Source: a virus
Taxonomy: Duplodnaviria > Caudoviricetes
Reading direction: 5' to 3' (one strand)
DNA: 58,946 nucleotides
Virus record (IMG/VR): IMGVR_UViG_3300017914_000046
Location: 1 to 58,946 of that record
In this document: positions 1 through 58,946 of the stretch, one piece after another
Layout: each line of letters opens with the position of its first letter
How positions within the stretch are numbered: position 1 is the first letter of the stretch
The notes under the pieces: model-generated
What the model was told of the DNA's origin: nothing
Databases searched by the model: none
The model's input: only the letters and a program-made list of their open reading frames with translations
Made by a program: the position numbers and the translations under genes

Positions 1-3000
1 AAAAACCTTCGGGGAGAAGGTTCTATTATTATTGGATCTGAATATGATAAAGTAACAGTACCAACAGCTGTTATTAAGTATCCAGAAGGTAATAATAGAC
101 AGATATCCATAATGGAACTTATCAACAGGTCCAGCCTTGTTAAAGACTTTGACATACAAGATCTAAGAAAAACACAAAAAAGCCCCCCTGGATTTTTAAG
201 TGGTGTTAAAAAGAAACTAGGATTTGCCGAAGGTGGTTTAGCAGAATCTAAGGGTTTAGGTTGGGGCGAACTTATTGTTGATAACATCTTAGGTTTAGAC
301 AACGAGTATGAGTCTTTTGGTGAAAAGCTTGGTAAAGCTATCAATGAAGATGAAATTAAGTTCTTAAAAGATGCAGCTGTTGGTGTATACGAAGGTACTA
401 AAGAGTTTGTACAAGCACCAGTAGAGACTACTAAACAAGTAGTTAATGAAATTAAAGACAGTGTAACTAGACTTGGTTCTGAAGATTTAAACACTAGACT
501 CCAACGTATGTATGGTGTATCATACGAACAAGCTACTGATGAACAGGTAAACCAAGCCAGAGAAGCTGTACTAGGTGATGCACTTACTGCACTAGAGCTT
601 GTACCTGCAGCTAAGGTTACAACTACTGTAGCTGGTGCTGCAATTCCAAGTGGTCTTAAAGCGGATGTTGTAGGTCAAACTAAAGCTATGCTTTCTGGTG
701 ACAGAGAGTTCTTGTCTGGTACACCTTCAAATAGAGCCAGTACTCAGTCTCTTAGTGCAGGGTTTACTGGACAGAACCCACCTACTTACCTATTTAAAGA
801 TGAGCCACCATTTGACCCTGATGGAATTTACGGAACAGAAGAGGGTATCTTAAAATTTAGAGAGCCTATTGCAGAGTTTACACTCAATCTTACAAGAACT
901 AACTCTTTTCCTAGTAAAGGTATGACAGGAGCAGAGTTTTTAAGATTACTTGAAAAGAATGCTGAATCTATTCCTCCAAGTTCTTACAAAGAAGGACTTG
1001 TAGATAAAGATAAACGATATACTAGAGAAGAACTTTTAGATGCTGTAACTAAAAGTCCAGCGGGTTTGCCAGAATCTATCTACTATAACCTTGCAGATTT
1101 AGAGGCATCTCCCAACTTTAAAGGGTTTCAACGTCAATCTCAGGTAGGTTTTACAGGGTACCCTAGATATCCAGAAGACACTTCTTATTTTTCAATACCT
1201 ATCCTATCTCGCACATCAGGCAATACTTTTAAAGCTAACTCACAACACTTTGATGTAAATACAACAGCCCATGTTAGAGGTAGTTTTATAGACCCTATGG
1301 TTGGCTTTAGTGTTGATAAAACTATGAGTCCAGAGTTTAAAAGTATTGTCGGTAAGGATCGACCTTACTTATTAGTAGAAGAGATACAATCAGACCTTTT
1401 GCAAAAAGGTTACAGAAAACCTAAAAACTCTTTTGACTTTGCTTTTGACAGGGCTACAAGTGAAACTATGGCTGGTTCGCCAGTTACTTTTCAAGAAGTT
1501 TATGGTGATCTAACTAACGAGCTTAAAAGTTTGCTTAAGAGTCTTGAAAGTAAGGGTGTAGCAATGCCCGAAGAACCTGTAAGGTTGCAACTTCCATATA
1601 GAACAGGGGTTTTAAATCACCCTCAATTTAAAGACAGAAGAAGAAGAGATTTTATAGATGAACTTTACTCACCAGAGAGAGGCACTGTAGAAGATGTCAG
1701 ACTTGTAGAGTTCGAAGAAATTAAAGATTACATAGATAAACAAGGGGTAAATTCTAGTCATATCTATCAAGTTCTTAATGATATAAAGGATGGTGCTAAT
1801 AGGACTAGGTCTATAAATGATTTTGAAAGTGTAGCATTTGTAGGTCCAAATAATAAAGCTTATGACGACATAATTGTAAGATCTAAAGATCCACTTTCAG
1901 AAAATCCAATGTATATCATAGACACAGAGTCTGCAGCTTATGATGAGTTTTTAGAAGATTTTGATGAGTATACAAAAAAGTTTGGACTTAATTATAACGA
2001 TTTGGCAGATGCATACGACAAAGAGTTAGATAAATACTACGATGCTATAGACAAAGAAATAACGGATAGAAAATTAGACAAAGATGCAGTTGATGGTGCT
2101 TTCGTTAATGGTTTATACGAAAGATTTCTTGAAATTAAAAAAGATCAAAGATTACTAGGGGATGAGACTAACACTGCATTACCCCCAGTAAGAAAAAATA
2201 AACAGACTGTTGAAGAAGCACTAAAACTTCTTATTGCCAAAGCTGATCAAGAAGGTGTAGATAAAATTGTTATCCCACCTGCAAGTAAAATAGCAGAAGC
2301 TAGAGGTAGAACTATTGACCCTTCGGATAAAGGAGACAGGTTTTACAGAACCTATGTTGCAGACTTAAACAAAGCTTTAGAAGATTTAGAAAAAAATTAT
2401 CCTGTAACTATACACAGAGATGTAGAACTACCTTATAGAAGTCAAAATGAAATAGATAATGCTGGTCAAGCGGCAGCTAATGCTGCAGATGATGCTGCAA
2501 TAAACGATGATGACCTCTTTACTGTAGAAGAGGGTAATCAGTTTTTTGATTTACCTGAAGGTTTTTTTGACGATGTGCCTGATCAACAACCAGAAAACCT
2601 TGTAGAGATAACAGAACCTTTAGGCGACGAACTCCTTCCTCCAAGTAAAAGAAAAAAGTTAGTGAAGGTAGATCATAAAGGTATAATCATCGACATCTCA
2701 AAGTTAAGAGAACAGTTTCAAGTAGATAAACCGAGACAATTTGCCGAAGGAGGCACAGTAGACATGAATCAACAAATGAGTTTTGCATTCGAGGACGGTG
2801 GTCTTCGTGACGATGGAATGATGAGAGACCCTGTGTCAGGTAACGAAGTACCTCCAGGATCTACAGCTAAAGAAGTACGTGATGATATTCCTGCACAATT
2901 ATCTGAAGGAGAGTACGTAGTTCCTGCTGATGTCGTCAGATACTACGGTGTAAAATTCTTTGAGGATTTACGAGATGCTGCAAAAATGGGCTTGCAAGAT

Positions 3001-4242
3001 ATGGAAGCTCGTGGTAGAATTGGTGGTGAACCTGTTCCTGCTGGTGGTCCTATGAATGAGGATGACCTTACACCCGAAGAGTTAGCTGCCATTCAAGAGA
3101 TGATGGGTATGTCTGAAGGTGGTACTGTTGCAGGGTTTGCCCCAGGTGGTCTTCAAACTGACCAAGATTTCCTTGCTGCAGGTCAACAGGCACAACAAAA
3201 TCAATTTACAGGATTTCCATTAGGTGCTACAATGTTCCCTAGAGCAGAGTCTGGAGAGATAGAAGCTGTTCCAACAACACCCACTATTACTACTGAAGAA
3301 ACTGCAGAGTCTTGTGCAGCTAAAGATATGGACTATGATCCAGCAACTAAAACCTGTGTACCTAGAGCAGTAGCAACAACAACACCTGCACCTTCTAATG
3401 ATGATGATAGTCCAAGAGTAGAACCACCTAAGTGGCATGAAAAGTACGACTACGCTGACACAAATAAACTTGTATCTCAATCACTAGCAACACTTGGTGT
3501 TGATTCAGACACAGAGGAAAAAGAAACTCAGAATGCTCTCCAAAAAATAATGGGTAGTGTGGGTACTGGTATCGGCAGTTTCTTTGAAAACAACTTGGTG
3601 CTTGGTGGTATTATTAGGCAACAGAAAGTTGCAGAGGTCGCAGCCAATGCTCAACTACTTAGGGCACAAGGTAAGACAGATGAAGCTGAAATGTTAGAAA
3701 ATGCTATAGCAGGTTATAGAGATAAGCATAATATTAAACCAGATGGTTTCTTTGATTCTACAAAAACTCTTGCTAAACAACTAGCTGATAAGTATTCTGA
3801 TCTTACCTATGACGAAGAAAACGAGACTATCATCAAACCAGGTAGTACTACCACTAAACCGCCCACTCCTACTTCCACCCCTACTTCCACTCCTACTCCT
3901 ACGCCTACTCCTAAACCCACAAAAAGCCCAGCAACAGCTGCAGAATCTCTAGCAAAGCAAGCAAGTAACGCCGATAACGCTGCACAGTTAGCCGCCATTC
4001 AGAAAGCACAGAGTATTGCTCAAAAAGCTGCTGATGCTGGTACAAGTATTGCTGAACAAACTCAAACAGGTTCTGATGGCTATGGCTCCTCTTCTCAAGT
4101 AGAGGAAGAAACAGGTGGTCAAGGTGATCAAGGTCTTGGATCTGGCTGGGGTGGAATGAACAAAGGCGGTTTAATGGCTGGTAAACCAAAGACTAAAACA
4201 AAACGCCAATACAAAAAAGGCGGACTCGCAGGTAAGAAATAA
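1..4242 (+). CDS. C-terminal part of giant modular (polyvalent-type) virion protein, 5'-truncated
   Basis: Frame is open from base 1 (KNLRGEGSIIIG...), so ATG 112 is not the true start. Contains the carrier repeat after FAEGG (223), a domain with HF...AHVRG...LLVEEIQSD, a DDIPAQLSEGEYVVPADVV domain, a Pro/Thr linker and a basic C-terminus. Lies between portal and scaffold. Confidence 0.8.
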   Translation, partial: KNLRGEGSIIIGSEYDKVTVPTAVIKYPEGNNRQISIMELINRSSLVKDFDIQDLRKTQKSPPGFLSGVKKKLGFAEGGLAESKGLGWGELIVDNILGLDNEYESFGEKLGKAINEDEIKFLKDAAVGVYEGTKEFVQAPVETTKQVVNEIKDSVTRLGSEDLNTRLQRMYGVSYEQATDEQVNQAREAVLGDALTALELVPAAKVTTTVAGAAIPSGLKADVVGQTKAMLSGDREFLSGTPSNRASTQSLSAGFTGQNPPTYLFKDEPPFDPDGIYGTEEGILKFREPIAEFTLNLTRTNSFPSKGMTGAEFLRLLEKNAESIPPSSYKEGLVDKDKRYTREELLDAVTKSPAGLPESIYYNLADLEASPNFKGFQRQSQVGFTGYPRYPEDTSYFSIPILSRTSGNTFKANSQHFDVNTTAHVRGSFIDPMVGFSVDKTMSPEFKSIVGKDRPYLLVEEIQSDLLQKGYRKPKNSFDFAFDRATSETMAGSPVTFQEVYGDLTNELKSLLKSLESKGVAMPEEPVRLQLPYRTGVLNHPQFKDRRRRDFIDELYSPERGTVEDVRLVEFEEIKDYIDKQGVNSSHIYQVLNDIKDGANRTRSINDFESVAFVGPNNKAYDDIIVRSKDPLSENPMYIIDTESAAYDEFLEDFDEYTKKFGLNYNDLADAYDKELDKYYDAIDKEITDRKLDKDAVDGAFVNGLYERFLEIKKDQRLLGDETNTALPPVRKNKQTVEEALKLLIAKADQEGVDKIVIPPASKIAEARGRTIDPSDKGDRFYRTYVADLNKALEDLEKNYPVTIHRDVELPYRSQNEIDNAGQAAANAADDAAINDDDLFTVEEGNQFFDLPEGFFDDVPDQQPENLVEITEPLGDELLPPSKRKKLVKVDHKGIIIDISKLREQFQVDKPRQFAEGGTVDMNQQMSFAFEDGGLRDDGMMRDPVSGNEVPPGSTAKEVRDDIPAQLSEGEYVVPADVVRYYGVKFFEDLRDAAKMGLQDMEARGRIGGEPVPAGGPMNEDDLTPEELAAIQEMMGMSEGGTVAGFAPGGLQTDQDFLAAGQQAQQNQFTGFPLGATMFPRAESGEIEAVPTTPTITTEETAESCAAKDMDYDPATKTCVPRAVATTTPAPSNDDDSPRVEPPKWHEKYDYADTNKLVSQSLATLGVDSDTEEKETQNALQKIMGSVGTGIGSFFENNLVLGGIIRQQKVAEVAANAQLLRAQGKTDEAEMLENAIAGYRDKHNIKPDGFFDSTKTLAKQLADKYSDLTYDEENETIIKPGSTTTKPPTPTSTPTSTPTPTPTPKPTKSPATAAESLAKQASNADNAAQLAAIQKAQSIAQKAADAGTSIAEQTQTGSDGYGSSSQVEEETGGQGDQGLGSGWGGMNKGGLMAGKPKTKTKRQYKKGGLAGKK
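223..491 (+). repeat. Carrier repeat copy A (ungapped match to 58678-58946)
   Basis: 269 nt align without gaps; 364-491 is identical to 58819-58946; the earlier part differs almost only at synonymous sites. Confidence 0.95.
3847..3924 (+). repeat. Pro/Thr low-complexity linker
   Basis: Encodes TTTKPPTPTSTPTSTPTPTPTPKPTK; includes the tandem CCTACTTCCAC unit. Confidence 0.8.
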
Positions 4243-4283
4243 GGCTACCCAGCTACGGCTGGCCCCAACATAAGGAGAATATA

Positions 4284-5201
4284 ATGCCTGAACTAACAGA
4301 AGTAGAAGCACCAAAGACAGTAGGATTTGTTGACAGAGGTTATAACTACGAACGCAAACGTAAGCGTATTGAAGAAGAAGAAGAGGAGATTAAACGTCTT
4401 GAGGCCGAACAGCGTGGTGAACTTGAAACTAACGAAAGCGAACAAACAGAACAGCCAGAGTCAGAAGAAAGTGCCGAAACGAAAGAGGCCGATACAGAAG
4501 TTGAAGAAGCAACGTTATCTCCAGAAGAAAGATCTTTTAAAAAAAGATATGGTGATCTAAGACGCCATATGCAAGAAAAAGAAAAGGAATGGAACGAGAA
4601 GTTCGAAGCCTTTGAAAAACGCATGAAGAAGGATTCTATTGTTCCTCCCAAGTCTGATGAAGATATTGAAGAGTGGGCAAAAGAATACCCTGACGTAGCA
4701 GGTATCGTAGAAACTATTGCTGCTAAGAAAGCTCAAGAAATGTTTAGCAAAGCTGATGCTAGACTAAAAGAGTTAGATCAGGCACAAACAGAAGCACAAC
4801 GAGTAAAAGCGGAAAATCAAATTCGCAAGGCTCACGAAGACTTTGATGATCTTCGAGCTTCCGATGAGTTTCATAACTGGGCTGAAGAACAGCCTAAGTG
4901 GGTACAAGATGCACTCTATGAAAATGCAGATGATCCTGCATCAGTAGTACGTGTCATTGATTTGTACAAAGTAGATAAAGGCCTTACTAAAACTGCAAAG
5001 AAAGCTAAGGCTAAAGATGCAGCTTCTACAGTTACAAGACGTAGTAAAACGTCTGTAGATGTAGATGATGCAAGTGACACTATTCGTGAATCAGATGTAG
5101 CTAAAATGTCAGACAAAGAGTTTGAAGCTAGATCTGAGGAAATCAACAAAGCTATCCGTTCGGGTAAATTTGTTTACGATGTATCTGGCAATGCTAGATA
5201 A
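4284..5201 (+). CDS. Capsid scaffolding protein
   Basis: Very acidic coiled-coil protein directly upstream of the capsid gene; AAGGAG RBS. Confidence 0.7.
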   Translation: MPELTEVEAPKTVGFVDRGYNYERKRKRIEEEEEEIKRLEAEQRGELETNESEQTEQPESEESAETKEADTEVEEATLSPEERSFKKRYGDLRRHMQEKEKEWNEKFEAFEKRMKKDSIVPPKSDEDIEEWAKEYPDVAGIVETIAAKKAQEMFSKADARLKELDQAQTEAQRVKAENQIRKAHEDFDDLRASDEFHNWAEEQPKWVQDALYENADDPASVVRVIDLYKVDKGLTKTAKKAKAKDAASTVTRRSKTSVDVDDASDTIRESDVAKMSDKEFEARSEEINKAIRSGKFVYDVSGNAR

Positions 5202-5207
5202 AACCTG

Positions 5208-5238
5208 TTGACAATACTTTAATCAACAGTATAACTAT
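5208..5238 (+). promoter_or_regulatory. Sigma70-type promoter for capsid gene
   Basis: TTGACA (5208)-N16-TATAAC within GTATAACTAT; the same motif recurs at 48715, 52581 and 33483(-). Confidence 0.65.
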
Positions 5239-5446
5239 AGGCACAGAGACAAAAGCCTCTTTATGACTACCTTTTGTCTCAACCTAATTCATCAAAAAAG
5301 TCTAAAACTAAAAAGAACCACCTGTTTAAGTATAGGCCCAGTAGGTATACGGTAGCGCAACTGTGATCCATCTGCACCCTAGAAAAGGAACAGCCTCTTT
5401 GTAGGTGTTTAGCTTTGTTAAGCCAAATATCATGGAGGATTTTATC

Positions 5447-6520
5447 ATGGCTTTTACAACTGCAGGTGGCTACGGAAATTTACCAAACGGTAATTTCTCC
5501 AGCGTCATCTATTCCAAAAAGGTTCAGCTTGCCTTTAGAAAAAGCACAGTAGTTGGTGATATCACTAACTCTGATTATTTCGGTGAGATCAGTGCTCAAG
5601 GTGATACAGTGCGTATCATTAAAGAACCTGAAATTTCGGTCTCGTCTTATGCTCGTGGCACACAGATCACAGCACAAGACTTGGACGATGAAGACTTCTC
5701 TCTAGTTGTTGACAAAAGCAACTACTTCGCCTTCAAGGTCGATGATATCGAAGAAGCTCACTCACACGTAAACTTCATGGATCTTGCGACCAACCGTGCG
5801 GCATACCGCTTGGCTGACCAGCATGACCAAGAAGTTCTTGGTTACCTATCAGGTTATAAGCAGTCATCTTTGCATACGCAAGCTGATACTGTAAATGACA
5901 CTGTAAACGGTACTAAAGCAGTAGATACTGCAGGTTCAGACGAATTGCTATCTTCAATGAAGTTGAAGAAGGGTGACTTTGGTAACATCACAACTGCTTC
6001 TGCAGGTGACCACTCAATCCCAGTTGCAGCACGTCTACCAGGTGCAACAGCACTACCAACTGCTACGATTTCACCAGCAATGATGGTGGCTCGTATGGGT
6101 CGTCTACTTGACCAACAACAAGTTGACACTCAAGGTCGTTGGATCGTTGTTGACCCAGTATTCATGGAAGTACTTCGTGATGAAGACTCACGTCTATTCA
6201 ACGCAGACTTCGGTGAATCAGGTGGCCTACGTAATGGTCTAGTCTTGAACAACTTCCACGGTTTCCGTGTATATAGCTCAAGCAACCTACCATCAGTAGG
6301 TACTGGTCCTGCAACAACAGGTACAGCTAACCAAAACGCTAACTATGGTGTTATTGTTGCTGGACATGACTCAGCTGTTGCAACTGCCGAGCAGATCAAC
6401 AAAACTGAAACATACCGTGACCCTGACTCATTTGCAGACATTGTTCGTGGTATGCACCTATATGGCCGTAAGATTCTTCGTCCAGAAGCAATCACTACAG
6501 CTAAATATAACTTGGCGTAA
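5447..6520 (+). CDS. Major capsid protein (HK97 fold, P22 coat-like)
   Basis: GGAGG RBS before ATG 5447 (preferred to GTG 5405); motifs YFGEISAQGDTVRI and RDPDSFADIVRGMHLYGRKILRPE; strongly biased codon use. Confidence 0.9.
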   Translation: MAFTTAGGYGNLPNGNFSSVIYSKKVQLAFRKSTVVGDITNSDYFGEISAQGDTVRIIKEPEISVSSYARGTQITAQDLDDEDFSLVVDKSNYFAFKVDDIEEAHSHVNFMDLATNRAAYRLADQHDQEVLGYLSGYKQSSLHTQADTVNDTVNGTKAVDTAGSDELLSSMKLKKGDFGNITTASAGDHSIPVAARLPGATALPTATISPAMMVARMGRLLDQQQVDTQGRWIVVDPVFMEVLRDEDSRLFNADFGESGGLRNGLVLNNFHGFRVYSSSNLPSVGTGPATTGTANQNANYGVIVAGHDSAVATAEQINKTETYRDPDSFADIVRGMHLYGRKILRPEAITTAKYNLA

Positions 6521-6534
6521 GGGGGGATTGAATT

Positions 6535-6933
6535 ATGACACCTAACGGAATGCGTACAATCTCAGTAGAACTAAATGCAACAGATCTAGCATCTGGTGCA
6601 AACACAGTTGCTACTCTTCCTGCACAAACAGTTATCCTAGCTGCTGGCGTTGAAGTTACTGAAGCACTTACTGGTGCTACAGCTTTGACTTTCGACATTG
6701 GTACAGGTGCTGATGATGACGAGTTCGTTGCAGCATATGCAATGGCTGGTAAATCAGTTGGCGATGTTGCTCCTTCAGTACCAGGAGTAGCATATATCGG
6801 TGCAGAAGACACTTTGGACCTTACAATCGACACCCTAACAGGTACAGCTACTGCAGGTAAACTGCGTGTCTGGGCTTTGGTAATGGACGTTGATGGTAAA
6901 GGTGCAGCAGAAGTTGCTCGTGATCAAGTTTAA
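6535..6933 (+). CDS. Putative capsid decoration/minor capsid protein
   Basis: 132 aa Ala/Thr/Gly-rich protein between the MCP gene and a terminator. Confidence 0.5.
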   Translation: MTPNGMRTISVELNATDLASGANTVATLPAQTVILAAGVEVTEALTGATALTFDIGTGADDDEFVAAYAMAGKSVGDVAPSVPGVAYIGAEDTLDLTIDTLTGTATAGKLRVWALVMDVDGKGAAEVARDQV

Positions 6934-6945
6934 CTAAACTAAACT

Positions 6946-6982
6946 AAAGGGGCTGGTCAAGTACTGGCCCCTTTGTGCTTTA
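6946..6982 (+). terminator. Rho-independent terminator
   Basis: AAAGGGGCTGGT-CAAGT-ACTGGCCCCTTT hairpin followed by a T-rich tail. Confidence 0.7.
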
Positions 6983-6998
6983 AAAAGAGGATATACTC

Positions 6999-7436
6999 AT
7001 GGCAATTACTACAGCAATGTGTAACAGCTTTAAACAGGAATTACTGCAGGGTGAGCATGATTTAGACAACCACACATTGAAGGTTGCCTTGATTAAGGAT
7101 ACACCTACAGGAACCTATGGTGCTGCTACAACAAACTATTCTGACGTTACAGGTAATTCAGATGAAGCTACAGGTACTAACTACACTGCAGGTGGTCAAG
7201 CACTAGATAGCCCTACTGTTAGCCTTTCTGGTGGTGTGGCTTTCGTTGACTTTGCAGACGAAGTATTTAGCAACTTAACTATTTCTGCTGATGGTGCTAT
7301 TATCTACAACAGTAGTGTTAGCAACAAAGCTATTGCAGTCTTTGACTTTGGTAGTACAGTGACATCAACATCTGGTGACTTCACTATTGTATTCCCAACC
7401 AATGACTCTTCTAGCGCAGTAATACGTATTAGCTAA
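6999..7436 (+). CDS. Virion structural protein (tail/fibre associated)
   Basis: MAITTAMCNSFKQELL...AVFDFG type structural protein; position before the fibre gene. Confidence 0.55.
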   Translation: MAITTAMCNSFKQELLQGEHDLDNHTLKVALIKDTPTGTYGAATTNYSDVTGNSDEATGTNYTAGGQALDSPTVSLSGGVAFVDFADEVFSNLTISADGAIIYNSSVSNKAIAVFDFGSTVTSTSGDFTIVFPTNDSSSAVIRIS

Positions 7437-7452
7437 ATCCAAGGTATAAACA

Positions 7453-10400
7453 ATGGCATTAATTATTAAGGATCGTGTCAAGGAGATCACGACTACTACA
7501 GGTACAGGTGATGTATCTCTAGGAGGAGCCTCTGCGACATTTGACGCATTTCAAAGTGTCATGTCAAATGGTGATACAACCTTTTATGCCATTGTGCATA
7601 CCGCTTCAGGCACAGACGAATGGGAAGTAGGACTAGCTACGTGGAATACAGGTAACACCCTGACACGTACAACTGTCTATGCTGGCTCAAATGGTGCTTC
7701 TGCTGTTAACTTCAGCAGTGGTAACAAAGACATATTTATGACATACCCTGCAAGCAAAGCTGTTGTAGCAGGTGAGGATGTCACGTTTGCAGATGTTACT
7801 GCAACAGATATTACATCAACAGGTACAGTTACTCTTAGTGCTGATCCTAGCTCTTCATTGCAAGCTGCGACAAAGCAGTATGTAGATACGATTGCTGCAG
7901 CAGGTATTCACTACCATACACCTGTACGTGTTGAACATCCTAGTAACTTAAATGCTACATATAACAACGGTTCATCAGGTGTAGGTGCTACTCTTACTAA
8001 TGCAGGAACAAATGCTGCACTAGTATTAGACAATGTAAACATGGCACTTAATGACCGTGTACTTGTAGCCAATCAAACAGATCAAACACAAAACGGTGTA
8101 TATACTGTAACGACAGTGGGTGATGGCTCTACTGCGTGGGTACTTACACGTTCTACAGATACGGATACTGCAGGACCGTCTGACCCAAATGCGTTTGGTA
8201 AGGGTGATGCATTCTTTATCAAAGAAGGTGATACCAACGCAGGTCACCTAGACGTTCTCACTACTACAGGTACAATCGTATTTGGTACAACTAATATTGT
8301 ATTTAGTGAAGTAGCTGAAACATCTATCTATAGTGCTGGCACAGGTCTTACCCTAACTGGTACTACATTCTCTACTAACCAAGACATTAGCACATCAGCA
8401 AGCCCTACATTTAACAACATCACAGTTACAGGCACAGTAGATGGACGTGATGTCGCTACAGATGGTAGTAAGCTAGATGGTATTGAAGCAAATGCTACTG
8501 CAGATCAAACTGCTGCAGAGATCAAGACAGCTTATGAAAGTAACTCTGACACTAACGCATTTACTGATGCTGAACAGACTAAACTATCTGGCATAGAGAC
8601 AGGTGCTACAGGTGACCAGACTGCATCAGAGATACTTACAGCTATCAAGACAGTAGACGGTGCTGCATCAGGACTTGACGCAGACTTACTAGATGGACAG
8701 CAGGGCAGCTACTATCTTAACACAAGCACTACATTCAGTGGTGACGTAAGTGGTACTTACAACAACATAGTCGTAGCAAACGATAGTCACACTCATAGTA
8801 ACTATATCACAAGTAATGCTGCTGACACACTAGGTGCTATTCTTACTCTTAATACATCAGGCTACCTTTACGGCAGTGATAACTTCCCTCTGGTTCAAGT
8901 ATATGACAGCAACCAAGCTTATTTCGGCAGTACAAGCCGTGCTTATGTTACTCTTGCGAGTAGTTCTACAACAGGCGTTAGAGCAAGAGTAGGTACTACT
9001 TACTATACTATGTGGCACTCGGGAAACGATGGCTCTGGTTCTGGCCTAGATGCTGATACGGTTGATGGAATACAGGCAGCTAACTTTGCCCGTAGTGACA
9101 CAAGCGACACACTAAGCGGAGCTACTTACACATTTAATGCTAATAGCACTAATGTTAAGCTGTCTATGACAGGTCACGGTGGAGCCTCTGCTTATAATTA
9201 CTTCTTAAATGCATCCAATGACGGTGGGAACAGGGCAGTACACTTTGTAAATGGTACGACGAGAACTGCTGACGGTGGAGCTAACACGTACACTATTAGA
9301 AACGATGGCGGCACTTTAAGGCTAGGTAAATCCACCTATAACACAATTTTAGAAGGTTCTCTAATTAGCGCTACTGCACGGTTAGATGTTGACCAAGAGT
9401 TAAAAATTATAAACGGCGATGGATCAAATACCCATTTTAACTACACCAATGGTAGTGACAACTATATCCGTGGTAACATCACAACTATTGATACGGGTGT
9501 AGATTTAAACCAGAATAATCTTTACGATGTTGGTACACTAACAGCAACTACTATACGTGCTGGTGATGGTAATGACGGTAGGTTCTTCTCTGACACTAAC
9601 GGCAGAACCGCATTTGCAGATGGTGACTTTTATATCCAAACAAGTGTTGGTAACTTTTATAACTATGCTACAAATCAATACTTAGGTAATACTTCTGGCG
9701 ACAACATTTATGTTCGTGGCAACACAATCTCAGGTAATAGTTGGAGCATTACGGGTGCAGGTGTAGGAACATTTGGCACAGATGCTAGAGCACCTATCTT
9801 CTACGATAATGACAACACTGGATACTACGTTGATCCTTCAAGTACCTCTAATATCTATAACCTGCAGACCGCAAACCAAGTCGTTATTGGTGGTACGTTT
9901 AGTAACAACAGCTATAATTCAGTAAGTAGTACACGTTTGACGTTTGGTGGAGCAGCACAAATAAATGACTACTTTATAGGTACGAACTTAAATAATTATG
10001 GCGGGAATTATACTAAACTTGATTTAAGGTGGCATACTGGTATCCGTATGGGTGCGCAACAACAGTATGGTGGTGTGCGTATCTTTGATAGTGAAGATGT
10101 TGGGACTAGACTGTTTTCTGTGGCTGAAGGGGATGCTCATGTAAGGGTTACCAACACCCTTTATGCAGCAAACTTCTACGACATAAACAACACAGCTTAC
10201 TACGTTGATCCTAACAGTACAGGTACTTCAATTAATGTTAGGGGAGTAATACAAAACCCATCTGTTTGGATAAACGATGGTGACAACTACAATGACTACA
10301 ATGAAAACATCCGTCTGTTTGCGCCATCAGGTAACGGTGTTGCTGTTATTGCGTTCAGAGCATCGGGAACAGCAGGTTTACCTGACAGTTCAATATTAGG

Positions 10401-11754
10401 TTTTAGTGATAGACATGAGGTGAGATGGGGAAGTCAGTGGCAAACCCGTGTTTATAATGGCTACGAACAAGCATACGGCTCATACCGTGCACCTATCTTC
10501 TACGACAGTGACAATACTAGTTACTACACTAATCCCGCAAGCACATCCCGTGTAAATACCTTATGGGCCTCTACAGGCGCAACAGGTGGTAAAGTTAATG
10601 TTGGTGGCACCAGTTCTGGTTCTGCTATGAATATTAACTACGATCAGATATGGACAGCATCAGGGAACCTACACTTACAGTACAGTGCGGCTGGTAATAT
10701 TGACATGAACTTTGGTGGCGGTTATGCATATAGCCGTACATCTTTACGTGCACCTATCTTCTACGACTACGACGATACTGCTTACTACGTTAATCCTGCG
10801 AGCACATCACGCCTAAACGCAATCGACTTTGGCGATAGTAGCCCAACATTGCAGCAAGACGGTCATTATCTCAAAATAGTAGGTACTAATGGGAACATTA
10901 GCATTGGTTCAGGTAACAGTTCTTACACGCACTTTTATTCAGACAGAGGCCAATATTACTTTAATGTAGGTTTGATGGTGGATGGCTATGGCGTCCGTAT
11001 GTACGACACAGGTGCTGATGTTCGTTCATATATCTACTACGATCAAGGCAACACTGCCTATTATGTTAATGCTGATGGAACGTCTAACCTTAACGGTCTT
11101 AGCCTAGCTGGCTCATTATCAGGAGGCTCAATTAGTGGCGGCACTATCACAGCAAGCACTAAGTTTAATGGCCCCTATATGGAGGACAGCAACAATACAG
11201 CTTATTTTATAAATCCTGCTGGCCCGTCTAATGTAAGCACTTTAGAAATAAACGGTAACAGTCAAATGCTTGGTGGAGCAATCCTCAGATTTGGGCCAAA
11301 CCTAAGCACTCATAATCTGGAAATACAGGATACTGGAAGCTACAACCGTATAGATACAGAAAACCAAGATCTATTTATCAGAGGTGTTGGCAGAAGTGTC
11401 CACCTGTCTGCTTCTTATTCAGGTACGCCAACTATAGTTGTAAAGGCTTCAGTCAATGGTTTGGCATACCTATACGCAAGCGGAAGTGAGAAACTTAGAA
11501 CGAGCAGTAGTGGTATTACGGTCACGGGTACAGTAGCAGCCACTAGCTACACAGGTGATGGTTCTAACCTGACAGGCATCTCTGCAGGTGCTACAGGTGG
11601 TGGCTCAGATGAGATATTCTGGGAGAACGGACAAAACGTTACAACCAACTACACCATCACTAACGGTCAGAATGCTATGAGTGCTGGGCCTATTACGATT
11701 AACTCTGGTGTCACTGTCACTATTGGCGCTGGTGAAGCTTGGACAATTGTATAA
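7453..11754 (+). CDS. Long tail fibre protein
   Basis: 1433 aa, Gly/Thr/Asn/Ser-rich; GLDADxxDG fibre motifs; six RAPIFYD-type repeats. Confidence 0.85.
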   Translation: MALIIKDRVKEITTTTGTGDVSLGGASATFDAFQSVMSNGDTTFYAIVHTASGTDEWEVGLATWNTGNTLTRTTVYAGSNGASAVNFSSGNKDIFMTYPASKAVVAGEDVTFADVTATDITSTGTVTLSADPSSSLQAATKQYVDTIAAAGIHYHTPVRVEHPSNLNATYNNGSSGVGATLTNAGTNAALVLDNVNMALNDRVLVANQTDQTQNGVYTVTTVGDGSTAWVLTRSTDTDTAGPSDPNAFGKGDAFFIKEGDTNAGHLDVLTTTGTIVFGTTNIVFSEVAETSIYSAGTGLTLTGTTFSTNQDISTSASPTFNNITVTGTVDGRDVATDGSKLDGIEANATADQTAAEIKTAYESNSDTNAFTDAEQTKLSGIETGATGDQTASEILTAIKTVDGAASGLDADLLDGQQGSYYLNTSTTFSGDVSGTYNNIVVANDSHTHSNYITSNAADTLGAILTLNTSGYLYGSDNFPLVQVYDSNQAYFGSTSRAYVTLASSSTTGVRARVGTTYYTMWHSGNDGSGSGLDADTVDGIQAANFARSDTSDTLSGATYTFNANSTNVKLSMTGHGGASAYNYFLNASNDGGNRAVHFVNGTTRTADGGANTYTIRNDGGTLRLGKSTYNTILEGSLISATARLDVDQELKIINGDGSNTHFNYTNGSDNYIRGNITTIDTGVDLNQNNLYDVGTLTATTIRAGDGNDGRFFSDTNGRTAFADGDFYIQTSVGNFYNYATNQYLGNTSGDNIYVRGNTISGNSWSITGAGVGTFGTDARAPIFYDNDNTGYYVDPSSTSNIYNLQTANQVVIGGTFSNNSYNSVSSTRLTFGGAAQINDYFIGTNLNNYGGNYTKLDLRWHTGIRMGAQQQYGGVRIFDSEDVGTRLFSVAEGDAHVRVTNTLYAANFYDINNTAYYVDPNSTGTSINVRGVIQNPSVWINDGDNYNDYNENIRLFAPSGNGVAVIAFRASGTAGLPDSSILGFSDRHEVRWGSQWQTRVYNGYEQAYGSYRAPIFYDSDNTSYYTNPASTSRVNTLWASTGATGGKVNVGGTSSGSAMNINYDQIWTASGNLHLQYSAAGNIDMNFGGGYAYSRTSLRAPIFYDYDDTAYYVNPASTSRLNAIDFGDSSPTLQQDGHYLKIVGTNGNISIGSGNSSYTHFYSDRGQYYFNVGLMVDGYGVRMYDTGADVRSYIYYDQGNTAYYVNADGTSNLNGLSLAGSLSGGSISGGTITASTKFNGPYMEDSNNTAYFINPAGPSNVSTLEINGNSQMLGGAILRFGPNLSTHNLEIQDTGSYNRIDTENQDLFIRGVGRSVHLSASYSGTPTIVVKASVNGLAYLYASGSEKLRTSSSGITVTGTVAATSYTGDGSNLTGISAGATGGGSDEIFWENGQNVTTNYTITNGQNAMSAGPITINSGVTVTIGAGEAWTIV

Positions 11755-11969
11755 TGTATGACATGCTGCTATCATCTGATACAGGTTTAACTTATGGTAA
11801 CATAGTTATAACACCTAGTGAGCTAGAGAAATACATAGCTGGTATAGATATAATAGATGGCTTATTAGTAATAGAAGGTGTAAAATTCGTGAATTTAGAC
11901 AATAGACAATACATTGTAGATCAACTTGGAGTTAAGCACCAACTTGAAGAATTAATGGAGGCCGCATAA
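11754..11969 (+). CDS. Hypothetical protein (tail region)
   Basis: ATG overlaps the fibre stop codon (TAATG). Confidence 0.5.
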   Translation: MYDMLLSSDTGLTYGNIVITPSELEKYIAGIDIIDGLLVIEGVKFVNLDNRQYIVDQLGVKHQLEELMEAA

Positions 11970-12277
11970 TGTCAACAGTATTACGTGGTAATGACAACTT
12001 TGATAGTGCTAGTCCTGTTCCAACAACACACGGCGCAGTTGGTACTTATACATCAGCTTACGTTGCATATTCAGCTACTATAACTAGAGGCTCAACTATT
12101 TCAGGAAGCAGTCTTTTGCAATCTAATGCCGCTTTTACGCATGACATGGAAAGGTCGTATAACCAAGCAACTGCTAGTGCTGGATTAAGTGGTACTTGGA
12201 GGGCAATGAGCAGGGCCGTTAATACAACAGAAAGCGGTTTTAATGTAGGTTCTGTGCTTTGGGTGAGGATTAGTTAA
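11969..12277 (+). CDS. Tail fibre tip-like protein
   Basis: GAVGTY...LSGTWRAM...LWVRIS resembles fibre C-terminal tip modules; followed by a chaperone gene. Confidence 0.55.
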   Translation: MSTVLRGNDNFDSASPVPTTHGAVGTYTSAYVAYSATITRGSTISGSSLLQSNAAFTHDMERSYNQATASAGLSGTWRAMSRAVNTTESGFNVGSVLWVRIS

Positions 12278-12693
12278 TGAGTATTGAAATAACAAATGTG
12301 CGCAACGCACGTTCATTAAACCTATCTAATACCTGTATGGATGTAGAGATAGAACATCCAGTCTATGGTTGGATACCATACACAATCACTGATACAGACA
12401 CAGACACAACTATCAATAACGATAATCTTATGAGCCTAATTGGTTCTGACTTTGAAGCGTATGTTCCACCTACACAGGAAGAACTAGATGCACAGGCAGC
12501 GGCAGCGGTTCGTGGTCAACGTGACATGATTTTGGAGATAGAAGTTGACCCAATTGTATCTAACCCATTGCGCTGGGCAGACATGACCACAGAACAGCAA
12601 AACGCTTGGTCACAGTATCGCACTGACTTACTGAACATCACAGGTCAAGCAGGGTTTCCACACAACATAACTTGGCCTACTAAACCAGAGTAA
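12277..12693 (+). CDS. Tail fibre assembly chaperone
   Basis: HPVYGWIPYT and WSQYRTDLLNIT...GFPHNITWPTKPE motifs of Tfa-like chaperones. Confidence 0.75.
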   Translation: MSIEITNVRNARSLNLSNTCMDVEIEHPVYGWIPYTITDTDTDTTINNDNLMSLIGSDFEAYVPPTQEELDAQAAAAVRGQRDMILEIEVDPIVSNPLRWADMTTEQQNAWSQYRTDLLNITGQAGFPHNITWPTKPE

Positions 12694-12719
12694 GGATTAT
12701 TTAATATAGCAGGTACAAC

Positions 12720-13100
12720 ATGACAACATGGATATATAACTTTTCTGTTTATGACAATGAAAGTGCCGCACTAGATGCAGTTACAGCTTTAAAAAATGAA
12801 CTGGATAATATGCCAACGACTTACGTTGAGGTAAAGTTGCTTTCTGGAAATGCAGTAGATGGTTGGGTTGTGCCAACAGAGAGGCTGACGGACGATCAGA
12901 TAAACGCAGGGCTAAATGCGGACAGCTTCTACAATGTTTCTGCGATTGCAGAAGGTATCACTCACATTGGAGTTTCGGGGACTGATGCAACAACAAAAAT
13001 TCTTGAAATTAGGAAATTGTATGCGCAAAGATGCAGTGCTGATGTTATTCGCAAAGAATATGCGCCGACAAATCACGACATGTCAGGATATGTAGAATGA
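12720..13100 (+). CDS. Hypothetical protein (tail region)
   Basis: ORF in the late operon, coupled to the next gene. Confidence 0.55.
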   Translation: MTTWIYNFSVYDNESAALDAVTALKNELDNMPTTYVEVKLLSGNAVDGWVVPTERLTDDQINAGLNADSFYNVSAIAEGITHIGVSGTDATTKILEIRKLYAQRCSADVIRKEYAPTNHDMSGYVE

Positions 13101-13654
13101 GTACATTAAAAGTAGATACACTTCAAACAACCACAGGTGCAGCCCAAGAATTTGGTAAAGTTCTACAAGTAGTTGATAACTACAACACAGATTTCTCGAC
13201 TACTACAGGCAGTATTAATAGCCGCACAAATGTAGCCAACATGGGTACAACCATTACACCCAGTAGTACTTCTAGTAAAGTCTTAATAATGGTCCACTGG
13301 ACAGGAGAGCTAAGTACTCAACACGCTGCTTACAACGGCATGTGGGGTCTAAAGAGAGGTACAACTGTGATTGGACAGCCTACTTCTACAGGTAGTACCT
13401 CTGCTGGTGATATAGGTATAGCTCAACCAGTTATATCTTACTGGAGCAGTGATGCAAACTCTACTATGGAGAGCCTTCATTTTCACTATTTAGACAGCCC
13501 TTCTACAACTTCTGCAACAACGTATTACTTATGGTTTTCTTCTGGCTCTTATAATTTAACTATAAAAAGTGGTGGGGTATACGGCTGGACTACAAGCAGA
13601 ACTACTCAGTTTGAACGTGGTACTTATGGTATGACATTGATGGAGATCGGATAA
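13097..13654 (+). CDS. Putative short fibre/receptor-binding protein
   Basis: MSTLKVDTLQ...GKVLQVV...ITPSSTSSKVLI...YLDSPSTTSATTY...LMEIG, typical of small fibre proteins in marine phages. Confidence 0.55.
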   Translation: MSTLKVDTLQTTTGAAQEFGKVLQVVDNYNTDFSTTTGSINSRTNVANMGTTITPSSTSSKVLIMVHWTGELSTQHAAYNGMWGLKRGTTVIGQPTSTGSTSAGDIGIAQPVISYWSSDANSTMESLHFHYLDSPSTTSATTYYLWFSSGSYNLTIKSGGVYGWTTSRTTQFERGTYGMTLMEIG

Positions 13655-13986
13655 TGAGTGTTTTAAAAGGTACTGCAATGGTAGAAGCTATTATTGCACT
13701 TCGTCCAAATTGTACATGGAGTATTACAGGTGATGAACAGTTATTTTCTGATCTTGTATGGGACGAGTCTAACGAAGTAGCTCCACCTACAGAGGAAGAA
13801 GTTGCGGCTAAGACAGAAGAAATACGTGCAGAACGTCTAGCCACAGCTTATCAACGTAAACGTAAAAAAGAATATAACAAACTCAATCAGTTTGAACTTA
13901 TGTTTAATGATAAGATAAACGGGACTACTACGTGGCAAGAGGCCATCAATAATATCAAACTAAGATTCCCGAAGCCAACGGAGTAA
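13654..13986 (+). CDS. Putative fibre chaperone
   Basis: ALRPNCTW...PPTEEE...YQRKRKKEY...IKLRFPKP; coupled to the preceding gene. Confidence 0.5.
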   Translation: MSVLKGTAMVEAIIALRPNCTWSITGDEQLFSDLVWDESNEVAPPTEEEVAAKTEEIRAERLATAYQRKRKKEYNKLNQFELMFNDKINGTTTWQEAINNIKLRFPKPTE

Positions 13987-13989
13987 GTC

Positions 13990-15036
13990 ATGCCTACAAT
14001 AGTTTTAGGAGGTTCTAATGGTATGAGCTATGATGGCTCTACTATTAGTCAGACTGCTTTAGCAGGTAAAAGCAATAGTATTACCACTGCTAGTAACGCA
14101 TTAACTCTTGATGTATGTAGTTTTGATAACGTAAATGAAAAATTTTATGACGATCAAGGGGAAAGAGGTCTTGGTGGAACGGACTACACTATTTCAAGCA
14201 ACTCATCAGACGTGACTATTACATCTGCACAATTAACAGCAGGACTAATGGGTGGTAACGTTAATATAAATTCTGGAGTTTATGTTTACTCAACAAGCAC
14301 ATCAACACCTGCTTTAACTCTTCAAGTTAGTGGCGCAAACATTGTAAACAGCGGTTATATAATCGGCATGGGCGGAGATGGCGGTGGAACCGTTAATGCA
14401 GCGGGTCGCTCTGGTTACGATGCTGGCCCTGCGATTAAAATAGAAGGAACTGGTTGTGGTGTTGTAAATAATTCTGGCGGCTACATTGCTGGTGGAGGCG
14501 GCGGTGGCGGCGAATGGGGCGGCGGCGGTGGTGCTGGCGGTGGTCGAGGCGGTCGAGGAAATCACTACACAGGTAGCTATAGCAGTCTCACAGGTTCTCT
14601 TATGGCTGTTGCTGCATTAAACGCAGTAGGAGCTAATGCTACATATACAGGAACAGCAAGCTCACAAACCACGGCTACAGGCGGCGGAGCAGGTGGCGGC
14701 GGGGGCGGCGGTTATGATGCGGGTTCGGGCAACACTGGGTCATCAGGCGGCGGAGGTGGTGGTCGTAAGATCGCTAGTGGTCGAACTGGTGGTGCTGGAG
14801 GTTCTGCATCAGCTTGTGGTGGCTTTGGAAACAGAGGGTGCGGTGGTGCTGGTGGATCAGATGGAAGTTCGGGAAGTAATTATAATGGCGGCATTGGCTC
14901 TGGCGGCGGTGGAGGTTGGGGCGCAGCGGGTGGAAACGGAGCAGGTGGAACAGGCGGCGCAGGTGGTGCTGCGGTAGACGGTAACGGAAACACCTACACA
15001 TTAACAAATAACGGGACGGTTTACGGATCGACTTAA
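13990..15036 (+). CDS. Glycine-rich adhesin-like tail protein
   Basis: Many poly-Gly runs with NSGYIIGMGG/NNSGGYIAGGGGGG, reminiscent of T-even gp38 polyglycine adhesins. Confidence 0.6.
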   Translation: MPTIVLGGSNGMSYDGSTISQTALAGKSNSITTASNALTLDVCSFDNVNEKFYDDQGERGLGGTDYTISSNSSDVTITSAQLTAGLMGGNVNINSGVYVYSTSTSTPALTLQVSGANIVNSGYIIGMGGDGGGTVNAAGRSGYDAGPAIKIEGTGCGVVNNSGGYIAGGGGGGGEWGGGGGAGGGRGGRGNHYTGSYSSLTGSLMAVAALNAVGANATYTGTASSQTTATGGGAGGGGGGGYDAGSGNTGSSGGGGGGRKIASGRTGGAGGSASACGGFGNRGCGGAGGSDGSSGSNYNGGIGSGGGGGWGAAGGNGAGGTGGAGGAAVDGNGNTYTLTNNGTVYGST

Positions 15037-15063
15037 TTTAGCCAATAACGATAGGAGATCAAA

Positions 15064-15417
15064 ATGGCATTAACACTAACATGGGAAGTAACTGGTGTAA
15101 AAACCAAAAACGAAACTAACATAGATGGCGTTACATTAAGTGATGCTGTAGTACAAACGTACTGGAAATGCACAGGCGTAGATGCAGACGGTAACGAAGG
15201 TAGCTTTTCAGGTGCTACACCTTTTACTGCAGCTAACGTACCAGCAGGTTCATTTGTAGCATTTGCTGATCTAACAGAGGCAACAGTACTAGGCTGGATT
15301 CAAGCAGTTGTTGTAGGTGGCTACATGGATCACGTACAAGAGCAAATTCAAAAACAAATTGACTCTGCTACAATACAAGAACCTGGGCTACCTTGGGCAC
15401 CCGCTGAAGAAGAGTAA
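15064..15417 (+). CDS. Hypothetical tail-associated protein
   Basis: AGGAG RBS; FVAFADLTEATVLGWI...LPW motif. Confidence 0.6.
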   Translation: MALTLTWEVTGVKTKNETNIDGVTLSDAVVQTYWKCTGVDADGNEGSFSGATPFTAANVPAGSFVAFADLTEATVLGWIQAVVVGGYMDHVQEQIQKQIDSATIQEPGLPWAPAEEE

Positions 15418-15421
15418 ATAA

Positions 15422-16591
15422 ATGCTAGGCTTTTCTAGTTTTTCCCAAGCTACGTTTTCATCTACAGGTGCTGCTGCGCTTGCTGCTCTTGGCTATCTAG
15501 CTACGACATCAGCGCAGCTTGCAGCAGGTACTTTAATATCTAACGGTCAAGCTGGACCAATATTACCTGCTGCTACTGCTACCTTTACAGCTAATGCTTT
15601 TGGTGATGTAGATGCACAAGCTACAACAGAACTAGTAAACGCCCTAGCCTCGTTTAACATAGCTACCCTAGCTGATATAGATGCTCAAGCTAGTACAACT
15701 ATACCAGCAGCTACAGCTAGTTTTACTGCAGCAGCATTTGATGATGTAGATGCACAGGCTAATACAACTTTATCAGGTGCAACATCTACTTTTGCTGCTT
15801 CAGCACTTGACTTTGATGCACAGGCAAGTATAACTACTACTAATGTAGTTGCTTCTTCTAGCATTAGTGACTTTACTTCTGTAACAGGTAAAGCTAATAT
15901 TACACCAAGTGGTGCTACAGCTACCTTTGCATTAGACATAGACTTTGACGCTAAAGCAAACACAAGCATAGGCGGCTCAGTTACAGCCACACTTACTGCT
16001 GCAGATGTTGAGGGTGACGGTCAAGCAAGTGGATTCTTATCTACTACTGCAGCATTCCTCTCTATCTATATCTCAGACTTTGCAGACGAGGATGCACAAG
16101 CTAGAGCATTCATGCCAGTGGCAGCGTCTAGCATTACAGCAAGTGACTTCGGTGACGTAGACGCTAAAGCTAATACAACCAGTGAATCTGTAACAGCCGC
16201 ACTAGCAGTATCAGCATTCGATGATGTAGATGCTAAAGCTAACACAACACCCAGCGCAGTAACAGCTACAATAGCTAACGCAGCGTTTGACGATGTAGAC
16301 GCACAGGCAACAGTAGTACCACCTTCTGTCGTATTAACCCCAGCTATAGATTTAGATGACCCTATTGCTGTAAGGTTTGACTTCGGTCAGTTTGCTGACA
16401 GTTACGATAGATCAAGAGTGCTTTATATAGTTTCTTACGGTGGTAGTGATACCGTACATGTTACTGAAGAAAACAGAACAGTTTATATAGATTCATACGG
16501 TGGTAGTAATACTATACATGTTACTGAAGAAAACAGAACAGTTTATATAGATAAAGATATGCAGAACTACACTGTGTATATTGCAGCATAA
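15422..16591 (+). CDS. Ala/Thr-rich repetitive structural protein
   Basis: About ten FxDVDA(Q/K)A(N/S)T repeats. Confidence 0.65.
   Translation: MLGFSSFSQATFSSTGAAALAALGYLATTSAQLAAGTLISNGQAGPILPAATATFTANAFGDVDAQATTELVNALASFNIATLADIDAQASTTIPAATASFTAAAFDDVDAQANTTLSGATSTFAASALDFDAQASITTTNVVASSSISDFTSVTGKANITPSGATATFALDIDFDAKANTSIGGSVTATLTAADVEGDGQASGFLSTTAAFLSIYISDFADEDAQARAFMPVAASSITASDFGDVDAKANTTSESVTAALAVSAFDDVDAKANTTPSAVTATIANAAFDDVDAQATVVPPSVVLTPAIDLDDPIAVRFDFGQFADSYDRSRVLYIVSYGGSDTVHVTEENRTVYIDSYGGSNTIHVTEENRTVYIDKDMQNYTVYIAA
16433..16552 (+). repeat. In-frame 60-bp tandem duplication
   Basis: SYGGSDTVHVTEENRTVYID / SYGGSNTIHVTEENRTVYID; the second halves are identical in DNA. Confidence 0.9.
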
Positions 16592-16600
16592 GGACACAAT

Positions 16601-16918
16601 ATGTCTTATAAATGGCCCGACAAAGATCCTGATGAAATGTTAGACTACAGTGTAGACTGGTCACGCTTTTTAGGCGATGATACTATATCGTCTGTAACTT
16701 GGTACATCTATGACGGAGACGGAGTTAAACAACAAATGTCTGATTCTTCTGTAGTTAATGGGCTGCAGTTTGTTCAGGGTACTATTTCAGGGCGTGTAGC
16801 TACAGCAAGGTTTTCATTAGGGACTAATAATATACGTTATAACGTTGTCTGTCGTATAAACACAGGGGAAAATCTACAGTATGAACGTTCTATTTTCCTA
16901 CGTGTTAAGGAGAAATAA
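16601..16918 (+). CDS. Putative fibre-tail adaptor protein
   Basis: KDPDEMLDYSVDWS N-terminal motif of small phage adaptor proteins. Confidence 0.55.
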   Translation: MSYKWPDKDPDEMLDYSVDWSRFLGDDTISSVTWYIYDGDGVKQQMSDSSVVNGLQFVQGTISGRVATARFSLGTNNIRYNVVCRINTGENLQYERSIFLRVKEK

Positions 16919-16921
16919 AAT

Positions 16922-17611
16922 ATGGCGTATGATTATTTAGGTTTAGTTAATGATGTTAACCGCAGACTAAACGAAGTAGAATTAACTGCAGCAAACTTTG
17001 CATCTACTACAGGTTATTATAGTTTTGCTAAAGATGCAGTTAATGCAGCTATTCGCCATATCCAACAGGAAGAATATGGTTGGCCTTGGAATCACGTAGA
17101 AGAAACTGAAGTATTAGTTCCTGGTACAGTTCGATATGGTTTTCCTTACGACTCTAAAATTGTAGATATGAATACGTTTAGAATTAAACGTAATGATGCT
17201 TTAAATGTAACGACTAAAAAACTTAGGGTTATATCTTACGAAGAGTACTTGACTAAGTATGCTGATCAAGAATATAATTCTAATACTAGTATTAGGACTG
17301 TACCGACACATGTTGCAAGAACTCCAAGCAGAGAGTTTATGATTTATCCAAGTCCAGATAAAGCATATGAACTTGTTTACGAATATTATAGAACGGGTTT
17401 TGATTTAGAAAACGCTACGGATGTTTGTAACTTACCAGAACAATATCGTTATGTTATTGTAGACGGTGCAATGCACTATGTCTATCAGTTCCGTGGTGAC
17501 ACACAAGCATCTCAAATAGCAATGCAAAAATTTGAGCAAGGTATTAAGTATCTGCGGAGTCTACACATTAACCGTACAGATTACTTAGGTGATACAAGAG
17601 TTGGATTCTAA
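16922..17611 (+). CDS. Head-tail adaptor (tail tubular protein A-like)
   Basis: 229 aa; LVNDVNRRLNE, WPWN, IYPSPDKAY motifs; precedes the nozzle gene. Confidence 0.7.
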   Translation: MAYDYLGLVNDVNRRLNEVELTAANFASTTGYYSFAKDAVNAAIRHIQQEEYGWPWNHVEETEVLVPGTVRYGFPYDSKIVDMNTFRIKRNDALNVTTKKLRVISYEEYLTKYADQEYNSNTSIRTVPTHVARTPSREFMIYPSPDKAYELVYEYYRTGFDLENATDVCNLPEQYRYVIVDGAMHYVYQFRGDTQASQIAMQKFEQGIKYLRSLHINRTDYLGDTRVGF

Positions 17612-19158
17612 TGGCTACCCAGTGGCAAACATTTCCGATTGAGTTTAGAGGCGGTTTGATCTCTAACCTATCAGCCTTGCAGCACGGTACTAATGCTGTG
17701 GGTTCTGCTACTATTTTACAAAACTTTGAGCCTAACAAAGAAGGTGGCTACTCTAAGATCAAAGGGTACGAAAAGTTTAGCGATACAGAGGTCACAGGTA
17801 GTGGACCTATACTAGCTCTTAAAGTTATCTCTTCAGGTCGTATTATTGTAGCACGTAAGAATGCTAGTAACTACACTCAGTACTATTACGGTACAGGTAC
17901 TACATGGACTAGCATGGCTACAAGCGCAAGTACTAATGGTGGTAAAGCACGTCATGCAGAGTTTAATTTTGATGGTGATGACAAAGTAGTTTTTGTAGAT
18001 GGTACTAACTACCCTGCAATCTATAATACATCTGGAAACACTATGACTTTCTTGACATCTGCAAATAGTACAGATGTTAGTGGTGCAGAAAATGTAGCTG
18101 TCTTTAAGAATACGGCTTTTTACTCTAATGGTAATAACATATTTTTTACTGCACCCCTTACAGTAGATGATTTCAGTGCAGCTAATGGTGCAGGTAGTAT
18201 CAACCTAGGGCAAGATATTACAGGTTTAACTGTTTTTCGTGACCAACTTATTATCTTTACTACCAACAGTATTAAACGCTTAACAGGAAACACTGCAGCA
18301 GATTTTCAAGTATCCCCTATTACAGATCGTATTGGTTGTATTAACGGTGATACAATTCAAGAAGTCGGTGGTGACATTATGTACCTCGCACCTGATGGTA
18401 TCAGACTGTTAAGTGCTACTGATCGTATCGGTGACTTTGGTTTGGATATCGCATCAGATTCTATTGCTAAAGATGCTAGTATATTCCTCGACAGTACATC
18501 TACTTTTTCCTCTGTACTACTACGAGAAAAAGCCCAGTACCGTATTTTTGCATATATTGAGTCAGAACAAAAAACAGTTGCTAAAGGTTTAATAGCTACA
18601 AAGTTTATTGCTCAAGGTGCTACAGGTATTTCGTGGGCTACAACAAAAGGTATAAAAGCATACGTAGCCGATGGTCGTTACTCTGGTGATCAAGAAACAC
18701 TAGCATTCGCTAATGAAGATGGTTACATTTATACTATGAATACGGGTAATGATCTTGATGGTCAAGATATTGAAGCTATTTACGAATCTCCGTTTATGCC
18801 TATATCAGACCCACAGGTTCGTAAGACGTTCTATAAAATGACTCTATATGCTGAACCTACAGGTAGTATGGATTTAGATCTTAACCTTAAGTACGACTTT
18901 GCTTCTGGTACAAATACTGCAACAGTTCAACCTACTACAGTAAGTATAAGCAGTACGGGTACTGCAGTCTTTTTATACGGTGCTTCTAATTCTACTTACA
19001 ACTCAGCTAGGTATGGTGGGGAACTTGACAGCGTATATAACACCAACATTATTGGCTCAGGTAAAACAATAGCAATACGTATAGAAGATAACTCAACTAA
19101 CCCAACATTTACACTCGATACAGCAGTGTTGGAATTTAAACAAAACGATAGGCAATAA
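17611..19158 (+). CDS. Tail nozzle/stabilisation protein (tubular protein B-like)
   Basis: 515 aa beta-rich; ITGLTVFRDQLIIF, IGCINGDTIQEVGGDIMYLAPDG. Confidence 0.7.
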   Translation: MATQWQTFPIEFRGGLISNLSALQHGTNAVGSATILQNFEPNKEGGYSKIKGYEKFSDTEVTGSGPILALKVISSGRIIVARKNASNYTQYYYGTGTTWTSMATSASTNGGKARHAEFNFDGDDKVVFVDGTNYPAIYNTSGNTMTFLTSANSTDVSGAENVAVFKNTAFYSNGNNIFFTAPLTVDDFSAANGAGSINLGQDITGLTVFRDQLIIFTTNSIKRLTGNTAADFQVSPITDRIGCINGDTIQEVGGDIMYLAPDGIRLLSATDRIGDFGLDIASDSIAKDASIFLDSTSTFSSVLLREKAQYRIFAYIESEQKTVAKGLIATKFIAQGATGISWATTKGIKAYVADGRYSGDQETLAFANEDGYIYTMNTGNDLDGQDIEAIYESPFMPISDPQVRKTFYKMTLYAEPTGSMDLDLNLKYDFASGTNTATVQPTTVSISSTGTAVFLYGASNSTYNSARYGGELDSVYNTNIIGSGKTIAIRIEDNSTNPTFTLDTAVLEFKQNDRQ

Positions 19159-19159
19159 C

Positions 19160-20761
19160 ATGGCAGATGGATATACACGGCAGCGATCTAGTGAAATTGT
19201 AAACGGTAACGTTATTGATGCCGACGATTTTGACGCAGAGTTTAACGCAGTTGCAGGTGCAATGAACGCATCTACTGGACACAACCATGACGGAACCAGT
19301 GGTGGTGGTGCCCCAATCGAAAGCATTGGTCCTGCACAAGACTTAGTCGTAACTTCTACTAATGTTAATCCTAAAACAACTAACACATTAAGCTTAGGTG
19401 CAGCGGGTGCTCAGTATAAAGATGCATTTTTTGATGGAACAGTTCAGACAGACTTACTATTGGTAGATGAAACTTCAACATTTACTGGAGCTATTACTGC
19501 TAATGGCGGTATTACAGGTAATCTTACTGGAGATGTTACTGGTGACCTTACAGGTAACGCAGACACTGCTACAACATGGGCAACTGCACGAGAGATTGCA
19601 CTTACAGGAGATGTCACAGGTAGTGTAACAGGTGTTGACGGTAGTGGTAACATTAGCATTACTACTACAGTAGCTGCAAATTCTGTCGCACTGGGCACAG
19701 ATACTTCTGGTAACTATATGACAGATGTGTCAGCAGGTACAGGTGTTACAGTTACTCACACCCCTAACGAAGGGTCTACTGCTACTGTGGCTATTGGTCA
19801 AGCAGTGGGTACTACTGACAATGTTACATTTAATACAGTAACTGCAAACCTTACAGGTAACGTCACAGGTAATGTTACAGGGAATATCACAGGTAACGTT
19901 ACAGGGAATGTCACAGGGAATGCAGACACAGCAACTACCTTAGCAACTGCAAGAACTATTGCAGGTCAAAGCTTTAACGGTTCTGCTAACATCACTATTG
20001 CTGCAACAGATTTGTCTGACACTAACCAAGCATTATCAACTACATCAAATGTTACATTTAATAACTTAACAGTATCAGGTGATCTTACTGTATCAGGCAC
20101 AACTACTACTGTTAATACAGAGACAATCAACCTAGCAGATAACCAGATCGTACTTAACAGCAACGAAGCAGGTACACCTACACAGAATGGCGGTATTGAG
20201 ATTGAACGTGGTACTGCTGCTAATAAAACTCTTGTATGGAATGAGACAGATGACAAGTGGACAGTAGGAAGCGAAACATTTGTAGCAGGTACTTTTGAGG
20301 GTGCGCTTACAGGCAACGTCACAGGCAACGTTACAGGTAATCTGACAGGTGATGTTACAGGTGATGTCACTGGTAATGTTACAGGTAACCTAACAGGAAA
20401 TGTAACAGGCAATCTAACGGGCGATACTACAGGCACACACACAGGTGCGGTTAATGCTACTAACGTAACAGTAACAGGAGTTGTTACAGGCGATGTGACA
20501 GGTGATGTGCTTGGCGATGTAAAGGCTAACAACGGCACCGTCATATTAGATAGTGGAACGAATGGTACAGATGCAGCATATACAGGTAACGTTTCTGTAC
20601 CCGACAACATTACATTTACTGAAGGTGCGTCTGACTGGAAGTTTGAAATAAATGCGTCTAACGAACTTGTAATATCGTATGGCGGTACAAACAAGATGAA
20701 GCTAGATACATCTGGCAACCTAACAGTAACAGGTAACGTCACAGCTTACGGAACAGTATAA
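19160..20761 (+). CDS. Tail fibre/needle protein with (V/L)TG(N/D) repeats
   Basis: DAEFNAV...GHNHDG N-terminus; long tetrapeptide repeat tracts. Confidence 0.75.
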   Translation: MADGYTRQRSSEIVNGNVIDADDFDAEFNAVAGAMNASTGHNHDGTSGGGAPIESIGPAQDLVVTSTNVNPKTTNTLSLGAAGAQYKDAFFDGTVQTDLLLVDETSTFTGAITANGGITGNLTGDVTGDLTGNADTATTWATAREIALTGDVTGSVTGVDGSGNISITTTVAANSVALGTDTSGNYMTDVSAGTGVTVTHTPNEGSTATVAIGQAVGTTDNVTFNTVTANLTGNVTGNVTGNITGNVTGNVTGNADTATTLATARTIAGQSFNGSANITIAATDLSDTNQALSTTSNVTFNNLTVSGDLTVSGTTTTVNTETINLADNQIVLNSNEAGTPTQNGGIEIERGTAANKTLVWNETDDKWTVGSETFVAGTFEGALTGNVTGNVTGNLTGDVTGDVTGNVTGNLTGNVTGNLTGDTTGTHTGAVNATNVTVTGVVTGDVTGDVLGDVKANNGTVILDSGTNGTDAAYTGNVSVPDNITFTEGASDWKFEINASNELVISYGGTNKMKLDTSGNLTVTGNVTAYGTV

Positions 20762-21492
20762 TGGCTTTACAGTCTTCAGGTGCTATATCTTTAAACGATA
20801 TTCAAACAGAGTTTGGTGGGAGTAATCCCATCAGCCTATCTGAGTATTACCAGAATGCAAGCCCTGACCTTGTGACAGCAAACAATACTAACGTACCTAA
20901 CACAGGAAACCCTATAGACTTAGCTGATTTTTATGGTGCAACTTTAGCTCAGACAGTTACATACGAAATAATCGGTGGTGGTGGTGAAGGTGCTGGTGGC
21001 TACACAGGTCAAGGTAATGGTAGCGCTGGTACGGATAGCTCTTTGGCCTCCTCTAGTGGTACATCTTTTACAACAGTAACATCTACAGGTGGCGTAGGGG
21101 GTACACAACCTGCTCCGTTTAGTGGCTCCTTTAGGGTAGGCGAAGCAGGTGAAGCATCTTATTACGGATCAGGCGGTGCTGGTGGTCTAAACTCTGATAG
21201 TGGTAATCAAACTCCCGGTTCTAGTGCTCCTGCTACATCTTATGGTGCTGGTGGAGGAGGTGGTGGTGCATATCCCTTTAGTGCCAACAACGGTGGTGGT
21301 GGTGGTAAAGCTGCTACAAGACAGACAGGTACATTACTACTAGCACCAGGATCAGTAATAACTGTAACTATTGGCACAGGTGGTACTGGTATTTCTGGTG
21401 GCGGTGATGGTGCAGGTGGTTATGCTAAACTTACTGTAGGTGGGACTGACACAGAGTTTACTTCTTCAGGAACATACACGGTACCATCATGA
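20761..21492 (+). CDS. Glycine-rich fibre-tip adhesin-like protein
   Basis: ISLNDIQTEFGGSNPISLSEYY...DFYG N-terminus plus Gly-rich body; coupled to the fibre gene. Confidence 0.6.
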   Translation: MALQSSGAISLNDIQTEFGGSNPISLSEYYQNASPDLVTANNTNVPNTGNPIDLADFYGATLAQTVTYEIIGGGGEGAGGYTGQGNGSAGTDSSLASSSGTSFTTVTSTGGVGGTQPAPFSGSFRVGEAGEASYYGSGGAGGLNSDSGNQTPGSSAPATSYGAGGGGGGAYPFSANNGGGGGKAATRQTGTLLLAPGSVITVTIGTGGTGISGGGDGAGGYAKLTVGGTDTEFTSSGTYTVPS

Positions 21493-21743
21493 GTATAAAC
21501 TTGACACCAGAAGAGCTAGAGGATATGCTTGATCGTGCAGCAAGACGTGGTGCTACAGAAGCACTAAAGTCTATGGGCTTACAGGATGAAGATGCCCGAA
21601 AAGATATAACAGAGATGCGTACCCTGTTAGAAGCATATCGTGATACAAAGAAAAGTATATGGTCTACTATAGTAAAAATAACCACAGTAGGATTGCTTAC
21701 TTTTATAGCTGCGTCTGTGTGGATGCAAATAGGGAATAAGTAA
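21489..21743 (+). CDS. DUF6127-like small membrane protein
   Basis: LDRAARRGATEALKSMGL...DITEMRTLLEAYR plus a C-terminal TM helix. Confidence 0.6.
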   Translation: MSINLTPEELEDMLDRAARRGATEALKSMGLQDEDARKDITEMRTLLEAYRDTKKSIWSTIVKITTVGLLTFIAASVWMQIGNK

Positions 21744-21754
21744 AGGTAGAAACA

Positions 21755-23650
21755 ATGATGAACAAAGAAAATAGTGTGGCAGAAAATTCGCCAGACGTAC
21801 TACTTGCAAGAAAGTTTCTAGGCTTTAATGGTCCTTCAGAGCAGCTAACAAACTTTCTAGCTGCAAATCCTGCTGCTGCTGCCCGTATGGGTAAGTATCA
21901 ACAAGCTATGGCTGGCATGGCTAAAAACAAAGTAGGTGCTGATGAGGGTACTGCTGGTACAACTCTTGAAGACTTTCAAGAAATGCAGCAAGACCTCATC
22001 ACAAAGACTATGGACCCCACTCAGTCTACTGTTTCGCAGATTACACCAGATGCTTCCACTCAGGACATCGCAGCTGGCACTGGTCAAATTGCAACACCAG
22101 CTCCAACAGTAACTGCACAAACCGTAGGTACAGGTCAACAAGCTGCAGCTCCTACTACTAGCCCTGCTGCACAGACTACAGCTACGACAGTAGCCCCTGA
22201 AGTTAAGGCTGAGACGGCAGCTACACAAGCACAGACTGGCACTGTATCACAAGAAGCTCAAGTAGATGCACAACAACAGACGGCAACTTCTATAGCAAAC
22301 ATGGAGGCTGCTCAAGGTACAGCTACTATGGTTAATGCTCCTGCTGCCAGAGAGATACGGGAAGGTGAACTTATCTCTGGTGTAGCTGACGCAGAAAAAG
22401 CTGCTAAATTTAACGAACAGATTCAGGCAGCTCAGGCTACACCATCAGATCAAGCTACAGTGCAAGGTCAACTAGAAGGACTGATGCAACAGTTTGAAGG
22501 TGGGGCAACACCTCCTTGGGCTTCAGGTGCAATGAGAAACGCAATGGCTGCTATGGCTGCTCGTGGACTAGGTGCATCCTCTATTGCAGGACAAGCTGTT
22601 ATCCAAGCAACTATGGAATCTGCACTACCTATTGCACAGATGGATGCACAAACAGTTGCACAATTTGAATCACAGAACTTGTCAAACAGACAACAACGTG
22701 CTATGCTTGCAGCACAACAACGTGCACAGTTTCTTGGTATGGAGTTTGACCAAGCATTCCAAGCTCGTGTAGCCAACTCTGCTCGTATTGGTGATATTGC
22801 CAATATGAACTTTACTGCAGAGCAACAGATTGCTCTTGAAAACTCTCGTGCAGCAAACACTATGAACCTAAACAACTTGTCTAATAGACAGGCTATGGTA
22901 ATGGCTGAAGCTGCTGCACTATCTAATTTAGATATGGCTAACTTAAACAACAGACAACAGGCTGCTGTACAAAATGCTCAGAACTTTATGCAGATGGATA
23001 TGGCTAACTTATCTAATGCACAGCAGACAGAGCTGTTTAAGGCGCAGCAAAACATTCAAGCATTGTTTACGGATCAAGCAGCAGAGAATGCTGCAGCACA
23101 GTTTAATGCTACATCTGAAAACCAGACTAATCAGTTCTTTGCTAACCTTGCATCTCAGGTGTCACAGTTTAACGCATCTCAAAGCAATGCCATGTCGCAG
23201 TTTGACGCAAGCTCGGTTAATGCTATCAGACAGTTTAATGCTCAGATGGATCAACAACGTGAAACCTTTAATGCACAGAATGGTTTGGTTGTAGCACAGG
23301 CTAATGCTCAGTGGAGGCAGAACATTGCCACACTAAACACAGCAGCTCAGAATGAATCTAACATGGACTACGCAAAAACTATCAACGCTTTGACATCTAA
23401 GAACCTAGATGAAATCTGGCAACGTGAACGTGATATTATGTCGTTTGCATTTACTGCCGACCAGTCTGCTATGGATAGATCTTTGCAAATTATTTTGGGT
23501 GATAAACAATTAGAAGTTGCTAGGGCACAGATGGCTCAAGCTGAAAGCTCTGCTAAAACTAACCTTGCAATGAGGTTCTTGTTTGGTACAAGTCCTACAG
23601 GTATTTTAGGAAATATCTTTACTAAAGGTATATTTGGGAGTGAAAAATAA
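21755..23650 (+). CDS. Internal virion (ejection) protein, Gln/Ala/Asn-rich
   Basis: 631 aa helical low-complexity protein with (A)NL(S/N)NxQQ repeats; position after the tail genes. Confidence 0.65.
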   Translation: MMNKENSVAENSPDVLLARKFLGFNGPSEQLTNFLAANPAAAARMGKYQQAMAGMAKNKVGADEGTAGTTLEDFQEMQQDLITKTMDPTQSTVSQITPDASTQDIAAGTGQIATPAPTVTAQTVGTGQQAAAPTTSPAAQTTATTVAPEVKAETAATQAQTGTVSQEAQVDAQQQTATSIANMEAAQGTATMVNAPAAREIREGELISGVADAEKAAKFNEQIQAAQATPSDQATVQGQLEGLMQQFEGGATPPWASGAMRNAMAAMAARGLGASSIAGQAVIQATMESALPIAQMDAQTVAQFESQNLSNRQQRAMLAAQQRAQFLGMEFDQAFQARVANSARIGDIANMNFTAEQQIALENSRAANTMNLNNLSNRQAMVMAEAAALSNLDMANLNNRQQAAVQNAQNFMQMDMANLSNAQQTELFKAQQNIQALFTDQAAENAAAQFNATSENQTNQFFANLASQVSQFNASQSNAMSQFDASSVNAIRQFNAQMDQQRETFNAQNGLVVAQANAQWRQNIATLNTAAQNESNMDYAKTINALTSKNLDEIWQRERDIMSFAFTADQSAMDRSLQIILGDKQLEVARAQMAQAESSAKTNLAMRFLFGTSPTGILGNIFTKGIFGSEK

Positions 23651-24489
23651 TGTCTTTTAATTATCAACCAAATTATATGCAACTAATCAAAGCACTACAA
23701 TCTGGTGGTATTGAAGGTGCTTCTCAAGCTAGACAAGCAAGAGCTACCAGAGGTCTTGGAGGTAAGTTACCGTTAGACATTAAACAAGTAGATACTGAAA
23801 GTCTCTCAGAACAGATGCTAAGTTACTTCTCGGATATAGACGAACAGAATAAAAGAGCTAGAGAAGAGAATAAAGCAAAAGCTGAAGCAGCAGAAAAAGC
23901 AAACGCAGAGGTTGATCCTGTTACTGGAGAGATAACTAAAAAACTTTCTTTGACTGAAAAACTTTACGGTAAACAAGGCGTACAAGAAGGTCAACCTGCA
24001 CCACAATCTTACTTTAACTTTGAGATTGTTGATAGACCCTTTAAAGGTAATTCAAGAAAAGCTGGAGATATCTCTAAAGAGCAACAAGAAGAAATCATGA
24101 AAATGATTATTTCAACTGGTCGTCAGGAAGGTATGTCCAACAGGGAAATAGCTTTAACCCTTGCAACCGTGAGATTTGAATCTGGTTTTAATCCAGATGC
24201 AGCTGCAAAAACTTCTAGTGCATCTGGTCTTGGTCAGTTTATTAATGAGACTGGTAGTAAGTATGGGCTTACTGATGAAAATCGTTGGGATGTAGGTATG
24301 CAAGTTCAAGCTATAGTGGATCATACTGCAGATAATATTGAGATGGCACGTAAAAAAGGTTATAGTGAAGACTATGTTTACGCACTGCATCATGATGGAC
24401 CAGGGTTAAACAGTGGTGGACTTAAAAAGTCTAGGCAACAAGTAATGCCTTACGTAAATTTATATGAAAAAATGCTGGAGAATTACTAA
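23650..24489 (+). CDS. Virion-associated lytic transglycosylase (SLT/lysozyme-like)
   Basis: RFESGFNPDA...SSASGLGQF catalytic motifs. Confidence 0.8.
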   Translation: MSFNYQPNYMQLIKALQSGGIEGASQARQARATRGLGGKLPLDIKQVDTESLSEQMLSYFSDIDEQNKRAREENKAKAEAAEKANAEVDPVTGEITKKLSLTEKLYGKQGVQEGQPAPQSYFNFEIVDRPFKGNSRKAGDISKEQQEEIMKMIISTGRQEGMSNREIALTLATVRFESGFNPDAAAKTSSASGLGQFINETGSKYGLTDENRWDVGMQVQAIVDHTADNIEMARKKGYSEDYVYALHHDGPGLNSGGLKKSRQQVMPYVNLYEKMLENY

Positions 24490-25010
24490 TGCTGACATTT
24501 GAAAGACCCATTCCAGGGCAGTCACTTACAACAGAGCCAAAGAATGCTCCGTATGAAAGACCTCCAGAGATAGTTGACCCTGTTGAGGCTCTCAATGTAC
24601 ACATCGAAAACCTACTTAAACCAGGTGCTATGGAAGATGCACTATACTTTTTAGAGTATGGGGTAGATCTCGTAACACTGGTCCAGGGTATTCTTCGTGG
24701 TGCTGTTATGGAGGGCATACACAGTATTGACGTAAGCCTTATCATTGCACCAGTTATACATGAGTATATCAAAGGGTTTGCTGATGCAGATGGACTAGAT
24801 TACAAAGAAGGTTGGGAAACTGAAGAAGAAGAGAAAGCCTTGTCGTATAGACGAGATGCAGAACGAGCTAAAAAACTTATGGATAAGCTTCGTGAAGAAG
24901 AGGGTCAAGCTATCCCAACTACTATGAAAGAAATGACTGAAGAACCTGAAATGGAACCTGAAGTTAAAGAAGAAGAACCAGCTAAGACTGGCCTAATGGC
25001 GAGGGTATAA
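24489..25010 (+). CDS. Hypothetical virion protein
   Basis: PIPGQSLT...PYERPP motif; coupled start/stop. Confidence 0.6.
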   Translation: MLTFERPIPGQSLTTEPKNAPYERPPEIVDPVEALNVHIENLLKPGAMEDALYFLEYGVDLVTLVQGILRGAVMEGIHSIDVSLIIAPVIHEYIKGFADADGLDYKEGWETEEEEKALSYRRDAERAKKLMDKLREEEGQAIPTTMKEMTEEPEMEPEVKEEEPAKTGLMARV

Positions 25011-25012
25011 TC

Positions 25013-25954
25013 ATGGCGTTTAGTGCGATAGGTGCAATGGACTATGTAAAGTCTGTAGACGAAGAAAGAAAACGTAGAGACGATCTTATTGCTTCTCGTG
25101 AGGATGCCTTACTTGGTTTGTACCTTAAGAAGGGTGGCAGTACATCTACAGGTACAGATAAAAAACAAAGTGCTGCTGAAGCTGCATTAAAACTACAGGA
25201 ACGTATTGATGGTTCAGGCATTCAAGATGAAGAAACTTTAAACTATCTAAACAACATTGTTTCAGATCCGTTTGCAGCACAAGAAGTTCTTGAGTTTATT
25301 AATGAGCAAGCTACTGATTACGATAGGGTAATCAACCTTCAAGACTTACGCACAATGATCGACATTGTCAAGGCACCTACATCAGTGGACGATAAGATTG
25401 ACCTGTTTAAAGAGTTTGAAGTTATTGATCTTACTAACAAAGAAGAGTATTATAAGTTAGCTCAAAGAATAAACAACATGACTACTAAAGGTGGTCGTAC
25501 TGTGTTTGTTGATGTGAAACCAGGAGCAATCGCAAAAACTGATTTCACTGCAAGAGAGAAGCAGTTTGAAGGTGTGTTACAAAACGTGATCAGGACTGCC
25601 CGTGCAAATTTAGAGACTGACCCTAACAGAACTCAAACACAAAATGCTTTGAACAACTTAAGCTCCTCCGATCCAGGAACAAGGGCTGATGCAAGAGATT
25701 ACTTACTGTCTACGTTTATTACACCAGACTTTATCACAAGCCTTGAAACAGAAAACCCATCAGCGTACCGTGGACTGTCTAACAACTTCCTAATTAAACC
25801 CTATCTTGTAACTTCAGTACCACAAAACGAAACAGTATACCCAATACCTACAGAAAGACATATTGAAAGCTTGAGAAATAATCCAGAAAGAAAAGCTGAA
25901 TTTGAAGCTAAGTTTGGACCAGGATCTGCAGATAGGTACTTAAATAATGGCTAA
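25013..25954 (+). CDS. Putative internal virion protein
   Basis: 313 aa helical ORF in the ejection-protein block. Confidence 0.55.
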   Translation: MAFSAIGAMDYVKSVDEERKRRDDLIASREDALLGLYLKKGGSTSTGTDKKQSAAEAALKLQERIDGSGIQDEETLNYLNNIVSDPFAAQEVLEFINEQATDYDRVINLQDLRTMIDIVKAPTSVDDKIDLFKEFEVIDLTNKEEYYKLAQRINNMTTKGGRTVFVDVKPGAIAKTDFTAREKQFEGVLQNVIRTARANLETDPNRTQTQNALNNLSSSDPGTRADARDYLLSTFITPDFITSLETENPSAYRGLSNNFLIKPYLVTSVPQNETVYPIPTERHIESLRNNPERKAEFEAKFGPGSADRYLNNG

Positions 25955-28900
25955 CTTTTTTGATCAATTTGACTCACAAGAAGAATCCTCTGGTAACTTC
26001 TTCGATCAATTTGATACGCAACAACCTGCTCTACCTGAGCCAGGAACTTACACAGAAAATGAAATGGTTGAAGATGATCGTATGTTTAACATCATCAACA
26101 ACTATATGCTCGACCGCTATGGACTGCAGTCTGTAGAGGGTCTTAGTCGTGAAAAGATTGTAGATGATTTCCTAGACAATCGTCGTGGTGTATCTGCAGG
26201 CAACACGGTACGTGGTTTATCTGAGATGGACTACCTTAACGACATTAAGGACGACCAAGATAAGACTGCAAATGCAGCCGCTGCTGCAGCTCTCTTTGAG
26301 AACATGGCAGGTCTGTACTCAGGTGAAACTACACTGGGTGAAAAGGTTAGGGGTACTGGAGACTATGTTCGTACAGCACTGCTAGACCCAATCAACTTAG
26401 CTGGCGGTCTTATCGGTAAGTTTATTGGTGGTGGTGCCGTTCGTGTAGGAACTCAGGGTGCTAAAAAAGTAGCACTACGTGAGATGGCTAAGAAGCAAGC
26501 AGCAGGTGCCAGTGCAAAAGAAGTTTCTAAAACTGGTAAGAGAGTTTTTATCAAAGCTGTAGACGAGGCTGGTAAAGTTACAAGCAATCAGATTAAGAAC
26601 TACTCAGCTCAACTACTATCATCTAAGGGTCTCAAGCGTTTAGCACAAAAAGGTGCTCTTGCTGAGATTGCTACAGTTACAAGCATCGAAGCTGCTGTGA
26701 GTGTTGGTATGGAGTACCTGTACCAAGATGGACTAGTCGAGCTAGGTGTACGTGACGACTATGATAAGTTTGCAATGGGTATTGCAGCTGTAGGTGCTAC
26801 TGCCATTGGTGCAGTTCAAGCAGGTAAAGTTGTACTTCGTGGTAGCTCTGATGTAGCTGCACCCTCTGTTACTGTAAAAGAACCAAGTGCTGAGGGTGTG
26901 TTGATTGATCTTGCTAAGTCTATTGAAGAATACACAAATGCTCTTGTACCAAAGACTGGTAGTTGGAAAAACAAAGTTAAGGGTGGTGTAGAACTTAGAG
27001 ATCTAGACACTGACTTCTTTGTTGACCTGTTGCTAGGTCATGTTGATGATGAAGGTAATGTTGTACTAAAGGGTATGGCCCAGATTGCCCAAGAACGTGG
27101 GTTAAGATATACTAAACGTGGTGATGGTGATCTGTATAGCAACTGGATAGCTGACCTAATCAAGCAGTCAGACCCAGCAGAGATCAAACAGTTTATCAAA
27201 GCCTTTGAGAAATCTACAGGTAATAAGCTAAAGCAAGCTAAGACTTTAACTGTCGAAGAGTTTGCAGATACCTTTGCAGCTAAAATGAATGGTGCTGCTA
27301 GAGTACTTAATGCTGCATCACAAGGTGCAAAACTTAACGGTCTTTCTGCTAAAGACTTTGAGATTGCGCAACTAATTAACGAAGCATTGGACTTAGGATT
27401 CCTAAAGAAACCTAAAGACCCTTTTGCCTCCAGTCTTTCAGACAAGTTACCAGACTTTATTCGCAACAACCAAAACAGATTGATCAGGTTACTTGTATCT
27501 AACCCATCAACCAGTGCACTTAACATGATTGGTTGGGGTGCTAATGCGGGTATCAATGCTGTATCTGACATGGCGCTAATGACCTTACATGCAGGAAGAG
27601 GTACACTAGCAAAAGCTATTGGTATGGAGAAAGCTGGAGAAAAGTCTTATAGAATTGCTAGAGCACTTTTTGAGTCTAATGCATTTCGTATGAGACTGTT
27701 GCTTGATCCTGATATGACTCATGCTGCATTTGAATCTGCACTTACACGTAACACAGAGGCATTGCAAACACTAGCAAGTACATTACCAGGTGGTATTGAT
27801 AACGTTACTAAACTTGTAACAGATGGTAAGTTTACTCCTAATCAAAAACTTCTAGGTGTGGCTACAGATGATGCAGTAGACTTTATTCAAACACTATCTT
27901 TCGTTAAGGCACAGGACAGTTTTACTAAGTCTCAAGAGTTTATCTTTCAGATGGATAAAGAACTAAGACTAGTAACTGGAAAAGGTTGGTCAGAGTTTTA
28001 TAACTGGGAAGATGCTGCAAAGTTTATGGCTACAAAAGAGTATGCTCAGATAGAGGCCAAGGCTGTAGATAAAACTTTAGAATCTATCTTTAGTAAATCT
28101 TACAAAGGACCAGGACTTGTTGGTGAAGTTGCCGCAGTTATCGAGGATGCTAGAAACATCCCTGGTGTTGGTCTGCTTATTCCATTCGGTCGCTTCTTTA
28201 ACAACACAGTAGACTTTGGATTACAATCCATTGGCTTTTCTATGGCAGGTAAAGCTCTAGGTAAATACTCAAATAAAAGTTATGGGGAACTCTTTACAAA
28301 AGCTGCAGTATCTTGGGGTCTTACTTATACATTAGTAATGGAAGAGAGTAAAAATCGTAAGGCAGGGTTAGGTCTCTATCAGGAATCTATTGGTGGTGAA
28401 GTTGTTACACGTCAATACGATTACCCAATCTCAGCATTTAAAGCTGCTGCAAGAATTGCATCTTACTGGATGGATGGAGAAGAACCACCCACAGAACTGA
28501 TTGCTCAAGTAGCTAGAGACTTTACACTTGAAGGTGTCCTTAGAAACCTAGATAAAACTCAGCAAGATGTTGCAGGTATTGGTTTCTATATGCTTCAGGG
28601 TGATATGAAAGAAATGTGGAGAGCTTTTGGTAAGTCTATGGGGGGTATAGGTTCACAGGTAATCTCTGCAGGTACACGTTTTATCGAACCTGTAAATACA
28701 CTGGCTGGTATTGCTAGGGGTGAACAAGCTAGACCTATTGATCGTTATCAAGGAAACAAATTCTACAATGACTCTGTTCGTTATATTGACAATATTATTC
28801 CACTGTTTACTGGTGAACCAGTCGGTGAAACACTTAAGCAAGCAGCAACAGGAGAAGCTGATATTACATCTACAAAGTCATTAGGTGTAAGATCTATCAG

Positions 28901-29384
28901 ACTTACTGATACCCAGCGTGTTATGAACATGTTAGGCTACGAGCAGTTTGATATCAATGCTGCTAGACAAGTCAGAACAAAAGCTCCTGAAGCTGCTAAC
29001 GAATACAATGGTATTTTGTTTGATGTTATTGAAGCAAAAGCTTCTGCTTTAATGGACAGCAAAGCATTTAGAAACATGCCGCTTGATAGGCAAAGACTGT
29101 ATTGGAAGACAGAGATACTACCTGAAGCTCAAGAACTAGCTAAGAACTTCTTGTATCTGCAGTACTCAGGACCGCTTGATACTATCGACCTCCAGTATGA
29201 ATTAGCAGGTAAATACACTAACAAGAAGCTTGATGAAGCTATTGAAGAACTAAACTTTGATGGTGAGATCGGGGATATGACTAGAGGAGAATTGTATGTC
29301 CTCAAAGAATATCTCTCTACAGTAGAGCAGATAGAACTGCTTAAGGTTCCTGCGGAGGTTGGGGCAGGTCAATACGGTAGGTAA
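25947..29384 (+). CDS. Large internal virion/ejection protein
   Basis: 1145 aa, last late gene; duplicated NFFDQFD at the N-terminus. Confidence 0.65.
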   Translation: MANFFDQFDSQEESSGNFFDQFDTQQPALPEPGTYTENEMVEDDRMFNIINNYMLDRYGLQSVEGLSREKIVDDFLDNRRGVSAGNTVRGLSEMDYLNDIKDDQDKTANAAAAAALFENMAGLYSGETTLGEKVRGTGDYVRTALLDPINLAGGLIGKFIGGGAVRVGTQGAKKVALREMAKKQAAGASAKEVSKTGKRVFIKAVDEAGKVTSNQIKNYSAQLLSSKGLKRLAQKGALAEIATVTSIEAAVSVGMEYLYQDGLVELGVRDDYDKFAMGIAAVGATAIGAVQAGKVVLRGSSDVAAPSVTVKEPSAEGVLIDLAKSIEEYTNALVPKTGSWKNKVKGGVELRDLDTDFFVDLLLGHVDDEGNVVLKGMAQIAQERGLRYTKRGDGDLYSNWIADLIKQSDPAEIKQFIKAFEKSTGNKLKQAKTLTVEEFADTFAAKMNGAARVLNAASQGAKLNGLSAKDFEIAQLINEALDLGFLKKPKDPFASSLSDKLPDFIRNNQNRLIRLLVSNPSTSALNMIGWGANAGINAVSDMALMTLHAGRGTLAKAIGMEKAGEKSYRIARALFESNAFRMRLLLDPDMTHAAFESALTRNTEALQTLASTLPGGIDNVTKLVTDGKFTPNQKLLGVATDDAVDFIQTLSFVKAQDSFTKSQEFIFQMDKELRLVTGKGWSEFYNWEDAAKFMATKEYAQIEAKAVDKTLESIFSKSYKGPGLVGEVAAVIEDARNIPGVGLLIPFGRFFNNTVDFGLQSIGFSMAGKALGKYSNKSYGELFTKAAVSWGLTYTLVMEESKNRKAGLGLYQESIGGEVVTRQYDYPISAFKAAARIASYWMDGEEPPTELIAQVARDFTLEGVLRNLDKTQQDVAGIGFYMLQGDMKEMWRAFGKSMGGIGSQVISAGTRFIEPVNTLAGIARGEQARPIDRYQGNKFYNDSVRYIDNIIPLFTGEPVGETLKQAATGEADITSTKSLGVRSIRLTDTQRVMNMLGYEQFDINAARQVRTKAPEAANEYNGILFDVIEAKASALMDSKAFRNMPLDRQRLYWKTEILPEAQELAKNFLYLQYSGPLDTIDLQYELAGKYTNKKLDEAIEELNFDGEIGDMTRGELYVLKEYLSTVEQIELLKVPAEVGAGQYGR

Positions 29385-29416
29385 AATAAAAGGGGGCTTG
29401 GTGCCCCCTCTTTTTA
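29383..29416. terminator. Bidirectional terminator where the two arms converge
   Basis: A-tract, AGGGGGC-TTGGT-GCCCCCT, then T-tract. Confidence 0.85.
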
Positions 29417-29620
29417 TGTATCATCATCTAGCATATAATCTGCCCAATCATACGCTTGCCGTTTTATTTCTCGCATATCGTTACTCGACCTTGCCCCTGC
29501 CAACAGACCAGTTAAAGCCTGACCCGCCAAGTAGATTCTTGCAGTCAGGCTTTTTGTTGTAGGAGCTTTACGCTTTTGCTGAGTGAACTTCTTTGCTTCT
29601 TTCTCTAAGCTCTCTTTCAA
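29414..29620 (-). CDS. Hypothetical protein
   Basis: YLAGQALTGLLA...AYDWADYML, a small phage protein type. Confidence 0.6.
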   Translation of the reverse strand: MKESLEKEAKKFTQQKRKAPTTKSLTARIYLAGQALTGLLAGARSSNDMREIKRQAYDWADYMLDDDT

Positions 29621-29756
29621 TTACCAGCTCCTTGTTTTTGAAATAGGCTTTATTAAAACCCATCTCCCAATCCCTGTTATCTTTTGTATTAACTTGGTAG
29701 GGATTACCCAAGTTACCTTCAAGGAAAGATTGATAACCCTCGTTGAATGGTTTCAT
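29568..29756 (-). CDS. Rmf-like small protein
   Basis: ATG overlaps the upstream TGA; FNEGYQSFLEG..NPY...DWEMGFNKA follows the Rmf-type G-Y..G..PY...W..G pattern. Confidence 0.45.
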   Translation of the reverse strand: MKPFNEGYQSFLEGNLGNPYQVNTKDNRDWEMGFNKAYFKNKELVIERELRERSKEVHSAKA

Positions 29757-29971
29757 TTTCTGCTTTGATGCTGTATAAGTGCTTCTAGGTACCATCTTGC
29801 TTTCTTTAAATCCTCTAGACCATTTTTGTAACGCCAACGGTGCAAGTACTTCGCAACGTTGCCCCGATAATAACCGATAAGTTCCTCGTTTGTCAAGATG
29901 TCTTTGATGTAATCAATACATTCAATGTTACCTTGACCGTAGTGAGGGGGTTTGTTTACGTTATCTGTCAT
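29753..29971 (-). CDS. DUF3310 protein (T7 gp1.7-like nucleotide kinase family)
   Basis: DNVNKPPHY...IECID...GNVAKYLHRWRYKNGLEDLKKARWYL. Confidence 0.85.
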   Translation of the reverse strand: MTDNVNKPPHYGQGNIECIDYIKDILTNEELIGYYRGNVAKYLHRWRYKNGLEDLKKARWYLEALIQHQSRK

Positions 29972-30417
29972 AGTATAATCAGCTCCGCTTCTGTATATGG
30001 AATGTGAAAGAACAACTCACCTGGTCTGATGTACCTACCCTTTGCTTCACCTAGACTTTCTTGAGTCAACAAGAAGTCTCTGATACGCCAAGCTTGTTTA
30101 AGGTCTTTACGAAAAACGTAAAAGTTAAGAACCCCATTCTCACCTTGGTACTTATCCAGCAGTCGTTGCTTACGTTCTGGAATACGTATCTCTCTCCAGT
30201 GTGTAGGCCAGTCACCATCCCAAGCTACCTTTACCTCAGCTTCATTGAAGTAGGTGTAGCCATGTTTTTGAGAGACAACATCTACATGGTAGTTTTCTTC
30301 AGTGTTGACTAGCACATGCCCTTTCTTTGTAAGGTACTCTGTTAAAGCATCCTTAGCTTGTGAATCGTATGCCTCATACAGTGCTCTATTAAACGCTTTT
30401 CTGACTGGTTTGCCCAT
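29968..30417 (-). CDS. Hypothetical PD-(D/E)xK-like protein
   Basis: VDVV...EAEVK motif. Confidence 0.5.
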   Translation of the reverse strand: MGKPVRKAFNRALYEAYDSQAKDALTEYLTKKGHVLVNTEENYHVDVVSQKHGYTYFNEAEVKVAWDGDWPTHWREIRIPERKQRLLDKYQGENGVLNFYVFRKDLKQAWRIRDFLLTQESLGEAKGRYIRPGELFFHIPYTEAELIIL

Positions 30418-30640
30418 GTTCTAGGTACTCCTTTAATTCTGTGTACCCACCAATGTGAGAGCCTAAAGGGCTAAAGATCTGAGGTACTGTGGTAATACTA
30501 GAACGTTTTAAAAGGTAAAGCAACCACGAACTAGATTTAGATTGGATATTATATTCGGTGTATTGTAGGTTAGCTCCTTTCAATAAAGCCTTAGCTTGAT
30601 CACAAAAGTTACATTGGTTACGAGTGATCATTACGTACAT
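30389..30640 (-). CDS. grx: Glutaredoxin
   Basis: CNFC active site, TVPQIF, IGGYTEL. Confidence 0.9.
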   Translation of the reverse strand: MYVMITRNQCNFCDQAKALLKGANLQYTEYNIQSKSSSWLLYLLKRSSITTVPQIFSPLGSHIGGYTELKEYLEHGQTSQKSV

Positions 30641-30815
30641 CTTGTCTCCATTTCAATTCGTACAACAGTTTCTTTTGTTCGTAGTCAGACATGATCATCC
30701 AGTCACGTATCTCATCTACGGTTCGTAAACACCCTGCGCAGTATCCATCCTCTATTCGACAGACCTTTACGCAGGGTGAAGGCACAGACCCTAAGTTAGG
30801 TCTACGATTTCGCAT
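30618..30815 (-). CDS. DUF1289 family protein
   Basis: PSPCVKVC...CAGCLRTVDEIRDW. Confidence 0.8.
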   Translation of the reverse strand: MRNRRPNLGSVPSPCVKVCRIEDGYCAGCLRTVDEIRDWMIMSDYEQKKLLYELKWRQDVRNDHS

Positions 30816-32689
30816 ACATCACCAGAGCAAGCCATAGTCTGCATTGCTACAGTATTGTCTTCCTGTTCATACTCGGAAAGCTTAGACCAGTCAATAGCTT
30901 TTGGCATTAACTTTAAAAGTTCTTTGTACTCACGTTCAGTGCAATCCTGATACGGTGCTTGCTGATAGGTGTGATCAGAGTGTGGTAAAAAAGACACGCC
31001 AGACATCTCATCAAAATGCTTGTACACAAAGGCACCTACGTCAAGCCACTCGTGGTCACGCACTGAGATAGTCACACTAGGTTTATGCTCACACCAATTA
31101 CGTTGATAAGCTAACCACATTTCTAATTGTTCGATAGCTGTCATATCGTTACGAGTTATAGCTTTATTAGGTGACCTCTGAGGAAAGCTAAACACTGTAG
31201 TGGTATCACCCTTGAACACACAAGGTTCGTGAGGAATGCCTTGATCTTTCATGAACTGAGTAAGAGGATCTTTGTTGTCCCCTCGTACAGTCCTAATGTA
31301 AAACCGTGAATGGCGAGCATGTATTCCAGATGCTGAATCAACAAGCTGAGAGACAGTGCCGCTTGGCTTAACGCAAGAAATAGCAGCAGATACAGGGATA
31401 CCAAGACGATCAGCCCACTCAGCATTAGTAGTAACAGCCACTTGGCGAAGGTAAGCAAGTGTTTCATCAAGTCCCTTATTTTTTGTAGTTAGTAGAGGGT
31501 TGTCCATTATCCCCGTGAGTGACACACCAAGCAGTCGTTCGGCCTCTGTGTTGTCTCTCCACACCTTTCGCAGATATGGGAACTTTGTGTACGTGGATTG
31601 GATAGTCCCCAGAATTGTTGCCAGACGGACTTTTCTTTCCAGATCCTCAATAGTATCTGTAGCACGTACGACACACTCGGTAAGATTGCAGAACTGATAC
31701 GGGCGAAGGATGATTTCACTGCAAGGATTTGTACCGAAGTCGTAATCACTATCCCGTCTACCATATTTTGCAGCTTGTTTCTTAGATGCTTCACGATTAA
31801 ATACTCCTCGTTCTCCTGACTTAGACTCAACCAGAGCTGTCCACTCACGCATGAATGTCTCTATGTCAGGCTTTTCTGTATAAGATACAGAGTTGTTAGC
31901 TAGTGCACGGTGAGCTGCTGTCTCCCACCATTGGCCAGACTTAGCGTGACGCATACGGTCATCACTTAGATTAGATAGAGAGATCATAGCTGATCGACGT
32001 ACGCCACCAACCACAACGATCTGCCCAATGAAACACATCAAGTCATGGCACTCAATGCTTGAGAGCTTACGACCTTGTGCATTCTTGAAAGTAGTCACAG
32101 CGAAATTAAACAGTTCAACCAAAGGCGCTGGGCCTGATGCTCTACCGCCAAAGGTTTTTAGTCTTGCACCTGCAGGACGTACACGAGAGACATCCCACTT
32201 AGGAATCTCACCTGCCCATAGCAATGCTAAGACTTGACGGAAAGCTTTTGCCCAACCTTCCTTGCTGTCCTTCACGACGACTGTCGTGTCACTCTCAAAC
32301 AGTTGTGGAACCTCTGGTAGCTTTTTAATATACTGCCGTTCTACAGAGAAGCCAACCCCAGTGCCACAGAGAAGGATGTACATAGCTTCGTCAAAACTTT
32401 TAGGATCATCTACTGGTAGATATGAACAGTTGTAACCTGCAGTATTATCACGATCAAGAGCAGGGCCAGCTGTCATCATAGCTCTCATAGAAGGCATGAT
32501 CTCTAGGCCAAGGATAGCTTGCTCGATATCGTACTTAGTACTAGCATCTACCTTGTCGGCAATGACGTTAGTAGAGTAACGTGTTACTGTATCATCCCAT
32601 GACTCACGGCCATAACCATCAAAGTATTTTGCATACCGTGACTTGTGAATAAAGGATTGATAGTCAGTTGGAAGTTGATTAGTCGCCAT
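30791..32689 (-). CDS. nrdJ: Class II (B12-dependent) ribonucleotide reductase
   Basis: GYNCS, GGVRRSA, GTNPCSEI, CNLTE, KPSGTVSQL, C-terminal CSGDVC; no beta subunit gene. Confidence 0.9.
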   Translation of the reverse strand: MATNQLPTDYQSFIHKSRYAKYFDGYGRESWDDTVTRYSTNVIADKVDASTKYDIEQAILGLEIMPSMRAMMTAGPALDRDNTAGYNCSYLPVDDPKSFDEAMYILLCGTGVGFSVERQYIKKLPEVPQLFESDTTVVVKDSKEGWAKAFRQVLALLWAGEIPKWDVSRVRPAGARLKTFGGRASGPAPLVELFNFAVTTFKNAQGRKLSSIECHDLMCFIGQIVVVGGVRRSAMISLSNLSDDRMRHAKSGQWWETAAHRALANNSVSYTEKPDIETFMREWTALVESKSGERGVFNREASKKQAAKYGRRDSDYDFGTNPCSEIILRPYQFCNLTECVVRATDTIEDLERKVRLATILGTIQSTYTKFPYLRKVWRDNTEAERLLGVSLTGIMDNPLLTTKNKGLDETLAYLRQVAVTTNAEWADRLGIPVSAAISCVKPSGTVSQLVDSASGIHARHSRFYIRTVRGDNKDPLTQFMKDQGIPHEPCVFKGDTTTVFSFPQRSPNKAITRNDMTAIEQLEMWLAYQRNWCEHKPSVTISVRDHEWLDVGAFVYKHFDEMSGVSFLPHSDHTYQQAPYQDCTEREYKELLKLMPKAIDWSKLSEYEQEDNTVAMQTMACSGDVCEIVDLT

Positions 32690-32918
32690 CAGTTACCTCT
32701 TGGTCTGGGAGTTTCTTCACTTCATCTTCTGCAGGTGTCTCTGCGATCTGAACAATCATACTACCTAGCTGATTGCAACGTGCATCTAGCACACGCATCA
32801 AGTAATCCATACGAGCCATCTCTTCACGAGCTAGATTAATCTCAGTATACATCTTCATCTGATCTTCATTGAAGTCATCAGTATAGTAGTCTTTTTCATT
32901 GATAGATAGTTTAGGCAT
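32679..32918 (-). CDS. Hypothetical protein
   Basis: 79 aa coupled ORF with coiled-coil character. Confidence 0.6.
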   Translation of the reverse strand: MPKLSINEKDYYTDDFNEDQMKMYTEINLAREEMARMDYLMRVLDARCNQLGSMIVQIAETPAEDEVKKLPDQEVTDGD

Positions 32919-33289
32919 TATCGTTTATCTCCTGAGCCTTTAAGGGTTCCACGGGCTTTTCTTCCGTATAGTTTTTCTAGGTTTGCAAAAGCAATATCAT
33001 GCAAGTCAATGTTAAGATCACGAGACAGTGCAGCTAGATACCACAGTACATCACCGATCTCTGCAGCAATACCTTTTCGGTCAAAGTTGTTGTCACGAAT
33101 CATCTTCTTAACCTTGTTTGCAACTTCACCTGCCTCACCTGCTAGACCAAGGGCAGGGTACAATATGCTATGCGTACTCTTATAGATAGCAGTCTTAGCT
33201 GCTGCCTTTTGGTACTGATCCATAGTCATACGTTCTTTGAAAGCTTCATTGTAATATTCCCAAGCTTCTAGATCGGATTCATTCAACAT
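32918..33289 (-). CDS. mazG: MazG-like NTP pyrophosphohydrolase
   Basis: LGLAGEAGEVANKVKK...EIGDVLWY...GSGDKR. Confidence 0.9.
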   Translation of the reverse strand: MLNESDLEAWEYYNEAFKERMTMDQYQKAAAKTAIYKSTHSILYPALGLAGEAGEVANKVKKMIRDNNFDRKGIAAEIGDVLWYLAALSRDLNIDLHDIAFANLEKLYGRKARGTLKGSGDKR

Positions 33290-33440
33290 TCTTTACCTCA
33301 CATTCTTCCACAATTACATCGTCTATATCATACAGACTAGCTTCGATAAGTTCTTTCAACACATCAGAGTTATCCCCAAAGGTCTCAAGAAAATTAGCCT
33401 CGGGGTCTACTTTTATTTTTATAGATAGCTCAAACCTCAT
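33279..33440 (-). CDS. Small acidic hypothetical protein (53 aa, not in ORF track)
   Basis: MRFELSIKIKVDPEANFLE...; fills the gap between a promoter and mazG. Confidence 0.55.
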   Translation of the reverse strand: MRFELSIKIKVDPEANFLETFGDNSDVLKELIEASLYDIDDVIVEECEVKNVE

Positions 33441-33451
33441 TCGAAAGACCC

Positions 33452-33483
33452 CTAGTTATACGCACTAGTGCCATCCATGTCAA
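33452..33483 (-). promoter_or_regulatory. Sigma70-type promoter for nucleotide-metabolism genes
   Basis: On the - strand TTGACA-N17-TATAAC within GTATAACTAG. Confidence 0.6.
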
Positions 33484-33700
33484 TTACAATCGGATCAATA
33501 CTCTTCATGAAATGCTTTTTCCATTCGTAAGCATCATCAAAGTCTTCGAACCAAAAGTTATCTTCACCAACTACACCATTTATCTCTGTCCTACACACCA
33601 TAAAATACTTAGATCCATCGGGTGCCATTTCAAGCTCTAATTCAGAAACTTCTTCAATAGCTATTGGACCTTCAGTAACCCCCCAGATTTTTACTTCCAT
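33452..33700 (-). CDS. Hypothetical protein
   Basis: 82 aa acidic ORF overlapping the upstream gene. Confidence 0.6.
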   Translation of the reverse strand: MEVKIWGVTEGPIAIEEVSELELEMAPDGSKYFMVCRTEINGVVGEDNFWFEDFDDAYEWKKHFMKSIDPIVIDMDGTSAYN

Positions 33701-34032
33701 TTCCTTAACAACTCCATGTAATGATCTATGCTAATCATAGTTATCCAGTCTTTCCTATCTGCACGAAAGAACACAACTGGCTCTCCTTTACCGTGCTTAC
33801 TGGCTTGCTCAATATAATCGTAGGCCATCTTCATTCCAGACTTTCTACGTTTTACTTCAATAGTAATAGGCAGCTTCTTTCTAGCTGCGGGAGACAGCTG
33901 GATATCTTCTCCAGTGTCTCCCATAGTTGTGGACTTTATGTCATCAGGCTCGAACTCGGTAAAGGTTTCTAATAGCTTGTCCCTGATTTCATTTTGTCCA
34001 CCACGCCCCTTTGCTTTAGCTGCCCGTGTCAT
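33691..34032 (-). CDS. Holliday junction resolvase-like PD-(D/E)xK endonuclease
   Basis: KAKGR...GEDIQL...IEVKRR...EPVVFFR. Confidence 0.7.
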   Translation of the reverse strand: MTRAAKAKGRGGQNEIRDKLLETFTEFEPDDIKSTTMGDTGEDIQLSPAARKKLPITIEVKRRKSGMKMAYDYIEQASKHGKGEPVVFFRADRKDWITMISIDHYMELLRKWK

Positions 34033-34879
34033 CGAACACCTCTTCTACCTTTGGTTCTTTCTCTACGTGGACAAGGTACTCAATACCATACGAGTACTTG
34101 AACATACGTAGGTTAGGCCAGCAAGCTTTCTTGTATTCACAGAACTGACAAGACTTGTCTAGCTTTGTGTTAGGACTTGCCTTACTTGCAGGTACAGGTT
34201 GTATACGGTCAGTAGGAATGTCACCTGCAACTAACTCTTTAGCTGCTAACATCTCTTCTTCTTTGGTCTTAAGATCCTCTGTAAAGTCATGCACATCTAG
34301 GCAGATCTCACCACTAACTTTATCAATCGCAAGAAATGCACCATGAGTCTTGTCTGTAACCAGTGGGTCATCCTTACCTGCGTAGACATAAGAACTAAGC
34401 TGACTGATATAACCAAAGGCATCATTCTCACGCAGCGTGCCTTCTTTAAACTTCTTGAAAGCGTATGGGCTACAAGACTTAACATCAACAGTCATACCGT
34501 CAATCACACAGTCACGGTGACCACGTATGCCATGAACGTTTAGTCTGTCCTGAGAACCCTTCATGCTGTGACCAGAAGCTATCACCATAGACAGGATAAG
34601 TTCCTCGATCATGTCTCCGTAAAAGAAACGAAGAAGTAGGTTAGCACTGAGTGGCTCACCAAATCCAGGCTTGTTTACTTTATACCAAAGCTTACGTTTG
34701 CAAGGTGTGCCAATAGACGAAAGAGATAGATACCCACGAGGCTCTTGCGGCTTACTAAATCTTTTGTTGGCAGACATCGCAATGTTGTTGCCTAGCATAG
34801 AACCAATCGTGCCGTTCCAGCCGCCTTGCCCATAGATCACGGACTCAAGGTCTTCAACTAATGTATCAATCTTTTTCAT
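34016..34879 (-). CDS. PD-(D/E)xK (Cas4-like) exonuclease
   Basis: LSSIGTPCKRKLWY, GHRD...DVKS, QLSSY, CQFCEYKKAC. Confidence 0.75.
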   Translation of the reverse strand: MKKIDTLVEDLESVIYGQGGWNGTIGSMLGNNIAMSANKRFSKPQEPRGYLSLSSIGTPCKRKLWYKVNKPGFGEPLSANLLLRFFYGDMIEELILSMVIASGHSMKGSQDRLNVHGIRGHRDCVIDGMTVDVKSCSPYAFKKFKEGTLRENDAFGYISQLSSYVYAGKDDPLVTDKTHGAFLAIDKVSGEICLDVHDFTEDLKTKEEEMLAAKELVAGDIPTDRIQPVPASKASPNTKLDKSCQFCEYKKACWPNLRMFKYSYGIEYLVHVEKEPKVEEVFDDTGS

Positions 34880-34890
34880 GTTATCTCCTT

Positions 34891-34916
34891 AAAAGGTAGC
34901 CCCCGAAGGGGGGCCA
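34891..34916 (-). terminator. Terminator after ssb
   Basis: - strand GC stem closed by a cTTCGg loop, followed by CCTTTT. Confidence 0.7.
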
Positions 34917-34936
34917 CTAGTTGTTTTGGGAGGAGG

Positions 34937-35440
34937 TTAAAACAACACTTCGCTGTTATTATTTTCATCTGCAGTAGATGGCGAAGCATCATCTGCCACA
35001 GTATCTGGAACGTATTGAACATGGTCAAGAACTGTGACCGCATCCAGTCGTGTACCTACAATACTCTTCATCTTAGTATCGTAGACTGAGAGGAGAACCT
35101 CTACAGTAGATCCGTTACCAATGGTGCCATCAAGATCATAGTCCCAATTAGTACCATCAGACTTTTTAACAACAGGCGCACCACTATCCCAATCCCTTCC
35201 AGTATCAAACTTACGGACTAACTTTACCTTTGTACCACGTCCCATCTGATCGGGAACACCACGCTTCATAGAACGTGAAGCTTTTAGTGTGGCTAAGTTG
35301 TCATCGTCAAGGATGAGGTCGATTGTGCAAGCACCGTTGCATTCCCGATAGGCTCCATCAAAACCTTCCATGTCACGGTTCTGCGGAAATACTTTTGCCC
35401 ACTCGGCAATACCAGTTAGTTTTACTTTACGTGTAGCCAT
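34937..35440 (-). CDS. ssb: Single-stranded DNA-binding protein (T7 gp2.5-like)
   Basis: IGNGSTVEV...GTRLDAVTVLD; acidic tail ending in Phe; GGAGG RBS before ATG 35440. Confidence 0.7.
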   Translation of the reverse strand: MATRKVKLTGIAEWAKVFPQNRDMEGFDGAYRECNGACTIDLILDDDNLATLKASRSMKRGVPDQMGRGTKVKLVRKFDTGRDWDSGAPVVKKSDGTNWDYDLDGTIGNGSTVEVLLSVYDTKMKSIVGTRLDAVTVLDHVQYVPDTVADDASPSTADENNNSEVLF

Positions 35441-35454
35441 TTGGCCCTCCATTG

Positions 35455-37302
35455 TTAGTGTACGTCACTATAGCGTTGACCATATTGAATATCAATACCC
35501 AAGTCAACATTTAATTTAAGTTCTTGATTAAGTTTTTCAATAGCCCAATTCAATACATCGCTGTGTTCATTCTGTTCCCCTTGTTTTACTAGGTTGATAG
35601 ACTCGTCATGAAACTGACCTATGATGTTTGGCCTACGTGTTCTGTAGTACGCAACCCACTTGTCAAAGCAGTATGCACCAGTTGATTGGTTAAGCGTAGA
35701 GAACACGTCCTTCTCATAACGAAGTGAATGCCAGAAACCACTGACAGGATTTTGTACCCACATCTCACCGTCTATCTTACGTATCTTTTGGGCCTCAGCA
35801 AAAGCCTTAACTGACCAGTTACGTTTCCAATAAGCATCGAGCAGTGCTTGAGCATGTGGTATCTTCATGCCAGTAGTACGAGATAACTTAGCTGCACCTA
35901 CGCCATAGGTAGCTGAGTAGTTTACAACTTTATAGTTTTTACGCATTGCTTTTAAATCGTCTCGTTCGTTTCTGTTATAGGCATCTATGTCGGATTGCGT
36001 GATAGCACCTGCATGTTTAGCCAAGTCTAGGTGTGGATCAAAACCTTCTTGAGACATTTCATGTACATACTTAGGATCATATGGATACATATAGTGTCTC
36101 TTAGTTGTGTCTTCAAGGGATGTCATGTCAGCACCGCAAAGAACGTAACCCTCTGGAGCAATCAAGCAGCCACGTATCTCTTTACCCCACGGTCTGTCTA
36201 CCCCAGGAAGGTTGACCAAAGGTTTCTTGTGTTTGAATCGTAAGGTGTTGGTAAGACCATCAACCTCAGCACGAACGTAGCCGTCTTGCTCACACTCGAT
36301 GAATGCCTCAAAGATTTTAAGCCTGTGTTGCATCACAGTCAAACCTTCAAGAACCTCAACAGCAGGATTACTTTCGGCAATTAGCTTTACTGAGTCGGTT
36401 AGTTCACCATCCTTACGGACTTGAGGAATCTTTCTCTCTTCACCAGTCTCCTTGTTCTTGTCATACTTGAAAGTGCAAGGTTCCCAACCAAGTGAGTACA
36501 ACCAATCTTTGACTTGATCGGTAGAGTTAGGGTTAGGTTCATCCCAACCTTTGATAACCTCTACTTCACCATCAAAGTGTGGCGGAAGGTTGTTCTCTTG
36601 TAGGAGGTCAAACCAACGTTGTCCATGAGCAGATGGAGAACCATCCTGCTTGAAACAATTCTTTGGCTTTCTTTTCTTGGTGGTCACCTTGCGCTTTGGC
36701 ATCACTTGAATAAGCTCTGCCTCTTTGTCAGACTTCTGTCTAGTCAAGTCCTCCACACATCTCTGTGCCAACTCGATATCCAACTTCCACCCGACTCGTT
36801 CCGCTACTGAAGCACAGTCCATCTTGAACTCTAGATAACGGAAGAACTTGTCCAGCTGTTTCTTGTCCTTGTAGATAAACATAAATCTTTTTAGAAGATT
36901 TTGCCACAATAGCCAGTTTATTTTTACATCCTCGGTACATCTGTGTGCATACTCCTTCTGAGTTAAGTTATGCCAATCATCAATCTGAGGTTTGGGTACA
37001 CCAAAGTCCTCACCAAAAGACTCAAGGCCATGCTTAGGTCGGTCGTAGTTTATAACCCAAGACATAGGTAGTGTGTCAAAGAGACGTGCTGTCACCTTGA
37101 TACCCAAGATCTTTTCTAGAAGTGGTACGTCATACCTGATAATGTTGTGACCAATCAAACCACGTTGGCTTAGGATCAGGTCACGCATAGCAGAGTAATC
37201 GTACAAAGTTGTGTAATCTTTACCATCATGGGTATAGGATAAGCAGTGTATCTTTGTAGCCTGATCAAGTAGTCCGTCAGCTTCTACATCAAATACAATC
37301 AT
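35455..37302 (-). CDS. polA: Family A DNA polymerase
   Basis: Exonuclease motifs DVEAD, GHNIIRYD; motif A GADMTSLE; motif B RKNYKVVNYSATYG; motif C HDE. Confidence 0.95.
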   Translation of the reverse strand: MIVFDVEADGLLDQATKIHCLSYTHDGKDYTTLYDYSAMRDLILSQRGLIGHNIIRYDVPLLEKILGIKVTARLFDTLPMSWVINYDRPKHGLESFGEDFGVPKPQIDDWHNLTQKEYAHRCTEDVKINWLLWQNLLKRFMFIYKDKKQLDKFFRYLEFKMDCASVAERVGWKLDIELAQRCVEDLTRQKSDKEAELIQVMPKRKVTTKKRKPKNCFKQDGSPSAHGQRWFDLLQENNLPPHFDGEVEVIKGWDEPNPNSTDQVKDWLYSLGWEPCTFKYDKNKETGEERKIPQVRKDGELTDSVKLIAESNPAVEVLEGLTVMQHRLKIFEAFIECEQDGYVRAEVDGLTNTLRFKHKKPLVNLPGVDRPWGKEIRGCLIAPEGYVLCGADMTSLEDTTKRHYMYPYDPKYVHEMSQEGFDPHLDLAKHAGAITQSDIDAYNRNERDDLKAMRKNYKVVNYSATYGVGAAKLSRTTGMKIPHAQALLDAYWKRNWSVKAFAEAQKIRKIDGEMWVQNPVSGFWHSLRYEKDVFSTLNQSTGAYCFDKWVAYYRTRRPNIIGQFHDESINLVKQGEQNEHSDVLNWAIEKLNQELKLNVDLGIDIQYGQRYSDVH

Positions 37303-38912
37303 GCTGCTATATCACTCCTCTCGTAAGGTATCTCTTCTGTCAGGATCGTTGTCTCTGGATCGTAGTAGACTGAACCTGCTCTGCCCAACTTAGCAAATGG
37401 ACGGTTCTTGTCAACAATAAATTCAGTGGTGTTCTGAAGTATTTCATCCTCGGACTCGGTGTCACGTTCAATCTTTACACAGATGATTGCTTCCTCTTCA
37501 AGAGAGGCTGCATACTTTGTGCGTCCATCGTCATTTACCTGTGATATAAATACCACACCGATGTTCAACTCCTTGGCAAGCTGTGCCATACGTGACCCAA
37601 GTGTAGTCAGGGTACTGGTAGCACCATCAACACCAGAGTTAGACAAGTAAGCCAGACGTTGTACGTGATCAACAAACACAAAGTCAGCACCGAAAGATGT
37701 GACTGCCATGCGTGTGTAATCAAGTAGAGTTAGAGGATCGTCATGAGACTGCATCTCAAAGATGATTGTTCTGTTATTCTCTGAGTCAGCAATCTTGTTG
37801 GCTGCTGCTTCAACCTGATCAAGGGTGTAGCCATTGCGGTCTGCATCCTCTTTGGTACGGACGTTGACACCTAGCTCATACGTAGCCATAGCACGTAGGG
37901 TAGTAGACTTCATCTCTTCCATGTGAAGTAGAGCTACCTTGACACCCTCGTTGTGCAGTAGGCCAGTCTCGAAGTAACGGATCACCTCAGTCTTACCAGT
38001 ACCACGAGGGGCTTTGATAAACGTCAGGCCACCCTTGACCATGCCACGAATCTTCTCGTCAAGTCCTGCATGACCAGTCGGTACATATTCGTAAGGATTT
38101 TCTGTGCGTAGTGCATTAGAGAAGTCTTCACTAGAGCAGAAGAAGTTCTCAGGGCTATACCGCATGGGCTTCTTAGCTGCCCACATCAAGTCCTTACTAT
38201 CACCTGCTTGCAAGAAGTCATTGGCATCCTTGTGCTTGGACATAGGGACATACCAGAACTTATCTGGGAATGCTTGGTACAACTTGTCAGCTGCCCTACG
38301 TCCTGCATGATCAAGCTCACCTGCGTAGACGATCTCTTTGAACGACGACAGATAAAGGTGATTGTGTGCAATGAACTTCTCACCGATACTTGCTGACGGC
38401 AGTGACTTCACAGGGAATGTCTTGCCCAGGATTTGATACAGTGATGCAGCATCGAACTCACCCTCGGTAAGATAGATACGTTGGGATGTACCTGCGTTGA
38501 ACTCTGGACCGAACAGATGGTTCATGCCCATGCCCCGATCCTTAGTCCATGACTTAGACTTGTCATCCACCAGTCGATACTTGACCGTGTGTGGATACTT
38601 GTAAGCATAACGTACAGGTCTGCCGTCTTCACCTTGCTGCAAGGCAATGCCATACAGTTCAGCTACATCAGCATCAAGGCCACGTATGCCCTCATGTGTT
38701 TGTGACACTATGGGTATGTCCATAGGGTTTCTCCTTTCTTTCAAAGGATATTCAGCCTTCACCCATTCAAATACCTCTGGCATATCCTTGGATGGGTAGG
38801 CTCTCGAACAAGAATGACAATGGCCAAAACCGTCATCATTCCAATTAAAAGCGTCACTTGATCCGCAATCAGTGTACGGACAAGCTAAGTGTGGGTTGTC
38901 ATTGTTTGCCAC
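37299..38912 (-). CDS. DNA primase-helicase (T7 gp4-like)
   Basis: Zn finger CPYTDC..CHSC, TOPRIM TEGEFD, KDAND, Walker A APRGTGKT, Walker B FVDH, KNR; GTG 38912 follows GGAGG. Confidence 0.92.
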   Translation of the reverse strand: MANNDNPHLACPYTDCGSSDAFNWNDDGFGHCHSCSRAYPSKDMPEVFEWVKAEYPLKERRNPMDIPIVSQTHEGIRGLDADVAELYGIALQQGEDGRPVRYAYKYPHTVKYRLVDDKSKSWTKDRGMGMNHLFGPEFNAGTSQRIYLTEGEFDAASLYQILGKTFPVKSLPSASIGEKFIAHNHLYLSSFKEIVYAGELDHAGRRAADKLYQAFPDKFWYVPMSKHKDANDFLQAGDSKDLMWAAKKPMRYSPENFFCSSEDFSNALRTENPYEYVPTGHAGLDEKIRGMVKGGLTFIKAPRGTGKTEVIRYFETGLLHNEGVKVALLHMEEMKSTTLRAMATYELGVNVRTKEDADRNGYTLDQVEAAANKIADSENNRTIIFEMQSHDDPLTLLDYTRMAVTSFGADFVFVDHVQRLAYLSNSGVDGATSTLTTLGSRMAQLAKELNIGVVFISQVNDDGRTKYAASLEEEAIICVKIERDTESEDEILQNTTEFIVDKNRPFAKLGRAGSVYYDPETTILTEEIPYERSDIAA

Positions 38913-39141
38913 GATTAACCTCCAATCTGAAAGCCCCCTCGGGACTCTCCATTGCAGCATACAGATCTACGAGCTGTTGTAAAGACATAATTATCACATC
39001 GTTTTTATCTGTCTTTTCGTTGTACTGAATCATGTATACACGTCCATCATCACTGATGATCACACTCACATCTTCGAACCTATCCTTCTCGTCAAGGGTA
39101 CGGATGAATGCATGATCATATTCTAACTCAACTGTGTACAT
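38899..39141 (-). CDS. Hypothetical protein
   Basis: 80 aa coupled ORF. Confidence 0.6.
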   Translation of the reverse strand: MYTVELEYDHAFIRTLDEKDRFEDVSVIISDDGRVYMIQYNEKTDKNDVIIMSLQQLVDLYAAMESPEGAFRLEVNRGKQ

Positions 39142-39434
39142 TATTCTTCCTTTAAACAGAACTCGCAGAAGTCTTCTTTAGATGGGTTACCACAAGACAC
39201 ACACTTGTTTGTACCGAACTGATACTCTGTAAGTTCGTCTGTCTCATACCTTATGTGATCCTCAATGAAGTCATAGACTACCTGCAAGTCTAGCTTTGCA
39301 GCTGCACAGTACAGTACTAACTTCAGCCCTTCTTCCTGCAGTAGCTTGGCACAGTTGTTATCTAAGTGGAACTGATAGGTAGCACTGCCATCCTCGTGTT
39401 CTTCTACGTGTTCTACTCCAATTACTCCAGTCAT
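39141..39434 (-). CDS. Hypothetical protein with C-terminal Zn ribbon
   Basis: CVSC...CEFC; ATG overlaps the thyX stop. Confidence 0.6.
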   Translation of the reverse strand: MTGVIGVEHVEEHEDGSATYQFHLDNNCAKLLQEEGLKLVLYCAAAKLDLQVVYDFIEDHIRYETDELTEYQFGTNKCVSCGNPSKEDFCEFCLKEE

Positions 39435-40087
39435 CACATGTACTCCCTCAAAGATTCCCAAGACATTGGGTACAGGTTTTCCATCTCCTCGTCAATAGCA
39501 TCTGCAACTACACGAGTCTCTGCCTGTGTGTCATCCTTGCAACGTAGGCTACACATCTTAGCAAAACTAAACACAGTACCTGACCAATACCACTCAGTCA
39601 TCATAGACTGTGGCAATACCATACGTGCTTGCTCAGGTGCTACACCCTCATCAATAAGTTGCTTGTACATCATCAAAGCATTTTTGTTATAGTATAACAC
39701 ATTGGCATTGCTTTCTACCTCACCATAACTACCTTGCTTCTTGTCTTCGGAACGGCCTCTCCAGACAGGTGCCTCATACAATTCAGGCTCAACATCAACG
39801 TACCTACGGCTGATCTCGTTCCACGGCATGTACTCATGCTTGACTAGCTGACGTGCCACAAACACAGGTGCCTTAACATGGAACGTAGTGAACGTGTGGT
39901 TGAACGGTGACTTGTGGTTGTGCCTCGCAAGGTATTCAATCAGTCTGCAATCTTTAGTTGACAAGACCTTGGCCTCACCGTTGTGTATCCTCGGTAGCCA
40001 GTCAGACTTCTTACCAAAGCTGACCCTAGCTGCATTGACTACTGATAGGTCACTACCCATGTGGTCAATGTACGTTACTTCAATCAT
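39434..40087 (-). CDS. thyX: Flavin-dependent thymidylate synthase
   Basis: VVNAARVS, HKSPF, ARQLVKH, NEISRRY, PEQARMVLP, QAETR. Confidence 0.92.
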   Translation of the reverse strand: MIEVTYIDHMGSDLSVVNAARVSFGKKSDWLPRIHNGEAKVLSTKDCRLIEYLARHNHKSPFNHTFTTFHVKAPVFVARQLVKHEYMPWNEISRRYVDVEPELYEAPVWRGRSEDKKQGSYGEVESNANVLYYNKNALMMYKQLIDEGVAPEQARMVLPQSMMTEWYWSGTVFSFAKMCSLRCKDDTQAETRVVADAIDEEMENLYPMSWESLREYM

Positions 40088-40274
40088 CTACTATCTCCGT
40101 CACTCTAACTTTTATGGGCTTAAGACTATCTGTACCTTTTTCCCATTTTCTATAGCCGATTATATTCACAGTCTTAGGGGACTGTTTACGTGACCACAAG
40201 GATCTCCCCCATTTTGTCTTAACTATCTGATCCTTTTCCATATCCTTGATAGCCCACATCTCTACATCAATCAT
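40080..40274 (-). CDS. Hypothetical protein
   Basis: ATG 40274 overlaps the upstream TGA. Confidence 0.5.
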   Translation of the reverse strand: MIDVEMWAIKDMEKDQIVKTKWGRSLWSRKQSPKTVNIIGYRKWEKGTDSLKPIKVRVTEIVDD

Positions 40275-40441
40275 TTTACTTTCACCTCCAAACAAGCAAC
40301 TGCTTCACCCTGATGTCTTACCAAGACTTGTGCTTCATCAAGTGCAGCAATGCAATCTTCATTTTTAGAATAGGTACTCAACTGGTAGTAGTCAATACCT
40401 TGGCTATTAGTTACCTGAAACCATATCAATACCCAAATCAT
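40271..40441 (-). CDS. Small two-Cys protein with hydrophobic N-terminus (56 aa, not in ORF track)
   Basis: MIWVLIWFQV...EDCIAAL...VACLEVKVK; ATGA overlaps at both ends. Confidence 0.55.
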   Translation of the reverse strand: MIWVLIWFQVTNSQGIDYYQLSTYSKNEDCIAALDEAQVLVRHQGEAVACLEVKVK

Positions 40442-40524
40442 TTGTTCACCTCACTAATTGCAATGAGAGCAAAGCCCCCGATTATCAATACCAGTATAGC
40501 TACTGCTGTAATAACTTCAGTCAT
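40438..40524 (-). CDS. 28-aa single-TM peptide
   Basis: MTEVITAVAILVLIIGGFALIAISEVNK with AGGAGG RBS and a coupled stop. Confidence 0.5.
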   Translation of the reverse strand: MTEVITAVAILVLIIGGFALIAISEVNK

Positions 40525-40738
40525 CATACCTCCTAACTTTCCAGTTCACCCAGCACTCAAGACAATGCCCCTTTCCAAGGAACAAGTCAATAGCAAATAC
40601 AAGATGAGGTAAACCATCCCGTTTTCTTTGCCAGTTCCTAGCACTGAATGTTTGTTGACCTTGACCACCAAGTATTTTGTTTAGATTAATGGACATTCTA
40701 ACCAAGCGTTTATAAATCTTATTGTATCGGACCTTCAT
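40517..40738 (-). CDS. Hypothetical protein
   Basis: LNKILGG..QTFSARNW...IDLFLGKGHC. Confidence 0.55.
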   Translation of the reverse strand: MKVRYNKIYKRLVRMSINLNKILGGQGQQTFSARNWQRKRDGLPHLVFAIDLFLGKGHCLECWVNWKVRRYDD

Positions 40739-40907
40739 ACCAATCATCCCAAGTTTCTGCAAGCTGATTGTGGAACTCCACGTCAGCTGCCATTAAAAAG
40801 AAAAGATGAGCAAGCTCAGGTGCATACTCATCCTTGAGTGTTCCATCTTGGAAACACTTACCCCAGTGGCGGAATGTACCCGCAGGTATCTCTCTAGGTT
40901 TCTTCAT
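40719..40907 (-). CDS. Hypothetical protein
   Basis: 62 aa coupled to the integrase stop. Confidence 0.5.
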   Translation of the reverse strand: MKKPREIPAGTFRHWGKCFQDGTLKDEYAPELAHLFFLMAADVEFHNQLAETWDDWYEGPIQ

Positions 40908-41812
40908 TCTCGTACTCTCCGATCTAGTGCAGCTCTCGCAGTCTTCAAGCTGAACTTGTTGTAGGGGTTGAGGCTCTGCACATTCTTGTGTCCAGATACC
41001 GATTGAATTGCAAGGTGATCTACCCCACTCTCGATCATCTGTACAATAGCTGTCTTTCTTAAGTCACCCACTCTGAGATCGTCAGGAAGCCCTGCAGTAG
41101 CCTTAACCTCTGCAAGTAGGGCGATCATCTGAGCAATCGTTAGCGGCCTGTAGGCGTTGTCCTGTGGCCTGTGGTGGGGTACTACGTACGGTTGGAAGTC
41201 CCAGTCCTCCTTCTGCTGCTTGAGCATGGTGATTAGATTGTCAGGAATTGGTAGCTCAACGGTAGCACCACGCTTACTCTGTGTGATTGTCACCACACCC
41301 TCGTCTAGGTCAAGGTTATCCCAAGTGAGGTTGCGTATGTCTACTGGACGTTGACCCCACTCGTAACACATCAAGACAATCAGTCCAATGTTTCTCCAAT
41401 TAAAGTTGGTAAAGGCAGTGTCAAGAAACTTCATGACCTGCTCGTGTGTCCAGACCACAGACCGTGGCTCACTTGTACGCTTACGTACTCGTGACATGGG
41501 GTTGACCGTGAGCTTCTCCATTGTGATCAGGTAGTTCATTACGACAGAGAAGATACGTGCATTATGATTCGCATTGGCAGTGGATGTCTCCGACTCCCAA
41601 GTGTCATAGATCTCAGTGCATAATGGTACGTTGATGTTGTGGATCGAGATGTTGCCCAAGGTTCTACCATTTACAGACATACGACAGAAAGAATTAAGTG
41701 CTGTCTCGTAACCCTTCTGTGAGGATGCTGCAAGAGAAGCGAACTGTCTGGTATGTAGGTACTCATTTACGGCTGTCTTGAATCTCATATCTTTCCTATC
41801 CAGTGAGAACAA
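40904..41812 (-). CDS. int: Tyrosine recombinase/integrase
   Basis: GQRPVD (R), QSKRG (K), DLRKT (HxxR position), SGH, PY (Tyr); the real start may be the ATG of MRFKT. Confidence 0.85.
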   Translation of the reverse strand: MFSLDRKDMRFKTAVNEYLHTRQFASLAASSQKGYETALNSFCRMSVNGRTLGNISIHNINVPLCTEIYDTWESETSTANANHNARIFSVVMNYLITMEKLTVNPMSRVRKRTSEPRSVVWTHEQVMKFLDTAFTNFNWRNIGLIVLMCYEWGQRPVDIRNLTWDNLDLDEGVVTITQSKRGATVELPIPDNLITMLKQQKEDWDFQPYVVPHHRPQDNAYRPLTIAQMIALLAEVKATAGLPDDLRVGDLRKTAIVQMIESGVDHLAIQSVSGHKNVQSLNPYNKFSLKTARAALDRRVRE

Positions 41813-41848
41813 TCGTCATGTGGATCATCCATGTCTAACTCCTAGGCT

Positions 41849-41925
41849 TGGCCCACCCCGCAGGACTCGAACCTGCAACCCCCTGATTAGAAGTCAGGTG
41901 CTCTATCCAGTTGAGCTAGGGGTGG
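41849..41925 (-). tRNA. trnR: tRNA-Arg (anticodon TCT)
   Basis: Acceptor stem CCACCCC/GGGGTGG, D arm TAGCTCAACTGGATAGAGC, anticodon arm CCTGA-CTTCTAA-TCAGG, T arm GCAGG-TTCGAGT-CCTGC, encoded CCA. Confidence 0.95.
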
Positions 41926-41930
41926 CGAAC

Positions 41931-42030
41931 CTAAAGTTATACTTAAAGTATTAATTATTTCTAGAAGAAATATTAAATACCTTAAGTTACTTTAAGTATA
42001 TATGGGGTAGCACTTCATGTTGTCAAGGGG
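41931..42030 (-). promoter_or_regulatory. Promoter/AT-rich control region for tRNA-int
   Basis: - strand CCCCTTGACA-N18-TATATA; ACTTAAAGTA/TACTTTAAGT motifs. Confidence 0.5.
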
Positions 42031-42993
42031 TCACCCAAAATATTTTTTACTGACACGAGCGGTGTAGTCATCCATGTAACTTGAGTAGGCACTTGCATCA
42101 TCTATGTCGCAGTCTTCCATCAAGCCGTAGGCGGTGTAACCGTAGCCGTCAAGTAACTCTGCGATCTTGTGAGGGTAGTCGATGACTAGTTGCTCAAGCT
42201 GACACACGTTCTCCTCATCAACTTTGTTACTATACTTAGACGAGTATCCCCAAGTGTCCTCGACAACAGATGGGTCACGCTTGAACACTAGCTTTGTCCA
42301 GTCAGCTAGACACAAGGCAGTCAACAAAGTGTCAGCAAAATCAAGGTCTTGCGTCTCGTTGACACCATGCTGTCCATAGTACCCGACACTGATGTTGGTA
42401 CACTCAGACACGATACCAGAGTACTCGTTGCTGTCAGTGTAAGAGCCACCGTCATCAGCTTCTAGTTGTGGTAGATTGAGTGCCTCGGCAAAGGACTTGG
42501 CGAATGCATCTGATGCAGTACGCATACCCATCTGGTGTGTGATTACAGACTTGTCACCGTAACGGTCAAAGCTGATCACTGCGTCAAGACGATCCATCCA
42601 TGAAGGATAATCCATGACAAGAGCACGACTACCTTTGCACCCAACTTCTTCAGCTGCATGTACTACATACACACCCTCAACACCTTCTTCAATCATGCCA
42701 AGCATGAGCCACACACCAGTGGTACAATCAGCACCAAGGCAGTTGGACTCTTTGGTATTGGCCACAGACACTACGTCATTGGTAACGACTAGCTTCTGCA
42801 TACCGTCAGTCTTGTGGACTGTATCATGGTGTGACGTGAAGCACAGGTTAGGCTTGTCACCCACGATGTGGATGTAGTTGCCGTGATCATCTGGTCTACC
42901 GAACGTAGGTTCGAGAAACCGTTTACAAAATTCTCGTTGCGTTAGGCTACCCTCTGGGCGTTTGTAACGCAGCATTTCAATTAAACTATACAT
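42031..42993 (-). CDS. M20/M28-clan zinc peptidase
   Basis: SHHDTVH, LGADC, AAEEVG, ISFDR, YTDS, NISVGYYGQH metal-ligand motifs. Confidence 0.85.
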   Translation of the reverse strand: MYSLIEMLRYKRPEGSLTQREFCKRFLEPTFGRPDDHGNYIHIVGDKPNLCFTSHHDTVHKTDGMQKLVVTNDVVSVANTKESNCLGADCTTGVWLMLGMIEEGVEGVYVVHAAEEVGCKGSRALVMDYPSWMDRLDAVISFDRYGDKSVITHQMGMRTASDAFAKSFAEALNLPQLEADDGGSYTDSNEYSGIVSECTNISVGYYGQHGVNETQDLDFADTLLTALCLADWTKLVFKRDPSVVEDTWGYSSKYSNKVDEENVCQLEQLVIDYPHKIAELLDGYGYTAYGLMEDCDIDDASAYSSYMDDYTARVSKKYFG

Positions 42994-44602
42994 CTGGTTC
43001 TAACTCCTCTTCTTCTTTTGACCACATACCACCCTCACCTTTGATCCATGTACTGTCATCATTATCTAACTCATACTGAGATACAACTTTACCACAATCA
43101 AGCAAACAGTATTGATCATCAGGATACAACTCACCATCCCAATCGGATGTGAAGTACTCGCCAATGTTATCGGGTGAGATCCAAGTGTCCTCATACTCAC
43201 AGTAGACAACGTCATCGGTATGCCAGTACTCGTCATCAGTACACATGATAAATGTGTCACCGTCATGGACGATATGCTCGTAAACTTGCACTGACTCGTG
43301 TTGACCGTTGTAACCAACACGCCAACAGACAATGGTCTGATCTTGGTGGACAGTCTCTTGCCAGTAGTCACAGTATACATGCTCGTCATAGTAACAGGAC
43401 TCGCAGTAGTGCTCACTGGTGTGCTCAGAGTACCAGTAATCGTCCTCAGACAAGTTCTCATTACACTGGCAGCACTGAGTATGATGACCACCAAGCACAC
43501 CTTGATAGATACTGGCGTCAATCTCGCCACGTCTGTTGACCTCAAGGTAATCACCCATATCAGCTAGTGATTGCGGTGTCAAGTCTAAGTATGGGCCGAC
43601 AAAGCCACCATCATACTCAACACGCTTGAGCTTGGCACCGATCCATGAAGCATTGTGCGTCATGTCAGTACCCATAGACTCTAGCCGTTCTTGTATACAG
43701 TCAATGGCTTGCTCAGATACACCATATATTGGCCCTGCTTGTGGTGGGACATTGTTGGTGTATACAACACAACGGCCAGCCACCAAGTCGTTTTGATCAA
43801 GGGCATAGACGATGGTAAAGTCACCACTTGCGTACGCCTCAGCAGGATGTATAGGAAGGTGGTCGAAGTCGTAACGCATACAGCTATGGGCAAGGTGCTT
43901 GCGGTATGGCGTAGTGTCGATGTTCTCGTTGGGTGATTGCTTACCTGCATAGGCATCTTTGAAATGCTCTGCTTCTTTAGACACATAGATTGTAAACTCA
44001 CGAGGTGCGAACTCCTGTAGATATTCGTCATTGATTTGAATGATTGTCTTGTGGTCAAGCTCGGGAAACATCAGACTGAATGCACGAGCAGGTTTCATAG
44101 CAGTGACACGGTCATTGTCACGATGCTCAAGCGATTGCCACACAGAAATCTTGGGGTGAAACTTCTCAGAACGTCGAGGGCCGAAGGCACACAGACGGTA
44201 TCTGATCTTGCAGGTGAGATGACTCTCACCACCAAGTAGGTTAAGTATTCGTTTCTCAAGCCATCTATGCAAACGAAAGTCTGCCATTTCCCACATGTTG
44301 AGGTGATCGTAGCCACCCCATGCACGAAGCACAGGGTCAGGTTCGTTGACATCCTCAGTGTATACTTTCTTGACAACAAAGCCATTGAGGTGTGGGTGTA
44401 CGACATAGTGCTTGTCCTCACCAACCCACACGTAACCTGCGGCAGGTTTGTTACCTTCGTTGTCAAAGAAAGACACAGGCTCAAAGCTGTACGGTTGGTA
44501 CGGCTCAAGCACAAAGGGATAGTTACGTTCACGAAATGCGTCAACGTCTACAGTACGAATAGTATAAGCAACCATGTTAGTTCCTCCACTCTGGTTCCTC
44601 AC
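42986..44602 (-). CDS. Early protein with SCM...GRC core and Cys/acidic C-terminal repeats
   Basis: HSCMRY...AGRCVVY...PIYG...PYLD, then CCQC, CESC, YCDY, MCTD, YCEY repeats; coupled to the peptidase gene; start may be ATG 44575. Confidence 0.65.
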   Translation of the reverse strand: MRNQSGGTNMVAYTIRTVDVDAFRERNYPFVLEPYQPYSFEPVSFFDNEGNKPAAGYVWVGEDKHYVVHPHLNGFVVKKVYTEDVNEPDPVLRAWGGYDHLNMWEMADFRLHRWLEKRILNLLGGESHLTCKIRYRLCAFGPRRSEKFHPKISVWQSLEHRDNDRVTAMKPARAFSLMFPELDHKTIIQINDEYLQEFAPREFTIYVSKEAEHFKDAYAGKQSPNENIDTTPYRKHLAHSCMRYDFDHLPIHPAEAYASGDFTIVYALDQNDLVAGRCVVYTNNVPPQAGPIYGVSEQAIDCIQERLESMGTDMTHNASWIGAKLKRVEYDGGFVGPYLDLTPQSLADMGDYLEVNRRGEIDASIYQGVLGGHHTQCCQCNENLSEDDYWYSEHTSEHYCESCYYDEHVYCDYWQETVHQDQTIVCWRVGYNGQHESVQVYEHIVHDGDTFIMCTDDEYWHTDDVVYCEYEDTWISPDNIGEYFTSDWDGELYPDDQYCLLDCGKVVSQYELDNDDSTWIKGEGGMWSKEEEELEPDV

Positions 44603-45068
44603 CCCAACGCCACGTCAGGGCTATGTTGCGTTCTTTCCATCTGTCGTTCATGTACATGCGGTATGCTTGGTGTACATCAGAAACGTCCGAGTAGTCAACA
44701 CCACGTTCCATATTACGAGCACAGTTTGCAAAGTCAGTCAAGTCCTCATCAGGAAACTGACCATACTCTGCATAGTGTTGAAAGGCAGGGATCAGTTCAG
44801 CTGACTTGTGTGCGCCTGACTTCTGATTGAACAAGGCACTCATGTGCTTGATAAGCCACATGAAATTGCCACGAGTAGCCCTAGCCCATATACTGCATGG
44901 GTGATTGAGATACGCCACACGGTATACAGGTAGGGATGTGTCAGGGCATAAAGTCCTGATTGCGGTGGACAACATCTGCGCACTTTCCAAGATCATCTTG
45001 TTCTTGCGTATGTCATCCAACCACAATGCTGACTGCTCTGGACATTCCGATAGAGCAAATATATTCAT
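44577..45068 (-). CDS. Pyrimidine-dimer DNA glycosylase (DenV)-like protein
   Basis: MNIF...KMILESAQMLSTA...NHPCSIWAR...AYRMY. Confidence 0.7.
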   Translation of the reverse strand: MNIFALSECPEQSALWLDDIRKNKMILESAQMLSTAIRTLCPDTSLPVYRVAYLNHPCSIWARATRGNFMWLIKHMSALFNQKSGAHKSAELIPAFQHYAEYGQFPDEDLTDFANCARNMERGVDYSDVSDVHQAYRMYMNDRWKERNIALTWRWGEEPEWRN

Positions 45069-45517
45069 GCAATAGCCTCCATTATTTGATCGTATTTTTG
45101 AGCCTTATCTCTGTAGTGTTTGTAAAGAAACACCATGTCTTCCATGTCTTTCTTTGTTCTTTCCAACTCATACTTTAAATCGACAGCTTCTATACTTGCA
45201 TCCATATCTTCCCTGTACCTTCTAAGATAGGTCTTAGCTATCCTCAAGATTTCCTCGGGTTTTTTGTACTGGATACCCTGCTTGGTGTATCTCAAAGACC
45301 CAGTCTTACTGTAGATATACACCTCGTCAACCTTGTCTAGGTCAAGCTGTTCTTGTGCATACCGTTCTGCATTCTTGTCAAACCCATAGCCTTGTGAGAA
45401 TGTTTCAAACTGATGTTCTTCATCACCCTGTTTGTATATCCAATACCCTTCTTTATACTCATAGCCAGACCTGTGAGGATCTGGCTTGAAGTACACACTA
45501 GCTGTTCTATTATTCAT
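45065..45517 (-). CDS. Hypothetical early protein
   Basis: 150 aa, coupled at both ends. Confidence 0.6.
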   Translation of the reverse strand: MNNRTASVYFKPDPHRSGYEYKEGYWIYKQGDEEHQFETFSQGYGFDKNAERYAQEQLDLDKVDEVYIYSKTGSLRYTKQGIQYKKPEEILRIAKTYLRRYREDMDASIEAVDLKYELERTKKDMEDMVFLYKHYRDKAQKYDQIMEAIA

Positions 45518-46026
45518 AGGTCAAAAGCCTCCAATGTTGATTTGATTTCTTCAGTCAACCCATTCAAGGTTGATGTTACCACAAGTTCCATTGCACTCAA
45601 CTTGTATTCCAAGTCAGCAACCTTAGCCTTGAGGTCACCGTTCTCGGACTTGGTCATCACAAAGTTACGGCGTTCACGTTTTGTTACAGTCGGTTGCAAA
45701 CCCTCAGTGTACAGGTTGTACCCACGGGACTTGTTACGATAGCCAAGAGTTCTACGCCAATCGAACAGTGTCGGGCCAGTAATACCAAACTTAGCAATGG
45801 TCTCATCACCAGTGTGGTTGTCATAATACTGGCACACCTCGTGCTTAAAACTCAGAGGATACTTGACGCAAGTTTTCTTAAACCCTACACGTTTGGCAAG
45901 AGTCACCACATGATGATCTGGTATAGAAAACTCTTTTGCAGTTTTAGCTGCACTGTTTGATTTGTAGAACTCCACAACTTGCGCTGTGAACTCAGGTGAA
46001 TATACTACTTTAAGATTACGACCCAT
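45514..46026 (-). CDS. Tandem HTH DNA-binding protein with coiled coil
   Basis: YSPEFTAQVV...TAKEFSI and YPLSFKHEVC...TIAKFGITGPTLFDWRR; AGGAGG RBS. Confidence 0.65.
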   Translation of the reverse strand: MGRNLKVVYSPEFTAQVVEFYKSNSAAKTAKEFSIPDHHVVTLAKRVGFKKTCVKYPLSFKHEVCQYYDNHTGDETIAKFGITGPTLFDWRRTLGYRNKSRGYNLYTEGLQPTVTKRERRNFVMTKSENGDLKAKVADLEYKLSAMELVVTSTLNGLTEEIKSTLEAFDL

Positions 46027-46042
46027 TTTAACCTCCTACAGT

Positions 46043-46168
46043 TTACGATTTGGGTTTGATTTGCACATCAGTGTAGCCACACTGACGCATGTGATCAGCA
46101 AGTTGCCCTGCTGTTTTGCTAGGTGCAGAACATATACATACACCATCTACATACAGCCACACACTCAT
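46043..46168 (-). CDS. Small early protein (41 aa)
   Basis: MSVWLYVDGVCIC...; ATG overlaps the upstream stop. Confidence 0.35.
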   Translation of the reverse strand: MSVWLYVDGVCICSAPSKTAGQLADHMRQCGYTDVQIKPKS

Positions 46169-46371
46169 GGCTGTACCATCTTTGCAACAGTTTCTTCAAC
46201 TAGTTTGATCTCACCATTGGGCAGATGTAATTCTAATTCCATATCGGTATGGCCAAAGTCCTCATCCACACGTTGTAATTGTGCGACAATATCAGCCAAG
46301 CAATGACCACTTTCATCAAGCATCACTGCACCGTTGTCAGTTTCATACCAACCAGTCAGTATGTACGTCAT
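46165..46371 (-). CDS. Hypothetical early protein
   Basis: 68 aa acidic ORF. Confidence 0.55.
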   Translation of the reverse strand: MTYILTGWYETDNGAVMLDESGHCLADIVAQLQRVDEDFGHTDMELELHLPNGEIKLVEETVAKMVQP

Positions 46372-46472
46372 TTCATCATCCTTTCCGCAATTCGTTTGGT
46401 GGTGGTGATGATGATAACTTTGCCGTCATCACCATACAGCACCCACTTGTTACCCGATTGCACTAGTCGCAT
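46368..46472 (-). CDS. Small early protein (34 aa)
   Basis: MRLVQSGNKWVLYGDDGKVIII...; fills the gap and its stop overlaps the next ATG. Confidence 0.4.
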   Translation of the reverse strand: MRLVQSGNKWVLYGDDGKVIIITTTKRIAERMMK

Positions 46473-46475
46473 AGA

Positions 46476-47003
46476 TTATGCAGCAGCTTGTGTTGGCTTG
46501 GCAGATGCCATCGCTTGCACCTGTGCGAATGATACACCCATTTCTTTGGCCATTTTCGCCATATAGGTGTGCAGCTGCTCAACACGTTGATCATGAGACT
46601 TTTCGGGCTTGGCCGCAGTCAGTACAGGGAATGCCGCCTTGAATGCATCGGACTTGACACCCACCTTAGATGCAGCAAGAGTGCGTACACCTTCAAGCAC
46701 ATCATGGTTAAGCCCACCGTTTTTACCCACCTTGCACGATGCTTTACCATCCTTGAAGGTAAACTTCACATCAGACAATGCTACCGCCAAGATACGTTTT
46801 AGGGGCGCACTGAATTGGGATAGCTTGTACCCATCTTCAATCTTGTACGAACCAAACGACTTGCCATTGGTGAAGGCAATAAGGGCGTACATTGGCTTGT
46901 TATTCTTTTCGCCAAATTGTTCGAGTGCATACTCTACAGCCTTAAAGAAACCATATTCCGCACCACGTGCATTGCTTACCCATGCTTTTACATAATCAGT
47001 CAT
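46476..47003 (-). CDS. First early gene, hypothetical protein
   Basis: AAGGA RBS; 175 aa Lys/Ala-rich. Confidence 0.65.
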   Translation of the reverse strand: MTDYVKAWVSNARGAEYGFFKAVEYALEQFGEKNNKPMYALIAFTNGKSFGSYKIEDGYKLSQFSAPLKRILAVALSDVKFTFKDGKASCKVGKNGGLNHDVLEGVRTLAASKVGVKSDAFKAAFPVLTAAKPEKSHDQRVEQLHTYMAKMAKEMGVSFAQVQAMASAKPTQAAA

Positions 47004-47539
47004 CTCATTTATCCTTTCATGCTTTGAGATTGCCTAACAATAAGACACACCATGTAGATGTGCCTTACACGTTAGGCAACGTGTAACCTAGGTGTTACAA
47101 TGTAAGCAAGCATCACGCATTGCCTACCACCGTTCACGGTATCCTATGCTTATTGGCTATCACCATCCCGAAAGATATTTACCAGACCGTCAACTATATG
47201 TTGTGGCGTGGTGGCTATCAGTGCTATGAACACTCACCAAAAAGGCTTAAATTTGTATCGGATTGTATGTCTTTATTCGGACCGCATTGCTCAGCCAATG
47301 TTGTCATCCAAGGGGGAAACCATACTGAAAACCCCTTTCAACTTGTATTTAAACTAGGCGCAAAGTTTACATGCGTAAAACCATGATCGGGATTGTCAGA
47401 CCCTAGGTCTAGCCCTAGTCGAAAACCAGTAATGTCAAATAACGTGCCTCAGTACGATGCCCCTTGGCTAGTGGCGGGGTATCAAGCGATCTGGTCAACT
47501 ATGCGCCATTTCGACTTGATGACCTACCCTAACCCGTAC

Positions 47540-48350
47540 CCAAAAGATACTCAAGCACTATAAAGGATAGGTAAAAACTATACCTTTGAGACTAGACCTA
47601 TCCGAAAGTATAGGTACCCTTTTTCGTGGATAATAGCTCGGGCGCACGGGCGTGTGCGCATACACGTGCGGGTGCGGGTGTAACCCGAAAGTATCGTCAA
47701 CAACTATTACGGATAGGGTGAACTATACCAAAGGATAGATGTTCTCATGTCAATAGACTATTTTGGATAGAAGTTAGCGGTTTGTTCTATGTTTGTTCTT
47801 TTTACCAACTGGTCAAAACTAGAACGAAAGTAGAACAAACAGAGGGTAAACAGTGGACAAACAGTGTCCAAATAGGGGGAACCGATCGGTCGGGTAGGGT
47901 GGGTGCTGGAAAGCCAAAAATGCACTGTACGGGCCTATTTTTGGGGTGTAGGATAGGTGAAGGATAGGTTCGCTATCCGTATTCCCCCGCAGTATATCCA
48001 AAGGGATAGCAGAAGCTACCCGAAAGGATAGGACTACCCAATGGGATAGATCGTGTATATACCAAAGGATATACGTCTAGTACAAAGGGATAGGTAGGCT
48101 ATACCAAAGGATAGGTGAGGTATCCATACGGGTGATAGGGGGTGGTGTATAAATATAATGAATTATCCAAAGGGATACATAACTTACCCCAAAGTGTTAC
48201 AATGTAACAAAATGTATAGCTTCGCCTATCCTTTTGGGTATATCATAATCCCCTATTGTATTATTTATCTAGTAATAACAGATAGTTAGCTACGACAAAA
48301 GTATTAATGAGCTATACTTTCGGATCACCCGACCTATCCATAGGGGGTGC
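47540..48350. repeat. Array of degenerate 16-bp palindromes CTA(T/C)(A/C)C-N4-GGATAG
   Basis: CTATACCAAAGGATAG at 47723 and 48099; variants at 47598, 47994, 48016, 48034, 48057, 48163, 48226, 48313. Confidence 0.85.
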
Positions 48351-48527
48351 ATGGGCCATCGGGGGTATAGTCGTACGTATATATGCTCAATGACAGCGGG
48401 GGCCATTTTTTAAGCCTCACTTTTTGTTACAATTTGTAACATATTATGTGATCACATCGTGTTACCAAGTTATTTTTGTGATCACAAATTAAATATCAAT
48501 AAAAATAAAAATATTTTTGCTTACCCC

Positions 48528-48557
48528 TTGACTCGGGGGCACGAAGTATTATATAAT
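48528..48557 (+). promoter_or_regulatory. Sigma70-type promoter
   Basis: TTGACT-N18-TATAAT preceded by an A/T tract. Confidence 0.55.
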
Positions 48558-48714
48558 ACATTAAGTATTATACCTAAAGTAACTTCGTGTAACCTTAAGT
48601 GCACTTAAAGTATCTATTAACTCTTATATATTTATAGTTATTATATACTTTAAGTACTACTTTAAGTACTATTTTTGGACGGACAAAGTTTTTTCTGTCG
48701 TCCCACATAAACTA

Positions 48715-48745
48715 TTGACTTCAAATTTTCTCAGGGTATAACTAT
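48715..48745 (+). promoter_or_regulatory. Promoter at the start of the late arm
   Basis: TTGACT-N16-TATAAC within GTATAACTAT. Confidence 0.6.
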
Positions 48746-48997
48746 ATGCAACGACGAAACATCTATTCTTCCGACAAAGTACTAGAAGAGTTCTACAAAG
48801 CCCTCGCAAGCAAAGACGAAGGCAGACTACGTAGGGTACACATACCAAGATCTGACGTATTCTACGTAAGGGAAGCTATTTTTCAAGACACTGGCGTTAA
48901 ATATTCCCTAGATAGAGTAGAAAGAGCTATGTACCTTGAAGGAATGCTAAGTAAACACGATGTTTTTGAACCAGATAGAAAAAGAGGTTGGGAATAA
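48746..48997 (+). CDS. Hypothetical protein
   Basis: First + strand ORF; HIPRSDVFYVR motif. Confidence 0.6.
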   Translation: MQRRNIYSSDKVLEEFYKALASKDEGRLRRVHIPRSDVFYVREAIFQDTGVKYSLDRVERAMYLEGMLSKHDVFEPDRKRGWE

Positions 48998-49327
48998 ATG
49001 GTAGTAGATTTCGATGTAGACGGTGATGGAGTCATTACTGAAGCCGAAGTAGCTATGAAAGAGCGTATGTTGGAGATTGAGCTACGTGAAGAGAAGGCTG
49101 AGTCCCAAAAGTTTATGGCTTGGGTAGCTATGGGCATGATGATCATCTTTACTATCTTCTTATTTACTCCGATGATGTCCGATTCTAGAGTAACTGCACT
49201 TGCTGACCTACTTGGTTTGTTTTATATTGCCCAAACTGGCGTAGTAGCTGCGTATATGGGTGCTACAGCTTACATGGCAGGTAAACCAATGGGCAATAAA
49301 GTAGCAATGTCAAAGGATATGAGATAA
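48998..49327 (+). CDS. Putative holin
   Basis: Two TM helices, directly upstream of the endolysin; N-terminal DVDGDGVITEAE loop. Confidence 0.6.
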   Translation: MVVDFDVDGDGVITEAEVAMKERMLEIELREEKAESQKFMAWVAMGMMIIFTIFLFTPMMSDSRVTALADLLGLFYIAQTGVVAAYMGATAYMAGKPMGNKVAMSKDMR

Positions 49328-49797
49328 TGGCGTTTAGACTTTCACAAAGATCACTGGATAAACTAGACGGAGTCCACCCAGAGATGGTGGCCACAGTACA
49401 AAAAGCTATTGAGCTAACTGATGTGGACTTTGGGGTAACGTATGGTGTACGTACTTTAGAGGCTCAGAAGGAATTAGTAGCTACTGGACGTTCTCAAACC
49501 ATGAAATCTAAACATTTGATTCAAGGTGATGGGTATTCCCATGCTGTAGACCTTGTAGCTTACTTTGGTTCTAACGTTTCCTGGGAACTAAATGTTTACG
49601 ACAATATTTGTGATGCTATGGCTGAGGCAGCTAGGCAGATCGGGTGTGCAATCAAGTGGGGAGCTGCCTGGTCAGAGGGAGATATCAGAACCTATCCAGG
49701 AACAGCAGAAGATGCAATGAATGCATACATTGATCTAAGACGTTCTCAGGGACGTAGACCCTTTATTGATGCACCACACTTTGAATTGATGAGCTAA
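49327..49797 (+). CDS. Endolysin, M15-family peptidase
   Basis: GVRT...QTMKSKHL...HAVDL...WG...DAPHFEL. Confidence 0.85.
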   Translation: MAFRLSQRSLDKLDGVHPEMVATVQKAIELTDVDFGVTYGVRTLEAQKELVATGRSQTMKSKHLIQGDGYSHAVDLVAYFGSNVSWELNVYDNICDAMAEAARQIGCAIKWGAAWSEGDIRTYPGTAEDAMNAYIDLRRSQGRRPFIDAPHFELMS

Positions 49798-50165
49798 TGC
49801 GTTGGTTAGTGTTAACTCTACTTCTTTCTGGATGTGGATTAACCTCCCTACTTCCATTTGGTGGATCTGGTGGACCTACAGTTAATAGTAATGCACAAAT
49901 AGGTGCAGAGAATAGGCAAGCTGCAGTGTCTGTAGAGCAGACTACATCAGCTGGTAGAGATATAATTCAAACAACAAAAGAAGTAGAAACTGGTAAAGTG
50001 GAAAACCTAGACATCACCAATACAAATATACCACCTTGGGTAATACTTCTGCTGATCTTAGGTTGGTTACTACCTACTCCAACAGAGATAGGTAGATCTA
50101 TTATGGATTTTGTGTTAAGATTGTTTGGACGTAAAGATAATCCTAAGTATGACAGATTTAAGTAA
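49797..50165 (+). CDS. Unimolecular spanin
   Basis: N-terminal lipobox LLSGC plus a C-terminal TM helix, directly after the endolysin. Confidence 0.7.
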   Translation: MRWLVLTLLLSGCGLTSLLPFGGSGGPTVNSNAQIGAENRQAAVSVEQTTSAGRDIIQTTKEVETGKVENLDITNTNIPPWVILLLILGWLLPTPTEIGRSIMDFVLRLFGRKDNPKYDRFK

Positions 50166-50214
50166 AGGAGTAGGGGTAATATAGCAAGCGTCCTGTGTTC
50201 CCCCTAATTATTAT

Positions 50215-50532
50215 ATGGCAATACCTGAACGAGTAAAAAACAAGATGAAAGAAGTTGGTCTTAAAGAGGTCAACAAACCACAACGTCTAAATGACGACAG
50301 TGGTAAATCTCACCATGTTATGGCTTCTGAAGGTGGTAAGTATAAGTATATCAAGTTTGGTCAGAAGGGTGTAAAAACCAATCAGACTGCAGGACAGCGA
50401 GAGGCATTCAAGTCTCGCCACGCAAAGAATATCAAAAAGGGTAAGATGTCTGCAGCATACTGGGCTGATAAAGTAAAGTGGAGTCCCTCTAAAACTAAAT
50501 CCCCTTCTAAGAAGTGGGTGAAAGGTTCATAA
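50215..50532 (+). CDS. Small basic protein
   Basis: IKFGQKG...REAFKSRH...SAAYWA; Lys-rich. Confidence 0.65.
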   Translation: MAIPERVKNKMKEVGLKEVNKPQRLNDDSGKSHHVMASEGGKYKYIKFGQKGVKTNQTAGQREAFKSRHAKNIKKGKMSAAYWADKVKWSPSKTKSPSKKWVKGS

Positions 50533-50720
50533 TGTGGATAGGGATAATGCTCGTCTGTTTTGATCCTATGGCATTGTCCTGTAAGATTATAGCAAAACCA
50601 GAGCCATTTTATACTGAGAAAGCTTGCTTAGAAGAAGCTGAACAAATAGCAACTAATATAAGAGCAGGAGGTGCTTATGCTACACCACACTGCCACAAAG
50701 TCGAAGGGGGCAACACTTAA
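50532..50720 (+). CDS. Small Cys-containing protein with hydrophobic N-terminus
   Basis: MWIGIMLVC...SC...AC...HC; ATG overlaps the upstream stop. Confidence 0.55.
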   Translation: MWIGIMLVCFDPMALSCKIIAKPEPFYTEKACLEEAEQIATNIRAGGAYATPHCHKVEGGNT

Positions 50721-50905
50721 TGGCTACCAAAAAGAAAAGCACAGTAAATGCTGCAGGTAACTATACCAAGCCAACTATGCGTAAGAACCTTGTGGCAAAA
50801 GTCAAGGCGGGTTCAAAAGGTGGCAAGCCTGGACAATGGTCTGCGAGAAAAGCCCAGATGGTTGCAAAACAATATAAAGCAAAAGGCGGGGGCTACAAAG
50901 CATGA
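50720..50905 (+). CDS. Small basic protein (DUF5872-like N-terminal part)
   Basis: NYTKPTMR...GGKPGQWSARKAQ...YKAKGGGY. Confidence 0.6.
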   Translation: MATKKKSTVNAAGNYTKPTMRKNLVAKVKAGSKGGKPGQWSARKAQMVAKQYKAKGGGYKA

Positions 50906-51384
50906 AGGCTCCCCAAAAGTCATTAAAGAATTGGACAAAGCAGAAGTGGCGCACAAAGAGTGGCAAGCCTAGTGCTAAGACTGGAGAACGGTACTTACCC
51001 GAGGCAGCAATTAAATCTTTGTCGTCTGCAGAATATGCAGCCACCACTAAAGCAAAACGTGAAGGTACAAAGGCTGGCAAGCAGTTTGTAAAACAGCCAA
51101 AAAGTATAGCAAAGAAAACAGCAAAGTTTAGAGCAGCAGAGGGTGGCATGGCTAAAGGTAAAACTAAATGTCCTAAGTGTAAAGGGGCAGGATGTTCTCA
51201 TTGTGGTGGTAAAGGCTATCATATGGGTATGAGTAAAGGTGGGGATACTGGAAAGAATCCCAACAAGGGAATCGCAGAACTACGTAAAGTAGCTCCAGGT
51301 GCAGTTAAAGCTATGGGGTATAAACATGGTGGACTTACAAGGTCTACTGGTAAACTAAATACTGGCATTAAAGGGTGTGAATAA
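50902..51384 (+). CDS. Basic protein (DUF5872-like) with CxxCxGxG finger and xxGG motifs
   Basis: QKSLKNWTKQKWRTK...ERYLP; CPKCKGAGCSHCGGKG; AAEGG, MSKGG, YKHGG. Confidence 0.65.
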   Translation: MKAPQKSLKNWTKQKWRTKSGKPSAKTGERYLPEAAIKSLSSAEYAATTKAKREGTKAGKQFVKQPKSIAKKTAKFRAAEGGMAKGKTKCPKCKGAGCSHCGGKGYHMGMSKGGDTGKNPNKGIAELRKVAPGAVKAMGYKHGGLTRSTGKLNTGIKGCE

Positions 51385-51944
51385 TGGCTAAAGAATATAA
51401 AACAATCGCAGCTGCACAAAAAGCAGGATCAATGTATTTCGTAGGTAAAGACGGTAAGAAAAAACTTGCTGTCACTAAAGAACAACTAGACGCTTGGAAA
51501 AAGCGTAACAAGGGTAAGTTTAAAGGTTCAGCACTTACAGCTTGGGCTAATGCTAAAGGTAAAGATATTGGTGCCAGTAAGCGTGACTCTTCTCCACGTC
51601 CTCAATTACGTCCAGGTTCTAAAAAACCTGGTCCAGAGCAAGGTCCAGCAGCAGGTACTGGTGCAACTTTACAAGAAAAGAATGCACTAGATGCAGCCAA
51701 TAAAAGAACCAAAGAAGCCAGAGAGGAAAAGGCTGGTACAAAGAAACGTACTTCTGCAGGACAAAAGTTTAATGCTTGGTATGATAAGAACGGTGACAAA
51801 TATGGTACCATGAAAGAAGCTATGGAAGCTTATCAAAAAACTCTTAAGTCAGGTATGTCATATGGTGGCATGGCTAAAAAGAAAAAGATAGGTATGTCCA
51901 AAGGTGGTATGATTGATATGAGGAAAACAGGGTTGTTCAAATGA
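51384..51944 (+). CDS. Lys-rich protein with C-terminal MxxGG motifs
   Basis: MSYGGMAKKKKIGMSKGGM. Confidence 0.65.
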   Translation: MAKEYKTIAAAQKAGSMYFVGKDGKKKLAVTKEQLDAWKKRNKGKFKGSALTAWANAKGKDIGASKRDSSPRPQLRPGSKKPGPEQGPAAGTGATLQEKNALDAANKRTKEAREEKAGTKKRTSAGQKFNAWYDKNGDKYGTMKEAMEAYQKTLKSGMSYGGMAKKKKIGMSKGGMIDMRKTGLFK

Positions 51945-52216
51945 AGCTAGAGGATAATAAAGTTGTAGACCATATTGGTACTGTTCTTGCTGAAAAAATT
52001 AGAGGGGAATGGCACACTAAAGATAATGCTGTCTTACAATTTATTATGGCTACAGAAGTACAGGACTCAGAGCCTGTAGCTGAAGAAGAGTACGAACTAG
52101 AAATGGTTCGTGCTCGTGATGAAAAAGGACACTTCATTGCTGATGACCCCGATACGGAAGTAAATGAAGCTTGGGTAGTCAAAACAATCAAAAAAGCTGT
52201 TAAAGGTAAGAAGTAA
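51941..52216 (+). CDS. Hypothetical protein
   Basis: RARDEKGHFIADDPDTEVNEAW motif. Confidence 0.6.
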   Translation: MKLEDNKVVDHIGTVLAEKIRGEWHTKDNAVLQFIMATEVQDSEPVAEEEYELEMVRARDEKGHFIADDPDTEVNEAWVVKTIKKAVKGKK

Positions 52217-52575
52217 TGTCTTTTATGAATCAGGGCAAACCAGCACGGATTAAATCTGTGTATGGTCACAACACAGGTACAACATACGAAACTGTATATA
52301 CATGCCCTGCTAATGCGGTAGCAGAGGTTACATTCATTCATGTCGTGAATGGTGGCGGCTCTACTAACAGTGTTGAGGTTGAGTGGTATGTAGCTGCTGA
52401 TACCTACACATCACACTTCCTCAAAGGTAAATCTATTAATTCTGGTGACTACGTTAGTTTTAGTAATATAGATTTAGTATTACAACCAGGTGATCAAATT
52501 AGAGTTACTCCTTCAAGTGCTGGTCATATTGACTCTATCTTAACTGTAACAGAAACCTTTGTCCCTGTGGGATAA
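52216..52575 (+). CDS. Putative structural protein
   Basis: VYTCPAN...LVLQPGDQI beta-sandwich type. Confidence 0.55.
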   Translation: MSFMNQGKPARIKSVYGHNTGTTYETVYTCPANAVAEVTFIHVVNGGGSTNSVEVEWYVAADTYTSHFLKGKSINSGDYVSFSNIDLVLQPGDQIRVTPSSAGHIDSILTVTETFVPVG

Positions 52576-52580
52576 CGGGG

Positions 52581-52612
52581 TTGCAATATTAGCAATAGTG
52601 TAGTATAACTAT
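52581..52612 (+). promoter_or_regulatory. Promoter upstream of DUF1127/packaging genes
   Basis: TTGCAA-N17-TATAAC within GTATAACTAT; a second GTATAACTAG at 52617. Confidence 0.55.
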
Positions 52613-52666
52613 GTGTGTATAACTAGTCTCTGTAAGCTGCAATGCAGCAATTTATGGAGACACACA

Positions 52667-52825
52667 ATGAGAAAATTTTTTGAAAGACTAATCGAAGCAC
52701 GTCAACGTCAAGCTGATGCCCGTATTGCAGAGATGCACTTGTGGAGAATGTCAGACCGTGAATTAAACGATCTTGGTATCGGACGTGGAGATATTAAGAG
52801 AGTAATACACGAAGGTGTAAAGTGA
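52667..52825 (+). CDS. DUF1127 small protein
   Basis: RQRQ...LWRMSDRELNDLGIGRGDI; GGAG RBS before ATG 52667. Confidence 0.85.
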   Translation: MRKFFERLIEARQRQADARIAEMHLWRMSDRELNDLGIGRGDIKRVIHEGVK

Positions 52826-52844
52826 GTTCTTTGGGAGGAGACTC

Positions 52845-53300
52845 GTGGACCCAGTTACAATAATTAGTGGGGCCACAGTCGCCTTCAACGCACTTAAAAA
52901 AGGTTTTGCTATTGGCAAAGATCTGCAGGATATGTCAGGCCAGCTAACACAGTGGGCAGGGCATATGGCAGATCTAGGCCAAGCTGAAAAGCAAGTAAAG
53001 AACCCTCCTTGGTGGAAATCATTGGGCGGTTCTGTAGAAGCAGAAGCAATAGAAATCTTTGCCGCAAAACGTAAAGCAGAGGATATGAGAAAAGAACTCA
53101 AGTCTTATATCAGCTTTACGATGGGGCCATCAGCTTGGGACGAGTTGGTAGCTATTGAAGGTAAGATACGAAAACAAAAGAAAGAACAAGAATACCGTAA
53201 GGCTGAATTGCAAGAAGCAATTATTACTTGGACACTTGGTGGATTGTTATTTATTACAGGTGTAGGTGTAATGGCCTTTGTATTATATATGGTGGTATAA
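52845..53300 (+). CDS. Hypothetical protein with C-terminal TM helix
   Basis: GGAGG RBS with GTG start; MDPVTII... Confidence 0.65.
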   Translation: MDPVTIISGATVAFNALKKGFAIGKDLQDMSGQLTQWAGHMADLGQAEKQVKNPPWWKSLGGSVEAEAIEIFAAKRKAEDMRKELKSYISFTMGPSAWDELVAIEGKIRKQKKEQEYRKAELQEAIITWTLGGLLFITGVGVMAFVLYMVV

Positions 53301-53668
53301 TGACTAGAAACTTAACAGAAAAACAACAGAAGTTCCTTGATGTACTTTTTGAGGAAGCTGGGGGCAACTTAGTTACAGCTAAAAAGCTTGCTGGGTACGC
53401 TGATGCTGTTACTTCTAGACAAGTAGCAGAACCACTTGCAGATGAGATTGCAGCACTGACTAAGAAGTTTATTGCTTCGTCTGCTACAAAAGCTGCATAC
53501 TCTATGTTTGAAGTTATGAATAATCCAACAGATCTAGGAAATAAAGAAAAGATGGCAGCTGCAAAAGATGTCCTGGATCGTAGTGGCTTTACAAAAACAG
53601 AGAAAGTAGAAGTCTCTGCTGCAAGTCCACTGTTTATTCTGCCACAAAAAGATAATGACGACGAATAA
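53300..53668 (+). CDS. terS: Terminase small subunit
   Basis: LTEKQQKFL...AKKLAGY HTH; AAKDVLDRSG; ATG overlaps the upstream stop. Confidence 0.7.
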   Translation: MTRNLTEKQQKFLDVLFEEAGGNLVTAKKLAGYADAVTSRQVAEPLADEIAALTKKFIASSATKAAYSMFEVMNNPTDLGNKEKMAAAKDVLDRSGFTKTEKVEVSAASPLFILPQKDNDDE

Positions 53669-54068
53669 AACTTGGACGTTACCTAAGCCAGATTTTGTTG
53701 ATGGTGAGTATGTCTGGAAACCTGTGGTAAGATTAGGTAGTCATGTACCATTTGGCTATAGACAAGACCCAGATGATCGTGATATACTATTACCAGTTCC
53801 AGAGGAACTAGAACTATTTGAGCTGGCTAAAAAACACCTTAGACGTTATAGCTACAGAGAAGTAGCTGGTTGGCTCAGTACACAATCTGGAAGATATATC
53901 TCCCACGTAGGTTTATACAAGAGAGTAAAACTTGAGCGAAAACGTAAGACAGAAGCTGCAACTCAACGCTACCTCGCCCAACGCTATAAAGAAGCCCTCG
54001 AAAAAGCGGAAAGGCTCGAAGGTAGACTCCTCGGTCAAAAAGAGTACACCAGCTCAACCGAAGCCTGA
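53655..54068 (+). CDS. Putative DNA-binding protein between terS and terL
   Basis: VPFGY...YSYREVAGWLS..SGRYISHVGLYKR HTH-like. Confidence 0.6.
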   Translation: MTTNKTWTLPKPDFVDGEYVWKPVVRLGSHVPFGYRQDPDDRDILLPVPEELELFELAKKHLRRYSYREVAGWLSTQSGRYISHVGLYKRVKLERKRKTEAATQRYLAQRYKEALEKAERLEGRLLGQKEYTSSTEA

Positions 54069-55491
54069 AGAGCTAGACTTTGAACAGGTTGCACAAGAAG
54101 TTATATTTGAGCCAAATCCTGGTCCACAGACTAGCTTCTTGGCTGCAACTGAACAGGAGGTTCTTTATGGAGGTGCTGCTGGTGGAGGGAAATCCTATGC
54201 AATGGTTGCCGACCCTGTACGCTACTTGGGGAACCCAAATGCGAGAATGCTTCTTGTGCGCCGTAGCACAGAAGAACTTAGGGAACTTATCTCGGTAAGC
54301 AAACAACTTTATCCCAAGGCTATCCCTGGAATCAAGTTTATGGAAAGGGATAAAACTTGGGTAGCTCCATCAGGTGCTACATTGTGGATGTCATATCTTG
54401 ATAGAGATGATGACGTTATGAGATACCAAGGTCAAGCTTTTAACTGGATTGGCTTTGACGAACTTACACAGTGGCCTACACCTTATGCATGGAACTATAT
54501 GAGGTCACGTCTCCGTACTACTAAGGCATCAGGATTGCCACTGTATATGAGAGCAACAAGCAACCCTGGCGGCCCAGGGCATCAGTGGGTAAAGAGAACA
54601 TTCATTGATCCTCAGACTCCAAACAAAGCGTTCCATGCTACTGATGAAAACGGAGATGTGATCACTTGGCCGAAGGGTCATAGCAGAGAGGGTGAGCCTC
54701 TGTTCAAACGTAAGTTTATTCCAGCCACCCTTTTTGATAACCCTTACCTTTCGGACGATGGACTTTATGAAGCCAACCTTTTATCTTTGCCTGAACACCA
54801 ACGGAGACAGTTGCTTGAAGGTGACTGGGACATTAACGAAGGAGCAGCTTTCCCAGAGTTTAACCGAAACATCCACGTTGTTGACCCATACGACATACCA
54901 AGCAACTGGATACGCTTTAGAGCTTGCGACTACGGTTATGGTTCCCACACTGGAGTTCTTTGGTTTACTGTAGTTCCTGGATCAGAGCAGTTGGTAATCT
55001 ACAGAGAACTGTATGTATCTAAGGTAACTGCTACAGACTTAGCAGATATTATCCTAGAGATAGAAGCAGAGTCAGGGGAAAAGATACGTTATGGAGTTCT
55101 TGACTCTTCTTTGTGGCATAATCGTGGTGATACTGGTCCTAGTCTCGCTGAACAGATGATTATGAAAGGTTGCAGATGGAGACCGTCAGACAGATCTAAA
55201 GGTTCTCGTGTAGCTGGTAAGAATGAAATACATAGACGTTTACAAGTAGATGAGTTTACAGAAGAGCCTAGGGTTGTGTTTTTTAGTAATTGCACTAACA
55301 CCATAGCACAGATACCCAGTCTACCTCTTGATAAGAATAATCCAGAAGATGTAGACACCCATGCAGAGGATCACTTGTACGATGCTCTTAGGTATGGTAT
55401 AATGACAAGACCTCGTAGTAATGTGTTTGACTTTGATCCTGCAGCACAAAGAACAGGATTCCAAGCATCAGATCCCACTTTTGGATATTAA
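53932..55491 (+). CDS. terL: Terminase large subunit
   Basis: Walker A YGGAAGGGKS, Walker B GFDELTQW, ATSNPGG, nuclease CDYG and EDHLYDALRY; start uncertain. Confidence 0.93.
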   Translation: MSENVRQKLQLNATSPNAIKKPSKKRKGSKVDSSVKKSTPAQPKPEELDFEQVAQEVIFEPNPGPQTSFLAATEQEVLYGGAAGGGKSYAMVADPVRYLGNPNARMLLVRRSTEELRELISVSKQLYPKAIPGIKFMERDKTWVAPSGATLWMSYLDRDDDVMRYQGQAFNWIGFDELTQWPTPYAWNYMRSRLRTTKASGLPLYMRATSNPGGPGHQWVKRTFIDPQTPNKAFHATDENGDVITWPKGHSREGEPLFKRKFIPATLFDNPYLSDDGLYEANLLSLPEHQRRQLLEGDWDINEGAAFPEFNRNIHVVDPYDIPSNWIRFRACDYGYGSHTGVLWFTVVPGSEQLVIYRELYVSKVTATDLADIILEIEAESGEKIRYGVLDSSLWHNRGDTGPSLAEQMIMKGCRWRPSDRSKGSRVAGKNEIHRRLQVDEFTEEPRVVFFSNCTNTIAQIPSLPLDKNNPEDVDTHAEDHLYDALRYGIMTRPRSNVFDFDPAAQRTGFQASDPTFGY

Positions 55492-55500
55492 GGAAAAGAT

Positions 55501-57606
55501 ATGGAAGAAGAATTTGAAGATATGGCAATGGATTTAGATCAGGCTTCTGCTATTGAAGACGTAGCAGAAGATGATTATACAGATCCAGTCACAGGTCAAA
55601 TCGTCCAGTTTGTAAGAGACAAGTTTAATAAAGCAGAGACAGCACGTCAGCTTGATGAAGAGCGGTGGATCAAAGCTTACAGAAACTACAGAGGTATGTA
55701 TGGATCTGATGTACAGTTTACTTCTACAGAAAAGTCTCGCATCTTTGTTAAAGTTACTAAGACAAAAACACTAGCTGCTTACGGACAGATTGCAGATGTT
55801 TTGTTTGGTGGCAACAAGTTCCCTCTTAGCATTGACCCTACTAAACTTCCAGAAGGTGTAGAAGAAACTGTAAACTTCGAAACAAACGAACAGCTACGTA
55901 AGGCAGTTGGCAACGACGAGATGGCTACTCTACTTCCTGGAGAAACTTATCCAGAGTTTAGAGAACGTCTAGCAGGATTAGCAGGTGTATTAGAACCTGT
56001 ACTTGACGATGTTAAATCTGGAACTTCTGGAAACCCATCTGCAGTACAGATGCACCCTGCAGAGATTGCCGCTAAGAAAATGGAAAAGAAAATCCATGAT
56101 CAGCTAGAAGAATCTCATGCAAAGAAACACTTACGTGCAGCTGCATTTGAATGTGCATTGTTTGGTACAGGTGTAATGAAAGGACCGTTTGCGGTAGATA
56201 AAGAGTACCCTAACTGGTCAGATGAGGGGGAATACTCCCCAGTCTTTAAAACAATTCCACAAACTACTTCTGTATCTATCTGGAACTTCTACCCAGACCC
56301 AGATGCATCTACTATGGAAGAAGCAGAGTTTGTAGTTGAACGCCATAAGATGTCACGTTCACAGGTACGTGCACTTAAAAATCGTCCATACTTCCGTTCC
56401 AATGCTATTGATAACACCCTAAGCCTTGGTGAAAACTATCGCAAAGAGTGGTGGGAACAAGTAATGGAAGACAACTCAGAAGAGGGTAAGGCTGACCGTT
56501 TTGAAATCTTAGAGTTTTGGGGTTTTGTAGACAGAGAAATTATTGAAGATCAAGGGGTGGACATCCCTTCAGAATTAAAAAATGCAGATCAGCTTAGTGT
56601 AAACATCTGGGTTGCCAATGGACAAGTACTACGTCTAGTGATGAATCCATTTACTCCAGCTTACATTCCATACTTTGCTGCACCATATGAAATGAATCCA
56701 TACAGTATTTTTGGCGTAGGTATCGCTGAAAACATGGATGACACACAAACACTTATGAATGGCTTTATGCGTATGGCAGTAGACAATGCTGCCTTATCAG
56801 GTAACTTACTTATTGAGGTAGACGAGACTAACCTCGTCCCAGGGCAAGACCTCTCCGTGTATCCAGGCAAAGTGTTTAGGAGACAGGGAGGGGCACCTGG
56901 TCAAGCTGTGTTTGGCACCAAGTTCCCTAACGTATCTAATGAGAACATGCAGATGTTCGATAAAGCGAGAGTACTAGCAGATGAATCAACTGGCTTCCCT
57001 TCCTTCGCACATGGTCAGACAGGCGTATCGGGAGTGGGCCGTACTGCCTCTGGTATTTCTATGCTTATGTCTGCTGCCAACGGCAGTATACGGAATGTAG
57101 TAAAGAACATTGATGACTATCTACTGGCACCACTAGGTAAAGCTTTTTTTAACTTTAACATGCAGTTCGACTTTGATGAAGAAATAAAAGGCGACTTAGA
57201 AGTTAAAGCTCGTGGTACAGAGAGCTTGATGGCTAACGAAGTACGTAGCCAACGCTTGATGCAATTCTTACAAGTTGTACAGAACCCAGCACTAGCACCG
57301 TTTGCTCGTATGGATTATATTGTTCGTGAGATTGCTAAGTCTATGGATCTTGATCCAGATAAAGTTGGCAACAACATGGCAGAAGCTGCAGTACAAGCAG
57401 AGATACTAAAACAATTCCAAGCAGAGAATCCACCAGAACCACAGCCAGGAGTTCCTGGTCCACCTGCAGCAGGGCCACAGGGCGCTCCTGCGGGGGCACA
57501 AGTGCAGGATACGCAAGGTAGCGGGGGTGGTACTATAGGAACGGGTACAGTGCCTACACCAGGAGAACAGGGCTTCTCAGGTAACACTGGCCCACAGGTA
57601 CAATGA
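55501..57606 (+). CDS. Portal protein
   Basis: 701 aa after terL; WNFYPDP, GVGIAENMDDTQ, RTASGISMLM. Confidence 0.88.
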   Translation: MEEEFEDMAMDLDQASAIEDVAEDDYTDPVTGQIVQFVRDKFNKAETARQLDEERWIKAYRNYRGMYGSDVQFTSTEKSRIFVKVTKTKTLAAYGQIADVLFGGNKFPLSIDPTKLPEGVEETVNFETNEQLRKAVGNDEMATLLPGETYPEFRERLAGLAGVLEPVLDDVKSGTSGNPSAVQMHPAEIAAKKMEKKIHDQLEESHAKKHLRAAAFECALFGTGVMKGPFAVDKEYPNWSDEGEYSPVFKTIPQTTSVSIWNFYPDPDASTMEEAEFVVERHKMSRSQVRALKNRPYFRSNAIDNTLSLGENYRKEWWEQVMEDNSEEGKADRFEILEFWGFVDREIIEDQGVDIPSELKNADQLSVNIWVANGQVLRLVMNPFTPAYIPYFAAPYEMNPYSIFGVGIAENMDDTQTLMNGFMRMAVDNAALSGNLLIEVDETNLVPGQDLSVYPGKVFRRQGGAPGQAVFGTKFPNVSNENMQMFDKARVLADESTGFPSFAHGQTGVSGVGRTASGISMLMSAANGSIRNVVKNIDDYLLAPLGKAFFNFNMQFDFDEEIKGDLEVKARGTESLMANEVRSQRLMQFLQVVQNPALAPFARMDYIVREIAKSMDLDPDKVGNNMAEAAVQAEILKQFQAENPPEPQPGVPGPPAAGPQGAPAGAQVQDTQGSGGGTIGTGTVPTPGEQGFSGNTGPQVQ

Positions 57607-57809
57607 AACTTGTAGTGAATAATACTTTGAAACCTTTTGTAAACAATCCAGAACTGTATAATCCTTTTCTGGAAGAGATCATGAACCGAATAGATAAGGT
57701 ACACAAACGCCTTGAGCAGATTACAGATGTAGAAGAACTGTACCGTGCTCAGGGTGAAATACGTGTGCTTAGATCTTTGCTACTTCTTAGGGAACATGTA
57801 AATGGTTAA
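57603..57809 (+). CDS. Small head-associated protein
   Basis: ELYRAQGEIRVLRSL; sits right after the portal gene. Confidence 0.65.
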   Translation: MKLVVNNTLKPFVNNPELYNPFLEEIMNRIDKVHKRLEQITDVEELYRAQGEIRVLRSLLLLREHVNG

Positions 57810-58946
57810 TTTGACAGGTATGCTACCACCTGGGCTTGGTGGAGAACAAGAGCAACCAAAACCACTATCTTATGAACCAGAATTAGACCTCAATAAGACT
57901 CAAAAGTTTGATGAACCAGTTGGTAAAGGTCTAGGTCTTTCTGACGAGCTTATGTCTGAAGTAGAAGATTATGTAGCCAACCCACCACTTGAATCTAAGA
58001 AAAGCCCTATTGACGCTGCTATTGAAGCAGGTTACCTAATTGCTGAAAAAATCTCTCCAGATCTAACAAAGTACCACAGTAACTTATCTGAATATACACC
58101 AGAGGGTAACAAGGCAATTAGGGGTATGTTTAAAAACGCCCTTGGTTCTGATCCAAATTGGAATCCTGTGGAATATGCTTGGTGCGCCACTTTTGTAAGT
58201 CAGGTGTTAAGTGATCTTGAGGCAGACCCTATTAAGTCTAAAGATAGGTATGATAGAGTTAGAGCGGATAAGTATAAAAATTACGGATCACCTGTTGAAA
58301 TAGATAAGATTACAGAAGGTGATATTGTTGTTTTTGACTTTGACGGTGACAATAAAGGAGATCATGCTACCTTTTATGTAGGTGATAGAGACGATTATTT
58401 TAACAGTAATCCAGAGTCTCCTTATATTTCAGTTCTTGGTGGTAATCAAGGCGATGCAGTAAATATCAGAGAATATCCAAAAGAGAATATTTTAGCTGTG
58501 CGTAGAATTACTTACAAGGATATTGATTACGAGTTTACTAAAGAACTAGCCAGAGATAATAAAGACTTTAATGTTTTTCTTAAAGAACAGGGTAAGGATG
58601 TTGATCCTTTTTCTTTAGGTACGTCTACAATGGATGAGTCTAATAGGCCATTTCCTTTTGATCCGCAGTACTCAACTTTTAATGAAGGCGGTCTAGCTGA
58701 ATCTAAAGGTTTAAGCTGGGGTGAACTTATTGTCGATAACATTTTAGGTTTAGACAATGAGTATGAATCTTTTGGTGAAAAGCTTGGTAAAGCTATTAAT
58801 GAAGACGAGATTAAGTTTTTAAAAGATGCAGCTGTTGGTGTATACGAAGGTACTAAAGAGTTTGTACAAGCACCAGTAGAGACTACTAAACAAGTAGTTA
58901 ATGAAATTAAAGACAGTGTAACTAGACTTGGTTCTGAAGATTTAAA
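57802..58946 (+). CDS. N-terminal part of giant modular protein with NlpC/P60 (TIGR02594/CHAP-like) peptidase domain, 3'-truncated; not in ORF track
   Basis: ATG 57802 overlaps the previous gene and the frame is open to the end; AWCATFV...GDIVVF...GDHATF...VLGGNQGDAV, then FNEGG and the carrier repeat. Confidence 0.88.
   Translation, partial: MVNLTGMLPPGLGGEQEQPKPLSYEPELDLNKTQKFDEPVGKGLGLSDELMSEVEDYVANPPLESKKSPIDAAIEAGYLIAEKISPDLTKYHSNLSEYTPEGNKAIRGMFKNALGSDPNWNPVEYAWCATFVSQVLSDLEADPIKSKDRYDRVRADKYKNYGSPVEIDKITEGDIVVFDFDGDNKGDHATFYVGDRDDYFNSNPESPYISVLGGNQGDAVNIREYPKENILAVRRITYKDIDYEFTKELARDNKDFNVFLKEQGKDVDPFSLGTSTMDESNRPFPFDPQYSTFNEGGLAESKGLSWGELIVDNILGLDNEYESFGEKLGKAINEDEIKFLKDAAVGVYEGTKEFVQAPVETTKQVVNEIKDSVTRLGSEDL
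58678..58946 (+). repeat. Carrier repeat copy B
   Basis: Matches 223-491; the window ends inside the repeat. Confidence 0.95.

Follow-up and report, generated by a model that had tools for sequence, protein, structure and literature searches.

A Giant Modular Gene Between Portal and Probable Scaffold, Split Across the Two Ends of a Viral Genome Record

Polyvalent proteins have been described from phages and conjugative elements, and in the available parts of the describing article they are proposed to be packaged and injected, with cell-wall enzymes helping to breach the peptidoglycan (Iyer, Burroughs, Anand, de Souza, and Aravind 2017, PMC5512222). The same parts of the article mention MuF/SPP1 gp7 head proteins, which are fused to variable effector domains (PMC5512222). 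In this study, we analyzed the viral record IMGVR_UViG_3300017914_000046 at its full length of 58,946 bp (hereafter, the window), which is classed as 'linear' and has a CheckV completeness of 100%, and compared a giant gene encoded at its two ends with these and other described systems.

Similar to the polyvalent proteins, as far as the accessible text of PMC5512222 describes them, the gene encodes a very large multi-module polypeptide (1631 aa) among the virion genes of a portal-terminase phage, and it shares with them extensive domain mosaicism, a putative cell-wall hydrolase and, as seen in its allelic relatives, LPD23 and a payload resembling an HExxH metallopeptidase. Judged by the mosaic pattern of homology with its relatives, the window's own protein (P0008) consists of the hydrolase-like domain and at least three more modules. 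LPD23 ('large polyvalent protein associated domain 23') was identified in the relative P0104 by Pfam with 35.5 bits versus a cut-off of 27, and below the cut-off in the relative P0016; the DUF6782 metallopeptidase of P0104 also stayed below its cut-off. P0008 matched no Pfam family at E ≤ 0.01. In contrast to the descriptions in the available parts of PMC5512222, where such features are absent (the article does not use the term 'linker'), the giant protein has a conserved N-module, a conserved C-terminal core, and regular [FYM]xxGG connectors at the module borders. Based on its portal-adjacent position, its mosaicism, its hydrolase-like front, and the HExxH and LPD23 payloads of its alleles, the giant gene fits the polyvalent protein class, with the reservation that its own protein matches no Pfam family of that repertoire.

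'MuF polymorphic toxins' are reportedly the subject of a publication by Jamet et al. (2017). The giant gene resembles the MuF proteins in its position just after the portal and in the fusion of a conserved part to variable effector-like domains, but its variable payloads are mostly N-terminal and in the middle rather than C-terminal, and Pfam searches of P0008 and its segments revealed no MuF domain even at E ≤ 5. Ejection or internal virion proteins can carry a cell-wall hydrolase domain (e.g., T7 gp16), and tape measure proteins can have embedded hydrolases. The giant gene likewise encodes a putative virion protein with a peptidoglycan hydrolase-like domain. None of the searches pointed to homology with the ejection proteins of T7 or P22, and the giant gene lies between portal and scaffold rather than in a tail module. 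The morphogenesis module of this phage type is reported as widespread in the ocean in the available text of PMC8528129 and PMC9038755, and these texts, as well as the accessible parts of PMC10149686, say nothing about the giant gene. The available portions of papers on CRP-9, CRP-901/902, and HMO-2011-type phages contain no virion proteomics. In the literature searched, as far as its text was available, neither the modularity of the giant-gene family nor the connector was found, and no publication paired 'HMO-2011' with 'polyvalent protein'.

Gene context and closure of the record

The right end of the window carries TerL (53932-55491) and, on the plus strand, the portal gene (55501..57606), a 68-aa gene (57603..57809) that is kept in 15 IMG/VR loci and in CRP-9 (L003), and the 5' part of the giant gene (57802..58946). 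At the left end, the same strand encodes the rest of the giant gene (492..4242), comprising the remaining carrier and post-carrier, the variable middle, and the core, an acidic 305-aa protein that is probably the scaffold (4284..5201), and the major capsid protein (5405..6520), whose homologue in CRP-9 is annotated as 'putative coat protein'. Every locus of sufficient length has TerL, portal, 68-aa gene, a single giant ORF, scaffold, and capsid in this order, and the morphogenesis module of the window appears to resemble that of Roseobacter phage CRP-9. The genomes of the cultured relatives CRP-9 and CRP-738 have lengths of 56,157 bp and 53,826 bp, respectively.

As the sequence-only reading had stated, an ORF runs from 57802 off the window end and a second frame is open from base 1. 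The former starts with ATG (381 aa), the latter extends to 4242 (1413 aa), and both contain the start of the same module, in the following referred to as N-module or 'carrier'. Positions 229-491 and 58684-58946 match by 94% without gaps at a spacing of 58455. Between 223-491 and 58678-58946, 18 bases differ, 15 of these within 229-363 and the last at 363, which corresponds to 15 differing codons (13 synonymous and 2 non-synonymous, A/N and G/S); the last 128 nt, i.e., 364-491 and 58819..58946 on the plus strand, are identical. Ahead of F(A/N)EGG, the copies bear no relation to each other: DNA identity is 29% in an ungapped comparison of 222 nt, and the best BLASTP E-value is 1.1. The gap-free match with unrelated upstream parts was thereby confirmed, and the codon counts and the identical stretch given earlier were reproduced exactly.

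Three sequences lead from the window end into position 492. P0008, a 1631-aa protein from a public protein collection, is identical letter for letter to the end ORF joined to residues 164-1413 of the 1..4242 frame. A 3617-nt contig from run X1 spans 229-1500 and deviates from the window at exactly 15 letters, the number of differences found in 229-363; the 10 of these that are listed all match the letters of 58684-58818, and the loose end of the contig before 229 corresponds to window 58654-58683. The IMG/VR contig L005 is colinear with 57415-58946 at 97.6%, and then with 229-1056. P0008, for which the provenance is not shown, and X1, which may be the window's own sample, are possibly not independent of the window; the run data consisted of assembled contigs with one depth figure each, and coverage gaps such as that of X1 over 1-158 were not counted as evidence. 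Five loci (L005, L006, L007, L008, and L010) encode the peptidase, one carrier, the post-carrier part, and the core in one ORF of 1615-1877 aa, and none of the 20 loci compared, apart from the window with its two end copies, has two carriers. In this genome, the peptidase-linked carrier runs straight into position 492 and forms a single-carrier gene of 1631 aa. The earlier proposal of one gene with two carriers and three payloads at this locus is not supported, given this join and the presence of two carriers in just 1 of 120 relatives.

Since base 58946 continues at 492, the spacing of the repeat (58,455 bp) is the length of the genome. The window very probably represents a complete, circularly assembled podophage genome of ~58,455 bp that was cut inside one gene, and the 128 identical bases are best read as one stretch of DNA written twice at circle closure rather than as homogenised paralogues. 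Under closure, the recent homogenisation of the copies suggested by the sequence-only reading is not supported. A length of 128 nt is close to the largest k-mer in common use by metagenome assemblers, and metagenome assemblies contain circular viral contigs with a terminal overlap of k-mer length and with strain-variant tips. The window likewise has an exact 128-nt overlap, which joins its end to an internal site, and the sequence before the overlap site would likewise be derived from a minor variant. In contrast to these circular contigs, the overlap is not placed at the very start of the contig, which led to the record being classed as 'linear'. This 'linear' record appears to be a closed genome with 363 foreign bases at its start, and automatic annotation would split the 1631-aa gene into two truncated ORFs, suggesting a false internal duplication.

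Modules of the 1631-aa protein

The portal-proximal gene most likely encodes a single protein composed of an NlpC/P60-like hydrolase, FNEGG, a helical N-module, a variable middle, FAEGG, and a core with a GGLM-polyLys tail. The putative NlpC/P60-CHAP-like core of the hydrolase lies at residues ~121-241 of the ORF (58162..58524, plus strand) and comprises an invariant Cys128 and His188. Pfam searches of the region before FNEGG resulted in matches to NLPC_P60 (E 0.0073; 16.7 bits, gathering 23) and CHAP (E 0.0076; 17.2 bits, gathering 26), both of which are below the cut-off. The same region matched PHROG 1259 'baseplate hub subunit and tail lysozyme' with an E-value of 9.8e-17, and at E ≤ 0.01, NLPC_P60 was found in five (best E 1.7e-5) and CHAP in four out of 10 aligned relatives. 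The residues C128, H188, and Q216 are invariant in alignment A3. The AF2 model of the peptidase, which was based on a 10-row alignment, was poor (mean pLDDT 42.3); in this low-confidence model, the Cys is located at the start of a predicted helix and the His on a strand. C128 and H188 may be the catalytic residues, as judged from their conservation in the expected order. A search of PDB sequences with the peptidase region revealed one weak match (7cfl, cell wall hydrolase, E 0.022), and tblastn matches comprised phage endolysins and tape-measure genes, including tape measure genes of Caulobacter phages. Taken at the level of sequence, the assignment of the N-terminal domain as a diverged NlpC/P60-CHAP-like hydrolase is moderately supported. 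The NlpC/P60 region proposed earlier ahead of FNEGG is thus backed by PHROG 1259, five of 10 relatives, and the invariant Cys and His, while its Pfam scores fall short of the cut-offs. The giant protein may be packaged and ejected and the hydrolase may help to cross the cell wall; the giant gene is possibly an anti-defence or entry determinant.

The hydrolase-like domain is followed by the FNEGG connector of allele A (TTT AAT GAA GGC GGT; 58678..58692, plus strand) and by the conserved N-module, which spans KGLxWGELIVDN to ~SGDREFLSGTP (247..750, plus strand). This module is nearly invariant in 14 aligned relatives, and its conservation across loci is about equal to that of the portal. The AF2 model from the 14-row alignment was all-helical, at a low confidence that yielded no usable fold (mean pLDDT 43.3). 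The carrier profile had no match among PDB sequences at E ≤ 1, and Pfam and PHROGs searches with the carrier, the middle region, and domain X (see below) returned nothing significant. The C-terminal core (2740..4242, plus strand) is opened by a FAEGG connector (TTT GCC GAA GGA GGC; 2740..2754, plus strand); it comprises two connectors, followed by DDIPAQLSEGEYVVPADVV..., and ends with GGLM and a Lys-rich tail (~4156-4239). GGLM is invariant in all 12 aligned C-termini, with lysines after it. Matching PHROG 3547 'tail length tape measure protein' with an E-value of 7.5e-8, the core weakly resembles a tape-measure segment. When the 60 C-terminal residues of the giant protein (alignment A4) were folded together with the major capsid protein (alignment A5), the score was 0.00, which is uninformative either way.

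Among 125 relatives, 120 contain the carrier and 96 the C-terminal core. The carrier is present as a single copy in 119 of the 120, and two copies are found only in P0025, in which carrier, HExxH payload, YAEGG, and a second carrier with 62% identity to the first form one ORF. The two-carrier architecture envisaged by the sequence-only reading hence exists in nature, albeit rarely. In 83 of the 120 relatives, the module starts within the first 39 residues, i.e., it forms the N-terminus. Some of these calls are possibly truncated; for L013 and L014, the N-terminal module is genuine, as the ORF opens right after the 68-aa gene. Four of the 125 relatives, including CRP-9 gp54, have the C-terminal core and lack the carrier module. 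An obligatory 'carrier' function of the module was rejected for this reason, and the name, coined in the sequence-only reading, is ill-suited for a module that is often merely the N-terminus and without which the core can be kept.

The second allele and alternative explanations

The first 363 bases of the window (1..363, plus strand) comprise the tail of a domain X (1-222), a FAEGG connector (223-237), and a carrier start with 15 strain differences. This stretch is most likely the end of a second allele (allele B) from a co-occurring strain and foreign to the main molecule. Allele B would possess a different N-terminal payload, which ends in domain X and is fused to the same N-module via the same type of connector, and the assembler probably attached its tip where the alleles are identical, somewhere in 364-458. 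Contigs from three other studies (X4, X8, and X10) contain the junction. The 3465-nt contig of X4 spans 1-1500 and extends 1069 nt further upstream, the X8 contig matches 1-449 with no differences, and the X10 contig matches 1-927 with 1296 nt more upstream. The peptidase-type letters at 259-363 are seen in none of the three, and they depart from the window no earlier than at 459, which places the strain switch of the window somewhere in 364-458. In X1, the domain-X junction is located on a separate 174-nt contig with a depth of 3.4 compared to 16.7 for the main contig; as each contig has one depth figure, this contrast is only a hint of a minor second strain. The junction of domain X, FAEGG, and carrier is real and present in other samples, and the alternative considered by the sequence-only reading, namely that 1-363 is the allele of a co-assembled strain, is supported.

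No full allele-B gene was found in the collections searched. In two protein searches (777-2473 aa with 104 matches; 351-2000 aa with 119 matches), at most 74% of the 200-aa query was covered, so none of the matches holds both domain X and carrier. The exact 35-nt junction pattern had 0 matches in viral_contigs and 0 in metagenome_contigs, and a domain-X protein scan of metagenome_contigs returned only the L019 contig (as L023). Domain X followed by the carrier was consequently found in no protein or contig of the IMG/VR, JGI metagenome, and protein collections searched. No usable match resulted when the domain-X region from P0104 was searched against the ESM Atlas. Domain X itself follows an HExxH payload with Pfam LPD23 in L019, L020, and P0104, and in P0101 it ends with ...FLSGIRNKLGFAEGG and is directly followed by the C-terminal core. 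P0016 (2103 aa) comprises a 90-aa N-module, FNEGG, an HExxH payload, YAKGG, and the carrier and onward. By analogy to P0016 and P0101, allele B probably starts with the N-terminal 90 aa and LPD23, continues with the HExxH payload and domain X, and passes via FAEGG into the carrier and the parts after it, with a total of ~2100 aa. The divergence between the two alleles is patchy: 229-363 contains 15 differences and 364-458 none, and a new cluster appears at 1120-1263. This pattern supports an exchange of payloads by recombination between co-occurring strains, through which payloads may have been swapped.

We consider it very probable that there is one gene with one N-module, that the contig represents a closed circle with the tip of a second strain, and that the payload differences result from recombination between co-occurring strains. 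A tandem gene at this locus, i.e., peptidase, FNEGG, carrier 1, a payload ending in domain X, FAEGG, and carrier 2, with the sequence from 58946 to 1 lost where the repeat interrupted the assembly, has a natural precedent in the two carriers flanking the HExxH payload of P0025. An exact 128-nt repeat could moreover collapse in de Bruijn graph or short-k assemblies, and contigs, not raw reads, were compared; the P0025 copies, at 62% identity, are too divergent for such a collapse. However, in P0008, the 3617-nt X1 contig, and L005, the peptidase-linked carrier is followed directly by the sequence from 492 onward, no second, peptidase-type carrier is seen in the contigs of X4, X8, and X10 with the domain-X junction, and the unequal depths in X1 (3.4 and 16.7) do not fit a tandem gene either. 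Together with the single copy in 119 of 120 relatives, the CheckV completeness of 100% already at 58.9 kb, and the 53.8-56.2 kb of the cultured relatives, this renders a tandem gene very unlikely.

For bases 1-363 being a pure assembly chimera without biological counterpart, e.g., a mis-join to an unrelated phage, one could argue that the join in the contig is itself chimeric, with strains switching in 364-458, and that domain X followed by the carrier is absent from the IMG/VR, JGI metagenome, and protein collections searched. Such an artefact is extremely unlikely, given that the contigs of X4, X8, and X10 carry domain X, FAEGG, and carrier with 0 differences over 1-449 and extend to both sides, and that domain X occurs inside the same gene in L019, L020, P0101, and P0104, P0101 having the same connector. 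The probability that one genome contains both forms as two separate paralogous genes is close to negligible: two junctions in one contig are compatible with paralogues, and nothing beyond this points to them, whereas the window contains no copies of the module other than those at its two ends, and in every locus that is long enough, just one gene separates the 68-aa gene from the scaffold gene.

Module exchange and connectors

In loci that share 98.6-99.8% identity with the window in TerL and portal, the giant gene differs greatly. L007 has the cell-wall hydrolase front with peptidase and carrier, followed by a middle region that is only 37% identical. In L011 and L012, the carrier is preceded by 90 residues ahead of FNEGG, which do not match the peptidase and probably correspond to a short N-module. 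The front of L019 is carrier-less, with the 90-aa N-module, an HExxH payload, domain X, an unassigned domain, and the core. L005, a separate contig, represents a strain that differs slightly from the window. Homology with the window at the DNA level is regained just at the FAEGG with which the core begins, namely at 2739 in L005, L006, and L013, and at 2730 in L019 and L020. As different versions are joined at short [FYM]xxGG connectors, the gene constitutes a diversity hot spot.

The connectors are located at the module borders. N-terminal extensions of at least 100 aa (n = 38) formed six similarity clusters by single linkage, and all 38 contain [FYMWLI]xxGG within their last 35 residues, compared to only 2.7% of random 35-residue windows elsewhere in these extensions. 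Over 126 proteins, the motif was counted 713 times, as opposed to 273 ± 17 times in shuffles. Of 97 merged boundaries representing the left ends of HSPs (≥75% identity), 41% fall into the interval from −3 to +12 residues around a motif (random, 6%); right ends were much less enriched (13% of 320 versus 7%). These motif and boundary counts are inflated by shared ancestry, and the independent units are few clusters plus two conserved modules with the motif at their start. Mosaicism of modules thus exists among the relatives, and the broad idea of the sequence-only reading, a cassette exchange at FxEGG connectors, gained support from the extensions ending in connectors and from the mosaic loci with near-identical TerL and portal. 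Conserved connector DNA as a recombination signal was rejected: the three FxEGG copies in the window differ in their Gly codons, which implies that the constraint acts on the peptide and not on a DNA recombination signal.

Regarding their role, the connectors could be linkers, processing sites, or docking tags. They close all 38 payloads, open the core, end the protein (GGLM-polyLys in 12 of 12), and recur at 50215-51944, which fits a reading of the [FYM]xxGG(L/M/T) peptides as functional signals, i.e., processing sites or capsid/scaffold-docking tags that make the modules autonomous, exchangeable units. We regard this signal function as rather unlikely. If it applied, strains of an abundant marine phage type that occur together and share head genes at 99% identity would operate a cassette system for injected effectors at the level of the population, and two-carrier forms such as P0025 would be exchange intermediates. 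The proteins encoded at 50215-51944 are small and basic and combine the same motif with Lys-rich tails, a recurrence by which a signal function of the connector becomes possible.

Module arrangement in related giant proteins

Among the 125 relatives compared, two copies of the N-module, the conserved helical module of the giant virion protein, were found only in P0025, a public protein of 1322 aa. The copies (residues 2–157 and 524–673) are 62% identical to each other and flank an HExxH payload, with NRYAEGG as the joining peptide. The giant gene of L019, an IMG/VR contig of 28,854 bp, spans positions 3820–8214 and lacks the N-module entirely, despite TerL and portal proteins nearly identical to those of the window (99.8% and 99.4% identity, respectively). 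Ahead of its core, we identified the 90-aa N-module (a distinct, short N-terminal module of other alleles), LPD23 accompanied by an HExxH payload, domain X, and one further domain. In Roseobacter phage CRP-738 (locus L004), the counterpart of the giant gene (8938–12606) is split into two ORFs, gp40 and gp39. In gp40, the N-module occurs together with DUF7178 and a methyltransferase-like motif; the start of gp39 resembles the 90-aa N-module, and this ORF also contains the ...SEGEYVLPAHVV core.

Strain divergence after the junction

Window positions 459–1263 were compared to contigs from three other studies (X4, X8, and X10) that carry the domain X–FAEGG–N-module junction. Divergence between strains was patchy, with a few changes in 459–663, almost none up to 1119, and a dense cluster in 1120–1263. 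This pattern looks like recombination patches.

Other repeats and connector-like peptides in the window

Long arrays with a 12-nt period (16–20 copies; 19487–20529) encode four-residue (V/L)TG(N/D) repeats, and the gene carrying them is presumably tail-fibre-like. A 71-nt unit recurs within 9787–10817 as four diverged copies, spaced 261–375 nt apart, whose identity to the reference copy is 61–82%; this suggests that a protein domain is repeated here. A 60-nt tandem duplication in perfect register (16422–16541) is 92% identical.

Flanked by lysis and terminase genes, four small, very basic ORFs (50215–51944) contain the same kind of xxGG peptide as the giant protein (AAEGG, MSKGG, YKHGG, and MSYGG). 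One of these ORFs ends in a Lys-rich tail resembling the giant protein's C-terminus.
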